Assembly: GCF_013341275.1 (NCBI RefSeq)
Contig: NZ_CP054476.1
Location: 2,118,988 to 2,158,987 of the forward strand
Direction of reading: 5' to 3'
Length of the DNA stretch: 40,000 nucleotides
DNA from: Methyloligella sp. GL2
GTDB taxonomy: Bacteria; Pseudomonadota; Alphaproteobacteria; Rhizobiales; Methyloligellaceae
The notes below the pieces were generated by a model. It did no database searches. It saw only the letters and a program-made list of their open reading frames with translations, and was not told the DNA's origin. The position numbers were made by a program, and so were the translations under genes. The stretch's first letter is position 1. Each line of letters starts with the position of its first letter. Shown here one piece after another: positions 1 to 40,000 of this stretch.

Positions 1-22
1 TGCGATCCGCGAGGTGTCCCCC

Positions 23-553
23 CTACTCCACCTTGCGGATCGCCACGTTGATGCGCGGCGCGACGACGCCGGTGAGCTGCAGCAATACCGGTTTGGCTTC
101 GACCTCGAAGCGTACGCTCTTCTTCACGCCGCGGCAGTGGGGCGCGCCGGAGTGATCGCTGGATTCGATGGCCTTGCCGTCCTGCACCAGCTCGATCCAG
201 CCGCCCGACGAGATGGTGACTTGATAAAGCCCGGGGCTTTCCGGCGCCGCAAACCGGACCGTGCCGGCGTAATCCCCGACGAGATAGGTCTCAGGCTTTA
301 CCGCCAGCTCGACCTTGTCTTTCCGCTCCAGGCCGAGCTGGAAGGCGGTCTCATGCAGCGCACCTTCTTCGGCCCCGGAGGCAAGCTTCGGCAAGTCCTC
401 CGCCTGGAAGGCCGCCTGCTCGGCCGCGAGAGACCATTTCATGCCCTCGCAATCGCCCGCCTCCTCGGCCAGGACACCGCTGCTACCGGCAAAGCTCAGC
501 ATGGCGAGGCCGAGCCCGACCAAAGCGGATCGTGTTTTCCCGTTGATGCGCAT
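23..553 (-). CDS. secreted hypothetical protein (176 aa), co-transcribed with the TonB-dependent receptor
   Basis: N-terminal signal-peptide-like segment (MRINGKTRSALVGLGLAMLSFAGSSGVLA). Two Cys and an HSGAPHC motif. Its ATG (553-551) shares one base with the receptor TGA (555-553). No family recognised. Confidence 0.6.
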   Translation of the reverse strand: MRINGKTRSALVGLGLAMLSFAGSSGVLAEEAGDCEGMKWSLAAEQAAFQAEDLPKLASGAEEGALHETAFQLGLERKDKVELAVKPETYLVGDYAGTVRFAAPESPGLYQVTISSGGWIELVQDGKAIESSDHSGAPHCRGVKKSVRFEVEAKPVLLQLTGVVAPRINVAIRKVE

Positions 554-2859
554 CAGAAGGTCGCTTTGAGGTTGGCATAGAACATACGTCCGGCCTCCGG
601 GAAGCCTTCGGTCAGCTCATAATTCTGATCCAGAAGGTTGGTGGCGCCGAGGCCTACCGTCACAGTGTCGGAGTAACGATACTCCGCCTGCAGGTTGACC
701 AGGGCGTAGGAGCCGAGGCTGGCATAGTTCGGCGTGCGTGGCAGCGCGCCCGAAAGCAGCGAGCTCGAAGAGCTTGTGATCAGGCTGTAGCGGCTGGAGG
801 CGAGCTCCAGATTGGGCGTGATGGTCAGCTTGTCGGTGGCATCCCAGGCCAGATAGACGAAGCCCTCGTGCTGGGGCGTACCTTCCGGTTTAGCGCCTTT
901 GGTCTCGTAGTCGAAATCGCGGTTCAGATACGTGTAGTTGCCGCCGACACGCAGCCGCTTATTGATGGTCCAGTCGACAGAGAATTCGACGCCCTTATAG
1001 GTGCCATCGATATTCTGGTTCTGGATTGCGGTGCTGCCGCTGCTGGAGACATAGACCGGCTGAATCGAATCCTTCAGGTCGGAATAGAACACCGCGCCGG
1101 AGAGCTTCACCGTATTGTTGAATAGCGTGTCGCTCGCGCCAATCTCGTAATTGATCGCCCGCTCCGGCCCCAAATCGGGGTTCGGGTCGACCAGGCCGAA
1201 GCGCGTGCTGAAGCGCTCGAACATGGTCGGGAAGCGGGTCCGGTCGGAGACGGTGGCGTGCAGCTTTCCGGTGTCGGAATAGCTGTAGATGGCGCCGCCC
1301 TGATAGTCGAAGGCGTGGGTGGTCGAGGTCGGGTAGTTGAACAGCCCGTCGTCATAGTCTTGCGCCTGCACCACTTCGAGCTGGTTGAAGGCGATGCCGC
1401 CGATGAAGTCGAGGCGCGATGTGGCGTGGAAGGTGTTCTCCGCCGCGACCGACCAGGTATCCTCGACATTCTCCTGCACCGGCTCGACGAAATTGGAGCC
1501 ATCCGGTGCATCGTGGGACCATTCCTTGTGGTCGTCGCGCCGGTAATGCACCGCGGTCTTGAAGGTGTTCATCGGCATCAGATCCGTGCCGAACTCCACC
1601 GAGCCGCCATAGGCGTAATCCTGATAGTAGCTGTTGAAGGTGCGGAAGCCTTCCTGCGTCGTGTAGCTCGCATCGTCATAGGACGAGAGCAGATTGTCGA
1701 AGGTGTTGTAGTAGGCGTTGGTCTTCACATAGGACTTGTTGCCGAGCTTGGTCTTCGACAGCCAAGCCGCGCTCTGCATGTCCCAATAGGGCCAGCTCCA
1801 ATAGCGCGGGCCCTGCACCACCTGCCCCTTCACATGCAGAGGCGCGCTCTTGTCGCCGGATTGCTTGGTGTAGTTGAAGCTGTATTCGTCGGTGGCGTTC
1901 GGGGTGATGCCGAACTTGGCGTTCAGCCGCCAATCCTTGGCGTTGGAATGATTGCGCGCGCCGCCATCTTCGTTCGCCCGCAGCACAGGATCGAAATCCT
2001 CCGACATCCACCAGTGATCCTGGTCGCGGATGGTGCCGCTGACCTGCGCGTAATAATGCTTCTGCCTCGTGCCGGTGAAGGCATAGCCGTTCCAGACCGC
2101 CAGCGAGCCGAGATCGCCGTCGAACTCGAAGCCGGTCCGGGCTTCGATCTCCAGCGGCTTGGTGGGACGGCGGGACACCATGTTGATGGCGCCGCCCATG
2201 CCGCCCGGTCCGTCGAGCACCGAGACGTAGCCCTTCTGCACCTGGATCTCGGAGAGGTCGGGGGTGAGGAAGCGGTTATAGTCCAGCCGGTTGTCGGCGG
2301 GCAGGTAAAGCCGCACGCCGTCCATGTAGAGCGGCACGCGATAGCGATTGAAGCCGCGCACGAAGATGTCGCGCTCGTTCCGGCTGCCGCCGGTATTCTG
2401 CATGGTCACGCCGGGCACGATGCTGAGCGCCTGATCGAGCGTGTTCTTGTTGTAGGTCCACATCGTCTTGTTGGTGATGACGCTGCCGCCGATCTGGTCG
2501 AGCTCGCCGAGGGTGAAGATGCCCCGTGCGCCCGGATCGCCTGCGACCGTGGCCTCGCTCCCCTGCTCGGCGGTGCCCGGCGCCCCGCCGGTGGCCGGCG
2601 CGGGCGTGCTGGCCGGCGCATAGGTTCGCGGCCTCGCCGGTGCGGGCGGTTCGGCCACCACCACGATGGGCGGCAGCACGCTAACGTCGGAGGCGGAGTA
2701 ATCGCCGCCGGAGGTCAGGTCGGCCGGTACGCCAGCGGCGCCATTGATGATCGAGGTCTGAGACGATGGATCCTGAGACGCCTCTTGAGCGTGCCCGGAA
2801 AAAGGCACAACGAGACTGGTCGCGGCGCTCAGCAGCGCCACGCGCGAGAATTGCAACAC
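553..2859 (-). CDS. TonB-dependent outer-membrane receptor (768 aa)
   Basis: Signal peptide, then a Pro/Ala-rich linker with a TonB-box-like LPPIVVVA. Plug-domain motifs (IFVRGF, PLYMDGVRL, VLDGPGGMGGAINMV). Beta-barrel ending in the canonical terminal aromatic (YANLKATF). GTG start. Confidence 0.9.
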   Translation of the reverse strand: MLQFSRVALLSAATSLVVPFSGHAQEASQDPSSQTSIINGAAGVPADLTSGGDYSASDVSVLPPIVVVAEPPAPARPRTYAPASTPAPATGGAPGTAEQGSEATVAGDPGARGIFTLGELDQIGGSVITNKTMWTYNKNTLDQALSIVPGVTMQNTGGSRNERDIFVRGFNRYRVPLYMDGVRLYLPADNRLDYNRFLTPDLSEIQVQKGYVSVLDGPGGMGGAINMVSRRPTKPLEIEARTGFEFDGDLGSLAVWNGYAFTGTRQKHYYAQVSGTIRDQDHWWMSEDFDPVLRANEDGGARNHSNAKDWRLNAKFGITPNATDEYSFNYTKQSGDKSAPLHVKGQVVQGPRYWSWPYWDMQSAAWLSKTKLGNKSYVKTNAYYNTFDNLLSSYDDASYTTQEGFRTFNSYYQDYAYGGSVEFGTDLMPMNTFKTAVHYRRDDHKEWSHDAPDGSNFVEPVQENVEDTWSVAAENTFHATSRLDFIGGIAFNQLEVVQAQDYDDGLFNYPTSTTHAFDYQGGAIYSYSDTGKLHATVSDRTRFPTMFERFSTRFGLVDPNPDLGPERAINYEIGASDTLFNNTVKLSGAVFYSDLKDSIQPVYVSSSGSTAIQNQNIDGTYKGVEFSVDWTINKRLRVGGNYTYLNRDFDYETKGAKPEGTPQHEGFVYLAWDATDKLTITPNLELASSRYSLITSSSSSLLSGALPRTPNYASLGSYALVNLQAEYRYSDTVTVGLGATNLLDQNYELTEGFPEAGRMFYANLKATF

Positions 2860-2893
2860 GGAAAGCCCCCCGGCTATGTATGTTTTATGACGG

Positions 2894-2917
2894 CGTTATA
2901 TCGTTAACGATATAGCG
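2894..2917. promoter_or_regulatory. Mo-box-like (ModE-type) operator palindrome
   Basis: CGTTATAT-CGTTAACG-ATATAGCG. The core TATATCGTTAACGATATA (2897-2914) is a perfect 18-bp palindrome. It has the 8+8+8 architecture and the left half-site CGTTATAT that I recall for the E. coli modA operator. It lies about 35-60 nt upstream of the receptor start and about 90 nt upstream of the ModE-like gene. Confidence 0.55.
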
Positions 2918-3009
2918 AGTCGAGACGCTAGGAGGCAAGCGCGAATTTACGCGCCCTGCGGCGCTGTTATATTGGCCGGCGAATCCGATGCGCTAAGAGG
3001 ACGAAGCAT

Positions 3010-3423
3010 TTGAGCGCGAAAGCAAAGCCTGCTGCCGAGACGGCAGCGCAAAAGCCGAAGCCGCGCAAGCGCAAGGCGAACCCGAACAGGGTGCCGCGTT
3101 TGCGCATCCGGATCGGCGAAGGGCTGGTGCTCGGTCCCGGCAAGGTCGATCTGTTGGAGACCATCGATCGGACGGGGTCGATCTCGGCGGCGGGGCGCGA
3201 GATGGGCATGTCCTACCGGCGGGCCTGGCTTCTGGTCGATGCGCTGAACCACATGTTCGCCGAACCTTTGGTCGTCGCTTCCCCCGGCGGGGCGAGCGGC
3301 GGCGGCGCTTCGGTTACCGATTACGGGCGCGCCGTGGCGGCCGCCTATCGCCGCGCCGAGGACCGCACGCAAGCGATCATCGAAGAAGAGCTCGGCACGC
3401 TGCCGCAAAGCGCAAAAGACTAG
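3010..3423 (+). CDS. ModE N-terminal-domain-like winged-HTH regulator, no Mop/TOBE domain (137 aa)
   Basis: GSISAAGREMGMSYRRAWLLVDALN ... GGASGGGASVTDYG matches the ModE N-terminal pattern (GSIS..A...G.SY..AW ... GG..GGGA.lT.yG). TTG start with AAGAGGA 8-9 nt upstream. Lys/Pro-rich 30-aa N-terminal extension. The protein ends before any molybdate-binding domain. Confidence 0.8.
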   Translation: MSAKAKPAAETAAQKPKPRKRKANPNRVPRLRIRIGEGLVLGPGKVDLLETIDRTGSISAAGREMGMSYRRAWLLVDALNHMFAEPLVVASPGGASGGGASVTDYGRAVAAAYRRAEDRTQAIIEEELGTLPQSAKD

Positions 3424-3671
3424 CGGGCCGCAATCGCGCCTTCGCTTTACCTCGAAAACGCCCTCAAAGCGGCCGCAATGGCGGCTAGGCAAAACGTTCG
3501 GCATCGCTGCGGTGCCGGAACTTGCTGATTGCTGCGCGGTTTATGAGGTGCTCGTCGACGGAACGGGGGGCTTGGGCCGTTTTTTCAGTATCGGTCCTTT
3601 GCACTTCCCTCTCGTTTTGAACGTTCCGCGGCTGCCTTGTTGGGGCACCTCCTTGGGGCATGGCTGAGTGA

Positions 3672-5090
3672 ATGGAACGCGAAGACCAGAATACCGATTC
3701 GAGTCCGCCCGCTAAGACGGGCACCGAACACCACACCGTCATCGACCGGATTTTCGGCTGGGCCGCATTGGCAGGGGGGCTGGCGCTCGCGTTTATCGCC
3801 GGCAGCTGCCTCACCGCGGCCGACACTTTTCCGGGCAAGCAGATCGCCAACGCCTATCAGGGCGGCAAGGCGCTCTACGAGCAGGCTACCCGCTATGCCG
3901 ACGTGTTCAAGACCGACCTCTGGTACGAGGCGCGCACGGCGGAGCGCGGCGTGGTGGCGAACCAGCCCGACAGAATCGCGCCGGGCGTGACGCTCTATAC
4001 CTCCGGCGAAGAGGCGAAAGCGGTTCTGCTCGGCGCCGATGGCGAGGTACTGCATGAATGGCACCGGCCGTTCAGCACGGTGTGGGACCCCGCACGATCG
4101 AGCATCAAGCAGCCGCAGCCCGATTCCCACGTCTATTTCCGCAAGGCGAAGATGTTTCCCAATGGCGATCTGCTCGCCATCTATGAGGGCAGCGGCGACA
4201 CGCCTTACGGCTATGGCATGGTCAAGCTCGACTGGAACTCCAACGTGCTGTGGAGCTTCTTCGGCCGCACCCATCACGATTTCGACGTCGGGCCGGACGG
4301 GCGCATCTATGTACTGACCCACGGTTTCGAGACCAAGAAAGACCCCTACTTCACCAATCTGGCGGCGACGCGCCTGCTCGATTCCCTGGCGATCCTGTCG
4401 CCGGACGGCGCGCTGCTCGACACTATCCCGCTGTTCGATGCGGTGGTGAACTCCCGCTACAAGCAGCTGATCCACACCGTGTCGAAATACGCCGTCGCCG
4501 ATCCGCTGCATGCCAACGACGTGGATGTGATCACGCCGGAGATGGCTAAGAACTTCCCCTTCGGCGAGCCGGGGCAGCTTCTGGTCTCCTTCCGCGAGCT
4601 CGGCGCGGTGGGTGTGCTGGACCCGAAGACCAAGACGATGGTCTGGGCGACGCGCGGCCCGTGGCTCGGCCAGCACGATCCCGACATTCTGCCCAACGGG
4701 CACATCCTTCTGTTCGACAATTACGGCCAGTTCGGCACCCCGAAATCCACCACCCGAATCCTCGAATTCGATCCCGCCACCATGGAGATCGTCTGGCAGT
4801 ACGGCGGAACCGCCGATCATCCGCTGGGTTCTCTCATACGTGGGTCGCAGGAACGCCTCGAGAATGGGAACACCCTGATCACCGAATCGAGCGCCGGACG
4901 CATTCTCGAAGTGACGCCCGAGGGGCGCATCGTTTGGGAATATGTCGTGCCGGTGCGCGATGGGCCCGCCGGTCAGCCGCCCAAGCTTCCGATCACCTGC
5001 TGGGCGCAACGGCTGGATCCTTCCAGCTTCGATCCGAAGCTTCTCACCACCGAATTGAGCCAGGTGGAACATAAGGAGGAAACGCAATGA
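3672..5090 (+). CDS. arylsulfotransferase-family (ASST-like beta-propeller) protein with N-terminal membrane anchor (472 aa)
   Basis: One TM helix (IFGWAALAGGLALAFIAGSCL). Repeated propeller-type motifs (HHDFDVGPDGRIYVL, HANDVDVI, NGHILLFDN, NGNTLITESSAGRILEVTPEGRIVWEY) typical of proteins annotated as arylsulfotransferase family. Confidence 0.7.
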   Translation: MEREDQNTDSSPPAKTGTEHHTVIDRIFGWAALAGGLALAFIAGSCLTAADTFPGKQIANAYQGGKALYEQATRYADVFKTDLWYEARTAERGVVANQPDRIAPGVTLYTSGEEAKAVLLGADGEVLHEWHRPFSTVWDPARSSIKQPQPDSHVYFRKAKMFPNGDLLAIYEGSGDTPYGYGMVKLDWNSNVLWSFFGRTHHDFDVGPDGRIYVLTHGFETKKDPYFTNLAATRLLDSLAILSPDGALLDTIPLFDAVVNSRYKQLIHTVSKYAVADPLHANDVDVITPEMAKNFPFGEPGQLLVSFRELGAVGVLDPKTKTMVWATRGPWLGQHDPDILPNGHILLFDNYGQFGTPKSTTRILEFDPATMEIVWQYGGTADHPLGSLIRGSQERLENGNTLITESSAGRILEVTPEGRIVWEYVVPVRDGPAGQPPKLPITCWAQRLDPSSFDPKLLTTELSQVEHKEETQ

Positions 5091-5341
5091 AACGTCTTGT
5101 CTCCGTCCTTGCTTTGACGGCACTCGCCGCGAGCTTCTCGACCGCCGCGAGTGCCTATGTCGGCCCCGGCGCCGGGCTCAGCATGCTGGGTGCGTTCTGG
5201 GCACTGATCGTCGCGCTCGGCACCGCGCTGTTCTTCGTGGTGGCCTGGCCGGTGCGCAAGATGCTGCGCCGCTCGCGCAATTCCGGCGCGGCCGAGACCG
5301 GAGCTGCGACGGACGACGCGCAGCGCCCGGACGCCGCGTAA
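5087..5341 (+). CDS. small membrane protein, unknown function (84 aa)
   Basis: ATGA overlap with the upstream stop (5087-5090). Signal or TM segment, then YVGPGAGLSMLGAFWALIVALGTALFFVVAW followed by a basic stretch. Position inside the operon supports coding. Confidence 0.55.
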   Translation: MKRLVSVLALTALAASFSTAASAYVGPGAGLSMLGAFWALIVALGTALFFVVAWPVRKMLRRSRNSGAAETGAATDDAQRPDAA

Positions 5342-5355
5342 GGCGGACGGCTCGC

Positions 5356-6075
5356 ATGGGATTGTTCGATCTGCCATCGCCGGTTTTCGATTATGTCGAC
5401 GGCGCGCTGCTCGGCACGCTGGCGCCGGCTTTGCGCATCGTGATCTGGGCCGCGCTCGGCGCCCTGCTCTCGATGGAGCTGTACCGGGTGCTGTCGCCGC
5501 AAGCCAAGGCCAAGGCGCTGAAGTTGGAACTGCGCGAAGCCCAGCAGAAAGTCGCAAGCTTCGACGGCGAGTTCGAAGATGCCTGGCCGCTGATCAAGCG
5601 GATGCTGGGGCTCGCCTTCAAGCGCATCTTTCTGATCTTCCCCTCCACGCTGATCGCCTCGCTGCCGCTGCTGTTCCTCGTGGTCTGGCTCGATAGCAGC
5701 TACGGCCACCGCTTCCCGGAATTCGGCGAGCCGGCCTCGGTGGAAGCGCCGGCGCCGTTCGAGGGAAAATGGATCGACCGGGGGGAGGACGGCACGCCGC
5801 GGGCGCAAGTCCTCGACAAAGGCAAGGTGGTGGTGGATACACCGCTGAAGGCCGCGATCCCAGTCGTCCACAAGTGGCATTGGTGGAACTTGCTTCTGGG
5901 CAATCGGGCCGGTTACCTCACAGGCGATGCGCCCATCGAGCAAATCTCGATCGGCCTGCCGCAGCGCGACATCTTCACAACAGGGCCGGATTGGGTGCGT
6001 GGCTGGGCGCCCGCCTTCTTCTTGGCCGTACTGCTTTTCGCGATGACGTTGAAATGGATCAGACGAATAGAATAG
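5356..6075 (+). CDS. membrane protein, unknown function (239 aa)
   Basis: AAGGCGGA RBS upstream of the ATG. At least three hydrophobic helices. 3' end overlaps the next gene by 22 nt. No family recognised. Confidence 0.6.
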   Translation: MGLFDLPSPVFDYVDGALLGTLAPALRIVIWAALGALLSMELYRVLSPQAKAKALKLELREAQQKVASFDGEFEDAWPLIKRMLGLAFKRIFLIFPSTLIASLPLLFLVVWLDSSYGHRFPEFGEPASVEAPAPFEGKWIDRGEDGTPRAQVLDKGKVVVDTPLKAAIPVVHKWHWWNLLLGNRAGYLTGDAPIEQISIGLPQRDIFTTGPDWVRGWAPAFFLAVLLFAMTLKWIRRIE

Positions 6076-7220
6076 ATGCGCCGCGCGCGGCGCCCGCAGC
6101 TCCCGACACCGCCCCGGAGATCAGTCTTTGGACCGATCGCCTGGGCGGTTTTATCGAGCGCCATCCGAAACTGATGCGGAAGCTGGCGTCGTGGGAGAAC
6201 AAGGCGCTTGGCGAGCAGCTCGCCGAGACGCAGATTCGCGCGCCGGTCTACGTCACCGGGCTTGCCCGCTCCGGCAGCACGATTCTGCTGGAGCTGCTGA
6301 ACGCGCATCCGGCCTTCGCCAGCCACCGCTACCGCGATTTTCCGGCGGTGATGACGCCGTGGATGTGGAACTGGTTCGTGGACAAGGCCTCCCGCCGCGA
6401 GGCGGCGCCGGCCGAGCGCGCCCATAAGGACCGGCTCAAGGTCACGCCGGAGAGCCCGGAAGCCTTCGAGGAAGTCCTCTGGATGAACTTCTTCGAGGGG
6501 CTGCATGGCGGGGGCGCCGACGAGGTGCTGGACGAGGAGACCTCCAACCCCGAATTCGAGGCGTTCTACCGCGACCATATCCGCAAGATTTTGATGATCC
6601 GCGGCGGGGCACGCTATCTCGCCAAGGCGAATTACCACGTCACCCGACTCGCCTATCTCCACAAGCTGTTTCCCGATGCGCGCTTCGTGGTGCCGATCCG
6701 CGACCCGGTCTGGCATATCGCTTCGCTGATGAAGCAGCATTCGCTGTTCACCCGGCAGCAGGCTTACGATCCGCGGGTGTTGGATCATTTCCGGCGCGCC
6801 GGGCATTTCGAGTTCGGCCTGGGGCGCCGGGCCATTGCCGTCGGTCCGGAGGGCGGCGAGGACATCGAGCAGCTCTGGAAGACAGGCGAAGAGGCCGCCG
6901 GATGGGCGGCGCTGTGGAACCTGGTCTACGGCCATCTGGCCCATCAGCTGCAGTCCAATCCGGAGCTTCTGGCGGCCACCGTCATCGTCCGCTACGAGGA
7001 TCTTTGCGCCAATCCGCGGGCGACGTTCGGCGATATCCTGGCCCATTGCGGACTGAAATCGGGTGGGCTGGCCGATCTCGCCGCCTCCACATTGAGCGCG
7101 CCGGATTACTATCAGCCCAAATTCAGCCGGGCCGATCTGGACGAGATCGAGGCGCGCACGCGGGCCACGGCACGGCTGTTCGGCTATCAGGTCAGAGAGA
7201 AAGCGGCGGCCGGGAGCTAG
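6054..7220 (+). CDS. PAPS-type sulfotransferase family protein (388 aa)
   Basis: 5'-PSB P-loop motif GLARSGSTILLELLNAHP plus a downstream RDP motif (VVPIRDPVWHIASL). The internal ATG at 6054 was chosen because the upstream part of track ORF 5769-7220 is Arg/Gly-rich out-of-frame overlap with the previous gene. Confidence 0.8.
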   Translation: MDQTNRIDAPRAAPAAPDTAPEISLWTDRLGGFIERHPKLMRKLASWENKALGEQLAETQIRAPVYVTGLARSGSTILLELLNAHPAFASHRYRDFPAVMTPWMWNWFVDKASRREAAPAERAHKDRLKVTPESPEAFEEVLWMNFFEGLHGGGADEVLDEETSNPEFEAFYRDHIRKILMIRGGARYLAKANYHVTRLAYLHKLFPDARFVVPIRDPVWHIASLMKQHSLFTRQQAYDPRVLDHFRRAGHFEFGLGRRAIAVGPEGGEDIEQLWKTGEEAAGWAALWNLVYGHLAHQLQSNPELLAATVIVRYEDLCANPRATFGDILAHCGLKSGGLADLAASTLSAPDYYQPKFSRADLDEIEARTRATARLFGYQVREKAAAGS

Positions 7221-7249
7221 GCCGCCGCACGGCAGATGCGATTCCCCGC

Positions 7250-7738
7250 TTAGGCGGGGATGAATTTCAGCGCCACGCCGTTGATGCAGTAGCGCAAGCC
7301 CGTGGGCTTCGGCCCGTCCTCGAAGACATGGCCGAGATGACCGCCGCAGCGGCTGCAATGCACCTCCTGGCGCACCATGCCGAGGGACATATCGGTGTTC
7401 TGCTCCACGGCGCCCTTGATCGGTGCCCAGAAGCTCGGCCAGCCGGTGCCGCTGTCGAATTTGGTGTCGGAAGAGAAGAGCGGCAGGTCGCAACCGGCGC
7501 AGGCGAAGGTGCCTTTGCGCTTCTCGTCATTAAGCGGGCTGGTGAAGGGACGCTCGGTGCCCTCCTCCCGCAATACGTAATACTGCGTTGGCGTCAGCAG
7601 CTCTTTCCACTCTTCCTTGCTGTGAGTCACTTCGAACTCCTTGGTCTTGGCGAGGCTCGCGCGGGGCAGCAGATTGGCCGCACCGGCCGCGACCAGGACC
7701 AGCGCATTCCATCCAAATTGGCGTCTCGTGATGGTCAT
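7250..7738 (-). CDS. msrB: peptide-methionine (R)-S-oxide reductase MsrB with twin-arginine signal peptide
   Basis: Two CxxC zinc motifs (CAGC, CSRC), GWPSF, and catalytic [10 protein letters not shown]-terminus [30 protein letters not shown] resembles a Tat signal. ATG at 7738 preferred over the track start at 7798. Confidence 0.9.
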
Positions 7739-7905
7739 TGTTTTGTCCTCTCGCGCTTTAACCGCTTCGCCATTGTTGGCTGAGATTAAAATGGGCATTG
7801 TGGCAGCGCAGGTTCAAATCAACTTCAGTGCACGGGCGATCACGAGAGGTTTATAGGACCGGAGGGCTCCGCCACGGAGTTCGGCTTTAAGGGAATTCGC
7901 CGTCA

Positions 7906-8823
7906 ATGCGTGCACTGGTTCTGGTCAATCCCAACGCCTCCCGGGCCGAGGCGGCGATGCCCTGGTTGGCCTATTGGGCGGCGCACGATCCCCGGGTCTC
8001 GCTGATGGAAGTGTCCTCGGCCAAGGCCATGGCGGATGCCATCGAGGTCCATGCCGACAACGCCGACCGCATCGTCCTCGGCGGCGGTGACGGCACGCTT
8101 TCCAGCATGCTCCCCTCGCTGCTGCCGCTCGGCAAGCCGCTGGCCGTGCTGCCGCTCGGCACGGCGAACGATTTCGCGCGCACCTTGAGCATTCCAGAGA
8201 ACCTGCAGCACGCCGCGGCGCTGACCCTTGGCGGGCGCGAGCACCGGATCGATGTCGGCATGGTCAACGGGCATCCGTTCTTGAACGTTGCCAGCGTCGG
8301 GGTCGCCTCGACGGTCAGCGAGATGCAGAACGAGGACCTGAAGAAGCAGTGGTCGGTGCTGAGCTACGGAATCAGCTTCCGCGAGGCGATCCGCCGGGCG
8401 ACGCCCTTTCACGTGCATCTGAAGTTCGACGGCGACGTCACCTGGCGCGGCATGGTCTATCAGGTCAGCGTCGGCAATGGCCGTTTCCATGGCGGCGGAC
8501 TTGTGGTCGGGGAGAATGCGGCGATCGACGACGGCAAGCTCAATGTCTATGCGGTGCGCCCGGGCACGGCGCTGCAGCTCGTCGCCTGTCTGGCCACACT
8601 GCGGCTGGGTCTTGCCGGCGAGTTGCGCACCTTGAAGCGCGGCTTTGCGCAAGACGTGGTGATCGCCACCGCCCATCCCCGGCCGATCAATGTCGACGGC
8701 GACATCCGCACCGAGACACCGGCGCATTTCTCGATCCACCCGCGCGCGCTGAGCGTGGTGATCCCGGAGCGCCTTCCCCTGCTCCAGCGCGGTCTGGTCA
8801 ATCTGCAGGAGACCGGCACTTAG
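7906..8823 (+). CDS. diacylglycerol/lipid kinase family protein (YegS/BmrU type, 305 aa)
   Basis: DAGK catalytic-domain motifs: VLGGGDGTLS, LPLGTANDFARTL and a C-terminal VDGD. Confidence 0.85.
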   Translation: MRALVLVNPNASRAEAAMPWLAYWAAHDPRVSLMEVSSAKAMADAIEVHADNADRIVLGGGDGTLSSMLPSLLPLGKPLAVLPLGTANDFARTLSIPENLQHAAALTLGGREHRIDVGMVNGHPFLNVASVGVASTVSEMQNEDLKKQWSVLSYGISFREAIRRATPFHVHLKFDGDVTWRGMVYQVSVGNGRFHGGGLVVGENAAIDDGKLNVYAVRPGTALQLVACLATLRLGLAGELRTLKRGFAQDVVIATAHPRPINVDGDIRTETPAHFSIHPRALSVVIPERLPLLQRGLVNLQETGT

Positions 8824-8831
8824 ACAGCAAA

Positions 8832-8859
8832 CGGCCGGCATCCTTGCGAATGCCGGCCG
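8832..8859. terminator. 10-bp GC hairpin between convergent genes (possible bidirectional terminator, no U-tract)
   Basis: CGGCCGGCAT-ccttgcga-ATGCCGGCCG sits between the lipid kinase stop (8823) and the glycine-rich gene stop (8896). Confidence 0.4.
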
Positions 8860-8895
8860 AGGCAAGAGATCGAATGCTGTCGCTTGGTCCGGCTC

Positions 8896-9195
8896 TTATT
8901 TGGCCATCATATTTTTCACCATGCCCGCCAGGACAGTCAGAATGGCGCCACCGGCACCGCCGCCGACCACCTGGCCGATGATGGAGCCGATATCGAGATC
9001 GCCGCCTGCGGCCGCGGTGGCCAAGGCCGGTACCAGCACCTGAAGAAGCTGCCCGCCACCGACACCGCCGATCGCGCCGGCAATGGTATTGCCGACACCG
9101 CCCAGCGAATAATTGCTCGCCGCACGGCCTGCTGCCTGGCCGCCGATAACTCCGGCGACCAGCTGAATGATCAAATTGATAACTGCACTCGACAT
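8896..9195 (-). CDS. glycine-zipper small membrane protein (99 aa)
   Basis: Gly/Ala/Ile-rich repeats (GVIGGQAAG, GAIGGVGGG, VVGGGAGGAIL). GGGAGGGAAACC RBS region upstream of the ATG. Confidence 0.6.
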   Translation of the reverse strand: MSSAVINLIIQLVAGVIGGQAAGRAASNYSLGGVGNTIAGAIGGVGGGQLLQVLVPALATAAAGGDLDIGSIIGQVVGGGAGGAILTVLAGMVKNMMAK

Positions 9196-9230
9196 GGTTT
9201 CCCTCCCGTTTTTCCGACGCCTGAAGCGGG

Positions 9231-9599
9231 TTACTTCAGGCTGTCGGGAACCTTGCCGCCGCTTTCCGCCAACTTCTCCATGACCTCTTTATGCAGCCAG
9301 ATATTCATCTCCGCTGAGCCGTTGAGCTCGCCGGTATAGCCGAGTTCCTCGGCCAGCTCCTTGCGGGCGCTGAGGCTGCTGTCGAGATCGAGCAGCTTCA
9401 TCAGATCGACGATGGATTGCTTCCAGTTGTACTGCCCCGGGCGCTCGTCGGCGATCTTGGCGATCTTGACCTCGACCGCTTCGATGGTGATCGGCTCGCC
9501 GGCGCTCGGGCCGAGCGGCTCCGCAGTGGCTGCGCTCTCTTCTGCCTTGGCCTCGTCCGAGCCGAAGATCGACGATACGATTTTTCCGAATATGCTCAT
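9231..9599 (-). CDS. DUF3597-family protein (122 aa)
   Basis: Characteristic N-terminus MSIFGKIVSSIFG and a conserved C-terminal helical domain (SIVDLMKLLDLDSSLSARKELAEELGY). AAGGAGACAAAA RBS before the ATG at 9599. The track ORF extension to 10244 is Arg-rich antisense of the kinase gene. Confidence 0.8.
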   Translation of the reverse strand: MSIFGKIVSSIFGSDEAKAEESAATAEPLGPSAGEPITIEAVEVKIAKIADERPGQYNWKQSIVDLMKLLDLDSSLSARKELAEELGYTGELNGSAEMNIWLHKEVMEKLAESGGKVPDSLK

Positions 9600-9799
9600 T
9601 TTTGTCTCCTTACTGGCCGCAACAGAACGGCATACGGGTACCGGCCCGATTCGGGCCAGCATGGCTACCAAACATATGGAGTCTGCGTGTTGATGAAGGC
9701 TGCGCCGGCCGCTCTCCCCCCTTCCGACCCCGCTATTGCATTCGCGGAGCGGCCACACGCCATGATGGTATGGCACAGCCGGGGTGGCTGTCGAGAGAT

Positions 9800-11257
9800 C
9801 TAGGCTGGGGTGCCGGGCTCGCCGTCGCCGTTGGGAAGCACCTGATTGGGCGGAATGTCGATCTCGCAGCGGACGCCTTTGGGATCGAACGCCAGGTCCA
9901 CATGGCCGTCCAGCGCCTTGCCGACGACGTTCTCGATCATCATGCGGCCGAAGCCCATACAGTCGGGCCGCGGCACGCGCGGGCCGCCGCTCTCCTTCCA
10001 GGTGATCTTCACGCCCTCGCCGTCGGCGACCTTCCAGCGCAGATGTACCTGGCCGTCTTCGGTAGAGAGCGCCCCCCATTTCTGGGCGTTGCTGAACAGC
10101 TCGTGCAAAGCGAGGCCGACATTCTGCACGGCGTCGGGCTTCAGCATCACGTCGGCGCCTTCGATATCGATCCGGTCCAGGGCGCCATCGCCGCGGGCGG
10201 AAAGCTCCGCCTCGACCAGGGATTTTAGCGGCGCGCCTTTCCAATCGTCGGCGACCAGAAGATCGTGGGCCGCGCCGATGGCGATCAGCCGGGCGTTGAA
10301 ATTGTCGATGAAGTCGGTCACCGAGCTGGTGCGGCTTGCCGTCTGGCGGGCAATGGCGTTGATCACCGCCAGCAGGTTCTTGGAGCGGTGGGTCAGCTCG
10401 CGCAGCAAGAGGCGGAGCTGGACTTCCTGCGCCCGCCGGTGACTGACATCGACGGCAACGGAGATGGTGCCCGCCGGGTCCTTCAGCGGCTCGATGCGCA
10501 AATAGAGCGAGCGCTGCTCGCCCGCCAGCTCGAAGTCGATTTCCAGCTCTTGAGGCTTCAGGCTCTCGATGGCGGCGCGCTTGGCCACCATGATCTTGGC
10601 GGCGGCGGTGGGGGGAAACACCTCTTCGTCGGATTTCCCGAGCAAAGCCTCGGGCGCCAGGCCGAAGGGCGGGTTGTGCACCCAGGTGAAGCGCATATCG
10701 GCGTCCTGGGTGAAGACGGTGATCGGCGAATTGCGCAAGGCGATCTCGAAGCGCTTCTCGACTTCGCCGAGCTGCCTTTTATGGCTGGCAATGCGGCTCT
10801 TCAATTCGGACCGGGCATCGGCCAGCTCTTCCTTGGTCATCAGATGGGCGGCGATCTCGGTCTCCAGCCGGCCCTGCGATTGGCGCAGCCGCGGCAGGTG
10901 GCGCCACAGCAGCACCGCACAGCCAATCACGAGCAGCGCCGTAACTACCTTGAGCAGCCCCTCTACGCCGCTCATCGGCGTCCACAGGTCGAAGAACGAG
11001 GCAAAATGTTCCAGTCCCGCCGCCAGCATGGCCACGCAGCCAAGCACGAGCAGCGCGCGGATGCCGCGGTCGCCGCCTTCGCGCTGCGTGGATGTCGTGC
11101 TCACCAGGCGGGTGAGCAGCACCACGGAAATGAAAAGCAGGGAAGCGGCGAGCAGGAGATTGCCCGCGACGTGCAGATAGGTCAGCTCCAGCGACCAGCG
11201 CACCGCCCGGGCCGCCGCACCTTGCGAGCCGAACAAAGACGAAATCCAAGGCTCCAT
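9800..11257 (-). CDS. membrane-bound PAS sensor histidine kinase, HWE/HisKA_2 family (candidate GSR kinase, 485 aa)
   Basis: N-terminal TM helices and a central PAS-like region. H-box LTHRSKNLLAVINAIARQT and HELFSNAQKWGALS are typical of HWE/HisKA2 kinases. Located next to the phyR-nepR-ecfG locus. Confidence 0.85.
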   Translation of the reverse strand: MEPWISSLFGSQGAAARAVRWSLELTYLHVAGNLLLAASLLFISVVLLTRLVSTTSTQREGGDRGIRALLVLGCVAMLAAGLEHFASFFDLWTPMSGVEGLLKVVTALLVIGCAVLLWRHLPRLRQSQGRLETEIAAHLMTKEELADARSELKSRIASHKRQLGEVEKRFEIALRNSPITVFTQDADMRFTWVHNPPFGLAPEALLGKSDEEVFPPTAAAKIMVAKRAAIESLKPQELEIDFELAGEQRSLYLRIEPLKDPAGTISVAVDVSHRRAQEVQLRLLLRELTHRSKNLLAVINAIARQTASRTSSVTDFIDNFNARLIAIGAAHDLLVADDWKGAPLKSLVEAELSARGDGALDRIDIEGADVMLKPDAVQNVGLALHELFSNAQKWGALSTEDGQVHLRWKVADGEGVKITWKESGGPRVPRPDCMGFGRMMIENVVGKALDGHVDLAFDPKGVRCEIDIPPNQVLPNGDGEPGTPA

Positions 11258-11602
11258 CGCCTAATATCCACCCGGATTAAACAGACTCGGCTTGGCCAAG
11301 ACACGTACCGCGACACGCACGGCGACACCCCTAGCGACCCTCATGTGACGCGACCCAGCAATGGCGGACGCGCTGCATCCCCTGATTCAATCGCCAGCCA
11401 GTCCCGGTATCACGGTCCCGGTATCGCCGTCTTGGACCCATAGCTTTGGCCTCGCAACGCAGAGACTGTTCGCTTAACCCCCCGAAGAGAATTTCGTTCT
11501 CGCGGTGCTGTCGTTTTGCCACGGTTTTTTGACAGCGGGGCCTGAATCACAGCCCGCCCGGCCGCCTAAGATGCGATGGTGCATTTTTTTGTTAATCAAA
11601 CG

Positions 11603-11627
11603 GGAACCGGTTGCGGGGTGCCGCGTT
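11603..11627 (+). promoter_or_regulatory. EcfG-type (general stress) promoter box GGAAC-N16-CGTT
   Basis: GGAAC at 11603-11607, 16-nt spacer, CGTT at 11624-11627, preceded by a T/A-rich tract (catttttttgttaatcaaa). Confidence 0.6.
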
Positions 11628-11633
11628 ATCTCG

Positions 11634-11730
11634 CCGTTCGAACGCTCGCGCCCCCTATCCCCCCCGCCCCTCCGCGGCGCTCGAATGCAACGTCCGTATC
11701 CGACTCTTCGGGTGCGGACGTTTTGCTTTT
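11634..11730 (+). ncRNA. candidate EcfG-dependent small RNA (about 95 nt, C-rich, GsrN-like), or alternatively a terminated leader of csbD
   Basis: Bounded by the EcfG box (11603-11627) and a strong intrinsic terminator (11691-11730). No RBS or credible ORF in between. C-rich tract ccccctatcccccccgcccctcc (11651-11673, 18 of 23 nt are C). The 5' end is predicted only (about 7-9 nt after the -10). Confidence 0.4.
11691..11730 (+). terminator. rho-independent terminator
   Basis: 13-bp stem CGTCCGTATCCGA / TCGGGTGCGGACG (two G-U pairs), loop CTCT, followed by TTTTGCTTTT. Confidence 0.65.
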
Positions 11731-11783
11731 GGCGCCCGTGGCTTCGCCGATTTCCGCGAACGGATATGTGAACCCCGCGTCCC

Positions 11784-11809
11784 GCAACTTTCGCCGCGGC
11801 CTCTGCGTT
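11784..11809 (+). promoter_or_regulatory. variant EcfG-like box GCAAC-N17-CGTT upstream of csbD
   Basis: GCAAC at 11784-11788, 17-nt spacer, CGTT at 11806-11809, 78 nt before the csbD ATG. One mismatch in the -35. Confidence 0.3.
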
Positions 11810-11886
11810 TTCCATCCAGTCCCGCCGGCAACTCCGGCGGACTGCATCCAGAACTCCATTGGACGAAGGCAAAGGAGGTTTTCAAA

Positions 11887-12084
11887 ATGAATTGGGATCG
11901 TGTCGAAGGAAATTGGAAGCAGCTGCAGGGCAAGGCCCAGCAGGAATGGGGCAAGCTGAGCCATGACGATCTCGAGCGGGTGAAAGGCCGCCGCACCGAG
12001 CTCGTCGGCAAGATCCAGGAGCGCTACGGCATCGCCAAGGACGCGGCGGAGGCCGAGGTCAATCGCTGGGCCGACAGGCTCTAG
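11887..12084 (+). CDS. csbD: CsbD-family stress response protein (65 aa)
   Basis: MNWDRVEGNWKQLQGKAQQEWGKLSHDDL...GKIQERYG is the canonical CsbD pattern. Strong RBS AAAGGAGG 7 nt upstream. The track ORF start at 11611 is a spurious in-frame extension. Confidence 0.9.
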   Translation: MNWDRVEGNWKQLQGKAQQEWGKLSHDDLERVKGRRTELVGKIQERYGIAKDAAEAEVNRWADRL

Positions 12085-12103
12085 CGTCACAGCCGGATTT
12101 TCC

Positions 12104-12133
12104 GGGCCCGCCCCTTGCTATGGGGACGGGCCC
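12104..12133 (+). terminator. GC-rich hairpin after csbD (terminator-like, weak U-tract)
   Basis: GGGCCCGCCCC-ttgctat-GGGGaCGGGCCC: 11 bp with one bulge, followed by gttgggggg. Confidence 0.35.
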
Positions 12134-12252
12134 GTTGGGGGGCTCGAACAAACGTCGCAATGCGGCGCGCGCTATTTGCTTGCAACGGCCAGCTTCGACA
12201 GCCCTGATGCGTTCGAGGTTTTAGGCGCGAGAACACATCTTGGGAGGCGACA

Positions 12253-12408
12253 ATGCTGGGCACAGTTCTCATCATCATTTTGATCCTGATCCTTGTCGGC
12301 GCATTTCCGGCTTGGCCCTATAGCCGGGCATGGGGATACGGCCCGACCAGCGTCGTCGCGCTGATCCTGGTGATCTTGATCATCCTGATGCTTCTGGGGC
12401 GGATCTGA
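12253..12408 (+). CDS. DUF3309-family small membrane protein (51 aa, below the ORF-track cutoff)
   Basis: My translation is MLGTVLIIILILILVGAFPAWPYSRAWGYGPTSVVALILVILIILMLLGRI. It carries the signature P.WPYSR.WGYGP between two hydrophobic helices and ends in LLGRI. GGGAGG RBS at 12242-12247. Confidence 0.8.
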   Translation: MLGTVLIIILILILVGAFPAWPYSRAWGYGPTSVVALILVILIILMLLGRI

Positions 12409-12430
12409 CGATCCGGCGATCGATGCCAAA

Positions 12431-12461
12431 AAGGGCGCCGCTTCGGGCGCCCTTTCGTTTT
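12431..12461. terminator. bidirectional rho-independent terminator
   Basis: aaaaaGGGCGCC-gcttcg-GGCGCCCtttcgtttt has an A-run on one side and a T-run on the other. It lies between the DUF3309 stop (12408) and the phyR stop (12488). Confidence 0.65.
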
Positions 12462-12487
12462 CGCAAACAGGTTGGCTGCGGCGCGCG

Positions 12488-13297
12488 TCAGGCGCGCATC
12501 GAGGATTGATCGCGCAAGCGCGCCTTGCGCTCGAAGAACAGCGCCTGGCTGACGATCGCCTTCACCGTATCGGGCTGATAGGGCTTGGTGATCAGGAACG
12601 CCGGCTCGGGCCGCTCGCCGGTGAGCAGCCGGTCGGGATAGGCGGTGATGAAGATCACCGGGACCTCGAAACCGCCGAGGATTTCGTTCACCGCATCGAG
12701 GCCGGAGCTGCCGTCGGCAAGCTGGATATCGGCCAGCACCAGGCCGGGCCGGTGTCTCTTCACCGCCTCGACCGCTTCGCCGTGGGTGCGGGCAACCTCG
12801 GTGACGGAATGGCCCAGGGTTTCGACGATGCCTTCCAGATCCATGGCGATCATCGGCTCGTCCTCGATGATCAGCACATCGGTGGCCACCTGCTGGGCGA
12901 TCTCCTGCCCCGCCTCCTCGACCAGCCGGTCGAGCTGATCCTCGCTAACGCCGAGGATCTGAGCGGCTTCGGCGGGCGTGAATCCCTCCACCGAGCAGAG
13001 CAAGAACGCCTGGCGCGGTAGCGGGGTGATGGATTCCAGCTTGCGATCGACGACATTGGCCAGGTCGGTCGAAACGTCCGACTGAAGATTGACGTCGAGG
13101 GAATTCCAGAGCCCGGCGAAGGTGCGGTAAAGCGCGATGCGGGGCTCCAGCTTGGTATTGAAAAGCGAAGGGTCTTCGACAAGAACCTCGAGGGTTGCGG
13201 CGACATAGGCATCGCCGGCTTGCTGGGACCCGGCAAGCGCCCGAGCAAAGCGGCGCAGAAACGGAAGATGGGGCGCGATGGCCTTGGATATGGACAT
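12488..13297 (-). CDS. phyR: PhyR anti-anti-sigma factor (sigma-like N-domain plus receiver domain, 269 aa)
   Basis: N-terminal ECF-sigma-like domain (LPFLRRFARALAGSQQAGDAYV ... FLLCSVEGFTPAEAAQILGVS). C-terminal REC domain (VLIIEDEPMIAMDL ... LVLADIQLADGSSG ... ITKP). Divergent from nepR-ecfG. Confidence 0.95.
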   Translation of the reverse strand: MSISKAIAPHLPFLRRFARALAGSQQAGDAYVAATLEVLVEDPSLFNTKLEPRIALYRTFAGLWNSLDVNLQSDVSTDLANVVDRKLESITPLPRQAFLLCSVEGFTPAEAAQILGVSEDQLDRLVEEAGQEIAQQVATDVLIIEDEPMIAMDLEGIVETLGHSVTEVARTHGEAVEAVKRHRPGLVLADIQLADGSSGLDAVNEILGGFEVPVIFITAYPDRLLTGERPEPAFLITKPYQPDTVKAIVSQALFFERKARLRDQSSMRA

Positions 13298-13397
13298 CTC
13301 AATCCTGAATTTTGGTTTGGCGTTCGCAGGTTAACCCGGTTCCCCCAATGGCATGGCCGGGTGAAGGGGTGCAACTCAATTCGACTACGGGTTAATC

Positions 13398-13423
13398 AAC
13401 ACATATCTTTCGACCGAAGTTCC
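13398..13423 (-). promoter_or_regulatory. candidate EcfG-like box for phyR (GGAAC-N17-TGTT)
   Basis: The minus strand reads GGAAC (13423-13419), a 17-nt spacer, then TGTT (13401-13398). This -35 is the inverted partner of the nepR -35 box (AGTTCC-gcaattcg-GGAACT). The -10 has one mismatch. A second weak option is GGAAC (13343-13339)-N16-CGCC. Confidence 0.3.
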
Positions 13424-13431
13424 GCAATTCG

Positions 13432-13456
13432 GGAACTGATAAAGATTTCAAACGTT
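13432..13456 (+). promoter_or_regulatory. EcfG-type promoter box GGAAC-N16-CGTT upstream of nepR-ecfG (autoregulation)
   Basis: GGAAC at 13432-13436, 16-nt AT-rich spacer (tgataaagatttcaaa), CGTT at 13453-13456, 65 nt before the nepR start. Confidence 0.65.
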
Positions 13457-13520
13457 TTTTCGGCAGTGTTCAGCGTGTCCGCTGTCGGGGAGCGGCAATT
13501 GGGGCGGATAGGGATTCAGT

Positions 13521-13769
13521 GTGAACGAGAAGGAAAAGTCAGAACGCCGGGACGAAAAGCCGGCGGGGAACGAGATGGATATCACCAGCGCAGAGACCGA
13601 GAGCGCAAGTCATACGGAAGAGTTGGAGCGCCAGGGAATGTCCCGGGATCTTCAGGGCCATATCGGACGGCAGCTTCGGGCGTCGTTCGACGAGGTCGCC
13701 CGCGAGCCAATTCCAGATCGCTTTCTTCAGCTCCTGCAAGAGCTTGAGAAGAACGGGCAAAATAAGTGA
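13521..13769 (+). CDS. nepR: NepR anti-sigma factor (82 aa; start uncertain, alternative ATG at 13575)
   Basis: Conserved NepR core IGRQLRASFDEVAREPIPDRFLQLLQELE. Stop overlaps the ecfG GTG start (GTGA, 13766-13769). Confidence 0.85.
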   Translation: MNEKEKSERRDEKPAGNEMDITSAETESASHTEELERQGMSRDLQGHIGRQLRASFDEVAREPIPDRFLQLLQELEKNGQNK

Positions 13770-14323
13770 AGCAACAGGTATCTGCCAGCCTTCGAGACGC
13801 CCTGGTGGGCGAGATGAGTTCCTTGCGCGCCTTCGCCGTGTCGCTTTGCGGCGACAAGGAGCGCGCCGACGATCTCGTGCAGGAGACGCTGTACAAGGCG
13901 TGGAACCATCTGGACTCGTTCCGCGAGGGCACCAATCTCAAGGCTTGGCTGTTCACAATTCTGCGCAACACCTATTTCTCCGAGCGGCGCAAGCGCCGGC
14001 GCGAAGTCGAGGACGCCGACGGCAGCTATGCGGCCAAGCTCTCCACCCGTCCCGAGCAGGACGGCCATATGGATCTACAGGATTTCCGCGAAGCTCTGGC
14101 GCAGCTGCCGGACGATCAGCGCGAGGCGCTGATCCTGGTCGGCGCGGCCGGCTTTTCCTACGAGGAGGCGGCCGATATTTCGGACTGCGCCGTGGGCACC
14201 ATCAAGAGCCGGGTGAATCGCGCCCGCAACCGTCTTGGCGATCTGCTCGACACCAAGGATGCGTCGGGAGACGACTCGACCTTGCGGGCCGCCATCGCCT
14301 CGGCCGGCCCATCCGGACGCTGA
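13766..14323 (+). CDS. ecfG: ECF sigma factor EcfG (ECF15-type general stress sigma, 185 aa)
   Basis: Region 2 is ADDLVQETLYKAWNHLDSFREGTNLKAWLFTILRNTYFSERRK. Region 4 is LPDDQREALILVGAAGFSYEEAADISDCAVGTIKSRVNRARNRL. Translationally coupled to nepR. Confidence 0.9.
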   Translation: MKQQVSASLRDALVGEMSSLRAFAVSLCGDKERADDLVQETLYKAWNHLDSFREGTNLKAWLFTILRNTYFSERRKRRREVEDADGSYAAKLSTRPEQDGHMDLQDFREALAQLPDDQREALILVGAAGFSYEEAADISDCAVGTIKSRVNRARNRLGDLLDTKDASGDDSTLRAAIASAGPSGR

Positions 14324-14373
14324 GCGCCGCAACGTTGCGAGACGCCCGCTTGCTTTAGGCTTGCGCTGTTCCC

Positions 14374-14541
14374 CTACCCGCGCCGCAACACATTGGCGAG
14401 AATGGAAAGCGCGAACAGCACCAGCGCCACGACGAAAATGATCTTGGCGATCCCGACTGCCGTTCCGGCGATGCCGCCAAACCCAAGCACCGCGGCAATC
14501 AGGGCGATGACCAGAAATGTGAGAGCCCATCCCAACATCAT
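14374..14541 (-). CDS. UPF0391/DUF1328-family small membrane protein (55 aa, not in the ORF track)
   Basis: My translation is [55 protein letters not shown], matching the family signature [36 protein letters not shown] at 14551-14547. Track ORF 14075-14545 is a different, implausible frame. Confidence 0.8.
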
Positions 14542-14579
14542 TCAATCTCCCTTATCGTTGCTTCGGTATACCCATGAGA

Positions 14580-14604
14580 AACGCTGGGATCGGCGCAAGG
14601 TTGC
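14580..14604 (-). promoter_or_regulatory. variant EcfG-like box GCAAC-N16-CGTT upstream of the UPF0391 gene
   Basis: The minus strand reads GCAAC (14604-14600), a 16-nt spacer, then CGTT (14583-14580), 39 nt before the ATG at 14541. One mismatch in the -35. Confidence 0.3.
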
Positions 14605-14662
14605 GCTAATCTGTCCCGCATCTGTCTCGAACGCCCGAACGGCGGCAACAAGGAGTCCAACG

Positions 14663-14908
14663 ATGACGTCGGTGACGAAGGAAGAACTAGAGCAGGCAAA
14701 GCTCGATCCGGCTTCGGTGTTTCATAAGCCGGCCGATGTTCTGGCCGCCGACATTGCTAAGGACGACAAGCTGGCCATTCTCAAACGCTGGGAGCTCGAT
14801 GCCGATGCGCTGCTGCGCGGCGGCGACGAGGGCATGATGGAAGATCCCAGCAGCGCCGAGCTGGTCCGTGCCGTGCAAGCGGCGATGGAAGAGCTGGACG
14901 CCCTATAA
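14663..14908 (+). CDS. small acidic hypothetical protein (81 aa)
   Basis: ATG at 14663 with AAGGAG RBS 6 nt upstream. Product begins MTSVTKEELEQAKLDPASVFHKPADVLA. The upstream part of track ORF 14393-14908 is antisense to the UPF0391 gene. Confidence 0.55.
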   Translation: MTSVTKEELEQAKLDPASVFHKPADVLAADIAKDDKLAILKRWELDADALLRGGDEGMMEDPSSAELVRAVQAAMEELDAL

Positions 14909-14968
14909 AGCTCCCGCCTTCACCTCCCCGATCATCGCGACATCAGCCAGCCGGGTCCGGCCTGTTTC

Positions 14969-14994
14969 GGAACATCGCCGCCCGGCTCTGCGTT
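14969..14994 (+). promoter_or_regulatory. EcfG-type promoter box GGAAC-N17-CGTT
   Basis: GGAAC at 14969-14973, 17-nt spacer, CGTT at 14991-14994, about 140 nt upstream of the small membrane protein gene at 15133. Confidence 0.5.
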
Positions 14995-15132
14995 TGTCCC
15001 TCAGGCTCCGGCCAGAGGCACGCTGGCGAGTCTCCGTCGGCATATGCCCAAAGCTGAGCGTTTCAATTTCCGGCCGCGAGCCTTGTGATCGAGACTTGCG
15101 ATATAGAACCGCAGTTTTCCAGAGGTGATCTT

Positions 15133-15288
15133 ATGGCCGAACAGAGTACATCCACCGAGTTGAACCCCAAGGAGGCCCGCCAGGGCACCCGGCCCAATGC
15201 TATGGTCTGGGTTCTCGGTATTTCGACCGTGGCCGCCGCCGTGCTGCTCTATCTGATCCTCGCGGTCGGCTGGACGGGCGCGCCCTAA
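15133..15288 (+). CDS. small membrane protein (51 aa)
   Basis: ATG at 15133 preceded by AGAGGTGA. Polar N-terminus followed by one TM helix (MVWVLGISTVAAAVLLYLILAVGW). Start chosen inside track ORF 15085-15288. Confidence 0.5.
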   Translation: MAEQSTSTELNPKEARQGTRPNAMVWVLGISTVAAAVLLYLILAVGWTGAP

Positions 15289-15330
15289 GCGGTGCATCTT
15301 GAAACGGGCACTGATCGAGGGAGGCGGATT

Positions 15331-15816
15331 TTGCGCGAATTAAGGCGTCACGGCCGGCTCGCCGGCATGCTTGCCGGTGCGATGTTGCTGCTTGCGCCGC
15401 TCGGCGCAGGCGCGGCGGAACCGATGCCGGACTCTGAGCCCGCACCCCGCGCCGCGGAGGATCCGGAGCGCAGCTTCGCCGAGAAGCTCAGCGAGGCCCA
15501 GGCGCTTGCCGCGACCCGGCTCGCGGAGGGAATCGCGGCGCTGGAGCGCCAATCGCAAGAGGCCGCCGACACCCTGCAGGATTGGCAAGACGACTTCGCC
15601 GCAACCTGGTCCGATATGGAAGCCAGCTTCGATACGCTCGGCGAAGAGCTGTCGCGCTCCTTCACCGAAATGAAGCGCCTCACCGAAGAGACGCTGGATA
15701 CGCTGTCATACTGGATGCACGGCTCGCCGGCCGAAGAGTCGCCGGAGCGGGCCCGCCCGAAGACGCCCTCCGAGAAAAACAAACCCGTCGGCGAAGGCCC
15801 GCCGATCCGGATCTAG
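15331..15816 (+). CDS. secreted acidic coiled-coil-like hypothetical protein (start TTG 15331; alternative GTG 15292)
   Basis: GAGGGAGG RBS at 15317-15324. Signal peptide RLAGMLAGAMLLLAPLGAGAAEP. Helical, acidic body. No family recognised. Confidence 0.6.
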   Translation: MRELRRHGRLAGMLAGAMLLLAPLGAGAAEPMPDSEPAPRAAEDPERSFAEKLSEAQALAATRLAEGIAALERQSQEAADTLQDWQDDFAATWSDMEASFDTLGEELSRSFTEMKRLTEETLDTLSYWMHGSPAEESPERARPKTPSEKNKPVGEGPPIRI

Positions 15817-15853
15817 CTGCCCCGGCAGCTCCCCTGCCCTTCGTTCTTATCGC

Positions 15854-17701
15854 TTAGCTCTCCGCGGCGACGGATTCGCCTGCCGCGGTTTCGCCGCCGG
15901 CGTCCTGCAGCTCGGCGAGAATCAGGCCGCGCACCGAATTGCCGAGATAGATGCGGTCGGCGCGGGCAAGGTCTTCCAGGGTCAGGATCGCTTCGGAGGC
16001 TTCCACCCGCGGCAGATCGAGCAGCTCCTCTCGCAACGTGCCCGGCAGCAGCCCGCACGCAACCGCCGGGGTATAGAGACGTCCGTCCTGTTCCAGGAAC
16101 AGATTGGTGCGAGTGCCTTCGGTCAGCTCGCCCTTGCTGTTGACGAACACCACCTCGTCGCAGCCGGTACGCTCCTTCTGCCGCGCCAGCTCGCCATCGT
16201 AGAATTGGCGGTGGGTGGTCTTGTGGAAGAAGAACGGATCGGTCTCGTCGACCGGCTTGTCCGAGACCACGAAGCGCCACACCGTGCCTTTCGCCGGCAG
16301 CGCGATCTCGGTGGAGGTGACGGTGATTGCGCCATCCTCGGCGAGCAGCAGCCGCACCATATGCACCTGGCCTTCCAGACGCTCCGCATGAGCGGCCAAA
16401 GCGGCACGGATATCGTTGCGGTCGAAGGGATAGCCGAAATGATGCGCCGAGGCCTGCAGCCGGCTCAAATGTCGGTCCAGCAGGTAGAAGCCGTGCTCGC
16501 GCTCCCAGCGGATGGTCTCGATCAGCTCGAAGCTCTCGGCGGGCTTGGTGAGGAATTCGCCCTTCAGCAGGCATTCCTCATATTCGGCATCGGCCTTGGA
16601 ATCGGCGACGACACCGCTGCCGATGCCCATCTCGCCCTGATAGTGCCCGTCATGGCCGTGCAGCATCAAGGTGCGGATGGCGACGTTGAACTCCGCATCG
16701 CCGGTCGGTGCGATGGTGCCGACGGCGCCGGTATAGACGCCGCGGGGCAGAGCCTCCAGCTCGCGGATGATCTCCATGGCGCGCACCTTCGGCGCACCGG
16801 TCACCGAGCCCGAGGGGAACAGCGCTTTCAGCATCTGGGCAAGGCTCAGCTCCGCGCGCAGCTTGGCGCGAATGCCGGAGGTCATCTGATGCACCGTGCG
16901 GTAGGTCTCCACGGTGAAAAGATCGGTGACCTCGACGGAGCCGATCTTGGCCAGACGGCCGACATCGTTGCGCAGCAGATCGACGATCATCAGATTCTCG
17001 GCGCGCTGCTTCTCGTCCACGGCGAGCCAGGTCTTCAACCGGCCGTCCTCGCGCGGGGTGCGGCCGCGCGGGGCGGTGCCCTTCATCGGGCGGGTGGCGA
17101 TCTCGTCGCCCTCCTGCTTGAAGAACAGCTCCGGCGAGAAGGAGAGGCACTGAAAATCCTCGGCGCTGATCAGGGCACCATAGGAGACGCGCTGCTTGCG
17201 GCGGAGCGCCGAATAAAGCGCCACCGGATCGCCGTCGAAGCCGAAGAAATATTTCAGGGTCAGATTGATCTGATAAACATCGCCGGCGGCAATGTACTGC
17301 TTCACCTTGGCGAAGGCCTCGGCGTATTCCTCCTGCTCCCAGGACAGACGCAGATCGTGCACCTCGGCCGGCTCGCGCCCGCCATGGCGGTCGAGCCAAT
17401 CCTTGGTCTCGGCATCGTTGAAGCGCTGGGGTCCGCGGAACAGGCCGATCCAGAACAGCGGCTGATTGCGGTCCATGGGCATGAGACCGGCGAGCTTCGG
17501 CTCCATGCAATAGCCGAGCTCGTAGGAGAAGAAGCCGGCGGCGTAGAGGCCGCGCTTCAGCCCTTGCGAGACCGCTTCGATCTTCTCCTCGACCTCGTCC
17601 GGGCTATTGCAGACGATGATCTCCAGCGGCTCGCGATACAGCAGGCAGACCCCGCCCGGGGTCAGGCTGTCATCCAGTAAGACGTAAGGGGATGTGCTCA
17701 T
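15854..17701 (-). CDS. pabB: bifunctional aminodeoxychorismate synthase component I / aminodeoxychorismate lyase-like (PabB-PabC fusion, 615 aa)
   Basis: Chorismate-binding domain motifs (SFSPELFF, TRPMKGT, ENLMIVDLLRNDVGR, GSVTGAPKVRAMEII, RGVYTGAVG, GIGSGVVADS). These are followed by a roughly 210-aa class-IV aminotransferase/ADC-lyase-like domain (FELIETIRWE...FFFHKTTHRQFYD...EGTRTNLF...GLLPGTLR). Confidence 0.85.
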   Translation of the reverse strand: MSTSPYVLLDDSLTPGGVCLLYREPLEIIVCNSPDEVEEKIEAVSQGLKRGLYAAGFFSYELGYCMEPKLAGLMPMDRNQPLFWIGLFRGPQRFNDAETKDWLDRHGGREPAEVHDLRLSWEQEEYAEAFAKVKQYIAAGDVYQINLTLKYFFGFDGDPVALYSALRRKQRVSYGALISAEDFQCLSFSPELFFKQEGDEIATRPMKGTAPRGRTPREDGRLKTWLAVDEKQRAENLMIVDLLRNDVGRLAKIGSVEVTDLFTVETYRTVHQMTSGIRAKLRAELSLAQMLKALFPSGSVTGAPKVRAMEIIRELEALPRGVYTGAVGTIAPTGDAEFNVAIRTLMLHGHDGHYQGEMGIGSGVVADSKADAEYEECLLKGEFLTKPAESFELIETIRWEREHGFYLLDRHLSRLQASAHHFGYPFDRNDIRAALAAHAERLEGQVHMVRLLLAEDGAITVTSTEIALPAKGTVWRFVVSDKPVDETDPFFFHKTTHRQFYDGELARQKERTGCDEVVFVNSKGELTEGTRTNLFLEQDGRLYTPAVACGLLPGTLREELLDLPRVEASEAILTLEDLARADRIYLGNSVRGLILAELQDAGGETAAGESVAAES

Positions 17702-17816
17702 CTAACAATAGCGGCCTTCGGCTGTCCGCCCATAAACGATCATAGGGACAAACGGGCCAAGATCGAGGCGCTGCCCTTCGAAATCCGGGGCGAAAGCACT
17801 CAATATAGAGGCTTTG

Positions 17817-18620
17817 TCAGCGCAGGATAAGCATTTCGCCTTTGCCGAGGGCGGCCATATCGCCCATCAGCCGCTGGGCTTCGCGCCCCAGGCGAACCTT
17901 GATCCCATCGGCTTTCAGCGCGCGTTCCAGCAGATTGAGATAGGTGAACTCGATCACGCCGCAATCGGCATAGGTCGGCAAAATCTGCTTCGGCTTCTTC
18001 TTGAAGATCAGCGAGCCGCGCTTCAGCCCATAGCCGGCATTGCGGCCGACCTTGCCCTGAAACAGGATGGTGCCGGCCACCACGCGGGCGCCAGCATATT
18101 CGCCGGCATCGCCGCCGACGGTGATCAGGCCGCGGCGCATGCGCTCGGCAAGATACGGGCCGGCATTGCCGCCGATAAACAGGCGTCCGCCGCGCATACC
18201 ATGCACCTCACCCACGGTGAGGCCACCTGCCCGCTCGCCGACATTGCCCTTGATGTCGATGGTGCCGTTGGACATGGCCGCGCCGGCATAGGCGGCGGCA
18301 TTGCCCGTCACCTCCAGCGTGCCGCCCTTGAACTTAGCGCCAAGATAAGCACCGGCATCGCCGTCGACCAGGATCTCGCCCTCGCTCGAGCCGGCGCCGA
18401 TACGGTCGCAGCGGTCGGTGGTGCCGAGGAAGCGCAAGCTGGCGGCGTCCTTGCCGGTCACCTTGAAATAGTCGCCGACAGAGGCTGTGCCGGCCAAGGT
18501 CGGGAGCGCCAGGCCGGCGATATCCTTCGCCTTCATCCCGGCCAGGCGGTCGGGGATCAGCGCTGAGAGGTCGAGCGGCTCTTCGGGAGCCTGCTTCAAT
18601 TCGAAAGTCAGGGCGCTCAC
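17817..18620 (-). CDS. fhcC: formyltransferase/hydrolase complex subunit C (FwdC homologue)
   Basis: Repeated beta-helix G-x-x-G motifs (VDGDAGAYLGAKFKGGTLEVTGNAAAYAGAAMSNGTIDIKGNVGERAGG) typical of formylmethanofuran dehydrogenase subunit C. Confidence 0.9.
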   Translation of the reverse strand: MSALTFELKQAPEEPLDLSALIPDRLAGMKAKDIAGLALPTLAGTASVGDYFKVTGKDAASLRFLGTTDRCDRIGAGSSEGEILVDGDAGAYLGAKFKGGTLEVTGNAAAYAGAAMSNGTIDIKGNVGERAGGLTVGEVHGMRGGRLFIGGNAGPYLAERMRRGLITVGGDAGEYAGARVVAGTILFQGKVGRNAGYGLKRGSLIFKKKPKQILPTYADCGVIEFTYLNLLERALKADGIKVRLGREAQRLMGDMAALGKGEMLILR

Positions 18621-19525
18621 GCGATGACCTCCTTCAGATGAAAGTGGTGGGGCCCGAGATTGCCGCCGTAATTGCCGGCCGCAATGCGCAGCACGCCGTC
18701 GCGCGTGCCGCCATCGACAATCGCCTTGATGCCGGCACCCATGGCCTTGGCAATGGCCTCAGGCGTCAGACCGTCGATAACGATCTCCAGCACCGCCTCG
18801 GCATTCATCGGCAGCTCGCTCTTCACCGCGCCCTTCAGGGTCGGGCAATAGGCATCGTTGGTGGAGGCCATCTGGCCCTTATATTTCGAGCCCACCTTGG
18901 AGCCGGAGCGGACGATACCGCCGGGGAACGGGGTGATGATATCGGGCATCGGCGCCATCGCCTTCACCGCGCGCTCGCAAGCCGCCAGCGCGCCGGCATG
19001 GGACTTCGCCACCACCAGCAGGTTGCCGCCGCCGACCGCATCGCGGGTATAGCCGGTGCGGTCCTCGCAGACGAACTCGCCGTCCATCACGGGCACGCGC
19101 CAGAAGCGGCGGCCGTTCAACACTTTCGACATCTGCCAGCCATCGCCGAAGAAGCGCAGCGAATGGCCAAGCTTCAGCCCCTTCTTGGGCGGCAGCCCGG
19201 CGAAGCAGGCGGTTCCGGGACAGGTCAGCACGCATTGGCCGACGCGGTCGCGGAGCTGGGTCTGCAGCTTGCTCTGGCTCATGGTGAAGAGCAGCACGGA
19301 GACGCCGGGGCGTCCGTCATAGGTCTCGCTGCGCGAGAGCGTGCGTTCGATGCCGCCCTCTGCGCCGCAGGCGATCACCGAGGTGGCGAACCCGGTCATG
19401 GTGCGCGCCGCGATATCCGCCCATTTCGCGGTCGGGGCGGTGATGATCACCCGGGTTCCCACCATGGGGAAGGCCTCGGCGAACGTGTCGACGATCGTGA
19501 CGCCTTTGAGCTTTATGTCCGACAT
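18617..19525 (-). CDS. fhcD: formylmethanofuran:H4MPT formyltransferase (Fhc subunit D, Ftr homologue)
   Basis: 302 aa. VTIVDTFAEAFPMVGTRVIITA...GFATSVIACGAEGGIE...VLLFTMS is the Ftr family pattern. Overlaps fhcC by 4 nt. Confidence 0.93.
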   Translation of the reverse strand: MSDIKLKGVTIVDTFAEAFPMVGTRVIITAPTAKWADIAARTMTGFATSVIACGAEGGIERTLSRSETYDGRPGVSVLLFTMSQSKLQTQLRDRVGQCVLTCPGTACFAGLPPKKGLKLGHSLRFFGDGWQMSKVLNGRRFWRVPVMDGEFVCEDRTGYTRDAVGGGNLLVVAKSHAGALAACERAVKAMAPMPDIITPFPGGIVRSGSKVGSKYKGQMASTNDAYCPTLKGAVKSELPMNAEAVLEIVIDGLTPEAIAKAMGAGIKAIVDGGTRDGVLRIAAGNYGGNLGPHHFHLKEVIA

Positions 19526-21147
19526 GGCACCATCTGGAAGCGATCTTCAGTGTTGGCGATATCTTCCGGCACACCGAAGACCTTGGGATCGATACCGTAG
19601 CTTTCGCCGTAGAAATCTTTGACGCGGCGCTCGATCTTGGAATCGAAGCCGGGATCGGCCTGGAACACCTTGCCCCAGGTGACCTCGACGACGTCGCCGT
19701 CGCGCATGATCAGCTTGCCGTCCTTGAACACGTAAGATGCGCGATCGAACATCTCCGCCTTGTTGGGCTTGTCGGTATAGACCGCCACGTCGCCCACGGC
19801 GCCGGGGCTGAGATGGCCGCGATCGGTCAGGCCGAGCAGCTTGGCCGGTGCGGCGCGGGTCATCACGGCAAGATCGGAGAGCGTGATCTCACGCTCGATC
19901 TCGGCCAGGTTGGTGGCCTCCTTGACGCCCTCGGGCAGCTTGTCCAGCCAGCGGGCCCGCTCGTCCTTGTCCATCAAGAGCTGGAAGATCTCCGGATAGC
20001 GGGTGAACAGCGCGCCGTTCGGGTGGTCGGTGGAAAACAGCACCTGCCAGTAGCTGTCGGCGAGGAGGAAGATCTCCAGCCCGATAGCCCATTGCACTGC
20101 GTTGATAAAGCTCTTGGCCTTGTATTTGTAGGGCACCACGCCGGTGCCGTTGCCCTCGCCCTGATACAGCGCCCATTTGCCGGGGCTGGCGGCCTTGCGG
20201 CCGTCGAACTGGCGCAGCACGTCGCCGGAAATGGTGACGGTCTGGCCGAATAGAGGCTGGCCGACATCGACGGTGACATTGGGATGGGCCTTGAGCGCTT
20301 CGACCAGGCGTGGCGCAGCGGAGGAGAAGCCCTTCTCGCCTTCCTTGCCGTAGCTGTAGAACTGGATGTGGGCGAAATGGATCGGCACGCCGTCCGAAGC
20401 TTCTATCGTGGCGATGGCGGTATCGATATTGCCGGCGATGCCGAGATTGTTGCAGTGGACATGGGCCGGGTGCGGCACGCCGAGATCCTGCACCGCATGC
20501 TGCATGGCCTGCACGATCTGCCGCGAGGTAGTGCCGTATTCGGGCACCTCGTCGTCGAGATCGAAGGTGCGGGCATTGAACTTGAAGGCTTCGGCGCCGC
20601 CGGCATTGATCACCTTGAGGCCGATGCCGCGGGCATGCTGCAAGGTCCAGGCGACGTAGTCTTCGATCTCGTTCTTGCTCGCCTTGCGGTGAAGCTGGCG
20701 CAGCGCGAAATCGTCATTGCCGAGGATGATCAGCCCGCCGGTGTCGATCATCGGGATCTGGGCGAGCTCCAGATGGGTCTGGATGGCATGGGTCGGCTGC
20801 ACCGCCGGCTCGATCACCGTTGTGTAGCCCATCTGCGCATAGCGCAGGCCCGTCGCGTAAGCGCCCCAGGAGGACGGGTTGGGCGGGATCGCCACGCCGC
20901 CGGATGCGGCGAGATAGGGAAGCTCCGGCATGAGCTGGCGCGCCAGCGTCACGTTGGAGCCGCCGATATGGGAATGCACGTCGACGGCGCCGGCCATCAC
21001 CACCTTGCCCGAGACATCGTAAGTCTGATCGGGCTGGCGGCCTTCCGGCGCTTCGACGATACGGCCATTGTCGATAAACACGTCGCCAACCGCGTCGCGG
21101 TTATTGACGGGATCGACGACCCGGCCGCCCTTCAAGCGAATAAGCAT
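19513..21147 (-). CDS. fhcA: formyltransferase/hydrolase complex subunit A (FwdA-like amidohydrolase, 544 aa)
   Basis: MLIRLKGGRVVDPVNNRDAVGDVFIDNGRIV...AGAVDVHSHIGG is an amidohydrolase metal motif. ATG at 21147 chosen. The track extension to 21609 overlaps fhcB out of frame and is Arg-rich. Confidence 0.9.
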   Translation of the reverse strand: MLIRLKGGRVVDPVNNRDAVGDVFIDNGRIVEAPEGRQPDQTYDVSGKVVMAGAVDVHSHIGGSNVTLARQLMPELPYLAASGGVAIPPNPSSWGAYATGLRYAQMGYTTVIEPAVQPTHAIQTHLELAQIPMIDTGGLIILGNDDFALRQLHRKASKNEIEDYVAWTLQHARGIGLKVINAGGAEAFKFNARTFDLDDEVPEYGTTSRQIVQAMQHAVQDLGVPHPAHVHCNNLGIAGNIDTAIATIEASDGVPIHFAHIQFYSYGKEGEKGFSSAAPRLVEALKAHPNVTVDVGQPLFGQTVTISGDVLRQFDGRKAASPGKWALYQGEGNGTGVVPYKYKAKSFINAVQWAIGLEIFLLADSYWQVLFSTDHPNGALFTRYPEIFQLLMDKDERARWLDKLPEGVKEATNLAEIEREITLSDLAVMTRAAPAKLLGLTDRGHLSPGAVGDVAVYTDKPNKAEMFDRASYVFKDGKLIMRDGDVVEVTWGKVFQADPGFDSKIERRVKDFYGESYGIDPKVFGVPEDIANTEDRFQMVPCRT

Positions 21148-21149
21148 GC

Positions 21150-22250
21150 TTACGCGGCCTCCTTGGCGTTCAGCTTGGCGCCGATGGCGTCGAGGATGTC
21201 GGAGACTTGCGGCAGGCCGCTGGCTTTGCCCTTGCCGGCGATCATGCCGATACCGGAAATCTCCGGAAGATACAGCGCCGCGTCGTGATCCTCGCCGGGA
21301 ACGCCGACCTCGATGACGATCTTGGCGGCGCGCGGAGCGGCCTGGCCCGGATTGGTGATCAGGATGGTCGGCACACCTTTCGGCGGCTTCACGTCGGAAC
21401 CGCCAAGCGCATCGACCCAGACCAGCGCATCCCCCTCGCCCGACTTCACCAGACGCTCGGCGCTGTAGCGCCAGGCGTCGTGCTCCGGCTTGCCATGAGC
21501 GAAGCTGGTGCGCACGGGCAGCCCGCAGGTCCAGACCGAGCAGAGATTGACGCCGTCGCCATTGCCGGGCGCGGCCACGGTGTAGCCGCCGGCGCGGGTG
21601 TCTTTGCAAAGCTCGCGGATCATATCGAGCACCACATGCAGGCTCGGCTCGTCGAGCTCCAGCGGCGAATAGACGAATACGGCGAAAGCGGAATCCTTCA
21701 GCTTCTTGGCCGCGGTGGCGATGGACTTGCCGAGCGCCGACTCGCCATCGCCGAACGAACGCCCCGCAACCGCGGCGGCGAGCATCGAGATGCCGGTGGC
21801 CAGCGACTGATTGCCGAGATCGACCTTGCTCGACTTGGCCGAGGACGGCACGCCCTTCGGCTTGCAGCCGATGGCGATCAGCTCGCGCGGATTGTCGCCG
21901 GGCCGCGGCAAGGTCTTCTCGGGGAAAATCTTGGTGAGCAGATCGGGATCCGCCTGCAGCGGGGCCTCGCCGAGAACCACCACCCGGTCGGACCGGTTGC
22001 GCAGCTCGCCGAAGCTGACGGGGTTCATGCCCCCTTCGCGCATCAGCCGGCTCGCGCGGGCAATCCCTTCGCCAGCGGCGTGATCCACCACGCCGCCAAT
22101 CTTCTGAGCAAGCGCCAGAGCACTCTGCGCGCCCGCAATATCGGTCATCAGGCCTGCGATGACGGGTAGCTTCGCCTCTGCCAAAAGCTCGGCAGCGCGC
22201 TCCAGCCCGTCCGCTTCCTCAACCTCAGTACCGTCTAAATATACCGCCAT
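21150..22250 (-). CDS. fhcB: formyltransferase/hydrolase complex subunit B (FwdB homologue, 366 aa)
   Basis: FwdB-like fold-family sequence (LPVIAGLMTDIAGAQSALALAQKIGGVVDH). First gene of the minus-strand fhcB-A-D-C run. Confidence 0.88.
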   Translation of the reverse strand: MAVYLDGTEVEEADGLERAAELLAEAKLPVIAGLMTDIAGAQSALALAQKIGGVVDHAAGEGIARASRLMREGGMNPVSFGELRNRSDRVVVLGEAPLQADPDLLTKIFPEKTLPRPGDNPRELIAIGCKPKGVPSSAKSSKVDLGNQSLATGISMLAAAVAGRSFGDGESALGKSIATAAKKLKDSAFAVFVYSPLELDEPSLHVVLDMIRELCKDTRAGGYTVAAPGNGDGVNLCSVWTCGLPVRTSFAHGKPEHDAWRYSAERLVKSGEGDALVWVDALGGSDVKPPKGVPTILITNPGQAAPRAAKIVIEVGVPGEDHDAALYLPEISGIGMIAGKGKASGLPQVSDILDAIGAKLNAKEAA

Positions 22251-22350
22251 GGGGCCGCACCTTTACGAGGAAGCAGATCGCCGCGCAAGCGCTGCGGTGA
22301 CACAGCTCGGCGAGCTCCTCTTCCCGCCGGACGTCGCTCCGGCTCGAACC

Positions 22351-22737
22351 TTAAGATTTCTCTTTGTCGTATTTAATATAAGCGAAACGCTGATCGTCGC
22401 CCGGCGTGCCTTCGAGGGTGTTGTCCTCCAGCCGGGGCTGCCAATGCACCACATCCTCGATCTTCTTCGCCAGGGCAAAATCCTTGTCTGTGATTCCCTT
22501 GGCGTGATGATTCTTCAGCCGCACCTCGACCCAGGCATAAGAGGCCGTGATGTCGGGGTGGTGCCAGGCGGCCTCGGCGAGATGGCCGACCGTGTTGATC
22601 ACCATCAGTGTGGATTTCCAGCTCGAGGTCTTATAGCGCCGGCGGATCCAGCCGCCCTCGAGTTGCCAATGGGGAAGCTCGGCCTTGAGCTTTTCCTCAA
22701 CTTCTTCGTCGGTATAGACGCGTTCTGAATCTGCCAT
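22351..22737 (-). CDS. pterin-4a-carbinolamine dehydratase (PCD/DCoH)-like protein (128 aa)
   Basis: LPHWQLEGGWIRRRYKTSSWKSTLMVINTVGHLAEAAWHHPDITASYAWVEVRLKNHHAKGITDKDFALAKKIE matches the PCD pattern (HHPD..., tH..gGlT..D). ATG at 22737. Confidence 0.85.
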   Translation of the reverse strand: MADSERVYTDEEVEEKLKAELPHWQLEGGWIRRRYKTSSWKSTLMVINTVGHLAEAAWHHPDITASYAWVEVRLKNHHAKGITDKDFALAKKIEDVVHWQPRLEDNTLEGTPGDDQRFAYIKYDKEKS

Positions 22738-22774
22738 GAGAATTTGTCTTTTCGAAATAAGGTGGCGCCGCTGA

Positions 22775-22987
22775 ATGGCCCTCACCATATCGAGAGGCTC
22801 CGGGGCCATCAATGGACGCCTCGTCTATCGAATAGCCACACAGCAGCAACGCGACAAGCCGACAGTGGTTGCATTCGACATCTTCCGATTGGATGAAGGG
22901 GGCAAGATCGACGACGAGTGGGACAGCCCGCCAATCGCGCCGCAGACGCCGGCGCCTGCGAGCGGGACGTTCCGAGGATTTGCATGA
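22775..22987 (+). pseudogene. possible 3' remnant of an NTF2/SnoaL-like gene (70-aa ORF)
   Basis: The segment VVAFDIFRLDEGGKIDDEWD resembles the conserved C-terminal strand of SnoaL/NTF2-like proteins (vDifR..dGKI.EhWD). There is an in-frame TGA immediately upstream of the ATG and no N-terminal half. It lies in the divergent promoter region. Confidence 0.25.
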
Positions 22988-23041
22988 CGTTGGCGACTCT
23001 GCTTCTCAGCGTCCCTGACTTTCGTATTTGGTAGTTTCGTT

Positions 23042-24055
23042 TTGGCCGAGCTTCACCCGACACTCACTCCCGCCCCCGACGGCTCCGGAACGCCTGGCGG
23101 CCCATCCGGCGCCGAACGCGTCACAGTGGATACCGCCGCGCGGGTGCATTTCGGCTTTTTCGATCCGAGCGGGAAAAGCGCCCATCCCTTCGGCAGTTTC
23201 GGGCTCGGGCTCGATGCGCCGCGCACGCGGCTGACGTTGCGCCGCGCCGAGCCGGATGCCGTGGAAGACAAAGACACCGGCCGTGCGGGGGAATATTTGC
23301 GCGATCTGGCAAAGGCCTACGGTACATACCGCACCTATTCTCTCAATATCGACGAGGCGATTCCGCGCCATGCCGGGCTCGGCTCCGGCACCCAGCTGGC
23401 CCTGGCGGTGGGAACCGCCTTCGCGGCGCTGGAAGGCATCGAATTGAGCCTGGAGGAGATTGCCATGCGGCTTGGCCGCGGGCGGCGCTCGGGCATCGGG
23501 CTCGGCACCTTCACCACTGGCGGGGTGGTGATCGATGGCGGTTCGGGGCCGGACAGCTTGCCGCCGATCCTGGCGCGTGCCGCCTTCCCGCAAGATTGGC
23601 GGGTGCTTCTGATCTTCAATCCGGGCTGCAAGGGGCTGCACGGTTCGGGCGAGCTGGCTGCCTTCGACCAGGCGCCCGCCTTTCCGGACGAGGCGGCGGC
23701 CGAGCTTCGGCGGCGCGCGCTCGAGGTCGCCCTGCCCGCGCTGGAGGCCTGCGATTTCAAGACCTTCTGCGCCGAGGTTGGCGGTTTACAGCAAATGATG
23801 GCCAGCTATTTCGCCCCGTATCAGGGCGGCGGCTTCGTCAGCACGTCCGTCGGCGCGGCGGTGGAGTGGCTTCGCGGCGAAGGCCTCACCGGCGTCGGAC
23901 AAAGCTCCTGGGGCCCGACGGGATTCGCCCTGGTCGAGAGCGCGGCGGAAGGGGAACGCTTGCTGGCGAAAGCGGCGGCGGATGCGCGCTTTGCCGATCT
24001 GCGCTTCCAGCTGGTCTCCGGCTCGGATCGCGGCGCGTCGATCGAGACGAAATAA
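23042..24055 (+). CDS. mptG: beta-ribofuranosylaminobenzene 5'-phosphate synthase (GHMP-kinase fold, H4MPT biosynthesis)
   Basis: GHMP motif II variant PRHAGLGSGTQLALAVG, plus RVHFGFFD and GIGLGTFTTGG, typical of beta-RFAP synthase. TTG start. Confidence 0.8.
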   Translation: MAELHPTLTPAPDGSGTPGGPSGAERVTVDTAARVHFGFFDPSGKSAHPFGSFGLGLDAPRTRLTLRRAEPDAVEDKDTGRAGEYLRDLAKAYGTYRTYSLNIDEAIPRHAGLGSGTQLALAVGTAFAALEGIELSLEEIAMRLGRGRRSGIGLGTFTTGGVVIDGGSGPDSLPPILARAAFPQDWRVLLIFNPGCKGLHGSGELAAFDQAPAFPDEAAAELRRRALEVALPALEACDFKTFCAEVGGLQQMMASYFAPYQGGGFVSTSVGAAVEWLRGEGLTGVGQSSWGPTGFALVESAAEGERLLAKAAADARFADLRFQLVSGSDRGASIETK

Positions 24056-24212
24056 GCGTTACGTCGTCGCGTGACCTTTGCAGGTTTCGCCTTTGGGTTT
24101 ACCTCTCACCCGGTTTTCAGCGATAAGGCTGATGGGGAGAGGCCGGCCGGGCCGTTCAAAACCGGCAAGGGATGAGAGACGCGATAACTGGCTTCAAGGA
24201 GATTTTGGCACG

Positions 24213-25109
24213 ATGGCGCACCGCCACATTCTGCATATGCTGACCCCGCTGAAATATATGAGCCCCTTCGACGTCAACATGGCGGTCGATGCCGGGTTCG
24301 ACGTGGTGATTCCCTATACCAGCGTGACGGTGAGCGACGTCGCCGGGCTGGTGCAGGACGCGATCTTCTCGCGCGGGCCCGAAGGGGTGAAGCGCACAGG
24401 CGTGTTCATCGGCGGCAAGAAAGCCATCGAAGCGCTGGACATGATGGACAAGGCCAAGGCGGCGATGGTGCCGCCCTTCGAAATCTCGGTGTTCGCCGAT
24501 CCGGCCGGCTCCTTCACCACGGCCGCAGCCATGGTGGCCTGCGCCAACAAAGCGCTGCAGGACAAATTCTCCACCAATCTCTCCGGCAAGCGCATCGCCA
24601 TCTATGGCGGCACCGGCGTGGTCGGCTTCGCCTCGGCGGTAATCTCCGGGCTGAACGGCGCGACCCCGGTTCTGGTCGGCTATGACGGGCCGGAGCGCGT
24701 GCGGCGTCTGGCGGAAGAATCCAACGCCCGCTTCGCCGCCAATCTGCAATATGCCGACGGCAGCACCGAGGAGCAGAAGACCGAGATCCTGAAAGAATGC
24801 GATCTTACCTTCTCCGCCGGTCCTGCCGGGCGCCAGCTCCTCACCACGCGGCAGCTGCATGAGGCCAAGGACCTCTTGGTCGCGGCGGATGTGAACGCGG
24901 TGCCGCCGGCCGGCGTCGAGGGTGTCGGCATCAACGACAATGGCGAGCAGATCGGCGATCTGAAGACCGTCGGCATCGGGGCGCTGGCCATCGGCAATGT
25001 GAAGTACCAGACCGAGGCCGGGCTGTTTAAGAAGATGATCGAGTCGGACAAGCCGCTCTATCTCGACTTCCGCGACGCCTACGATCTGGCCCAGACGCTT
25101 GCCCCTTAA
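24213..25109 (+). CDS. mtdB: NAD(P)-dependent methylene-H4MPT dehydrogenase
   Basis: N-terminus HILHMLTPLKYMSPFDVNMAVDAGFD, FADPAGSFTTAAAMVA, the Rossmann motif IYGGTGVVG, and DVNAVPPAG. AAGGAG RBS 11 nt upstream of the ATG. Confidence 0.9.
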   Translation: MAHRHILHMLTPLKYMSPFDVNMAVDAGFDVVIPYTSVTVSDVAGLVQDAIFSRGPEGVKRTGVFIGGKKAIEALDMMDKAKAAMVPPFEISVFADPAGSFTTAAAMVACANKALQDKFSTNLSGKRIAIYGGTGVVGFASAVISGLNGATPVLVGYDGPERVRRLAEESNARFAANLQYADGSTEEQKTEILKECDLTFSAGPAGRQLLTTRQLHEAKDLLVAADVNAVPPAGVEGVGINDNGEQIGDLKTVGIGALAIGNVKYQTEAGLFKKMIESDKPLYLDFRDAYDLAQTLAP

Positions 25110-26220
25110 GGACGCCTCCGTCCTGATCGCGAGCGTTTCGGCGCGGAGCCTTGCCGCCGCGGCGCGCGCGGCGGGGCTCGTCCCGCTCACAGCCGATTTC
25201 TTCGCCGACCGGGATACGCAAGAGCTGGCTGCCGCCAGTCTCAAGCTGCCCGGATCGCTGTCGGTCGGCTTTACCGAAGCGCCGCTGATGGAGGCGCTTC
25301 AGCAGCTTGCGGATAAGGCCCCCTCGCCCGTTCAAGGCGTGATCTACGGCTCCGGCTTCGAGGATAAGCCGGAGCTGCTGCGGCGCATCTCCGAACGCTG
25401 GCCACTGCTCGGCAACGACGCCGATACGGTGGACGCGATCAATTCGCCGGATATCTTCTTCGGCGCGCTGGAAGCCCTCCATATCCCGCATCCGGAAACC
25501 TCGCTCACCCCACCGCCCGATCCGGAAGGCTGGCTGGCAAAACGCATCGGCGGTGCCGGCGGCAGCCATGTGGTCTGGGCCGGTTCGGCGCATGGCTCGC
25601 ATGGGCTCTACTATCAGCGGAAGATCACCGGGCGCCCGGTTTCCTGCCTGTTTGTCGGCAATGGCGAGGAGGCGCGTATCCTCGGTTTCAGCATGCAGTG
25701 GGCGGCGAGCACCTCGGGCAGGCTGTGGCGCTATGGCGGGGCGGCGCAGCCCGCCGAGCTCGATGCACCGATAAAGGACGCGATGTCCGGCTGGGTGGCG
25801 CAGCTGGTCTCCCATTTCGGGCTGCAGGGCCTGGGAAGTGCCGATTTCCTCGTGGATCGGGAGGATGCGCAGCTTCTGGAGATCAATCCACGGCCCGGCG
25901 CGACGCTGGATATCTTCGCCGCGACCGAGGCGCCGCTGCTGAGTTTTCACCTTGACGCGGTAACGACGCGAAAGCTACCCAGCCTTCCTGTCCCACCGGG
26001 CGCGGCGGCCTCGGCGATCGTCTTCGCACCGCGCGCCCTGACCATACCGCCGGACTTCGATTGGCCGCCCTATGCCGCCGACCTGCCGAAGCCCGGCGAG
26101 CGAATTGAACAGGACCGCCCCATCTGCACCGTGCAGGCGGACGGCTCCGATGCCGAGGCGGCACGCCGCCTCGCGGAAAAACGAGTTTCGTCTATTCTAG
26201 CCGCGCTAGCGGCCCCCTAG
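25099..26220 (+). CDS. ATP-grasp domain protein of the H4MPT/methylofuran island (373 aa, function unassigned; MfnD-like candidate)
   Basis: ATP-grasp features: WLAKRIGGAGGSHV, YYQRKITGRPVS, GLGSADFLVDREDAQLLEINPRPGATL. TTG start overlaps the mtdB stop. Confidence 0.75.
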   Translation: MPLKDASVLIASVSARSLAAAARAAGLVPLTADFFADRDTQELAAASLKLPGSLSVGFTEAPLMEALQQLADKAPSPVQGVIYGSGFEDKPELLRRISERWPLLGNDADTVDAINSPDIFFGALEALHIPHPETSLTPPPDPEGWLAKRIGGAGGSHVVWAGSAHGSHGLYYQRKITGRPVSCLFVGNGEEARILGFSMQWAASTSGRLWRYGGAAQPAELDAPIKDAMSGWVAQLVSHFGLQGLGSADFLVDREDAQLLEINPRPGATLDIFAATEAPLLSFHLDAVTTRKLPSLPVPPGAAASAIVFAPRALTIPPDFDWPPYAADLPKPGERIEQDRPICTVQADGSDAEAARRLAEKRVSSILAALAAP

Positions 26221-26231
26221 GAGGAGAGCAA

Positions 26232-27206
26232 GTGACAAAGATCAAGGCGCCCAGCGTGAATGCCAATGTGCAGCCCTTCATCGAGGACATGATCGAGGAG
26301 GCCGACGACCTTCGCGTCATCGTCTCCAAAGGCTCTCTCGGCGAGACACTGATCGATTGCGGCGACAAGGCTCCGGGCGGGCTGGAAGCCGGCCGGCGCA
26401 TGGCGGAGATCTGCCTTGGCGGTCTCGGCTCGGTGACCTTCGAGGTTGCCGATGCGGCAAGCCCCTGGGCCTTCAACATCACGGTGCATACCAGCCAGCC
26501 GGTGCTGGCCTGCCTCGGCTCGCAATATGCCGGGTGGAGCCTTTCGGCCAAGCTGGATAACGGCAAGACCTATTACGTGCTGGGTTCGGGCCCGGCACGC
26601 GCGCTCGGCTCCTCCGAGCCGCTGTTCGAGGAGCTCGGCTATCGCGACAGCGCGAAGACCGGCTGCCTGGTGCTGGAGGCCGATTCGCCGCCGCCGCCCG
26701 CCGTGGTCGAGCAAGTCGCCGAGGCCTGCAAGCTGAAGCCGGAAGACCTCACCTTCATCTATGCGCCGACCTCCAGCATCGCCGGTTCGGTGCAGATCGT
26801 CGCCCGCAGCCTGGAAGTCGCCATGCACAAAGCGCATGAGCTGCACTTCCCGCTGGAGAATATCGTCGACGGCATCGCCTCGGCGCCGCTCGCTCCCCCT
26901 GCCCCGGATTTCATCCAGGCCATGGGCCGCACCAACGACGCCATCATCTATGGCGGCCGGGTGCAGCTCTATGTGAATGGAACGGAAGACGCCGCCAAGG
27001 AGCTGGCCGAGAAGCTGCCGAGCTCGGCGTCGAAGGATTACGGTGCGCCGTTCGCCGAAATCTTCTCCGCCGTGAAGGGCGATTTCTACGCCATCGACAA
27101 AATGCTGTTCAGCCCGGCCAAGGCGATGGTCACGTCGCTGGAGAGCGGCAAGAGCTTCGCTGGCGGCGGCATCGACGAGGTGCTGCTCGAGCGCTGCTTC
27201 GGCTAA
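26232..27206 (+). CDS. mch: methenyl-H4MPT cyclohydrolase
   Basis: 324 aa. ACLGSQYAGWSL...YYVLGSGPARAL...IAGSVQIVARSLEVAMHK...GRTNDAIIYGG is the Mch family pattern. GTG start with AGGAGGAG RBS. Confidence 0.93.
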   Translation: MTKIKAPSVNANVQPFIEDMIEEADDLRVIVSKGSLGETLIDCGDKAPGGLEAGRRMAEICLGGLGSVTFEVADAASPWAFNITVHTSQPVLACLGSQYAGWSLSAKLDNGKTYYVLGSGPARALGSSEPLFEELGYRDSAKTGCLVLEADSPPPPAVVEQVAEACKLKPEDLTFIYAPTSSIAGSVQIVARSLEVAMHKAHELHFPLENIVDGIASAPLAPPAPDFIQAMGRTNDAIIYGGRVQLYVNGTEDAAKELAEKLPSSASKDYGAPFAEIFSAVKGDFYAIDKMLFSPAKAMVTSLESGKSFAGGGIDEVLLERCFG

Positions 27207-27231
27207 GCCGCAGCCCTCTCGGATCGACGCC

Positions 27232-28224
27232 ATGACTCACACCGGCGCGCCCTTACAGCCGATCGCCGCCGAGGATACCGGAACCCCGGCGCCTCAGGCG
27301 GCGGCGGACAATGCCGTCCTCGTTTTCGGGGACGGCAAAGATTGGCATGGGCGCCAGCTTGCCAAAGCCTTCAAGGCACGGGGCATCACGCCGCTCAACG
27401 TGCCGCTGATCTCGTGCGGCTTCGATACGGCACAGCCGCACGGGCTGCATATTCCGGGCCTCGGCGGGAAGCTGCCGCGTGCCGCCTTCGTGCGCTTCGT
27501 TCCGGGCGGCAGCTTCGAGCAGGTGACGGTCTATCTCGGCGTGCTGCATGCGCTTCGCGATCTCGGCGTCATGGTGTGGAACGATGCCCGCACCATCGAG
27601 GCCTGCGTCGACAAATCCACCACCAGCTTCCGGCTGCAACGCGCGGGGCTTGCGACACCGCGCAGCTTCACCACATCGAATCGCCAGGCGGCGGAGGAAT
27701 TCGTCGCGGCGCTCACCGCTGAGGGCGCCAAGCTGGTGCAGAAGCCGCTGTTCGGCGCGCAAGGGAACGGACTTCATCTGATCGAGCATGCCGGCGACCT
27801 CGTCGATGACGAGGAGATGAGCGGGATCTACTACCTGCAGGAATTCGTAGCCCCGGCTTTCGACGATCTCTATCAGGATTGGCGGCTGTTCATCTGCCGC
27901 GGCCAGGTGGTCGCCTCGATGCTGCGCCACGGGGTGAGCTGGATCACCAATATCAAGCAAGGTGCGCGCGCCAAGGCGGCGATCCCCTCGCAGGAGCTCG
28001 CCGAGATGGGCTTGAAAGCCGCCGCCTGCGTCGGCGCCGATTATTGCGGGGTCGACGTGATCCAGGGCAAGGACGGCGCCTTCCAGGTGCTGGAGGTGAA
28101 CAGCATGCCGGCCTGGAACGGGCTGCAGCGGGTCACCAAATTCGGCATCACCGAGCATGTGGTGGACCGGTTCCTCGATGCCGCGTTCGGCAGCGCCGTA
28201 CCGCAAAGCCAGGAGGGCGTTTGA
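27232..28224 (+). CDS. RimK-family ATP-grasp alpha-L-glutamate ligase (MptN-like, 330 aa)
   Basis: DKSTTSFRLQRAGLATP, KLVQKPLFGAQGNGLHLI, YYLQEFV, DWRLFICRGQVVASMLR, WITNIKQGA, CGVDVIQGKDGAFQVLEVNSMPAW make up the RimK/ATP-grasp signature. Confidence 0.85.
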   Translation: MTHTGAPLQPIAAEDTGTPAPQAAADNAVLVFGDGKDWHGRQLAKAFKARGITPLNVPLISCGFDTAQPHGLHIPGLGGKLPRAAFVRFVPGGSFEQVTVYLGVLHALRDLGVMVWNDARTIEACVDKSTTSFRLQRAGLATPRSFTTSNRQAAEEFVAALTAEGAKLVQKPLFGAQGNGLHLIEHAGDLVDDEEMSGIYYLQEFVAPAFDDLYQDWRLFICRGQVVASMLRHGVSWITNIKQGARAKAAIPSQELAEMGLKAAACVGADYCGVDVIQGKDGAFQVLEVNSMPAWNGLQRVTKFGITEHVVDRFLDAAFGSAVPQSQEGV

Positions 28225-29078
28225 GCGCCCCGCTCCCAGACGACGTGGTTGCTGAGGCCTTCCGGCAGGCCTGCCTCGCCGAGCTCGATGCGCTGAAGCC
28301 GGGCAATGTGCATCGCCATGCCGGCGGTCATAGCCTTGATGTCGTAGATTTCGAAAAAAGTGCCGATGTCGCAGCCCCTTCGATCGGTGCCGATCTCAGC
28401 GTCGGCGCGCGCATCAAGGGCGCCGCCGAAGCCACCGCCAAGGCGACCGGCACCAACACCAATCTCGGTATTCTCTTGTTATGCGCGCCCCTCGCCGCGG
28501 CGGCGCAGAAGGACAGCAAACACAGCCTGCAGACCCGTCTCGCCAAGGTGCTGATGAAGCTCAGCCGGGAGGACGCCATCGCGGCCTATGCCGGTATCCG
28601 GGCCGCCAATGCCGGCGGGCTCGGCGAAGTCGCCGAGCACGACGTCGCCGACGAGCCTGGGATCACGCTGCTCGAAGCGATGGCCGAAGCGCAAGGGCGC
28701 GACCGCATCGCATGGAACTATACCCATGATTTTGCCGACATTTTCGAGCTCGGCCTGACGCGGCTGGACGAAGGTATGCGGCGCTGGGACGATCTGTCCT
28801 GGGCGATCTCCTCACTCTTTCTCGGCTTTCTCGCCGCCCATCCGGACAGTCTGATCGCGCGGAAATTCGGGATCGACGTGGCGGCCGCGTTGCGCAAGGA
28901 GGCTGTCCCCTTCGACGAAATGCTGGCCGAGACCAACACGCCGGACGAGGTCAGGCCGCAGCTTCTGGCGTTCGACCGCTCCTTGAAGGCGCGCGGCTTC
29001 AACCCCGGCACCTCCGCCGACCTGACGGTCGCGACTTTGTTCGCTGCCTCTTTACAGAGGCTGGAAACCCCGAAATGA
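28221..29078 (+). CDS. triphosphoribosyl-dephospho-CoA synthase (CitG/MdcB)-like protein (285 aa)
   Basis: LDALKPGNVHR, TNTNLGILLLCAPLA and NPGTSADLTVATLF match CitG-family motifs. TTG at 28221 overlaps the upstream TGA. AGGAGGG RBS. Confidence 0.8.
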   Translation: MSAPLPDDVVAEAFRQACLAELDALKPGNVHRHAGGHSLDVVDFEKSADVAAPSIGADLSVGARIKGAAEATAKATGTNTNLGILLLCAPLAAAAQKDSKHSLQTRLAKVLMKLSREDAIAAYAGIRAANAGGLGEVAEHDVADEPGITLLEAMAEAQGRDRIAWNYTHDFADIFELGLTRLDEGMRRWDDLSWAISSLFLGFLAAHPDSLIARKFGIDVAAALRKEAVPFDEMLAETNTPDEVRPQLLAFDRSLKARGFNPGTSADLTVATLFAASLQRLETPK

Positions 29079-29271
29079 TGCCGCACGGTGCGGCGAAACA
29101 ACGGGCTTGCCGATGCGTTGCGCACCGGACTATGTTCCTGCCCGTGGCTCGATGAGAGTTGTGGACAGGGGTCATTTTGAATACCTCTTTCGTGTGTGGA
29201 CCGACCGGTTGCCCAAAGGTGAGCGGCGTCGGTTTTTGTTATGGTTGCTCTAACTAGGGAGGACTTGGTTT

Positions 29272-29781
29272 ATGGCCAAGATCACCAATGTATGTGTCGG
29301 CGAGTCGCTCGTCGGTGAAGGTAACGAGGTCGCTCACATCGACCTGCTGCTCGGCCCGCGCGGCAGCGCCGTCGAGACGGCTTTCTGCAACGCGCTGACC
29401 AACAACAAGGATGGTTTCACCACCCTGCTCGCCGTGGTCGCTCCGAACCTGCTGTGCAAGCCGAACACCCTGCTGTTCAACAAGGTCACCATCAAGGACG
29501 CCCGTCAGGCCGTTCAGATGTTTGGCCCGGCTCAGTACGGCGTTGCTAAGGCCGTTGCCGACTCCGTCGCCGAGGGCGTGATCCCGGCTGACGAGGCCGA
29601 CGATCTGTATGTCTGTGTTGGCGTGTTCATCCACTGGGAAGCCAGCGACGACAAGAAGATCCAGGACTGGAACTACCAGGCCACCAAGGAAGCTATCGCC
29701 CGCGCCGTCGCCGGCGAGCCGAAGGCTGCCGAAGTGACCGCCAAGAAGGATTCCGCTGCGCATCCGTTCGCCGCGGGCTGA
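29272..29781 (+). CDS. fae: formaldehyde-activating enzyme
   Basis: [32 protein letters not shown]...[19 protein letters not shown]...VGVFIHWEA...HPFAA is near-identical in pattern to the Methylobacterium Fae as I recall it. AGGGAGGA RBS. Confidence 0.95.
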
Positions 29782-29901
29782 AAAGAGACGCCCCCCGATC
29801 GGGGCAAATCCGGCACTTCACCGGGCCCGATACGGCGGTGGTTACAAAAGCTGGGTTTTTGAGTTCTTTTCCGGTGCTCGTATGAGCGCCGATTGAGGCC
29901 A

Positions 29902-30663
29902 CTAGAATCGCCGCCTTCTCCGGAAGGCGGCGATTTCTTTTTGGGTGAGCGCCCCGCTATGCAGCGCGCTGGCAATCAGTGCCCCCGACACCCCCGCCTC
30001 GCGCAAGCTTTCCAGATCGGCGATCCCGCGCACGCCGCCGGCGGCGTAGAGCTTGGTGCCTTCTGGCGCGTTTCGAGCGATCTCGGCGAGACGAGCAAGA
30101 TCCGGTCCGCCATCCATCCCCACCTTGGCCAAGGTCATGACGATGACCCGGCCCGGCCAGTATGCCGGATCGAGCAGCTCCACCGGGCCACGGAAGCCTT
30201 GGGCATCGAAATCCAGCGACAACACGCTGGCGCCCTCCTGGCGGAGGTCTTGCCATTGTTCCAGGGTGCTCAGGCTCTCGCTGCCGATCACCGGCACCGC
30301 ACCGAGCGCCGACACCTGACGAAACGCCTGCACGCCGCTCACGCCCGAATCGAGCCAGAGCTCTGCCGGGCGCAGCGCCTCGGCAATAGCGGCGGCGATA
30401 TCCGCCTGCAGCATCCCCTCCTGAATGGCATCGAGATCGGCGGCGTAGAGGATCGGCGCCTCGGCAAGATCGTGCAACGCGAGGCCAAGCGCCACGGGCT
30501 GGTCCGCCGGCCCGAGCGGCGTCTCAATGGAGCGGTATTCGGCACGGTTTCCGGCAACCCCCCGCACCACCTGGCCGGCTTTCAGATCCAGCACCGGGAT
30601 GGCGGCAAAATCGGACGTGACAGGATCAGACATGACAGGACCAGATATGACAGGACCAGACAT
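29902..30663 (-). CDS. HisA/HisF-family TIM-barrel protein of the H4MPT island (function unassigned; start 30663 or 30633)
   Basis: IPVLDLKAGQVVRG..., LYAADLDAI, VIGSESL, VIVMTLAKVGMDGGPD and LYAAGGVRGIADLESL are HisA/HisF-like phosphate-binding and barrel motifs. Confidence 0.8.
   Translation of the reverse strand: MSGPVISGPVMSDPVTSDFAAIPVLDLKAGQVVRGVAGNRAEYRSIETPLGPADQPVALGLALHDLAEAPILYAADLDAIQEGMLQADIAAAIAEALRPAELWLDSGVSGVQAFRQVSALGAVPVIGSESLSTLEQWQDLRQEGASVLSLDFDAQGFRGPVELLDPAYWPGRVIVMTLAKVGMDGGPDLARLAEIARNAPEGTKLYAAGGVRGIADLESLREAGVSGALIASALHSGALTQKEIAAFRRRRRF
29905..29942 (+). terminator. rho-independent terminator of fae
   Basis: GAATCGCCGCCTTC-tccg-GAAGGCGGCGATTT followed by CTTTTTG. 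The hairpin also encodes the Arg-rich C-terminal tail of the convergent minus-strand gene. Confidence 0.75.
30618..30662. repeat. 3 x 15-bp tandem direct repeat at the 5' end of the HisA/F-like gene
   Basis: tgacaggatcagaca / tgacaggaccagata / tgacaggaccagaca. On the coding strand this gives MSGPV-ISGPV-MSDPV, with two in-frame ATGs 30 nt apart. Confidence 0.9.
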
Positions 30664-30734
30664 GGCAGCGCTTTCTTAGCAGCGCGGCGCTAAGCCATCT
30701 TGCGTCACGGTCCGGTTTGGCGGAGAGAAGAGGC

Positions 30735-31805
30735 ATGAGCGATATCATCGGTTGGGATCTGGGCGGCGCCAATCTGAAGTTTTGCCGGCAGGTGGACGGT
30801 CGCCCCGTTGCGATCATGCAGATTCCCTGCCCCATCATCCCGGACCGGCGCAAGTTCGACGACGCCGCAGAGGCGGCGCTCGCCGCCATGCCGGAGATTG
30901 CGAAGGCCCGCCGCCACGCCGTCACCATGACCGGCGAGTTGTCGGACGTGTTCGAGAGCCGGCCCGAGGGCGTCACCTATCTGGTCGACTTGATGCTGGG
31001 CCTGGCCAAGAACGCTCCGGTCTGCGTCTATGGCGGCCGGGCGGGCTTCCTGAAGCCGGTGGACGCGATCAAGCGCTGGGAAGACGTCGCCTCGGCCAAT
31101 TGGCACGGTACGGCGGCGTTTGCCGCCTCGGTGGTCGGCGACGGGCTGCTGATCGATATCGGCACCACCACCGCCGATCTGATCCCTCTGCGCAAAGGCG
31201 TGCCCTGCCCCCGCGGCTATAGCGACGGCGAGCGGCTAACCGAGGGCGAGCTGATCTATCGCGGCGTGGTGCGCACGCCGGTGATGGCGCTGCGCCCCAC
31301 CGCTCCCTTCCAGGGCCGCATGCAAGGCGTCGCGGCGGAGAAATTCGCCACCCTCGCCGATATCTACCGGCTGACGGGCGCCCTGCCCGGCGATGCCGAT
31401 CCCTATCCGACGGCGGATTCGCGCGGCAAGAGCGGCCCGGAAAGCGCCGCCCGCCTTGCCCGCATGCTGGGTCGGGATCTGGAAGATGCCACCTATGCCG
31501 AATGGGTGGCTCTGGCCGAGTGGTTCGCCGCCTGTCAGTGCGAGGATTTCGTCAACGCGGCCTTCGCGCTGATCGACCGCGACGGCATTCCCCCGGACGC
31601 CCCGGTGATCGGCGCCGGATGCGGCCGGTTCGTGGCCGAAGCGGTAGCAAAACGGCTGCAGCGCCCGTATCGCGATTTCGGCGCATTGGCCGGTGCACCG
31701 GCGGATTTACGCGGAAAAGCCGCCGATTACGCCCCCGCCGTGGCGATGGCGCTGCTCGCCGAAAAATCCTCTGCAACCAATCCGCTGCCCGAAAGTTGTC
31801 TCTGA
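30735..31805 (+). CDS. hydantoinase/oxoprolinase-fold 'H4MPT-linked C1 transfer pathway' protein (MfnF-like candidate, 356 aa)
   Basis: ASKHA-type N-terminus IGWDLGGANLK, then TMTGELSDVF and LIDIGTTTADLIP. ATG at 30735 with GAGAAGAGG upstream. The track start TTG 30717 is possible. Confidence 0.7.
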   Translation: MSDIIGWDLGGANLKFCRQVDGRPVAIMQIPCPIIPDRRKFDDAAEAALAAMPEIAKARRHAVTMTGELSDVFESRPEGVTYLVDLMLGLAKNAPVCVYGGRAGFLKPVDAIKRWEDVASANWHGTAAFAASVVGDGLLIDIGTTTADLIPLRKGVPCPRGYSDGERLTEGELIYRGVVRTPVMALRPTAPFQGRMQGVAAEKFATLADIYRLTGALPGDADPYPTADSRGKSGPESAARLARMLGRDLEDATYAEWVALAEWFAACQCEDFVNAAFALIDRDGIPPDAPVIGAGCGRFVAEAVAKRLQRPYRDFGALAGAPADLRGKAADYAPAVAMALLAEKSSATNPLPESCL

Positions 31806-31872
31806 CGAGGAAACGCCCACGGAAGGGCTAAGGCCTTCTGTCGTGGCTGTTGTTAAGTCGTTGGAGTGACAG

Positions 31873-32208
31873 ATGGGCCGATTCTTCATTGGGACCGCTT
31901 TTGCTGTGGGCGGTCTGCTTGTTCTCGGCGTCGGGCCTGCAATGGCCGCGCCGGGACAAGCGTTGGGCGGTTGGGGGCAAAGCCCCGATCTCCTGATCCA
32001 AGTCGACAGCACCACCCGGCAAATCCGGCGCTTGGAGCGCAAAGGCTTCACGGTGATTCCGCCCGTTCCGCCCATCGTCGTGCGAGAACCGGCGATGGTA
32101 GCGCCGGCAGCGGAGCGCCCGACCTCGTGCGGCGAGTATCACTTTTGGGACGGAACCCAATGCCTGGACGCCCGCTATCACGACCCGGATCTCAGCCCAA
32201 CGCCTTAG
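31873..32208 (+). CDS. secreted hypothetical protein (111 aa)
   Basis: Signal peptide FFIGTAFAVGGLLVLGVGPAMAAP. Pro-rich middle. C-terminal CGEYHFWDGTQCLD Cys pair. GGAG RBS. Confidence 0.5.
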   Translation: MGRFFIGTAFAVGGLLVLGVGPAMAAPGQALGGWGQSPDLLIQVDSTTRQIRRLERKGFTVIPPVPPIVVREPAMVAPAAERPTSCGEYHFWDGTQCLDARYHDPDLSPTP

Positions 32209-32225
32209 CTGGATTGTACAGCGTC

Positions 32226-32249
32226 ATGCCCGGGCGAAGACCCGGGCAT
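32226..32249. repeat. REP-like GC palindrome (ATGCCCGGG-cgaaga-CCCGGGCAT)
   Basis: Perfect 9-bp inverted repeat in a non-coding gap. Flanking strings (gcgtcatgcccggg, cccggcaatgacgcgg) resemble the short extragenic repeats common in Rhizobiales genomes. Confidence 0.45.
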
Positions 32250-32366
32250 CCAGGGGCTGGAGGACTCAGAGTGCGTAGCTCTGGATTGCCGGGCTATTTC
32301 CTATGCGCTACCGCGCTTCGCGCTGCTTGAGCGCGATACCCGGCAATGACGCGGTAGAAGTTTCCC

Positions 32367-32933
32367 CTATTCCACGGCGACGTAAAACGCGTCGATCTTC
32401 GCCATCAGTAAATCCCAGGCCTCGCGCTCGCGTGGGCCGGCGGTCTTCTCGATGGCGATGGTGAGATAGGCAATCTCCTGCTCCACCTTTTCGCGCGGCA
32501 GCATGGTCAGACGGCTGGCCAAAATCGCCGCTTCGATGACGGCGGATTTGGCGCGGTTCATGCCGAAGAACGGGGCGTGATTGACCACGCGCACCACGCG
32601 GCAGAAGAAGCGCGGACGAAGCTCGTCCTCCTCGATCCGCTCCACCGCAAGCTCGGCATGGGCCAACGTCTTGGCCAGGCGCGCACCGGGGATCTCTTCG
32701 GCCGGCACGGTCGGCCAGTCCTTATTGCCGGTGAGGCAGGCGGCGAAGATCAGCGCATCGTCGGTGAAATTGGCGACGGCGTAAGGCACCGCGCGGAGAT
32801 TTTCCAGCGTGGTCGAGGGGTAGAACGGCGCAATGCTCCAGCCGTCCTCCTCGGCGGTGATACCGAGCGGCGTGACATGCAGCTTCCCTTCCGCATTCAT
32901 GGTGGTGAGGATGGTCTCGCGGATCATCGGCAT
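32367..32933 (-). CDS. DUF447-family (FMN-binding split-barrel-like) protein of the H4MPT island
   Basis: 188 aa. IRETILTTMNAEGKLHVTPLGI...PFYPSTTLENL... has the pattern of the DUF447 proteins that co-occur with H4MPT genes. Separated from the upstream gene stop by 1 nt. Confidence 0.8.
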   Translation of the reverse strand: MPMIRETILTTMNAEGKLHVTPLGITAEEDGWSIAPFYPSTTLENLRAVPYAVANFTDDALIFAACLTGNKDWPTVPAEEIPGARLAKTLAHAELAVERIEEDELRPRFFCRVVRVVNHAPFFGMNRAKSAVIEAAILASRLTMLPREKVEQEIAYLTIAIEKTAGPREREAWDLLMAKIDAFYVAVE

Positions 32934-32934
32934 A

Positions 32935-34395
32935 TCAGCTCGCCGGCTCCTTGGAAGATTTGGAGGTCTTGCCGGTGCCCTTATCGGTACGCTTGGCGGT
33001 CGCCTCCTGCTTCTTGGTGATCAGGGTGTGGCCGGCCTGTTTCAGCCTTGTGCGATCTTCCTCAGGCCGCTCCACAGCAACGCCGAAGCCCAGCGGCTCG
33101 TCCTGGGCGTAGCGCTTGCCGAGACGCCAGGCGATCTCCGCCTTGGCCAGCTCAGCGGCGAGATAGAAGGCGTGGGCGCCATCGGTATCGACGCCGAGCT
33201 TCGGGAAGAGATCGAACACATCCTGGGCGACCTCGTGCATATCGCGGTTGTAGATATGCACCCCATCCTCGGCGACCTCGATACGGAAATTCTTGTCGCG
33301 CACCTCGGCGGCGATCTCGGCGATCTCCTCCGGGGTCTGCACGAAGGGGCGCCGGTCGTGCAGCCCCATCAGCCCGTCGTCGTAATCCTTGGGTAGATCG
33401 TGCTCGGCGCGGGCGGCATACATGATGCGGCGGGCGAGATCGTGCTCCTCCACGGTGCGCCGCGTATGGGGGCTGACATGCACCACCAGCACATTGCGGA
33501 TGGCGAGCTCGGCGCAAATCCCCATCAGCATGGCGGTGACGCCACCGGAATCGGCATCCGTCAGCTCGGTGAGATTGCCGGTGCCCATCAGGATCTCGCA
33601 TTCCGGATAGTCGCGGCGGGTTTGCGCATAGCGCTCCAGCGAGGTCATGAAGCCGAAATTGATCGGATCGAGCACCGGGTCCGCCATATAGGGCAGCCCC
33701 TTCTTCTCCATGGCGTCCATGGCGCGATACAGCGATTGCAGATCGCCGTGATCCTTGGGGATCAGCACCGGGACCGAGGAGACTTCGTCGGCGATATGCA
33801 GCGTCTCCTCGTTGAGACTGAGCAGGAAGTCGGCGCCGGCCTTGCCGCCGCGCAGCAGTTCTTCGGGGTTCGCCGAATCCACGCTGACCTTCATCCCTTC
33901 CGCCTGCAGCGCATGGATGGCGTCGGCGAGATGGGGAAACGGCGTATCGGGCAGGCAGCCGAGATCGATCACATCGGCCCCGCCCTTGGCGAGCGTCGTG
34001 GCCCGGCGGAGCAGCGCCTCGATGGTGAGGTCGGAGGCATCGACGATCTCGGCGAAGATTTTGAGGTCGTATTTGCTCATATCGGCCTGGCGCTTGGCAC
34101 GACCGAAATAGCTCGGCAGATCCTTCAGCTCGTCGGGCCCGCGCAGGAACGGCACGCCAAAGCGTTGGCTCAGCGCGTCGAGATCGGCGCGGCAGCGGCC
34201 GGGCACCATCACCTTGTCGGCGGTGATCGGCGTCGGCAGGCGGCGGGCGATGATCTCCTCGGTCATCAGCGCGGCGACTTTCACCCCGATATCGAACACC
34301 TCGTAGTCGAAATCGGGCTCCATGCCGGCGAGCACCGATTCCAGCCGCGGCTTGGCGATATGTCCGGTCAGGAAAAGAATGACGTCATCCACCAC
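32935..34395 (-). CDS. dihydropteroate synthase-like protein (H4MPT pterin-RFAP condensing enzyme candidate, 486 aa)
   Basis: Pterin-binding barrel motifs (GADVIDLGC, SVDSANPEEL, DPVLDPINFGF, LMGTGNLTE). Extra N- and C-terminal domains and a Lys-rich tail. Confidence 0.85.
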   Translation of the reverse strand: MVDDVILFLTGHIAKPRLESVLAGMEPDFDYEVFDIGVKVAALMTEEIIARRLPTPITADKVMVPGRCRADLDALSQRFGVPFLRGPDELKDLPSYFGRAKRQADMSKYDLKIFAEIVDASDLTIEALLRRATTLAKGGADVIDLGCLPDTPFPHLADAIHALQAEGMKVSVDSANPEELLRGGKAGADFLLSLNEETLHIADEVSSVPVLIPKDHGDLQSLYRAMDAMEKKGLPYMADPVLDPINFGFMTSLERYAQTRRDYPECEILMGTGNLTELTDADSGGVTAMLMGICAELAIRNVLVVHVSPHTRRTVEEHDLARRIMYAARAEHDLPKDYDDGLMGLHDRRPFVQTPEEIAEIAAEVRDKNFRIEVAEDGVHIYNRDMHEVAQDVFDLFPKLGVDTDGAHAFYLAAELAKAEIAWRLGKRYAQDEPLGFGVAVERPEEDRTRLKQAGHTLITKKQEATAKRTDKGTGKTSKSSKEPAS

Positions 34396-34458
34396 GTAAA
34401 AGGCACCAGTTCCGCCTTGCGGGAGGTTTTACCCCGCAACAGGCCGGTGCGCGAAGGT

Positions 34459-35130
34459 TTAGGCCGCGATCCGCGTGCCGCAGGTCGCCGAACGGGCAAG
34501 CGCGGCGCCAAAGACGGCCCGGTCCTCGGGACCGAGCAGATAGGCCGGCACCGCCGTGCCGCCCAGCATCTCCGGGAAGGCCTCGTCGACCACGCCATCC
34601 GCCGCCAGCATCGCAGCGCTCACCGCACTGCCGGTCCGCGGCACTTGCTTGATCATATAGCAGCACTCAGCGCCGAGCTGGCCAGCAAGCCACAGCGCCA
34701 GGCTGTCGGAAGTGATGGCCCAGGAGGGGGCGATATCGCTGCGCTTGCCGATATGGGCAAACGGCGCCCAGACGGCGATGCGGTTTTGGCCCAAGCTCTG
34801 CAGCAAGGCCTGCTCGCTGTCGCCGACCTCGAAATCGGGACGCAGCCCCGCCACCGCCCAGGCAAGCTGATCCATGGCCAGAAGCGCCATGCGATGGGCG
34901 GCGAGATCGTCGAAGCCGAGCGAGGTTTGGCAGTCGCGCACTTCGTCGGCAAGTGCCCCACCCCCCGGCACCACCACGATGGGGCGCGCGGCGGTGGCGA
35001 CGGCATTCAGCCAGTCTTGCAAGTAAGGCGAGCGGACGACGCTACCGCCAAGCTTGACGACCACCGGGCGGATCATCTCGCCGCCATCGGGCGCGATCGC
35101 GTCCTGCCGCTTGAGGCCGGTTTCTGCCAT
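34459..35130 (-). CDS. amino-acid-kinase-family protein (MfnE-like candidate, 223 aa)
   Basis: VVVKLGGSV, VVVPGGGALADEVR and ITSDSLALWLA are Asp/Glu/uridylate kinase fold motifs. The ATG at 35130 shares one base with the upstream TGA. Confidence 0.78.
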   Translation of the reverse strand: MAETGLKRQDAIAPDGGEMIRPVVVKLGGSVVRSPYLQDWLNAVATAARPIVVVPGGGALADEVRDCQTSLGFDDLAAHRMALLAMDQLAWAVAGLRPDFEVGDSEQALLQSLGQNRIAVWAPFAHIGKRSDIAPSWAITSDSLALWLAGQLGAECCYMIKQVPRTGSAVSAAMLAADGVVDEAFPEMLGGTAVPAYLLGPEDRAVFGAALARSATCGTRIAA

Positions 35131-35567
35131 CAGCTGCCGACCCGCTGGCGTACGATCTCCACGCCCACGGATCCCGGCGCCTTGTCCAGCTTCTCCACCT
35201 TCACCTTCACCAGATGCGCGCGCGGATGGGCCAGGCAATGAGCGGCGATCTCCTCGGCGATGGTCTCGGTGAGATTGATATGGCCGTTCAGCGCCACATC
35301 GCGCACGCCGTTTATGATCACGTCGTAATCGAAGGTATGGGCGATATCGTCGTTCAGCGCCTCGTCGGTGGCATCGATCTCGACATCCACCGAGATGCGC
35401 ACCCGCTGGGTGACGCCCTTCTCGTTGGTATAGACGCCGATCTCGCAATCCAGCACGTAGTCGCGCACGAAGATGACGTCGCGCCGCGGCGCCTCGACGC
35501 CCGCGCTGCCGCCTGCATTCTCCTGCTTGCCCTTGCGGGGCATCGTCTTATCGGCAACGTCGTTCAT
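35130..35567 (-). CDS. folB: dihydroneopterin aldolase (FolB family)
   Basis: DVIFVRDYVLDCEIGVYTNEKGVTQRVRISVDV...DYDVI...LTETIAEEIAAHCL...VKVKVEKL is the FolB pattern, with a basic N-terminal extension. Confidence 0.78.
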   Translation of the reverse strand: MNDVADKTMPRKGKQENAGGSAGVEAPRRDVIFVRDYVLDCEIGVYTNEKGVTQRVRISVDVEIDATDEALNDDIAHTFDYDVIINGVRDVALNGHINLTETIAEEIAAHCLAHPRAHLVKVKVEKLDKAPGSVGVEIVRQRVGS

Positions 35568-35635
35568 TCAACCGCACTCACTACGCACAACAGCTGCATT
35601 CAAAACATTCGCTCCTAATGAAAAGCGCCTTCTCT

Positions 35636-36373
35636 CTAGCATATCGGGGCCGCCCCGCCGTCCGGCAATGGCGATTGGGTTAGCGGTTCCTGCCGCACCT
35701 CTTGCGGGATCAGCGCGCGGATCTTGGCGCAGCGCGCCGCATCCATCGCATTGTTTCGGGTTTCGCCATCGCAAAGTGCGCCGCGGAAGCCGAGGAGATC
35801 GGGCTGCAGCGGCAAGAGATATTGCAGATGGTGCGGTTTCAGCGACCCGGCAAGACCAGCCATCACCCCCTCCTGCTGCACCGTCTCAACGAAGCGGCGG
35901 AGCGATGCAAGATGCAGGTGGTCGAGCAGCGAGCCGTGCCCCTTTCGCCGCGTATCCAGCATCACGCCGGCCACGCCGATATTCTTCAGGATCGGCAGAT
36001 ATTCGAATTTGGGAAGATCGTCGGCGAACAGCACAGCGACGAGCCCCGCCCCGCCCGCAGGCGGCACGAGCGCGCCGAGACATGCTTCCGCTCCGGGGCC
36101 CGGGAAGACGCCGAACTTGACGTAATCGGCGCCGGTCTTCGCCGTCGTCTCGATTGCCGCCTGCACGCTCTCAGGCACCATAGGGAGATCGCCGATGGTG
36201 GCGCTGACCTTGGCCCGGCCGCCGATCTGCGCGACCACCACCGCGGCAGTTTTCGGGGAAACGGCACCAAGCGCCCCCCCGTCCGGCTCCTTCAGATCGA
36301 TGATATCGGCGCCCGCCTGAAGAGCGGTTTCGGCCTCATCGGCGTTGCGCACGCTGGCAAGAAATTTCGTCAT
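35636..36373 (-). CDS. mfnB: (5-formylfuran-3-yl)methyl phosphate synthase (MfnB/DUF556-like, methanofuran/methylofuran biosynthesis)
   Basis: MTKFLASVRNADEAETALQAGADIIDLKEPDGGALGA...ATIGD...GADYVKFG...MLDT is the MfnB/DUF556 aldolase-barrel pattern. ATG at 36373 chosen inside track ORF 35636-36466. Confidence 0.78.
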   Translation of the reverse strand: MTKFLASVRNADEAETALQAGADIIDLKEPDGGALGAVSPKTAAVVVAQIGGRAKVSATIGDLPMVPESVQAAIETTAKTGADYVKFGVFPGPGAEACLGALVPPAGGAGLVAVLFADDLPKFEYLPILKNIGVAGVMLDTRRKGHGSLLDHLHLASLRRFVETVQQEGVMAGLAGSLKPHHLQYLLPLQPDLLGFRGALCDGETRNNAMDAARCAKIRALIPQEVRQEPLTQSPLPDGGAAPIC

Positions 36374-36450
36374 CGATGTCTGAATCTCAAAAAGCTGATC
36401 AATTGGGACGGACAGTATGCCAGACCGGCATCGCTTGCCAGACGGTGCGG

Positions 36451-38127
36451 CTAGCGAAGCAGCCAATCGAACAAGCCGCCACCTCCGCCGCTCCGGCGCC
36501 GCCGCTGTCGCGGGCGTTCATACTCGCGCGCGGTTTGCGACACCGCCGGGCGCGGGCGCCGAAGCTGAACTTCGTTGGTATTGCCTGCCGGATCGGTCAC
36601 CGCCACCGAATACGGCGCCCAAGTCCAATCGGCACTGTTGGAGCCCCAACTATAGGGCTCTACCGCCACCACCTTCTTGGCCCAAAGATCGACGATGGCG
36701 ACATAGACCAGGTCGCTGTCGCTGCCACTTGAGAAGCTGCCGGCATAGTAGCGCAACAGGCCGATGCCCTTCAGGCCGCTTTCCAGAAGCGACCATTGCA
36801 GGATCTTCGGCTTGCCCGATCCGAACATCTCGATCTCGGCGCGAACCGCCGGATACTCGTCGTTCACCGCCACGTAGCGGCTCGGCTCCAGCTCCTTGAT
36901 CACCCAGCCGGAGACCGGCGGTCCCAGCGGGGTGCCTTCGGCGGGCGGCACCTCCTGATCCATAGCCAGCAGCGCCTCGCGGGCATCCTCGTCGAAAGGA
37001 TCGTGCTTTAGAGCGGCACGGTAGGCGTCGATGGCATCGTTGTCGCGCTCCAGCGCCCGGTAGACATCGCCGCGCATCCGGGAGGCGAAGGCATCGTCGG
37101 GCGCCAGCGAGACGGCTTCCAGCGCGTCGGTCAGGGCTTGGTTAGGGCGCTCTGCCTTCAGCTTCGCTTCGGCCCGCAAGGCATAGGCCTCCGCCGTCGG
37201 CGCAAGGGCGATGGCGTGGGTCAGATCCTCGATCGCGTCTTCTTCCTTGCGGTAACTGGCGGTGCGCACCTTGCCGCGCTCCATATAGGCGGCGACCCGG
37301 TCGGGCTCCAGTTCGATGAGCTTGTCGAGATCGGTCTCGGCTGCGCGGTAATTGTTGGCCCCGTTATAGGCCTTGGCCCGGGAAAGCAGCAGATCGGGAT
37401 TGTCCGGCTTGATGCTGAGGCTTTGGCTGAAGTCGGCCGCCGCTTCCTTGTATTTGCCGATAGCGAGGTAAGCCTCGCCCCGGTTGGTGTAGCAAGGCGC
37501 ACAGCGCGGATCGAGCTGCAGCGCCCGGCTATAGTCGCGGATACCCGCATGATAGCGCTTCAGCTCGGCATGGGATTTGCCGCGGCCGTTCAGCACCACG
37601 GCGCTGTTCGGCATCAGCTCGACGGCCTTGCGGAAGTCCTGGAAGGCAGCATCGTGCTCGCCGAGCGCCTCATGGGCATTGCCGCGATTGTTATAGGCGA
37701 CGCCGTAATTGGGCGAGAGCGCGATGGCGCGGTCGAAATCCTTCACCGCCTCTTCCGGATGGCCGAGATCGAGCAGCGCATTGCCGCGATTGTTGTAGAC
37801 GGTGGCGTTTTCCGGCGAGATGGCGATGGATTGGTTGAAATCGTCGATCGCCTCCTTGGTCCGCTTCAGGCGCCATTTGGCGATGCCGCGGTCGCTATAG
37901 ATGCTGGCCTTCACGAAGTCGGCGATCTCCGGCTCGCTCAAGGCCCGGTCGAGGATTCCGATCGCCTTCTCATACTGGCCGCGCAGCAGCGCCGCGGCAC
38001 CCTCGCGCGCCCGCAGCAAGGTGACGTCCTCCTTGGCTACGGCTTGCGGCACAGGACAAAGCGCCAGAGCCAGAAGGCCGGCGAGGCAAGCGGTGCCAAG
38101 GGCTTTGCAGGTCAGTCCGCGGAGCAT
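36451..38127 (-). CDS. secreted TPR-repeat protein with unknown C-terminal domain (558 aa)
   Basis: Signal peptide, then at least 8 TPR units (YNNRGNALLDLGHPEEAVKDFDRAIALSPNY and similar). About 150 aa of non-TPR C-terminus ending in an Arg/Gly-rich tail. Confidence 0.85.
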   Translation of the reverse strand: MLRGLTCKALGTACLAGLLALALCPVPQAVAKEDVTLLRAREGAAALLRGQYEKAIGILDRALSEPEIADFVKASIYSDRGIAKWRLKRTKEAIDDFNQSIAISPENATVYNNRGNALLDLGHPEEAVKDFDRAIALSPNYGVAYNNRGNAHEALGEHDAAFQDFRKAVELMPNSAVVLNGRGKSHAELKRYHAGIRDYSRALQLDPRCAPCYTNRGEAYLAIGKYKEAAADFSQSLSIKPDNPDLLLSRAKAYNGANNYRAAETDLDKLIELEPDRVAAYMERGKVRTASYRKEEDAIEDLTHAIALAPTAEAYALRAEAKLKAERPNQALTDALEAVSLAPDDAFASRMRGDVYRALERDNDAIDAYRAALKHDPFDEDAREALLAMDQEVPPAEGTPLGPPVSGWVIKELEPSRYVAVNDEYPAVRAEIEMFGSGKPKILQWSLLESGLKGIGLLRYYAGSFSSGSDSDLVYVAIVDLWAKKVVAVEPYSWGSNSADWTWAPYSVAVTDPAGNTNEVQLRRPRPAVSQTAREYERPRQRRRRSGGGGGLFDWLLR

Positions 38128-38193
38128 GGCCTTAATCCGAATGCACCACCCCCTATCGGCGGCGCCTCTCCTCCCGTGATCGATCGCAGCTTG

Positions 38194-39690
38194 CTAGACA
38201 AGCTGCTGCAGCTCGCGAAGCACTTTCGGAATCATCTCTGGCACGTCTTCGGAGATCAAGCCAGGACCAAACGCTTCGGCCGCCGCGCCGTGGAACCAGA
38301 CCGCCGCGCAGGCCGCCTCGAAACCGGACATATGCTGGGCCAGCAATCCGCCGATCATGCCGGAGAGCACGTCGCCCGTGCCGGCGGTGGCGAGCCAGGG
38401 CGAGGATGTGGCGTTGACCGCCGCCCGGCCGTCCGGCGCCGCAATCACCGTATCGGAGCCTTTCAGAACGACGATGGCGCCGGAGAGGCTGGCCGCCTGG
38501 CGCGCCCGCTCCAGCTTGGAGACCTCCGGCTCAGTCTTCTCGCCGGCGATATCGGGGAACAGCCGGGCGAACTCGCCCTCATGCGGGGTAAGCACCACGG
38601 GCGCCTCGCGGCCCTTGATCTCGCCAAACAGCGTTTCCGGCACCTCGGCGAAGGAGGAGATGCCGTCGGCATCGATCACCACGGCGGCCGGGCTGGCGAG
38701 CGACGCTGCCACCAGATTGCGGGTGCGCCGTCCGACGCCAAGGCCCGGGCCGAGCACCACGGTATTCTTGCGGGTATCGGCCAGAAGCTCGGCCAACTCG
38801 TCGGCGGTATCGGCGGGCCGCACCATGATGGCGGTGAGCTGGGCGGCATTCACGGGAAGCGCATCGCGGGGCGAGGCGACCGTCACCAGCCCTACCCCGA
38901 TGCGAAGCCCGCCGCGGGCGGCGAGCCGCGCCGCGCCGGTAGCGTCTTCCCGGCCGGAGACCACGAGAAGATGACCGCGGGAATATTTGTGACCGTCGGG
39001 CTGGGGCCAGGGAAACGCGTCGAGCCAAAGCGCCGGCTCATCGAGAAAGGCGTCCGGGTCGATGGTCTGCAGCACATCGCCATCAATGCCGATCTGCGCC
39101 AGGGTAACGTCGCCACAGCAAAGCCGGCCCGGCAACAGCACATGGCCGGGCTTGAGCCGGAAGAAGGTCACGCTGGCGATCGCCTGAACCGCGATCCCCC
39201 GCACCTTGCCGGTGCTGCCGTCAATGCCGCTCGGCACGTCGATGGCGATCACCGGCAGTCTGCTGGCATTGACCGCCGCGACCAACTCGGCCAGCGCGCC
39301 TTCGATCGGCCGGGCGAGCCCTGCCCCGAAAATACCGTCGATTAGGATTTCGGCGCCGTCCAGGAGATCGGCCGAAAGCGGCTCGATCGTGCCCTCCCAG
39401 GCTTTCGCATTGGCCGCCGCGTCCGCCGGCAACTTGCCGGCATCGCCCAGCAGCCCCACGCGCACGGTATAGCCCTGACCGGCCAGAAGCCTGGCGGCGA
39501 CAAAGCCGTCCCCGCCATTATTGCCCGGCCCGCACAAGATGCTGACCTTGACGGCGTCGGGAAACCGCTCGGCGACTTCGGTCGCGATGGCGTCGCCCGC
39601 CCGCTCCATCAGCGACAAGCCCGGCGTGCCGGCTTCGATGGTCAACCGGTCCGCATTGCCCATCTCGGCGGAGGTCAGGAGTTCCAGCAT
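38194..39690 (-). CDS. nnr: bifunctional NAD(P)H-hydrate repair enzyme (epimerase / ADP-dependent dehydratase)
   Basis: YjeF-N motif CGPGNNGGDGFVAARLL and a C-terminal carbohydrate-kinase domain (KYSRGHLLVVSG...LATAGTGDVLSG). Confidence 0.9.
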   Translation of the reverse strand: MLELLTSAEMGNADRLTIEAGTPGLSLMERAGDAIATEVAERFPDAVKVSILCGPGNNGGDGFVAARLLAGQGYTVRVGLLGDAGKLPADAAANAKAWEGTIEPLSADLLDGAEILIDGIFGAGLARPIEGALAELVAAVNASRLPVIAIDVPSGIDGSTGKVRGIAVQAIASVTFFRLKPGHVLLPGRLCCGDVTLAQIGIDGDVLQTIDPDAFLDEPALWLDAFPWPQPDGHKYSRGHLLVVSGREDATGAARLAARGGLRIGVGLVTVASPRDALPVNAAQLTAIMVRPADTADELAELLADTRKNTVVLGPGLGVGRRTRNLVAASLASPAAVVIDADGISSFAEVPETLFGEIKGREAPVVLTPHEGEFARLFPDIAGEKTEPEVSKLERARQAASLSGAIVVLKGSDTVIAAPDGRAAVNATSSPWLATAGTGDVLSGMIGGLLAQHMSGFEAACAAVWFHGAAAEAFGPGLISEDVPEMIPKVLRELQQLV

Positions 39691-39798
39691 AATTTTCCGT
39701 CTCCGTTGTGATTAGTTCTTAAGCAGTTTGATGTTTTCATGTGCAGTCCGCCCACTTGACTCCGCCAAAAATTTGGGCGGTTTTAGCTACCCCTTTGA

Positions 39799-40000
<202 letters not shown>

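Follow-up and report, generated by a model that had tools for sequence, protein, structure and literature searches.

The closest described relatives of the arrangement reported here are the ModE operator of modA in Escherichia coli and the Mo-boxes of the MopA/MopB system of Rhodobacter capsulatus, which are found at mopA-modABC, anfA, and morAB. The published consensus for the ModE operator is atCGnTATATA-N6-TATATAnCGat (PMC545781), and Mo-boxes repress uptake genes as well as Mo-sparing genes (PMC6925177). At E. coli modA and in R. capsulatus, the operator lies near the start of the uptake gene, which fits repression, and in these ModE-type systems the regulator gene adjoins its target. The ModE(S) proteins of Agrobacterium tumefaciens and Sinorhizobium are shorter, alphaproteobacterial, and Mo-box associated, consisting of ~130 to 140 aa with the ModE N-terminal domain only. 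Their targets are reportedly modABC, and in Agrobacterium such short regulators are reported to track molybdenum-cofactor status rather than molybdate itself (Hoffmann et al., Mol Microbiol 2016). Single-domain ModE genes have also been noted in Desulfovibrio (PMC545781).

Mo/W enzymes catalyze the oxidation of formate and nitrite, the reduction of nitrate, and the fixation of nitrogen, and Mo is often nanomolar or lower in soils and fresh water. Models of its uptake nevertheless begin in the periplasm (ModABC, WtpABC, TupABC, MolBC-A) and leave the outer-membrane step unassigned. In one published scheme (PMC4031551, Fig. 6 legend), molybdate is drawn as simply crossing the outer membrane, and the low-affinity MolBC-A system has no reported outer-membrane partner or ModE control (PMC4031551). 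Precedents for active Mo acquisition at or beyond the outer membrane exist in T6SS/IcmP- and siderophore-based systems, although their machinery is wholly unlike that of the receptor described below, to which we found no linked T6SS, IcmP, or siderophore synthesis genes. Metalloregulated TonB-dependent receptors (TBDRs) for substrates other than iron include those of the Zur-ZnuD (Zn), NikR-FrpB4 (Ni), OprC/NosA (Cu), and B12 riboswitch-BtuB pairs. In each of these, an energized receptor is placed under the sensor of its cognate metal or cofactor and is derepressed on shortage, which is the scheme that we propose here. To our knowledge, no metalloregulator-controlled TBDR is known for molybdenum or tungsten. 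We found no description of a Mo-regulated TBDR in the literature searched, although regulon databases such as RegPrecise were not covered and a prior in silico annotation is possible.

The locus studied here lies in a 40-kb stretch of Methyloligella DNA, referred to below as the window. As in E. coli and R. capsulatus, a Mo-box is positioned close to the start of a presumed uptake gene, and a regulator gene is adjacent. In contrast with those systems, the apparent target is an outer-membrane TBDR together with a periplasmic protein of unknown family rather than an inner-membrane ABC transporter, and the adjacent regulator lacks Mop (molybdate-binding) domains. This regulator shares its length, domain content, and Mo-box association with the ModE(S) proteins of Agrobacterium and Sinorhizobium; however, its adjacent target is the TBDR operon rather than modABC, and sensing of the cofactor is assumed only by analogy.

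A Mo-box between a receptor operon and a short modE gene

The Mo-box occupies positions 2894 to 2917 of the window (not assigned to a strand), where the sequence reads CGTTATATCGTTAACGATATAGCG and divides into the 24-bp arrangement CGTTATAT-CGTTAACG-ATATAGCG. Positions 4 to 21 of this element (TATATCGTTAACGATATA) form a perfect 18-bp palindrome, and the only nonpalindromic pair in the 24-mer is the T at position 3 and the G at position 22. All 14 specified positions of the pattern CGnTATAT-N8-ATATAnCG are matched. The window contains a single match to CGNTATAT-N8-ATATANCG, even when three mismatches are tolerated; an exact match was found in 0 of 100 dinucleotide-preserving shuffles of the window, and by our own arithmetic ~1.5e-5 exact matches are expected per 40 kb of sequence with 64% G+C. 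The layout and half-sites are shared with the E. coli modA operator (CGTTATAT-N8-ACATAACG), which we read from the genome sequence (NC_000913.3) as CGTTATATTGTCGCCTACATAACG, ~20 nt upstream of the modA ATG. The element thus matches a ModE operator in both sequence and layout, whereas its binding by a ModE-family protein is inferred in the absence of binding data.

The edge of the box is 34 nt before the GTG start codon of the TBDR gene, so that the element spans 35 to 58 nt from the first base of that codon (position 2859), and 92 to 93 nt separate it from the TTG start (position 3010) of the divergent modE-like gene. An earlier note, made without database searches, had described a 24-bp element with a perfect central 18-bp palindrome, located 35 to 60 nt upstream of the receptor start and about 90 nt from a divergent gene for a ModE N-terminal domain (3010 to 3423). 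It had also stated that ModE operators share the 8+8+8 layout, that the E. coli modA operator begins identically, and that no modABC genes are present. All of these claims held, the last at the Pfam level for all larger open reading frames (ORFs) of the window.

The TBDR gene (553 to 2859, minus strand) encodes 768 aa from its GTG start. The predicted protein has a plug domain (PF07715, E value of 1.2e-16) and a TonB_dep_Rec barrel domain that matches the barrel model over its full length (PF00593, E value of 2.9e-36). Its N terminus (LQFSRVALLSAATSLVVPFSGHA/QE) resembles a signal peptide, and a TonB-box-like motif, L62-P63-P64-x-x-V67 (LPPIVVVA), appeared by eye to be invariant in 15 orthologues. 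These four features identify the protein as a TonB-dependent receptor, although TonB dependence itself is inferred. Independent gene calls on a public contig recovered the same three genes (TBDR, partner, and ModE-N), the TBDR is 100% identical to a protein of Methyloligella sp. 2.7D, and its ribosome-binding site and GTG start are conserved in the intergenic alignment of relatives. Among solved structures, the TBDR resembles FhuA in the plug region only (51 bits).

The TBDR falls below the cutoff of every specific NCBIfam receptor model, including any for siderophore, heme, B12, or copper receptors; its best score was 129 bits for TIGR01783 (cutoff, 223.5), and equivalog models were far below their cutoffs, although generic siderophore and heme receptor subfamilies were also matched. 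The intergenic region between the TBDR and modE(S) genes of the window contains no match to a Fur, Irr, or Mur consensus, and such matches were present in only 0, 1, and 2, respectively, of 77 upstream regions of orthologous TBDR genes. Iron control of the TBDR was discarded on the basis of these nearly empty motif scans and subthreshold family scores. The earlier note had named clustering of the receptor with Fe-siderophore or B12 receptors and regulation by Fur as an outcome that would refute its reading. This outcome was not met, since no curated siderophore, heme, or B12 model was reached and no Fur-, Irr-, or Mur-type sites were found.

Immediately downstream of the TBDR gene is a gene for a 176-aa secreted protein with a signal peptide (23 to 553, minus strand). 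Since its ATG overlaps the TBDR stop codon (ATGA), the two genes are expected to be cotranscribed and translationally coupled, and since the gene that follows is convergent, the operon consists of these two genes only.

With a gap of just 34 nt between the box and the TBDR start codon, the core promoter or transcription start of the operon must overlap the box. A candidate promoter was identified by eye at 2895 to 2923 on the minus strand, with a -35 element TCGACT (2923 to 2918), a 17-nt spacer, and a -10 element TATAAC (2900 to 2895); in this reading, the spacer and the -10 element are covered by the Mo-box. A strict consensus promoter scan missed this candidate because the final base of its -10 element is C, and that it is a real promoter remains an inference. 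Riboswitch control of the TBDR was excluded, as the leader is at most ~30 nt and gave no Rfam match.

On the other strand, a putative sigma-70-type promoter at 2946 to 2973 faces the modE(S) gene, with a -35 element TTTACG, a 16-nt spacer, and an extended -10 element, TG-n-TATATT, whose hexamer (TATATT) occupies 2968 to 2973 and is preceded by TG. The promoter scan found 1 such site against 0.1 expected, and a CAnTATAnCAG island is retained in four relatives that likewise have a divergent modE(S) gene; that this promoter drives the modE(S) gene is inferred. The earlier note had reported a further GTTATAT half-site at about 2964 to 2970. Its position is corrected here to 2966 to 2972. It coincides with the -10 region of the putative modE(S) promoter, and we dropped it as an operator component, since both the promoter scan and the alignment of relatives make a -10 element more likely.

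The divergent gene (3010 to 3423, plus strand, TTG start) encodes a 137-aa regulator with a predicted ModE N-terminal winged-helix DNA-binding domain. The protein scored 83.1 bits against TIGR00637 ModE_repress (E value of 1.2e-23; the curated cutoff of 98.5 was not reached) and 28.5 bits, above the cutoff, against PF00126, and it is 37% identical to residues 19 to 89 of E. coli ModE. It is thus clearly homologous to the ModE DNA-binding domain despite being under the curated TIGR00637 threshold. No TOBE/Mop match was found, and the protein stops after the DNA-binding domain; given the absence of C-terminal tandem Mop/TOBE domains, we classed it as ModE(S) type rather than full-length ModE. 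Since it has no Mo-sensing domain, what it senses is inferred solely by analogy with Agrobacterium. It also remains possible that a full-length ModE or Mop protein is encoded elsewhere in the Methyloligella genome, which a 40-kb window cannot exclude. Sulfotransferase genes lie beside modE(S) at 3672 to 7220; they were considered as metallophore-modifying enzymes and dropped, as they adjoin the receptor at no other locus.

Conservation of the box and its links to other Mo genes

The comparison set comprised 80 orthologous TBDR loci (43 to 72% identity) from taxa including Hyphomicrobium, Methylobacterium, Nitrobacter, Mesorhizobium, sphingomonads, and Steroidobacter. The receptor as a whole occurs in roughly 575 genomes. 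With up to two mismatches allowed, a Mo-box was present within 500 nt in 64 of 77 usable upstream regions and within 700 nt upstream in 65 of 78 loci. A box fell within -350 to +120 of the TBDR ORF start in 50 of 73 loci, relative to 0.01 in shuffles. Its density was 1.9 per kb upstream of the TBDR, compared with 0.17 per kb in other intergenic DNA and 0.03 per kb in coding DNA. Although the information content at the searched positions is inflated by site selection, spacer positions 9 and 10 are ~91 to 93% pyrimidine and positions 15 and 16 are ~91 to 93% purine, and neither pair was part of the search pattern. The box is also the main invariant island in aligned, otherwise diverged intergenic regions. 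About 13 of the 77 loci lack a canonical box, and some of these carry TATAT palindromes with other spacing. These data show that box and TBDR have stayed paired in several proteobacterial orders, which is much stronger support than the one site available to the earlier note could give.

Homologues of modE(S) were located within 4 kb of the TBDR gene in 22 of the 80 loci. Most of the maximal ORFs of these adjacent modE genes are 118 to 181 aa and end soon after the DNA-binding domain; three are longer (256 to 289 aa), and we read them as 5' overextensions because the matches are near their C-terminal ends. Since ORF-based clustering of neighbors was contaminated by shadow ORFs in the GC-rich receptor gene, neighboring genes were rechecked by direct tblastn.

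The same motif is used at other Mo-related genes near these receptors. The modA gene adjoins the TBDR in five loci. In one locus (L009), the TBDR and partner genes are followed by a Mo-box and then by modA, modB, modC, and modE(S), with the box 15 nt upstream of modA and with modA, modB, and modC all above their NCBIfam equivalog cutoffs; in another locus (L066), a Mo-box lies in the modA-modE(S) intergenic region. This link between modABC and the box rests on related genomes, as modABC of Methyloligella is outside the window.

In ~10 loci, from Mesorhizobium, Rhizobiaceae, Aquamicrobium, Ancylobacter, and Methylopila, the TBDR gene adjoins a Peripla_BP_2-FecCD-ATPase-TrmO_N operon that is absent from the window. 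Its closest described counterpart is MolBC-A of Haemophilus influenzae (HI1470-1472), a type II ABC importer of molybdate and tungstate. It carries its own Mo-box or shares that of the receptor in six of these loci: three (L048, L059, and L065) have a separate box, and three (L051, L052, and L058) use the TBDR's box. In two further loci (L064 and L071), the operon is upstream of the TBDR gene and codirectional with it, and the sole box precedes the TBDR. H. influenzae MolA (3psa/3psh, E value of 6e-22) is the third-best solved relative of the linked binding protein and the only one that has been functionally characterized. The similarity is moderate, covers the C-terminal half, and is based on the domain set and overall match rather than on ligand-binding residues. 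MolA binds molybdate and tungstate with low affinity (PMC4031551), so the link to MolA falls short of proving free molybdate to be the ligand. A ModE motif has likewise been found before an "Fe ABC transporter" in M. acetivorans (PMC12327845).

Four loci from methylotrophs or autotrophs have a Mo-box in front of a LysR gene that neighbors a metal-free NAD-formate dehydrogenase. The use of the motif at modABC, MolA-like ABC, and metal-free formate dehydrogenase loci is shown by these comparisons, whereas its fit to a Mo-sparing logic at the LysR genes is inferred. No metallophore biosynthesis or export genes were found among the conserved neighbors in the 80 loci.

Proposed regulation and rival explanations

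We consider it likely (probability of roughly 0.72) that the Mo-box is an operator over the promoter of a TBDR operon that imports a Mo or W species. The site, its geometry, the domain content of the genes, and the conservation of the box before this receptor family are shown. Which protein binds the box, whether binding represses, which signal is sensed, which species is transported, and what the partner does are all inferred, and in the literature searched we found no measurements of expression, binding, or transport for members of this TBDR family. In the proposed mechanism, the box would serve as a ModE-family repressor operator over the core promoter of the two-gene minus-strand operon for the TBDR and the small secreted beta-sandwich protein. 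When Mo is sufficient, a ModE-type dimer would occupy the box and block RNA polymerase; the likeliest candidate is the divergent 137-aa ModE(S) protein encoded 92 nt away, and by analogy with Agrobacterium ModE(S), it would sense sufficiency of the molybdenum cofactor. Scarcity of Mo (or W) would lift repression of the operon, and the TonB-energized receptor would draw a Mo/W species out of the medium and concentrate it in the periplasm. Uptake would then be completed by ModABC or, in other lineages, by a MolA-like type II ABC importer. The suggestion in the earlier note that receptor expression responds to molybdate or tungstate is therefore supported computationally, with both regulation and DNA binding remaining inferences.

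The rival that we regard as possible retains this operator and regulation but holds that the cargo is a Mo/W-metallophore complex, such as a catecholate "molybdophore," rather than the free oxyanion. Most characterized TonB-dependent receptors carry chelates, the linked inner-membrane systems are of the FecCD/Peripla_BP_2 class usually used for chelates, and the low affinity of MolA for free molybdate leaves room for another ligand (PMC4031551). However, the conserved neighborhoods at the 80 loci offer no metallophore genes, modA, whose product binds free molybdate, is the neighbor in five loci, and the sulfotransferase genes near modE(S) in the window do not accompany the receptor at other loci. 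Metallophore uptake, which the earlier note preferred, thus stands as only one possible substrate class, and the MolA-like binding proteins linked to the receptor speak at least equally for the free oxyanion. It is less probable, and in our view unlikely, that the Mo-box is genuine and the receptor imports a cargo other than Mo or W that is needed under Mo shortage, for instance a different cofactor or the iron or vanadium used by Mo-independent isoenzymes. In favor of this possibility, Mo-boxes also control Mo-sparing genes, including the LysR gene beside metal-free formate dehydrogenase, and they occur at anfA and alternative nitrogenases (PMC6925177, PMC12327845); the generic siderophore and heme subfamily matches of the receptor point the same way. 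Against it, many lineages show the receptor gene physically linked to modA, modABC, modE(S), or MolA-like importers, and iron-regulator motifs are essentially absent upstream. Moreover, alternative nitrogenases are not known in most of the host genera considered here.

The remaining rival, that the palindrome is bound by an iron or general regulator unrelated to Mo, or is merely an AT-rich promoter element, with its likeness to a Mo-box coincidental, appears very unlikely. TATAT-rich palindromes do resemble -10 elements, binding data are lacking, and the short regulator scores under the curated ModE-domain cutoff. Yet the 14 of 14 pattern matches compare with none expected by chance, different orders share the CG-n-TATAT/ATATA-n-CG arms with conserved spacing, and the same motif precedes modA. 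The adjacency of a ModE-N gene in 22 loci and the near absence of Fur, Irr, and Mur motifs also argue against coincidence.

Beyond control of the operon by a Mo-box, we lean toward a bolder interpretation, for which the balance of evidence is only modestly favorable. According to this interpretation, the TBDR and its 176-aa periplasmic beta-sandwich partner would constitute an unrecognized but widespread energy-dependent route for Mo/W across the Gram-negative outer membrane; in other lineages, the receptor would work together with MolA-like type II ABC importers and with YaeB/TrmO_N-like proteins. All of these components would answer to ModE or ModE(S) within a larger Mo starvation regulon, through which methylotrophs would also change over to metal-free formate dehydrogenase. 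The occurrence of the pairing in dozens of other bacteria suggests active outer-membrane uptake of Mo/W instead of passive diffusion; if so, the textbook view of molybdate diffusion via porins would fail for many Proteobacteria of soil and water. A receptor family under inferred Mo-regulator control in dozens of genera, among them methylotrophs, nitrite oxidizers, rhizobia, and sphingomonads, offers a concrete and testable candidate for the missing outer-membrane step. With regulation inferred, it would also add to the genes known to be controlled by short ModE(S) proteins. Candidates for further study include the new partner family, the MolA-like importers, for which the receptor is a likely physiological context, and the Mo-sparing switch to metal-free formate dehydrogenase.

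The secreted partner family

The 176-aa partner protein has no Pfam or NCBIfam match. In 45 to 47 of the 80 loci, a homologue is encoded beside the TBDR. More than 1,000 proteins of ~175 aa belong to the family, and C35, C140, W119, and K145 are invariant among them. AlphaFold2 predicts a beta-sandwich fold for the partner (pLDDT of 86.5), for which the PDB offers only generic matches. If the proposed route is correct, the family would represent a new Mo/W-handling protein. Members of this family are in places misannotated as "homogentisate 1,2-dioxygenase."

The Mo-box and the receptor operon

The 24-bp element at 2894-2917, CGTTATATCGTTAACGATATAGCG, is a perfect palindrome over its central 18 bp, and 11 of 12 base pairs are symmetric across the whole 24-mer. 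It was the single match in the 40-kb window to the pattern CGNTATAT-N8-ATATANCG, even with three mismatches permitted, and no exact match arose in 100 dinucleotide-preserving shuffles. The operator directly upstream of E. coli modA (NC_000913.3), CGTTATATTGTCGCCTACATAACG, has the same 8+8+8 layout, and the box qualifies as an ordinary Mo-box. The palindrome and the E. coli operator given in the earlier note both held, as did, on domain searches, its description of the flanking genes as a TonB-dependent receptor (TBDR) and a divergent ModE-N gene.

The TBDR (553-2859, minus strand; 768 amino acids [aa], GTG start) contains a plug and a barrel domain and is 100% identical to a protein of Methyloligella sp. 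2.7D. The divergent gene (3010-3423, plus strand) encodes a 137-aa ModE DNA-binding-domain protein (TIGR00637, E = 1.2e-23) with 37% identity to residues 19-89 of E. coli ModE. Since the start ATG of a 176-aa ORF with a signal peptide (23-553, minus strand), here called the partner, overlaps the TBDR stop codon (ATGA) and the gene beyond it is convergent, we infer that the TBDR and this small secreted protein form an operon and are translationally coupled.

The TBDR GTG lies 34 nt beyond the end of the box, and intergenic alignment indicates that the ribosome-binding site and GTG are kept in relatives, so the TBDR core promoter must overlap the box. A candidate promoter was read by eye on the minus strand (-35 TCGACT, 2923-2918; -10 TATAAC, 2900-2895); it was absent from the output of a strict consensus promoter scan. 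With this putative promoter, the box would cover the spacer and -10, which may represent classical repressor-site geometry. On the plus strand, the consensus scan identified a promoter at 2946-2973 (TTTACG, 16 nt, TG-n-TATATT), and this island is kept in four relatives that also have the divergent modE gene. The extra GTTATAT half-site of the earlier note is present, but at 2966-2972, inside this promoter; given the scan match and the island's conservation alongside divergent modE, we set it aside as an operator part and reread it as the modE -10. No Rfam families were found at the locus, hence no Moco riboswitch, and no modABC genes were found in the window, as the earlier note had stated.

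The partner is one of >1000 members of an uncharacterized family of roughly 175-aa proteins, for which Pfam has no model; some members are misnamed "homogentisate 1,2-dioxygenase" in several databases. C35 and C140 (a Cys pair), W119, and K145 are invariant in the family, and H134 and R144 nearly so. An AlphaFold2 model (pLDDT 86.5, confident) predicts a beta-sandwich with only generic PDB neighbors. A partner homolog lies beside the receptor in 45 to 47 of 80 related loci; that it hands off cargo in the periplasm is a guess.

Conservation of the box upstream of receptor orthologs

A profile from 15 orthologs yielded 80 TBDR loci (receptor identity, 43-72%) from Methyloligella, Filomicrobium, Hyphomicrobium, Rhodomicrobium, Methylobacterium/Methylorubrum, Afipia, Nitrobacter, Mesorhizobium, Pseudaminobacter, Aquamicrobium, Ancylobacter, Methylopila, Hansschlegelia, Azospirillum, many Sphingomonadales, and Steroidobacter-like Gammaproteobacteria. 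In almost every locus, a Mo-box-like palindrome immediately precedes the receptor gene. Boxes with ≤2 mismatches were found within 700 nt upstream in 65/78 loci, within 500 nt in 64/77, and inside [-350, +120] of the TBDR ORF start in 50/73, compared with 0.01 in shuffles. Their density was 1.9 per kb upstream of the receptor, relative to 0.17 per kb in other intergenic DNA and 0.03 per kb in coding DNA, and the gap to the first in-frame start codon was mostly 10-100 nt. Aligned intergenic regions, otherwise diverged, retain the box as their main invariant block. The derived consensus, CGyTATATyc-N4-grATATArCG, is also conserved outside the search pattern, as pyrimidine at positions 9-10 and purine at 15-16. 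Although experimental data are lacking, the site very likely works as a Mo-box that controls the receptor operon.

Some loci without a canonical box carry TATAT palindromes with altered spacing. Variant operators were observed upstream of the receptor in loci L068 (3873-3890), L060 (3891-3914), and L009 (3832-3867), and sphingomonads have a form with a 4-nt spacer, TGTATAT-GGCC-ATATACA. One Hyphomicrobium MAG has a perfect 17-nt inverted repeat containing two GCTATATAGC palindromes upstream of the receptor and a canonical box solely in front of modA. Many loci have two or more boxes in tandem (L001 [3833 and 3863], L021, L039, L043, L047, L053, L062, and L073), while the window has one; these could reflect cooperative binding or dual control of divergent genes. 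Receptor orthologs (46-50% identity) also occur in MAGs labeled Phycisphaerae, Propionicimonas, Vicinamibacterales, and Marinimicrobia (L044, L049, L069, and L072). Propionicimonas is a Gram-positive genus, and these occurrences probably reflect binning contamination rather than true distribution.

Links to the Mo regulon and the regulator

A short modE gene lies ≤4 kb from the receptor in 22/80 loci, mostly as short maximal ORFs; we read the three longer ORFs as 5' over-extensions because the matches sit near their C-terminal ends. The Hyphomicrobium locus L009 has the order receptor, partner, Mo-box, modA, modB, modC, modE(S), where modE(S) denotes a short DNA-binding-domain-only gene, and its modA, modB, and modC all exceed NCBIfam equivalog cutoffs. 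In L066, modA and modE(S) flank the box, and five loci have modA next to the receptor.

A Peripla_BP_2-FecCD-ATPase-TrmO_N operon neighbors the receptor in about ten loci. This operon carries a separate Mo-box in L048 (6184-9638), L059 (5993-9393), and L065 (6137-9509); in L051, L052, and L058 it lies upstream of the TBDR and the receptor's box is common to both; and in L064 and L071 (1-3750) it is upstream and co-directional, the sole box being in front of the receptor. The best solved relatives of the Peripla_BP_2 protein include Haemophilus influenzae MolA (3psa/3psh, E = 6e-22), which binds molybdate and tungstate for the type II importer MolBC-A (PMC4031551). The operon is a candidate partner system at the inner membrane. 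In Methanosarcina acetivorans, an "Fe ABC transporter" is listed as having a ModE motif upstream (PMC12327845). The TrmO_N member is YaeB-like (3okx-like).

Methylorubrum, Hansschlegelia, Ancylobacter, and Methylopila (L040, 7679; L057, about 9450; L064, 9577; L071, 9675) have an additional Mo-box ahead of a LysR gene, which neighbors the gene for a metal-free NAD-formate dehydrogenase of 401 aa (PDB 2gsd/2nad, E of about 1e-230). This is the pattern expected for Mo-sparing substitution and may indicate a Mo-box-controlled switch to a Mo-independent enzyme under Mo scarcity. At least one of these accessory genes is present in 64/80 loci. These several independent gene links make it very likely that the motif is the operator of the Mo regulon in these organisms, albeit without binding data. 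Separately, in the Xanthobacteraceae MAG locus L054 (1824-2860), some 2 kb from the receptor, a Mo-box without mismatches immediately precedes a DUF4213/DUF364 "putative heavy-metal chelation" gene.

The adjacent 137-aa regulator consists of the DNA-binding domain alone; because it lacks the Mop domains required of full-length ModE, we class it as ModE(S). Single-domain ModE genes of unknown sensing mechanism have long been on record (PMC545781). Agrobacterium ModE(S) reportedly binds Mo-boxes at modA, and its repression is reported to need Moco biosynthesis rather than molybdate directly (Hoffmann et al., Mol Microbiol 2016). On this analogy, the receptor operon would respond to Moco status.

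Rival readings and genomic setting

Iron control of the receptor is unlikely. The receptor reached no specific siderophore, heme, B12, or copper receptor model, and its likeness to solved receptors is confined to the plug; moreover, the window's intergenic region contains no Fur, Irr, or Mur consensus site, and such sites occurred in 0, 1, and 2 of 77 orthologous regions, respectively. The condition that the earlier note held would refute its reading, a receptor grouping with characterized Fe-siderophore or B12 receptors and controlled by Fur, therefore does not hold here. That the box is a chance resemblance is all but excluded by its conservation.

The nature of the cargo is less certain. 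Importers of the FecCD class mostly carry chelates, and the affinity of MolA is low (PMC4031551), both consistent with a metallophore chelate; in contrast, metallophore biosynthesis genes were linked in none of the 80 loci, and the modA and MolA-like neighbors favor a free oxyanion. The evidence does not decide between them. A cargo other than Mo/W, needed under Mo shortage, is conceivable but less probable. On balance, we lean toward import of a Mo/W species, without experimental support.

Strong comparative evidence thus supports the earlier note's Mo/W-responsive TBDR, with regulation and transport inferred, and we consider a Mo-box-controlled TBDR operon for Mo/W uptake likely (probability, ~0.72), though experimentally untested. 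Zur-ZnuD, NikR-FrpB4, and riboswitch-BtuB similarly place TonB-dependent receptors under metal-sensor-type control. The full-text literature searched contained no report linking ModE or a Mo-box to a TBDR, and within that scope we found no precedent for a Mo/W-sensor-controlled TBDR; earlier regulon-database annotation is not excluded. In published uptake schemes, the starting point is periplasmic molybdate (PMC4031551).

Two genes follow modE(S) at 3672-7220, one arylsulfotransferase-like (3672-5090) and one of the sulfotransferase family (5769-7220); neither is kept beside the TBDR in any of the 80 loci, so a connection with the receptor is improbable. A 735-aa plus-strand ORF (37138-39345) has high GC3 and no Pfam match. 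Elsewhere, at 17817-36466 and 12488-14323, the window holds H4MPT-pathway C1 genes for formaldehyde oxidation (fhcC/D/A-like, mtdB-like, mch, fae, and genes of cofactor biosynthesis) and a PhyR/EcfG cluster of the general stress response. Taken together, these clusters fit a methylotroph whose formate production makes it reliant on formate dehydrogenases.

Follow-up and report, generated by a model that had tools for sequence, protein, structure and literature searches.

A predicted EcfG-driven small RNA with a C-rich loop in the general stress island of Methyloligella sp. GL2

The interval 11603-11730 of the analysed window, i.e. the whole stretch of 40,000 nucleotides from Methyloligella sp. 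GL2, probably represents an independent small RNA (sRNA) gene of the general stress response, driven by EcfG and encoding an RNA whose C-rich loop would pair with mRNAs. We have high confidence that the element is an independent sRNA gene, and moderate confidence in the base-pairing mechanism. At the sequence level, our comparative analysis establishes the promoter motif, the terminator, the predicted fold, the conservation and the synteny of the element.

Promoter, transcript and predicted fold

An EcfG-type (ECF15) promoter with the full consensus GGAAC-N16-CGTT was located on the forward strand at 11603-11627 (-35 element GGAAC at 11603-11607, 16-nt spacer, -10 element CGTT at 11624-11627). 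Just 5′ of the -35 element, around 11583-11601 of the same strand, lies the A/T-rich tract cattttttttgttaatcaaac, a possible UP-like element. Both the box and the tract had been named in the original prediction and both are present. The gsrN promoter of Caulobacter also has an A-run 5′ of its GGAAC (PMC5869019, supplementary file 12). The window contains three perfect GGAAC-N15-17-CGTT boxes against 0.76 expected (at least three were seen in 1 of 100 shuffles), and all three lie on the forward strand of the stress island, at 11603, at 13432 before nepR and at 14969 before a small membrane-protein ORF.

The distance from the EcfG box to the terminator at the sRNA locus is 62 nt. The terminator scan recognised an intrinsic terminator hairpin at 11689-11722 (forward strand) with the loop CUCU, followed by TTTTGCTTTT; the U-tract UUUUGCUUUU occupies 11721-11730, as read from the sequence and found by the scan. 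The strong 13-bp stem described earlier (11691-11703 / 11708-11720, loop CTCT) is there and forms the core of this hairpin, two of its pairs being G-U, and the scan lengthens it to 15 bp. Folded alone, the terminator hairpin has a predicted energy of -24.4 kcal/mol.

The transcription start was placed by analogy. By primer numbering, the +1 of GsrN is the ninth base after CGTT and the first base of its 5′ stem (PMC5869019, supplementary file 12). Applying this spacing (9 nt after CGTT) puts the +1 in the window at G11636, with which hairpin 1 begins, and the predicted transcript would then span 11636-11730 on the forward strand with a size of about 92-95 nt; the start and the RNA size are thus both estimates derived from GsrN. 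The interval had also been described as free of any ribosome-binding site or plausible ORF. Mechanical ORFs do traverse it, e.g. a TTG ORF at 11611-12084 in frame with csbD, but every one of those crossing the sRNA interval lacks a start signal. As the family alignment moreover shows 1- and 2-nt indels, located in loops, we consider the sRNA region to be non-coding.

The 97-nt stretch is predicted to fold with -42.4 kcal/mol, compared with -25.4 +/- 3.0 kcal/mol for shuffled sequences (z = -5.7, none of the 200 shuffles being as stable). The predicted fold consists of two hairpins, a 5′ hairpin bearing the C-rich loop and then the terminator, and no competing anti-terminator appears in it. Hairpin 1 (11636-11686, forward strand) has an interrupted stem, 11636-11650 / 11673-11686, drawn from the minimum free energy fold and from pairing in the family, and its outer helix, GUUCGA/UCGAAU in the window, is the conserved part of the stem. 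It had been suggested that a short GCGCC/GGCGC stem could present the loop. The loop is indeed presented by a stem, but a longer one than proposed and conserved in its outer part; the GCGCC/GGCGC pairing is one register of the inner portion of this longer helix.

The presumed seed is the C-rich loop CCCCCUAUCCCCCCCGCCCCUCC at 11651-11673 (forward strand), which is predicted to be single-stranded and is conserved. The tract has 18 C among its 23 nt, just as originally counted, and the loop of hairpin 1 measures 22 nt. It contains CCCCUCC, which resembles an anti-Shine-Dalgarno sequence. The mean predicted unpaired probability of its cytosines is 0.95-0.97. These cytosines are at least 90% conserved across the family described below, with the loop consensus CCCGCCCCUCCCC, and no other unpaired part of the RNA family is as well conserved as this loop.

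Conservation, covariation and genomic setting

The order of Pfam domains along the window (HWE kinase, [sRNA], CsbD, DUF3309, PhyR, NepR, ECF sigma factor, DUF1328) is that of a general-stress island. The HWE histidine kinase gene (9800-11257, reverse strand; Pfam HWE_HK, PAS_4 and ETR1_N) is divergent from the sRNA. On the other side follow csbD (11887-12084, forward strand; Pfam CsbD, E 4e-18) and phyR (12488-13297, reverse strand; PhyR_sigma-like and receiver domains), with 758 nt between the sRNA and the phyR stop codon. The forward-strand block 13432-14323 comprises an EcfG box (13432-13456, box scan), nepR (13521-13769) and ecfG (13766-14323), the genes being assigned by Pfam. The response regulator of Methyloligella sp. 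2.7D shares 100% identity with the PhyR protein of the window.

Scanning species-representative genomes with PhyR gave 80 loci, each of them from Methyloligella or Methyloceanibacter. With a simple motif scan, we found in most of the 80, on the strand opposite phyR, the series EcfG box, GUUCGAGGGCACGCGAAC..AUCAUCCCCGCCCCUCCCC..GCUGCACUCGAAC and terminator with the loop CCUCCCCC. Forty loci were aligned with MAFFT, which is blind to structure, and a covariance model was built with a two-helix structure specified by hand. RNAalifold on the raw MAFFT alignment recovered the terminator alone, missing hairpin 1 because the Methyloligella rows are out of register there. The hand-specified structure was checked by pair counts and controls, and the sequences were then re-aligned with the covariance model (61 sequences).

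The model identified exactly one copy in the window, at 11628-11729 (73.6 bits, E 2e-12), and one copy each in 60 of the 80 related phyR loci (38-122 bits); the 21 positive loci that had been left out of model building scored 38-120 bits. It also matched three closer metagenomic contigs, one of which holds the complete RNA (L083), while two (L081 and L082) end inside it and hold the 3′ part only. The other matches are weak, on the reverse strand, and fall on palindromic terminators. Among the 20 negative loci, 6 are truncated and 14 lack a detectable copy despite a flank of 2.4 kb or more, so the RNA is not indispensable. A distant search with the sRNA element against 72,556 plasmids (blastn) gave no match.

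The promoter is conserved together with the RNA. GGAAC-N16/17-nGTT stands at the same distance from hairpin 1 in 60 of the 61 copies, the exception (L044) being the weakest match, and among the family promoters the -10 element is a perfect CGTT in 41 and GGTT or AGTT in the rest. The neighbour that does not vary in the family is the divergent kinase gene, which tblastn mapping placed 125-660 nt 5′ of the sRNA in 56 of the 60 loci. The proposal of a riboregulator inside the general-stress island is supported by the Pfam-verified island, by the copies in 60 of 80 loci and by the promoter in 60 of the 61 copies.

Both alignments show pairing well beyond the controls. In the MAFFT alignment, 94.6% of cells are paired and 8 of 23 pairs have changed on both sides, and in the model-based alignment the values are 95.1% and 11 of 23. 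None of 500 shuffles reached these values in either case, and controls with slid partners gave 29-45% and 17-50%, respectively. Pairing across the family amounts to 91-92% in helix 1, where 4-5 of the 10 pairs are double-changed, and to 97-98% in helix 2, the terminator, where 4-6 pairs are double-changed. Compensatory changes, which had been suggested as a check in the intergenic regions of related Rhizobiales, thus occur in both hairpins (8-11 double-changed pairs). It had been named in advance as a refuting observation that syntenic regions should fail to conserve the C-tract and the hairpins; we found them conserved in 60 of 80 loci and the three contigs, including the loop cytosines (at least 90%). 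As more than 60 genomes conserve the element, with compensatory changes and with the promoter kept alongside, there is a negligible chance that a promoter-like box and a terminator were merely juxtaposed here with no functional RNA between them.

The terminator loop differs between the window and its relatives. In most relatives this loop carries a second C-rich motif, CCUCCCCC, of the form (C)CUCCCCC, which is held by the three named Methyloligella species and by the closest metagenomic relatives (PhyR 84-85% identical). The window has the loop CUCU on a slightly longer stem, and consequently a single C-rich loop. Because most relatives, including the closest ones, keep the CCUCCCCC loop, the second presumed seed has been lost recently in this strain, which offers a natural variant for probing the role of each loop.

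As an alternative, the original prediction mentioned a terminated leader or attenuator of csbD; the EcfG box would then serve the transcription of csbD, with the hairpin tuning read-through. The RNA is indeed encoded on the csbD strand, 160-200 nt before this gene, in the window and in the other members of the Methyloligella clade (L001-L003 and L083). The weaker box predicted for csbD is also present at 11784-11809 (forward strand) and reads GCAAC-N17-CGTT with one mismatch in the -35 element (GCAAC, 11784-11788). Since this -35 element is imperfect, some read-through to csbD is conceivable in this strain. However, in 50 of 60 loci a convergent gene for a receiver-only response regulator, encoded on the opposite strand, separates the RNA from csbD, which is then 600-940 nt away, and in 7 loci the RNA is still conserved with no csbD nearby. 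The csbD genes of relatives have their own perfect GGAAC EcfG box. Moreover, the terminator (15 bp, -24.4 kcal/mol, U-tract) is very strong and the fold offers no competing anti-terminator. The response-regulator gene of the relatives is absent from the window, and the RNA is directly upstream of csbD in the Methyloligella clade only, window included. As this gene intervenes in most relatives, we conclude that the element is not a csbD leader; synteny contradicts this alternative, which we regard as highly improbable, and read-through to csbD is not the reason for the conservation of the element.

Possible mode of action and targets

As an independent sRNA gene, the element could work as follows. 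Under stress, phosphorylated PhyR would free EcfG from NepR, and EcfG-RNA polymerase would initiate from the GGAAC-N16-CGTT promoter at about G11636. Transcription would end at the strong intrinsic terminator and leave an RNA of about 93 nt, with a 5′ hairpin that starts from +1 and displays the 22-nt, almost pure-C loop, and with the terminator as the 3′ hairpin. The exposed loop may pair with G-rich mRNA leaders or Shine-Dalgarno regions (GGAGG/GGGG), and such pairing would alter the translation or stability of the targets and form a post-transcriptional arm of the EcfG regulon. The parts of this scheme that we infer are EcfG dependence, base pairing in trans as the mode of action, and the sign of the regulation. 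Repression by occlusion of the ribosome-binding site is plausible, as for ar14, sX13 and 6C, because the loop has the anti-Shine-Dalgarno core CCUCC. Activation in the manner of GsrN on katG is, by analogy, equally possible.

In the outer stem of hairpin 1, it is mainly the sequence that is conserved, with few covarying events, and the covariation comes mostly from the Methyloligella clade (CUCGG/CCGAG versus UUCGAG/CUCGAA). This stem might have another purpose, e.g. protein binding or processing. Another reading is that the RNA would bind or titrate a protein, with Hfq and poly(C)-binding proteins as examples, or would work via a processing product instead of pairing with mRNAs. Such a reading fits with the sequence GUUCGAG/CUCGAAC being kept more strictly than pairing needs, and long C-runs are unusual seeds. 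To our knowledge, however, all characterised sRNAs with exposed C-rich loops (GsrN, ar14/NfeR1, sX13, 6C, RNAIII-type) pair with G-rich mRNA sites. Pairing of this kind is described in PMC5869019 and PMC4615179, and the RNA lacks GGA-type CsrA motifs. We consider that a protein-directed or processing-based function is very unlikely to replace mRNA pairing here.

A search for targets by duplex energy in the 40-kb window was uninformative because the DNA is GC-rich, and many sites reach -30 kcal/mol. One speculative target site, picked by complementarity to the sRNA loop, lies in the initiation region of nepR (13501-13513, forward strand). There, GGAUAGGG (13506-13513) is perfectly complementary over 8 nt to CCCUAUCC of the sRNA (11653-11660). 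With one mismatch, the pairing covers 13 nt, and it stops 8 nt short of the GTG start codon. Relatives conserve a G-rich Shine-Dalgarno region at nepR (GGCGGAUAGGGGAC-N5-6-GUG), and in Caulobacter the nepR mRNA co-purified with GsrN (PMC5869019). Across 59 genomes, the duplex between loop and nepR averaged -18.98 kcal/mol for own-genome pairs and -18.51 kcal/mol for cross-genome pairs (p ~0.05, no phylogenetic correction), and the longest complement averaged 5.58 and 5.40 nt, respectively (p ~0.03, again with no phylogenetic correction). As own-genome pairs are barely better than cross-genome ones, we leave the nepR pairing as speculation. If the loop did pair with the nepR Shine-Dalgarno region, the RNA could exert feedback on the anti-sigma/sigma operon governing the promoter of the RNA itself, and non-homologous C-rich sRNAs (GsrN, ReC64 and the window family) might have been repeatedly recruited to this position for that purpose, a scenario that we hold to be unlikely.

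Comparison with known small RNAs

Rfam 15 gave no match in the whole window at gathering thresholds, and at E <= 10 the region 11450-11900 produced only a spurious snoRNA match on the other strand. A consensus-like copy from one relative (L027) gave sub-threshold matches to ar14 (RF02344, 23.6 bits, E 0.008, cut-off 58.8), to sX13 of Xanthomonas (RF02232, 22.1 bits, cut-off 50) and to 6C of Actinobacteria (RF01066, 24.4 bits, cut-off 47). The C-rich hairpin loops of sX13 and 6C are thought to pair with G-rich mRNA sites; as these two RNAs belong to other phyla, they are analogues and not relatives.

The ar14 match deserves a closer look. Like the cuckoo/ar14 RNAs (NfeR1, CcsR1-4), the RNAs of our family have adjacent hairpins, anti-Shine-Dalgarno-like C-rich loops, short linkers and alphaproteobacterial hosts. 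The cuckoo/ar14 RNAs are induced by stress, and for the window RNA an EcfG-type promoter is predicted. CcsR is RpoHI/II-dependent and NfeR1 is controlled by nitrogen and LsrB, so their promoter type is unlike that of the window RNA. The RNA could be truly homologous, as a divergent branch within the alphaproteobacterial cuckoo/ar14 group that was rewired to an EcfG promoter, and not an independent invention. The terminator hairpins of L027 and ar14 do align (ACGCCCGC..CCUCC..GCGGGCGUUUU), and the architecture of the relatives fits the description of cuckoo 'HP2' RNAs, i.e. two adjacent hairpins joined by a linker no longer than 10 nt, both loops carrying a C-rich motif (PMC4615179). However, the score of 23.6 bits is far below the gathering cut-off, the window copy has no Rfam match at E <= 10, and sX13 and 6C score equally well, which argues for convergence at the motif level. 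The cuckoo family carries CCUCCUCCC in the loop of each of 2-4 adjacent hairpins (PMC4615179). The loops of the window RNA instead have CCCCUCC and CUCU, and those of the relatives have the similar but distinct CCCGCCCCUCCCC and CCUCCCCC. The authors of the cuckoo study themselves regard similar C-rich sRNAs as convergent (PMC4615179). Because families of three phyla score alike and the cuckoo motif differs, we take the Rfam near-matches as an analogy at the motif level and consider homology with cuckoo/ar14 quite unlikely.

GsrN of Caulobacter, which the original prediction had proposed as the model, is a sigmaT/EcfG-dependent sRNA that pairs through its C-rich 5′ loop with a G-tract of katG mRNA, at the 5′ end of this transcript (Tien et al. 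2018, PMC5869019), and acts on it by activation. The GsrN family was defined by BLASTn within Caulobacteraceae, and its members usually adjoin ecfG-nepR-phyR (PMC5869019). GsrN-like RNAs were further predicted by stress-response loci in Rhizobiaceae, Brucella, Rhodopseudomonas and Bradyrhizobium (PMC5869019, section 14), and the three criteria used include a near-consensus EcfG site and proximity to ecfG-nepR-phyR (Tien et al. 2018, PMC5869019). The window RNA has both, the former at the level of the motif, and its position is the same in 60 loci.

The likeness extends to the architecture. As in GsrN (CCNA_R0081), the window RNA has a GGAAC-N16-CGTT promoter (motif level), a 5′ stem that would start from +1, and a large, exposed and C-rich loop, the unpaired part with the strongest conservation, as judged from prediction and covariation. 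It also shares the intrinsic terminator, a length of about 100 nt and a locus by ecfG-nepR-phyR. On the other hand, GsrN has a small inner hairpin in its 5′ element, which the window family lacks. The 23-nt linker of GsrN serves as a second seed and processing site, whereas the linker of the window family is 2-9 nt long. The GsrN loop is ACGCCCCCCGACUUGA, compared with the 22-nt CCCCCUAUCCCCCCCGCCCCUC with its CCUCC core in the window, and the relatives of the window RNA, unlike GsrN, bear the second C-rich motif in the terminator loop. GsrN is processed endonucleolytically to a stable 5′ isoform and depends on Hfq (PMC5869019).

For sequence homology, the gsrN locus was taken from the supplementary gene blocks of PMC5869019. 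An nhmmer profile of the 61 family members gave no match to this locus at maximum sensitivity, and blastn against it returned nothing beyond promoter and terminator fragments of 8-15 nt. The designation 'GsrN-like' must be limited to presumed function and to architecture, since no sequence homology was detectable by nhmmer or blastn.

An experimental precedent within Rhizobiales is ReC64 of R. etli, a trans-encoded RNA of 88 nt beside phyR-tcrY with an EcfG1 promoter (Jans et al. 2013, PMC3892343); its start was mapped by 5′ RACE and its dependence on EcfG is direct (PMC3892343). By description and not by sequence, the window RNA resembles it as a short RNA in the ecfG-phyR region next to a kinase gene, with an EcfG consensus upstream. 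The arrangement differs in that ReC64 is downstream of the kinase gene and the window RNA is divergent from it. A SuhB/EcfG preprint and a review of ECF sigma factors offered nothing on EcfG-dependent sRNAs of this type.

Judged by its sequence features, the window RNA is an analogue of GsrN and ReC64 in predicted function and in position, and belongs to a distinct sequence family outside Rfam. With more than 60 sequences and covariation, the alignment is sufficient for the definition of an RNA family that Rfam 15 lacks and for comparative prediction of targets. The rule that a dedicated sRNA arm lies beside the alphaproteobacterial general stress regulators would thereby extend to Methyloligellaceae, a group of halotolerant and marine methylotroph relatives. 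As promoter, position and C-rich loop match those of GsrN and ReC64 and the sequence does not, the family is a useful case for setting divergence beyond recognition against convergent replacement.

Complementarity between the sRNA loop and the nepR leader

The C-rich loop of the sRNA contains 8 nt (11653-11660) perfectly complementary to the leader of nepR (13501-13513), and the match extends to 13 nt with one mismatch. The complementary site overlaps the likely Shine-Dalgarno region of nepR, and in relatives this initiation region is kept as GGCGGAUAGGGGAC-N5-6-GUG. The test for co-evolution of the sRNA loop with the nepR site gave an essentially negative result. As the stop codon of nepR and the start codon of ecfG overlap (GTGA, 13766-13769), the gene arrangement suggests that the anti-sigma and sigma factor genes are translationally coupled, which would be relevant if an sRNA acts on the nepR initiation region.

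EcfG boxes of csbD and of a predicted small membrane protein gene

The −35 element of the csbD promoter box (window 11784-11809) is GCAAC, a G-to-C change from the perfect GGAAC found in relatives. In the window strain, csbD may rely to a greater extent on read-through transcription that starts at the sRNA promoter; alternatively, its expression may simply be lower. A third perfect EcfG box is located at 14969-14994, about 140 nt upstream of an ORF for a predicted membrane protein of 51 aa (MAEQSTSTELNPKEARQGT..., 15133-15288, + strand), with a long leader between the two. The same pair of box and ORF is present in relatives, at approximately 4.5-4.7 kb in their loci.

Distribution of the sRNA and of a neighbouring response-regulator gene

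No copy of the sRNA was detected in 14 phyR loci (L034, L037, L055, L059, L062, L064, L065, L067-L069, L075, L076, L078 and L080), all of which include 2.4 kb or more of downstream sequence, and a generic analogue (EcfG box, C-rich tract and terminator) was likewise not found in them. In these lineages the sRNA has been lost, moved or replaced. In stress islands of the Methyloceanibacter type, a gene for a receiver-only response regulator of 114 aa faces the sRNA in convergent orientation; it lies at L004:7963-8307(+), and 56 further loci have it at the corresponding position. This gene had no tblastn match across the 40 kb of the window, nor was it detected close to the sRNA in L001-L003 of the Methyloligella clade.

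Terminator loop and resemblance to Rfam families

In the sRNA family the terminator loop usually contains a second C-rich motif, (C)CUCCCCC, as seen in the majority of L001-L077 and in two metagenomic contigs (L083:4451-4552(-), L081:5325-5396(-)). The CUCU loop with its extended stem (11689-11722) occurs in the window strain alone, which has recently lost this presumed second seed. The Rfam matches of the consensus-like relative L027:7974-8070(-) all stayed below threshold; they were to ar14 (E 0.008), sX13 (E 0.019) and 6C (E 0.18). These three families consist of sRNAs with C-rich loops, and a close alignment is seen between the terminator hairpin of ar14 and that of the family described here.
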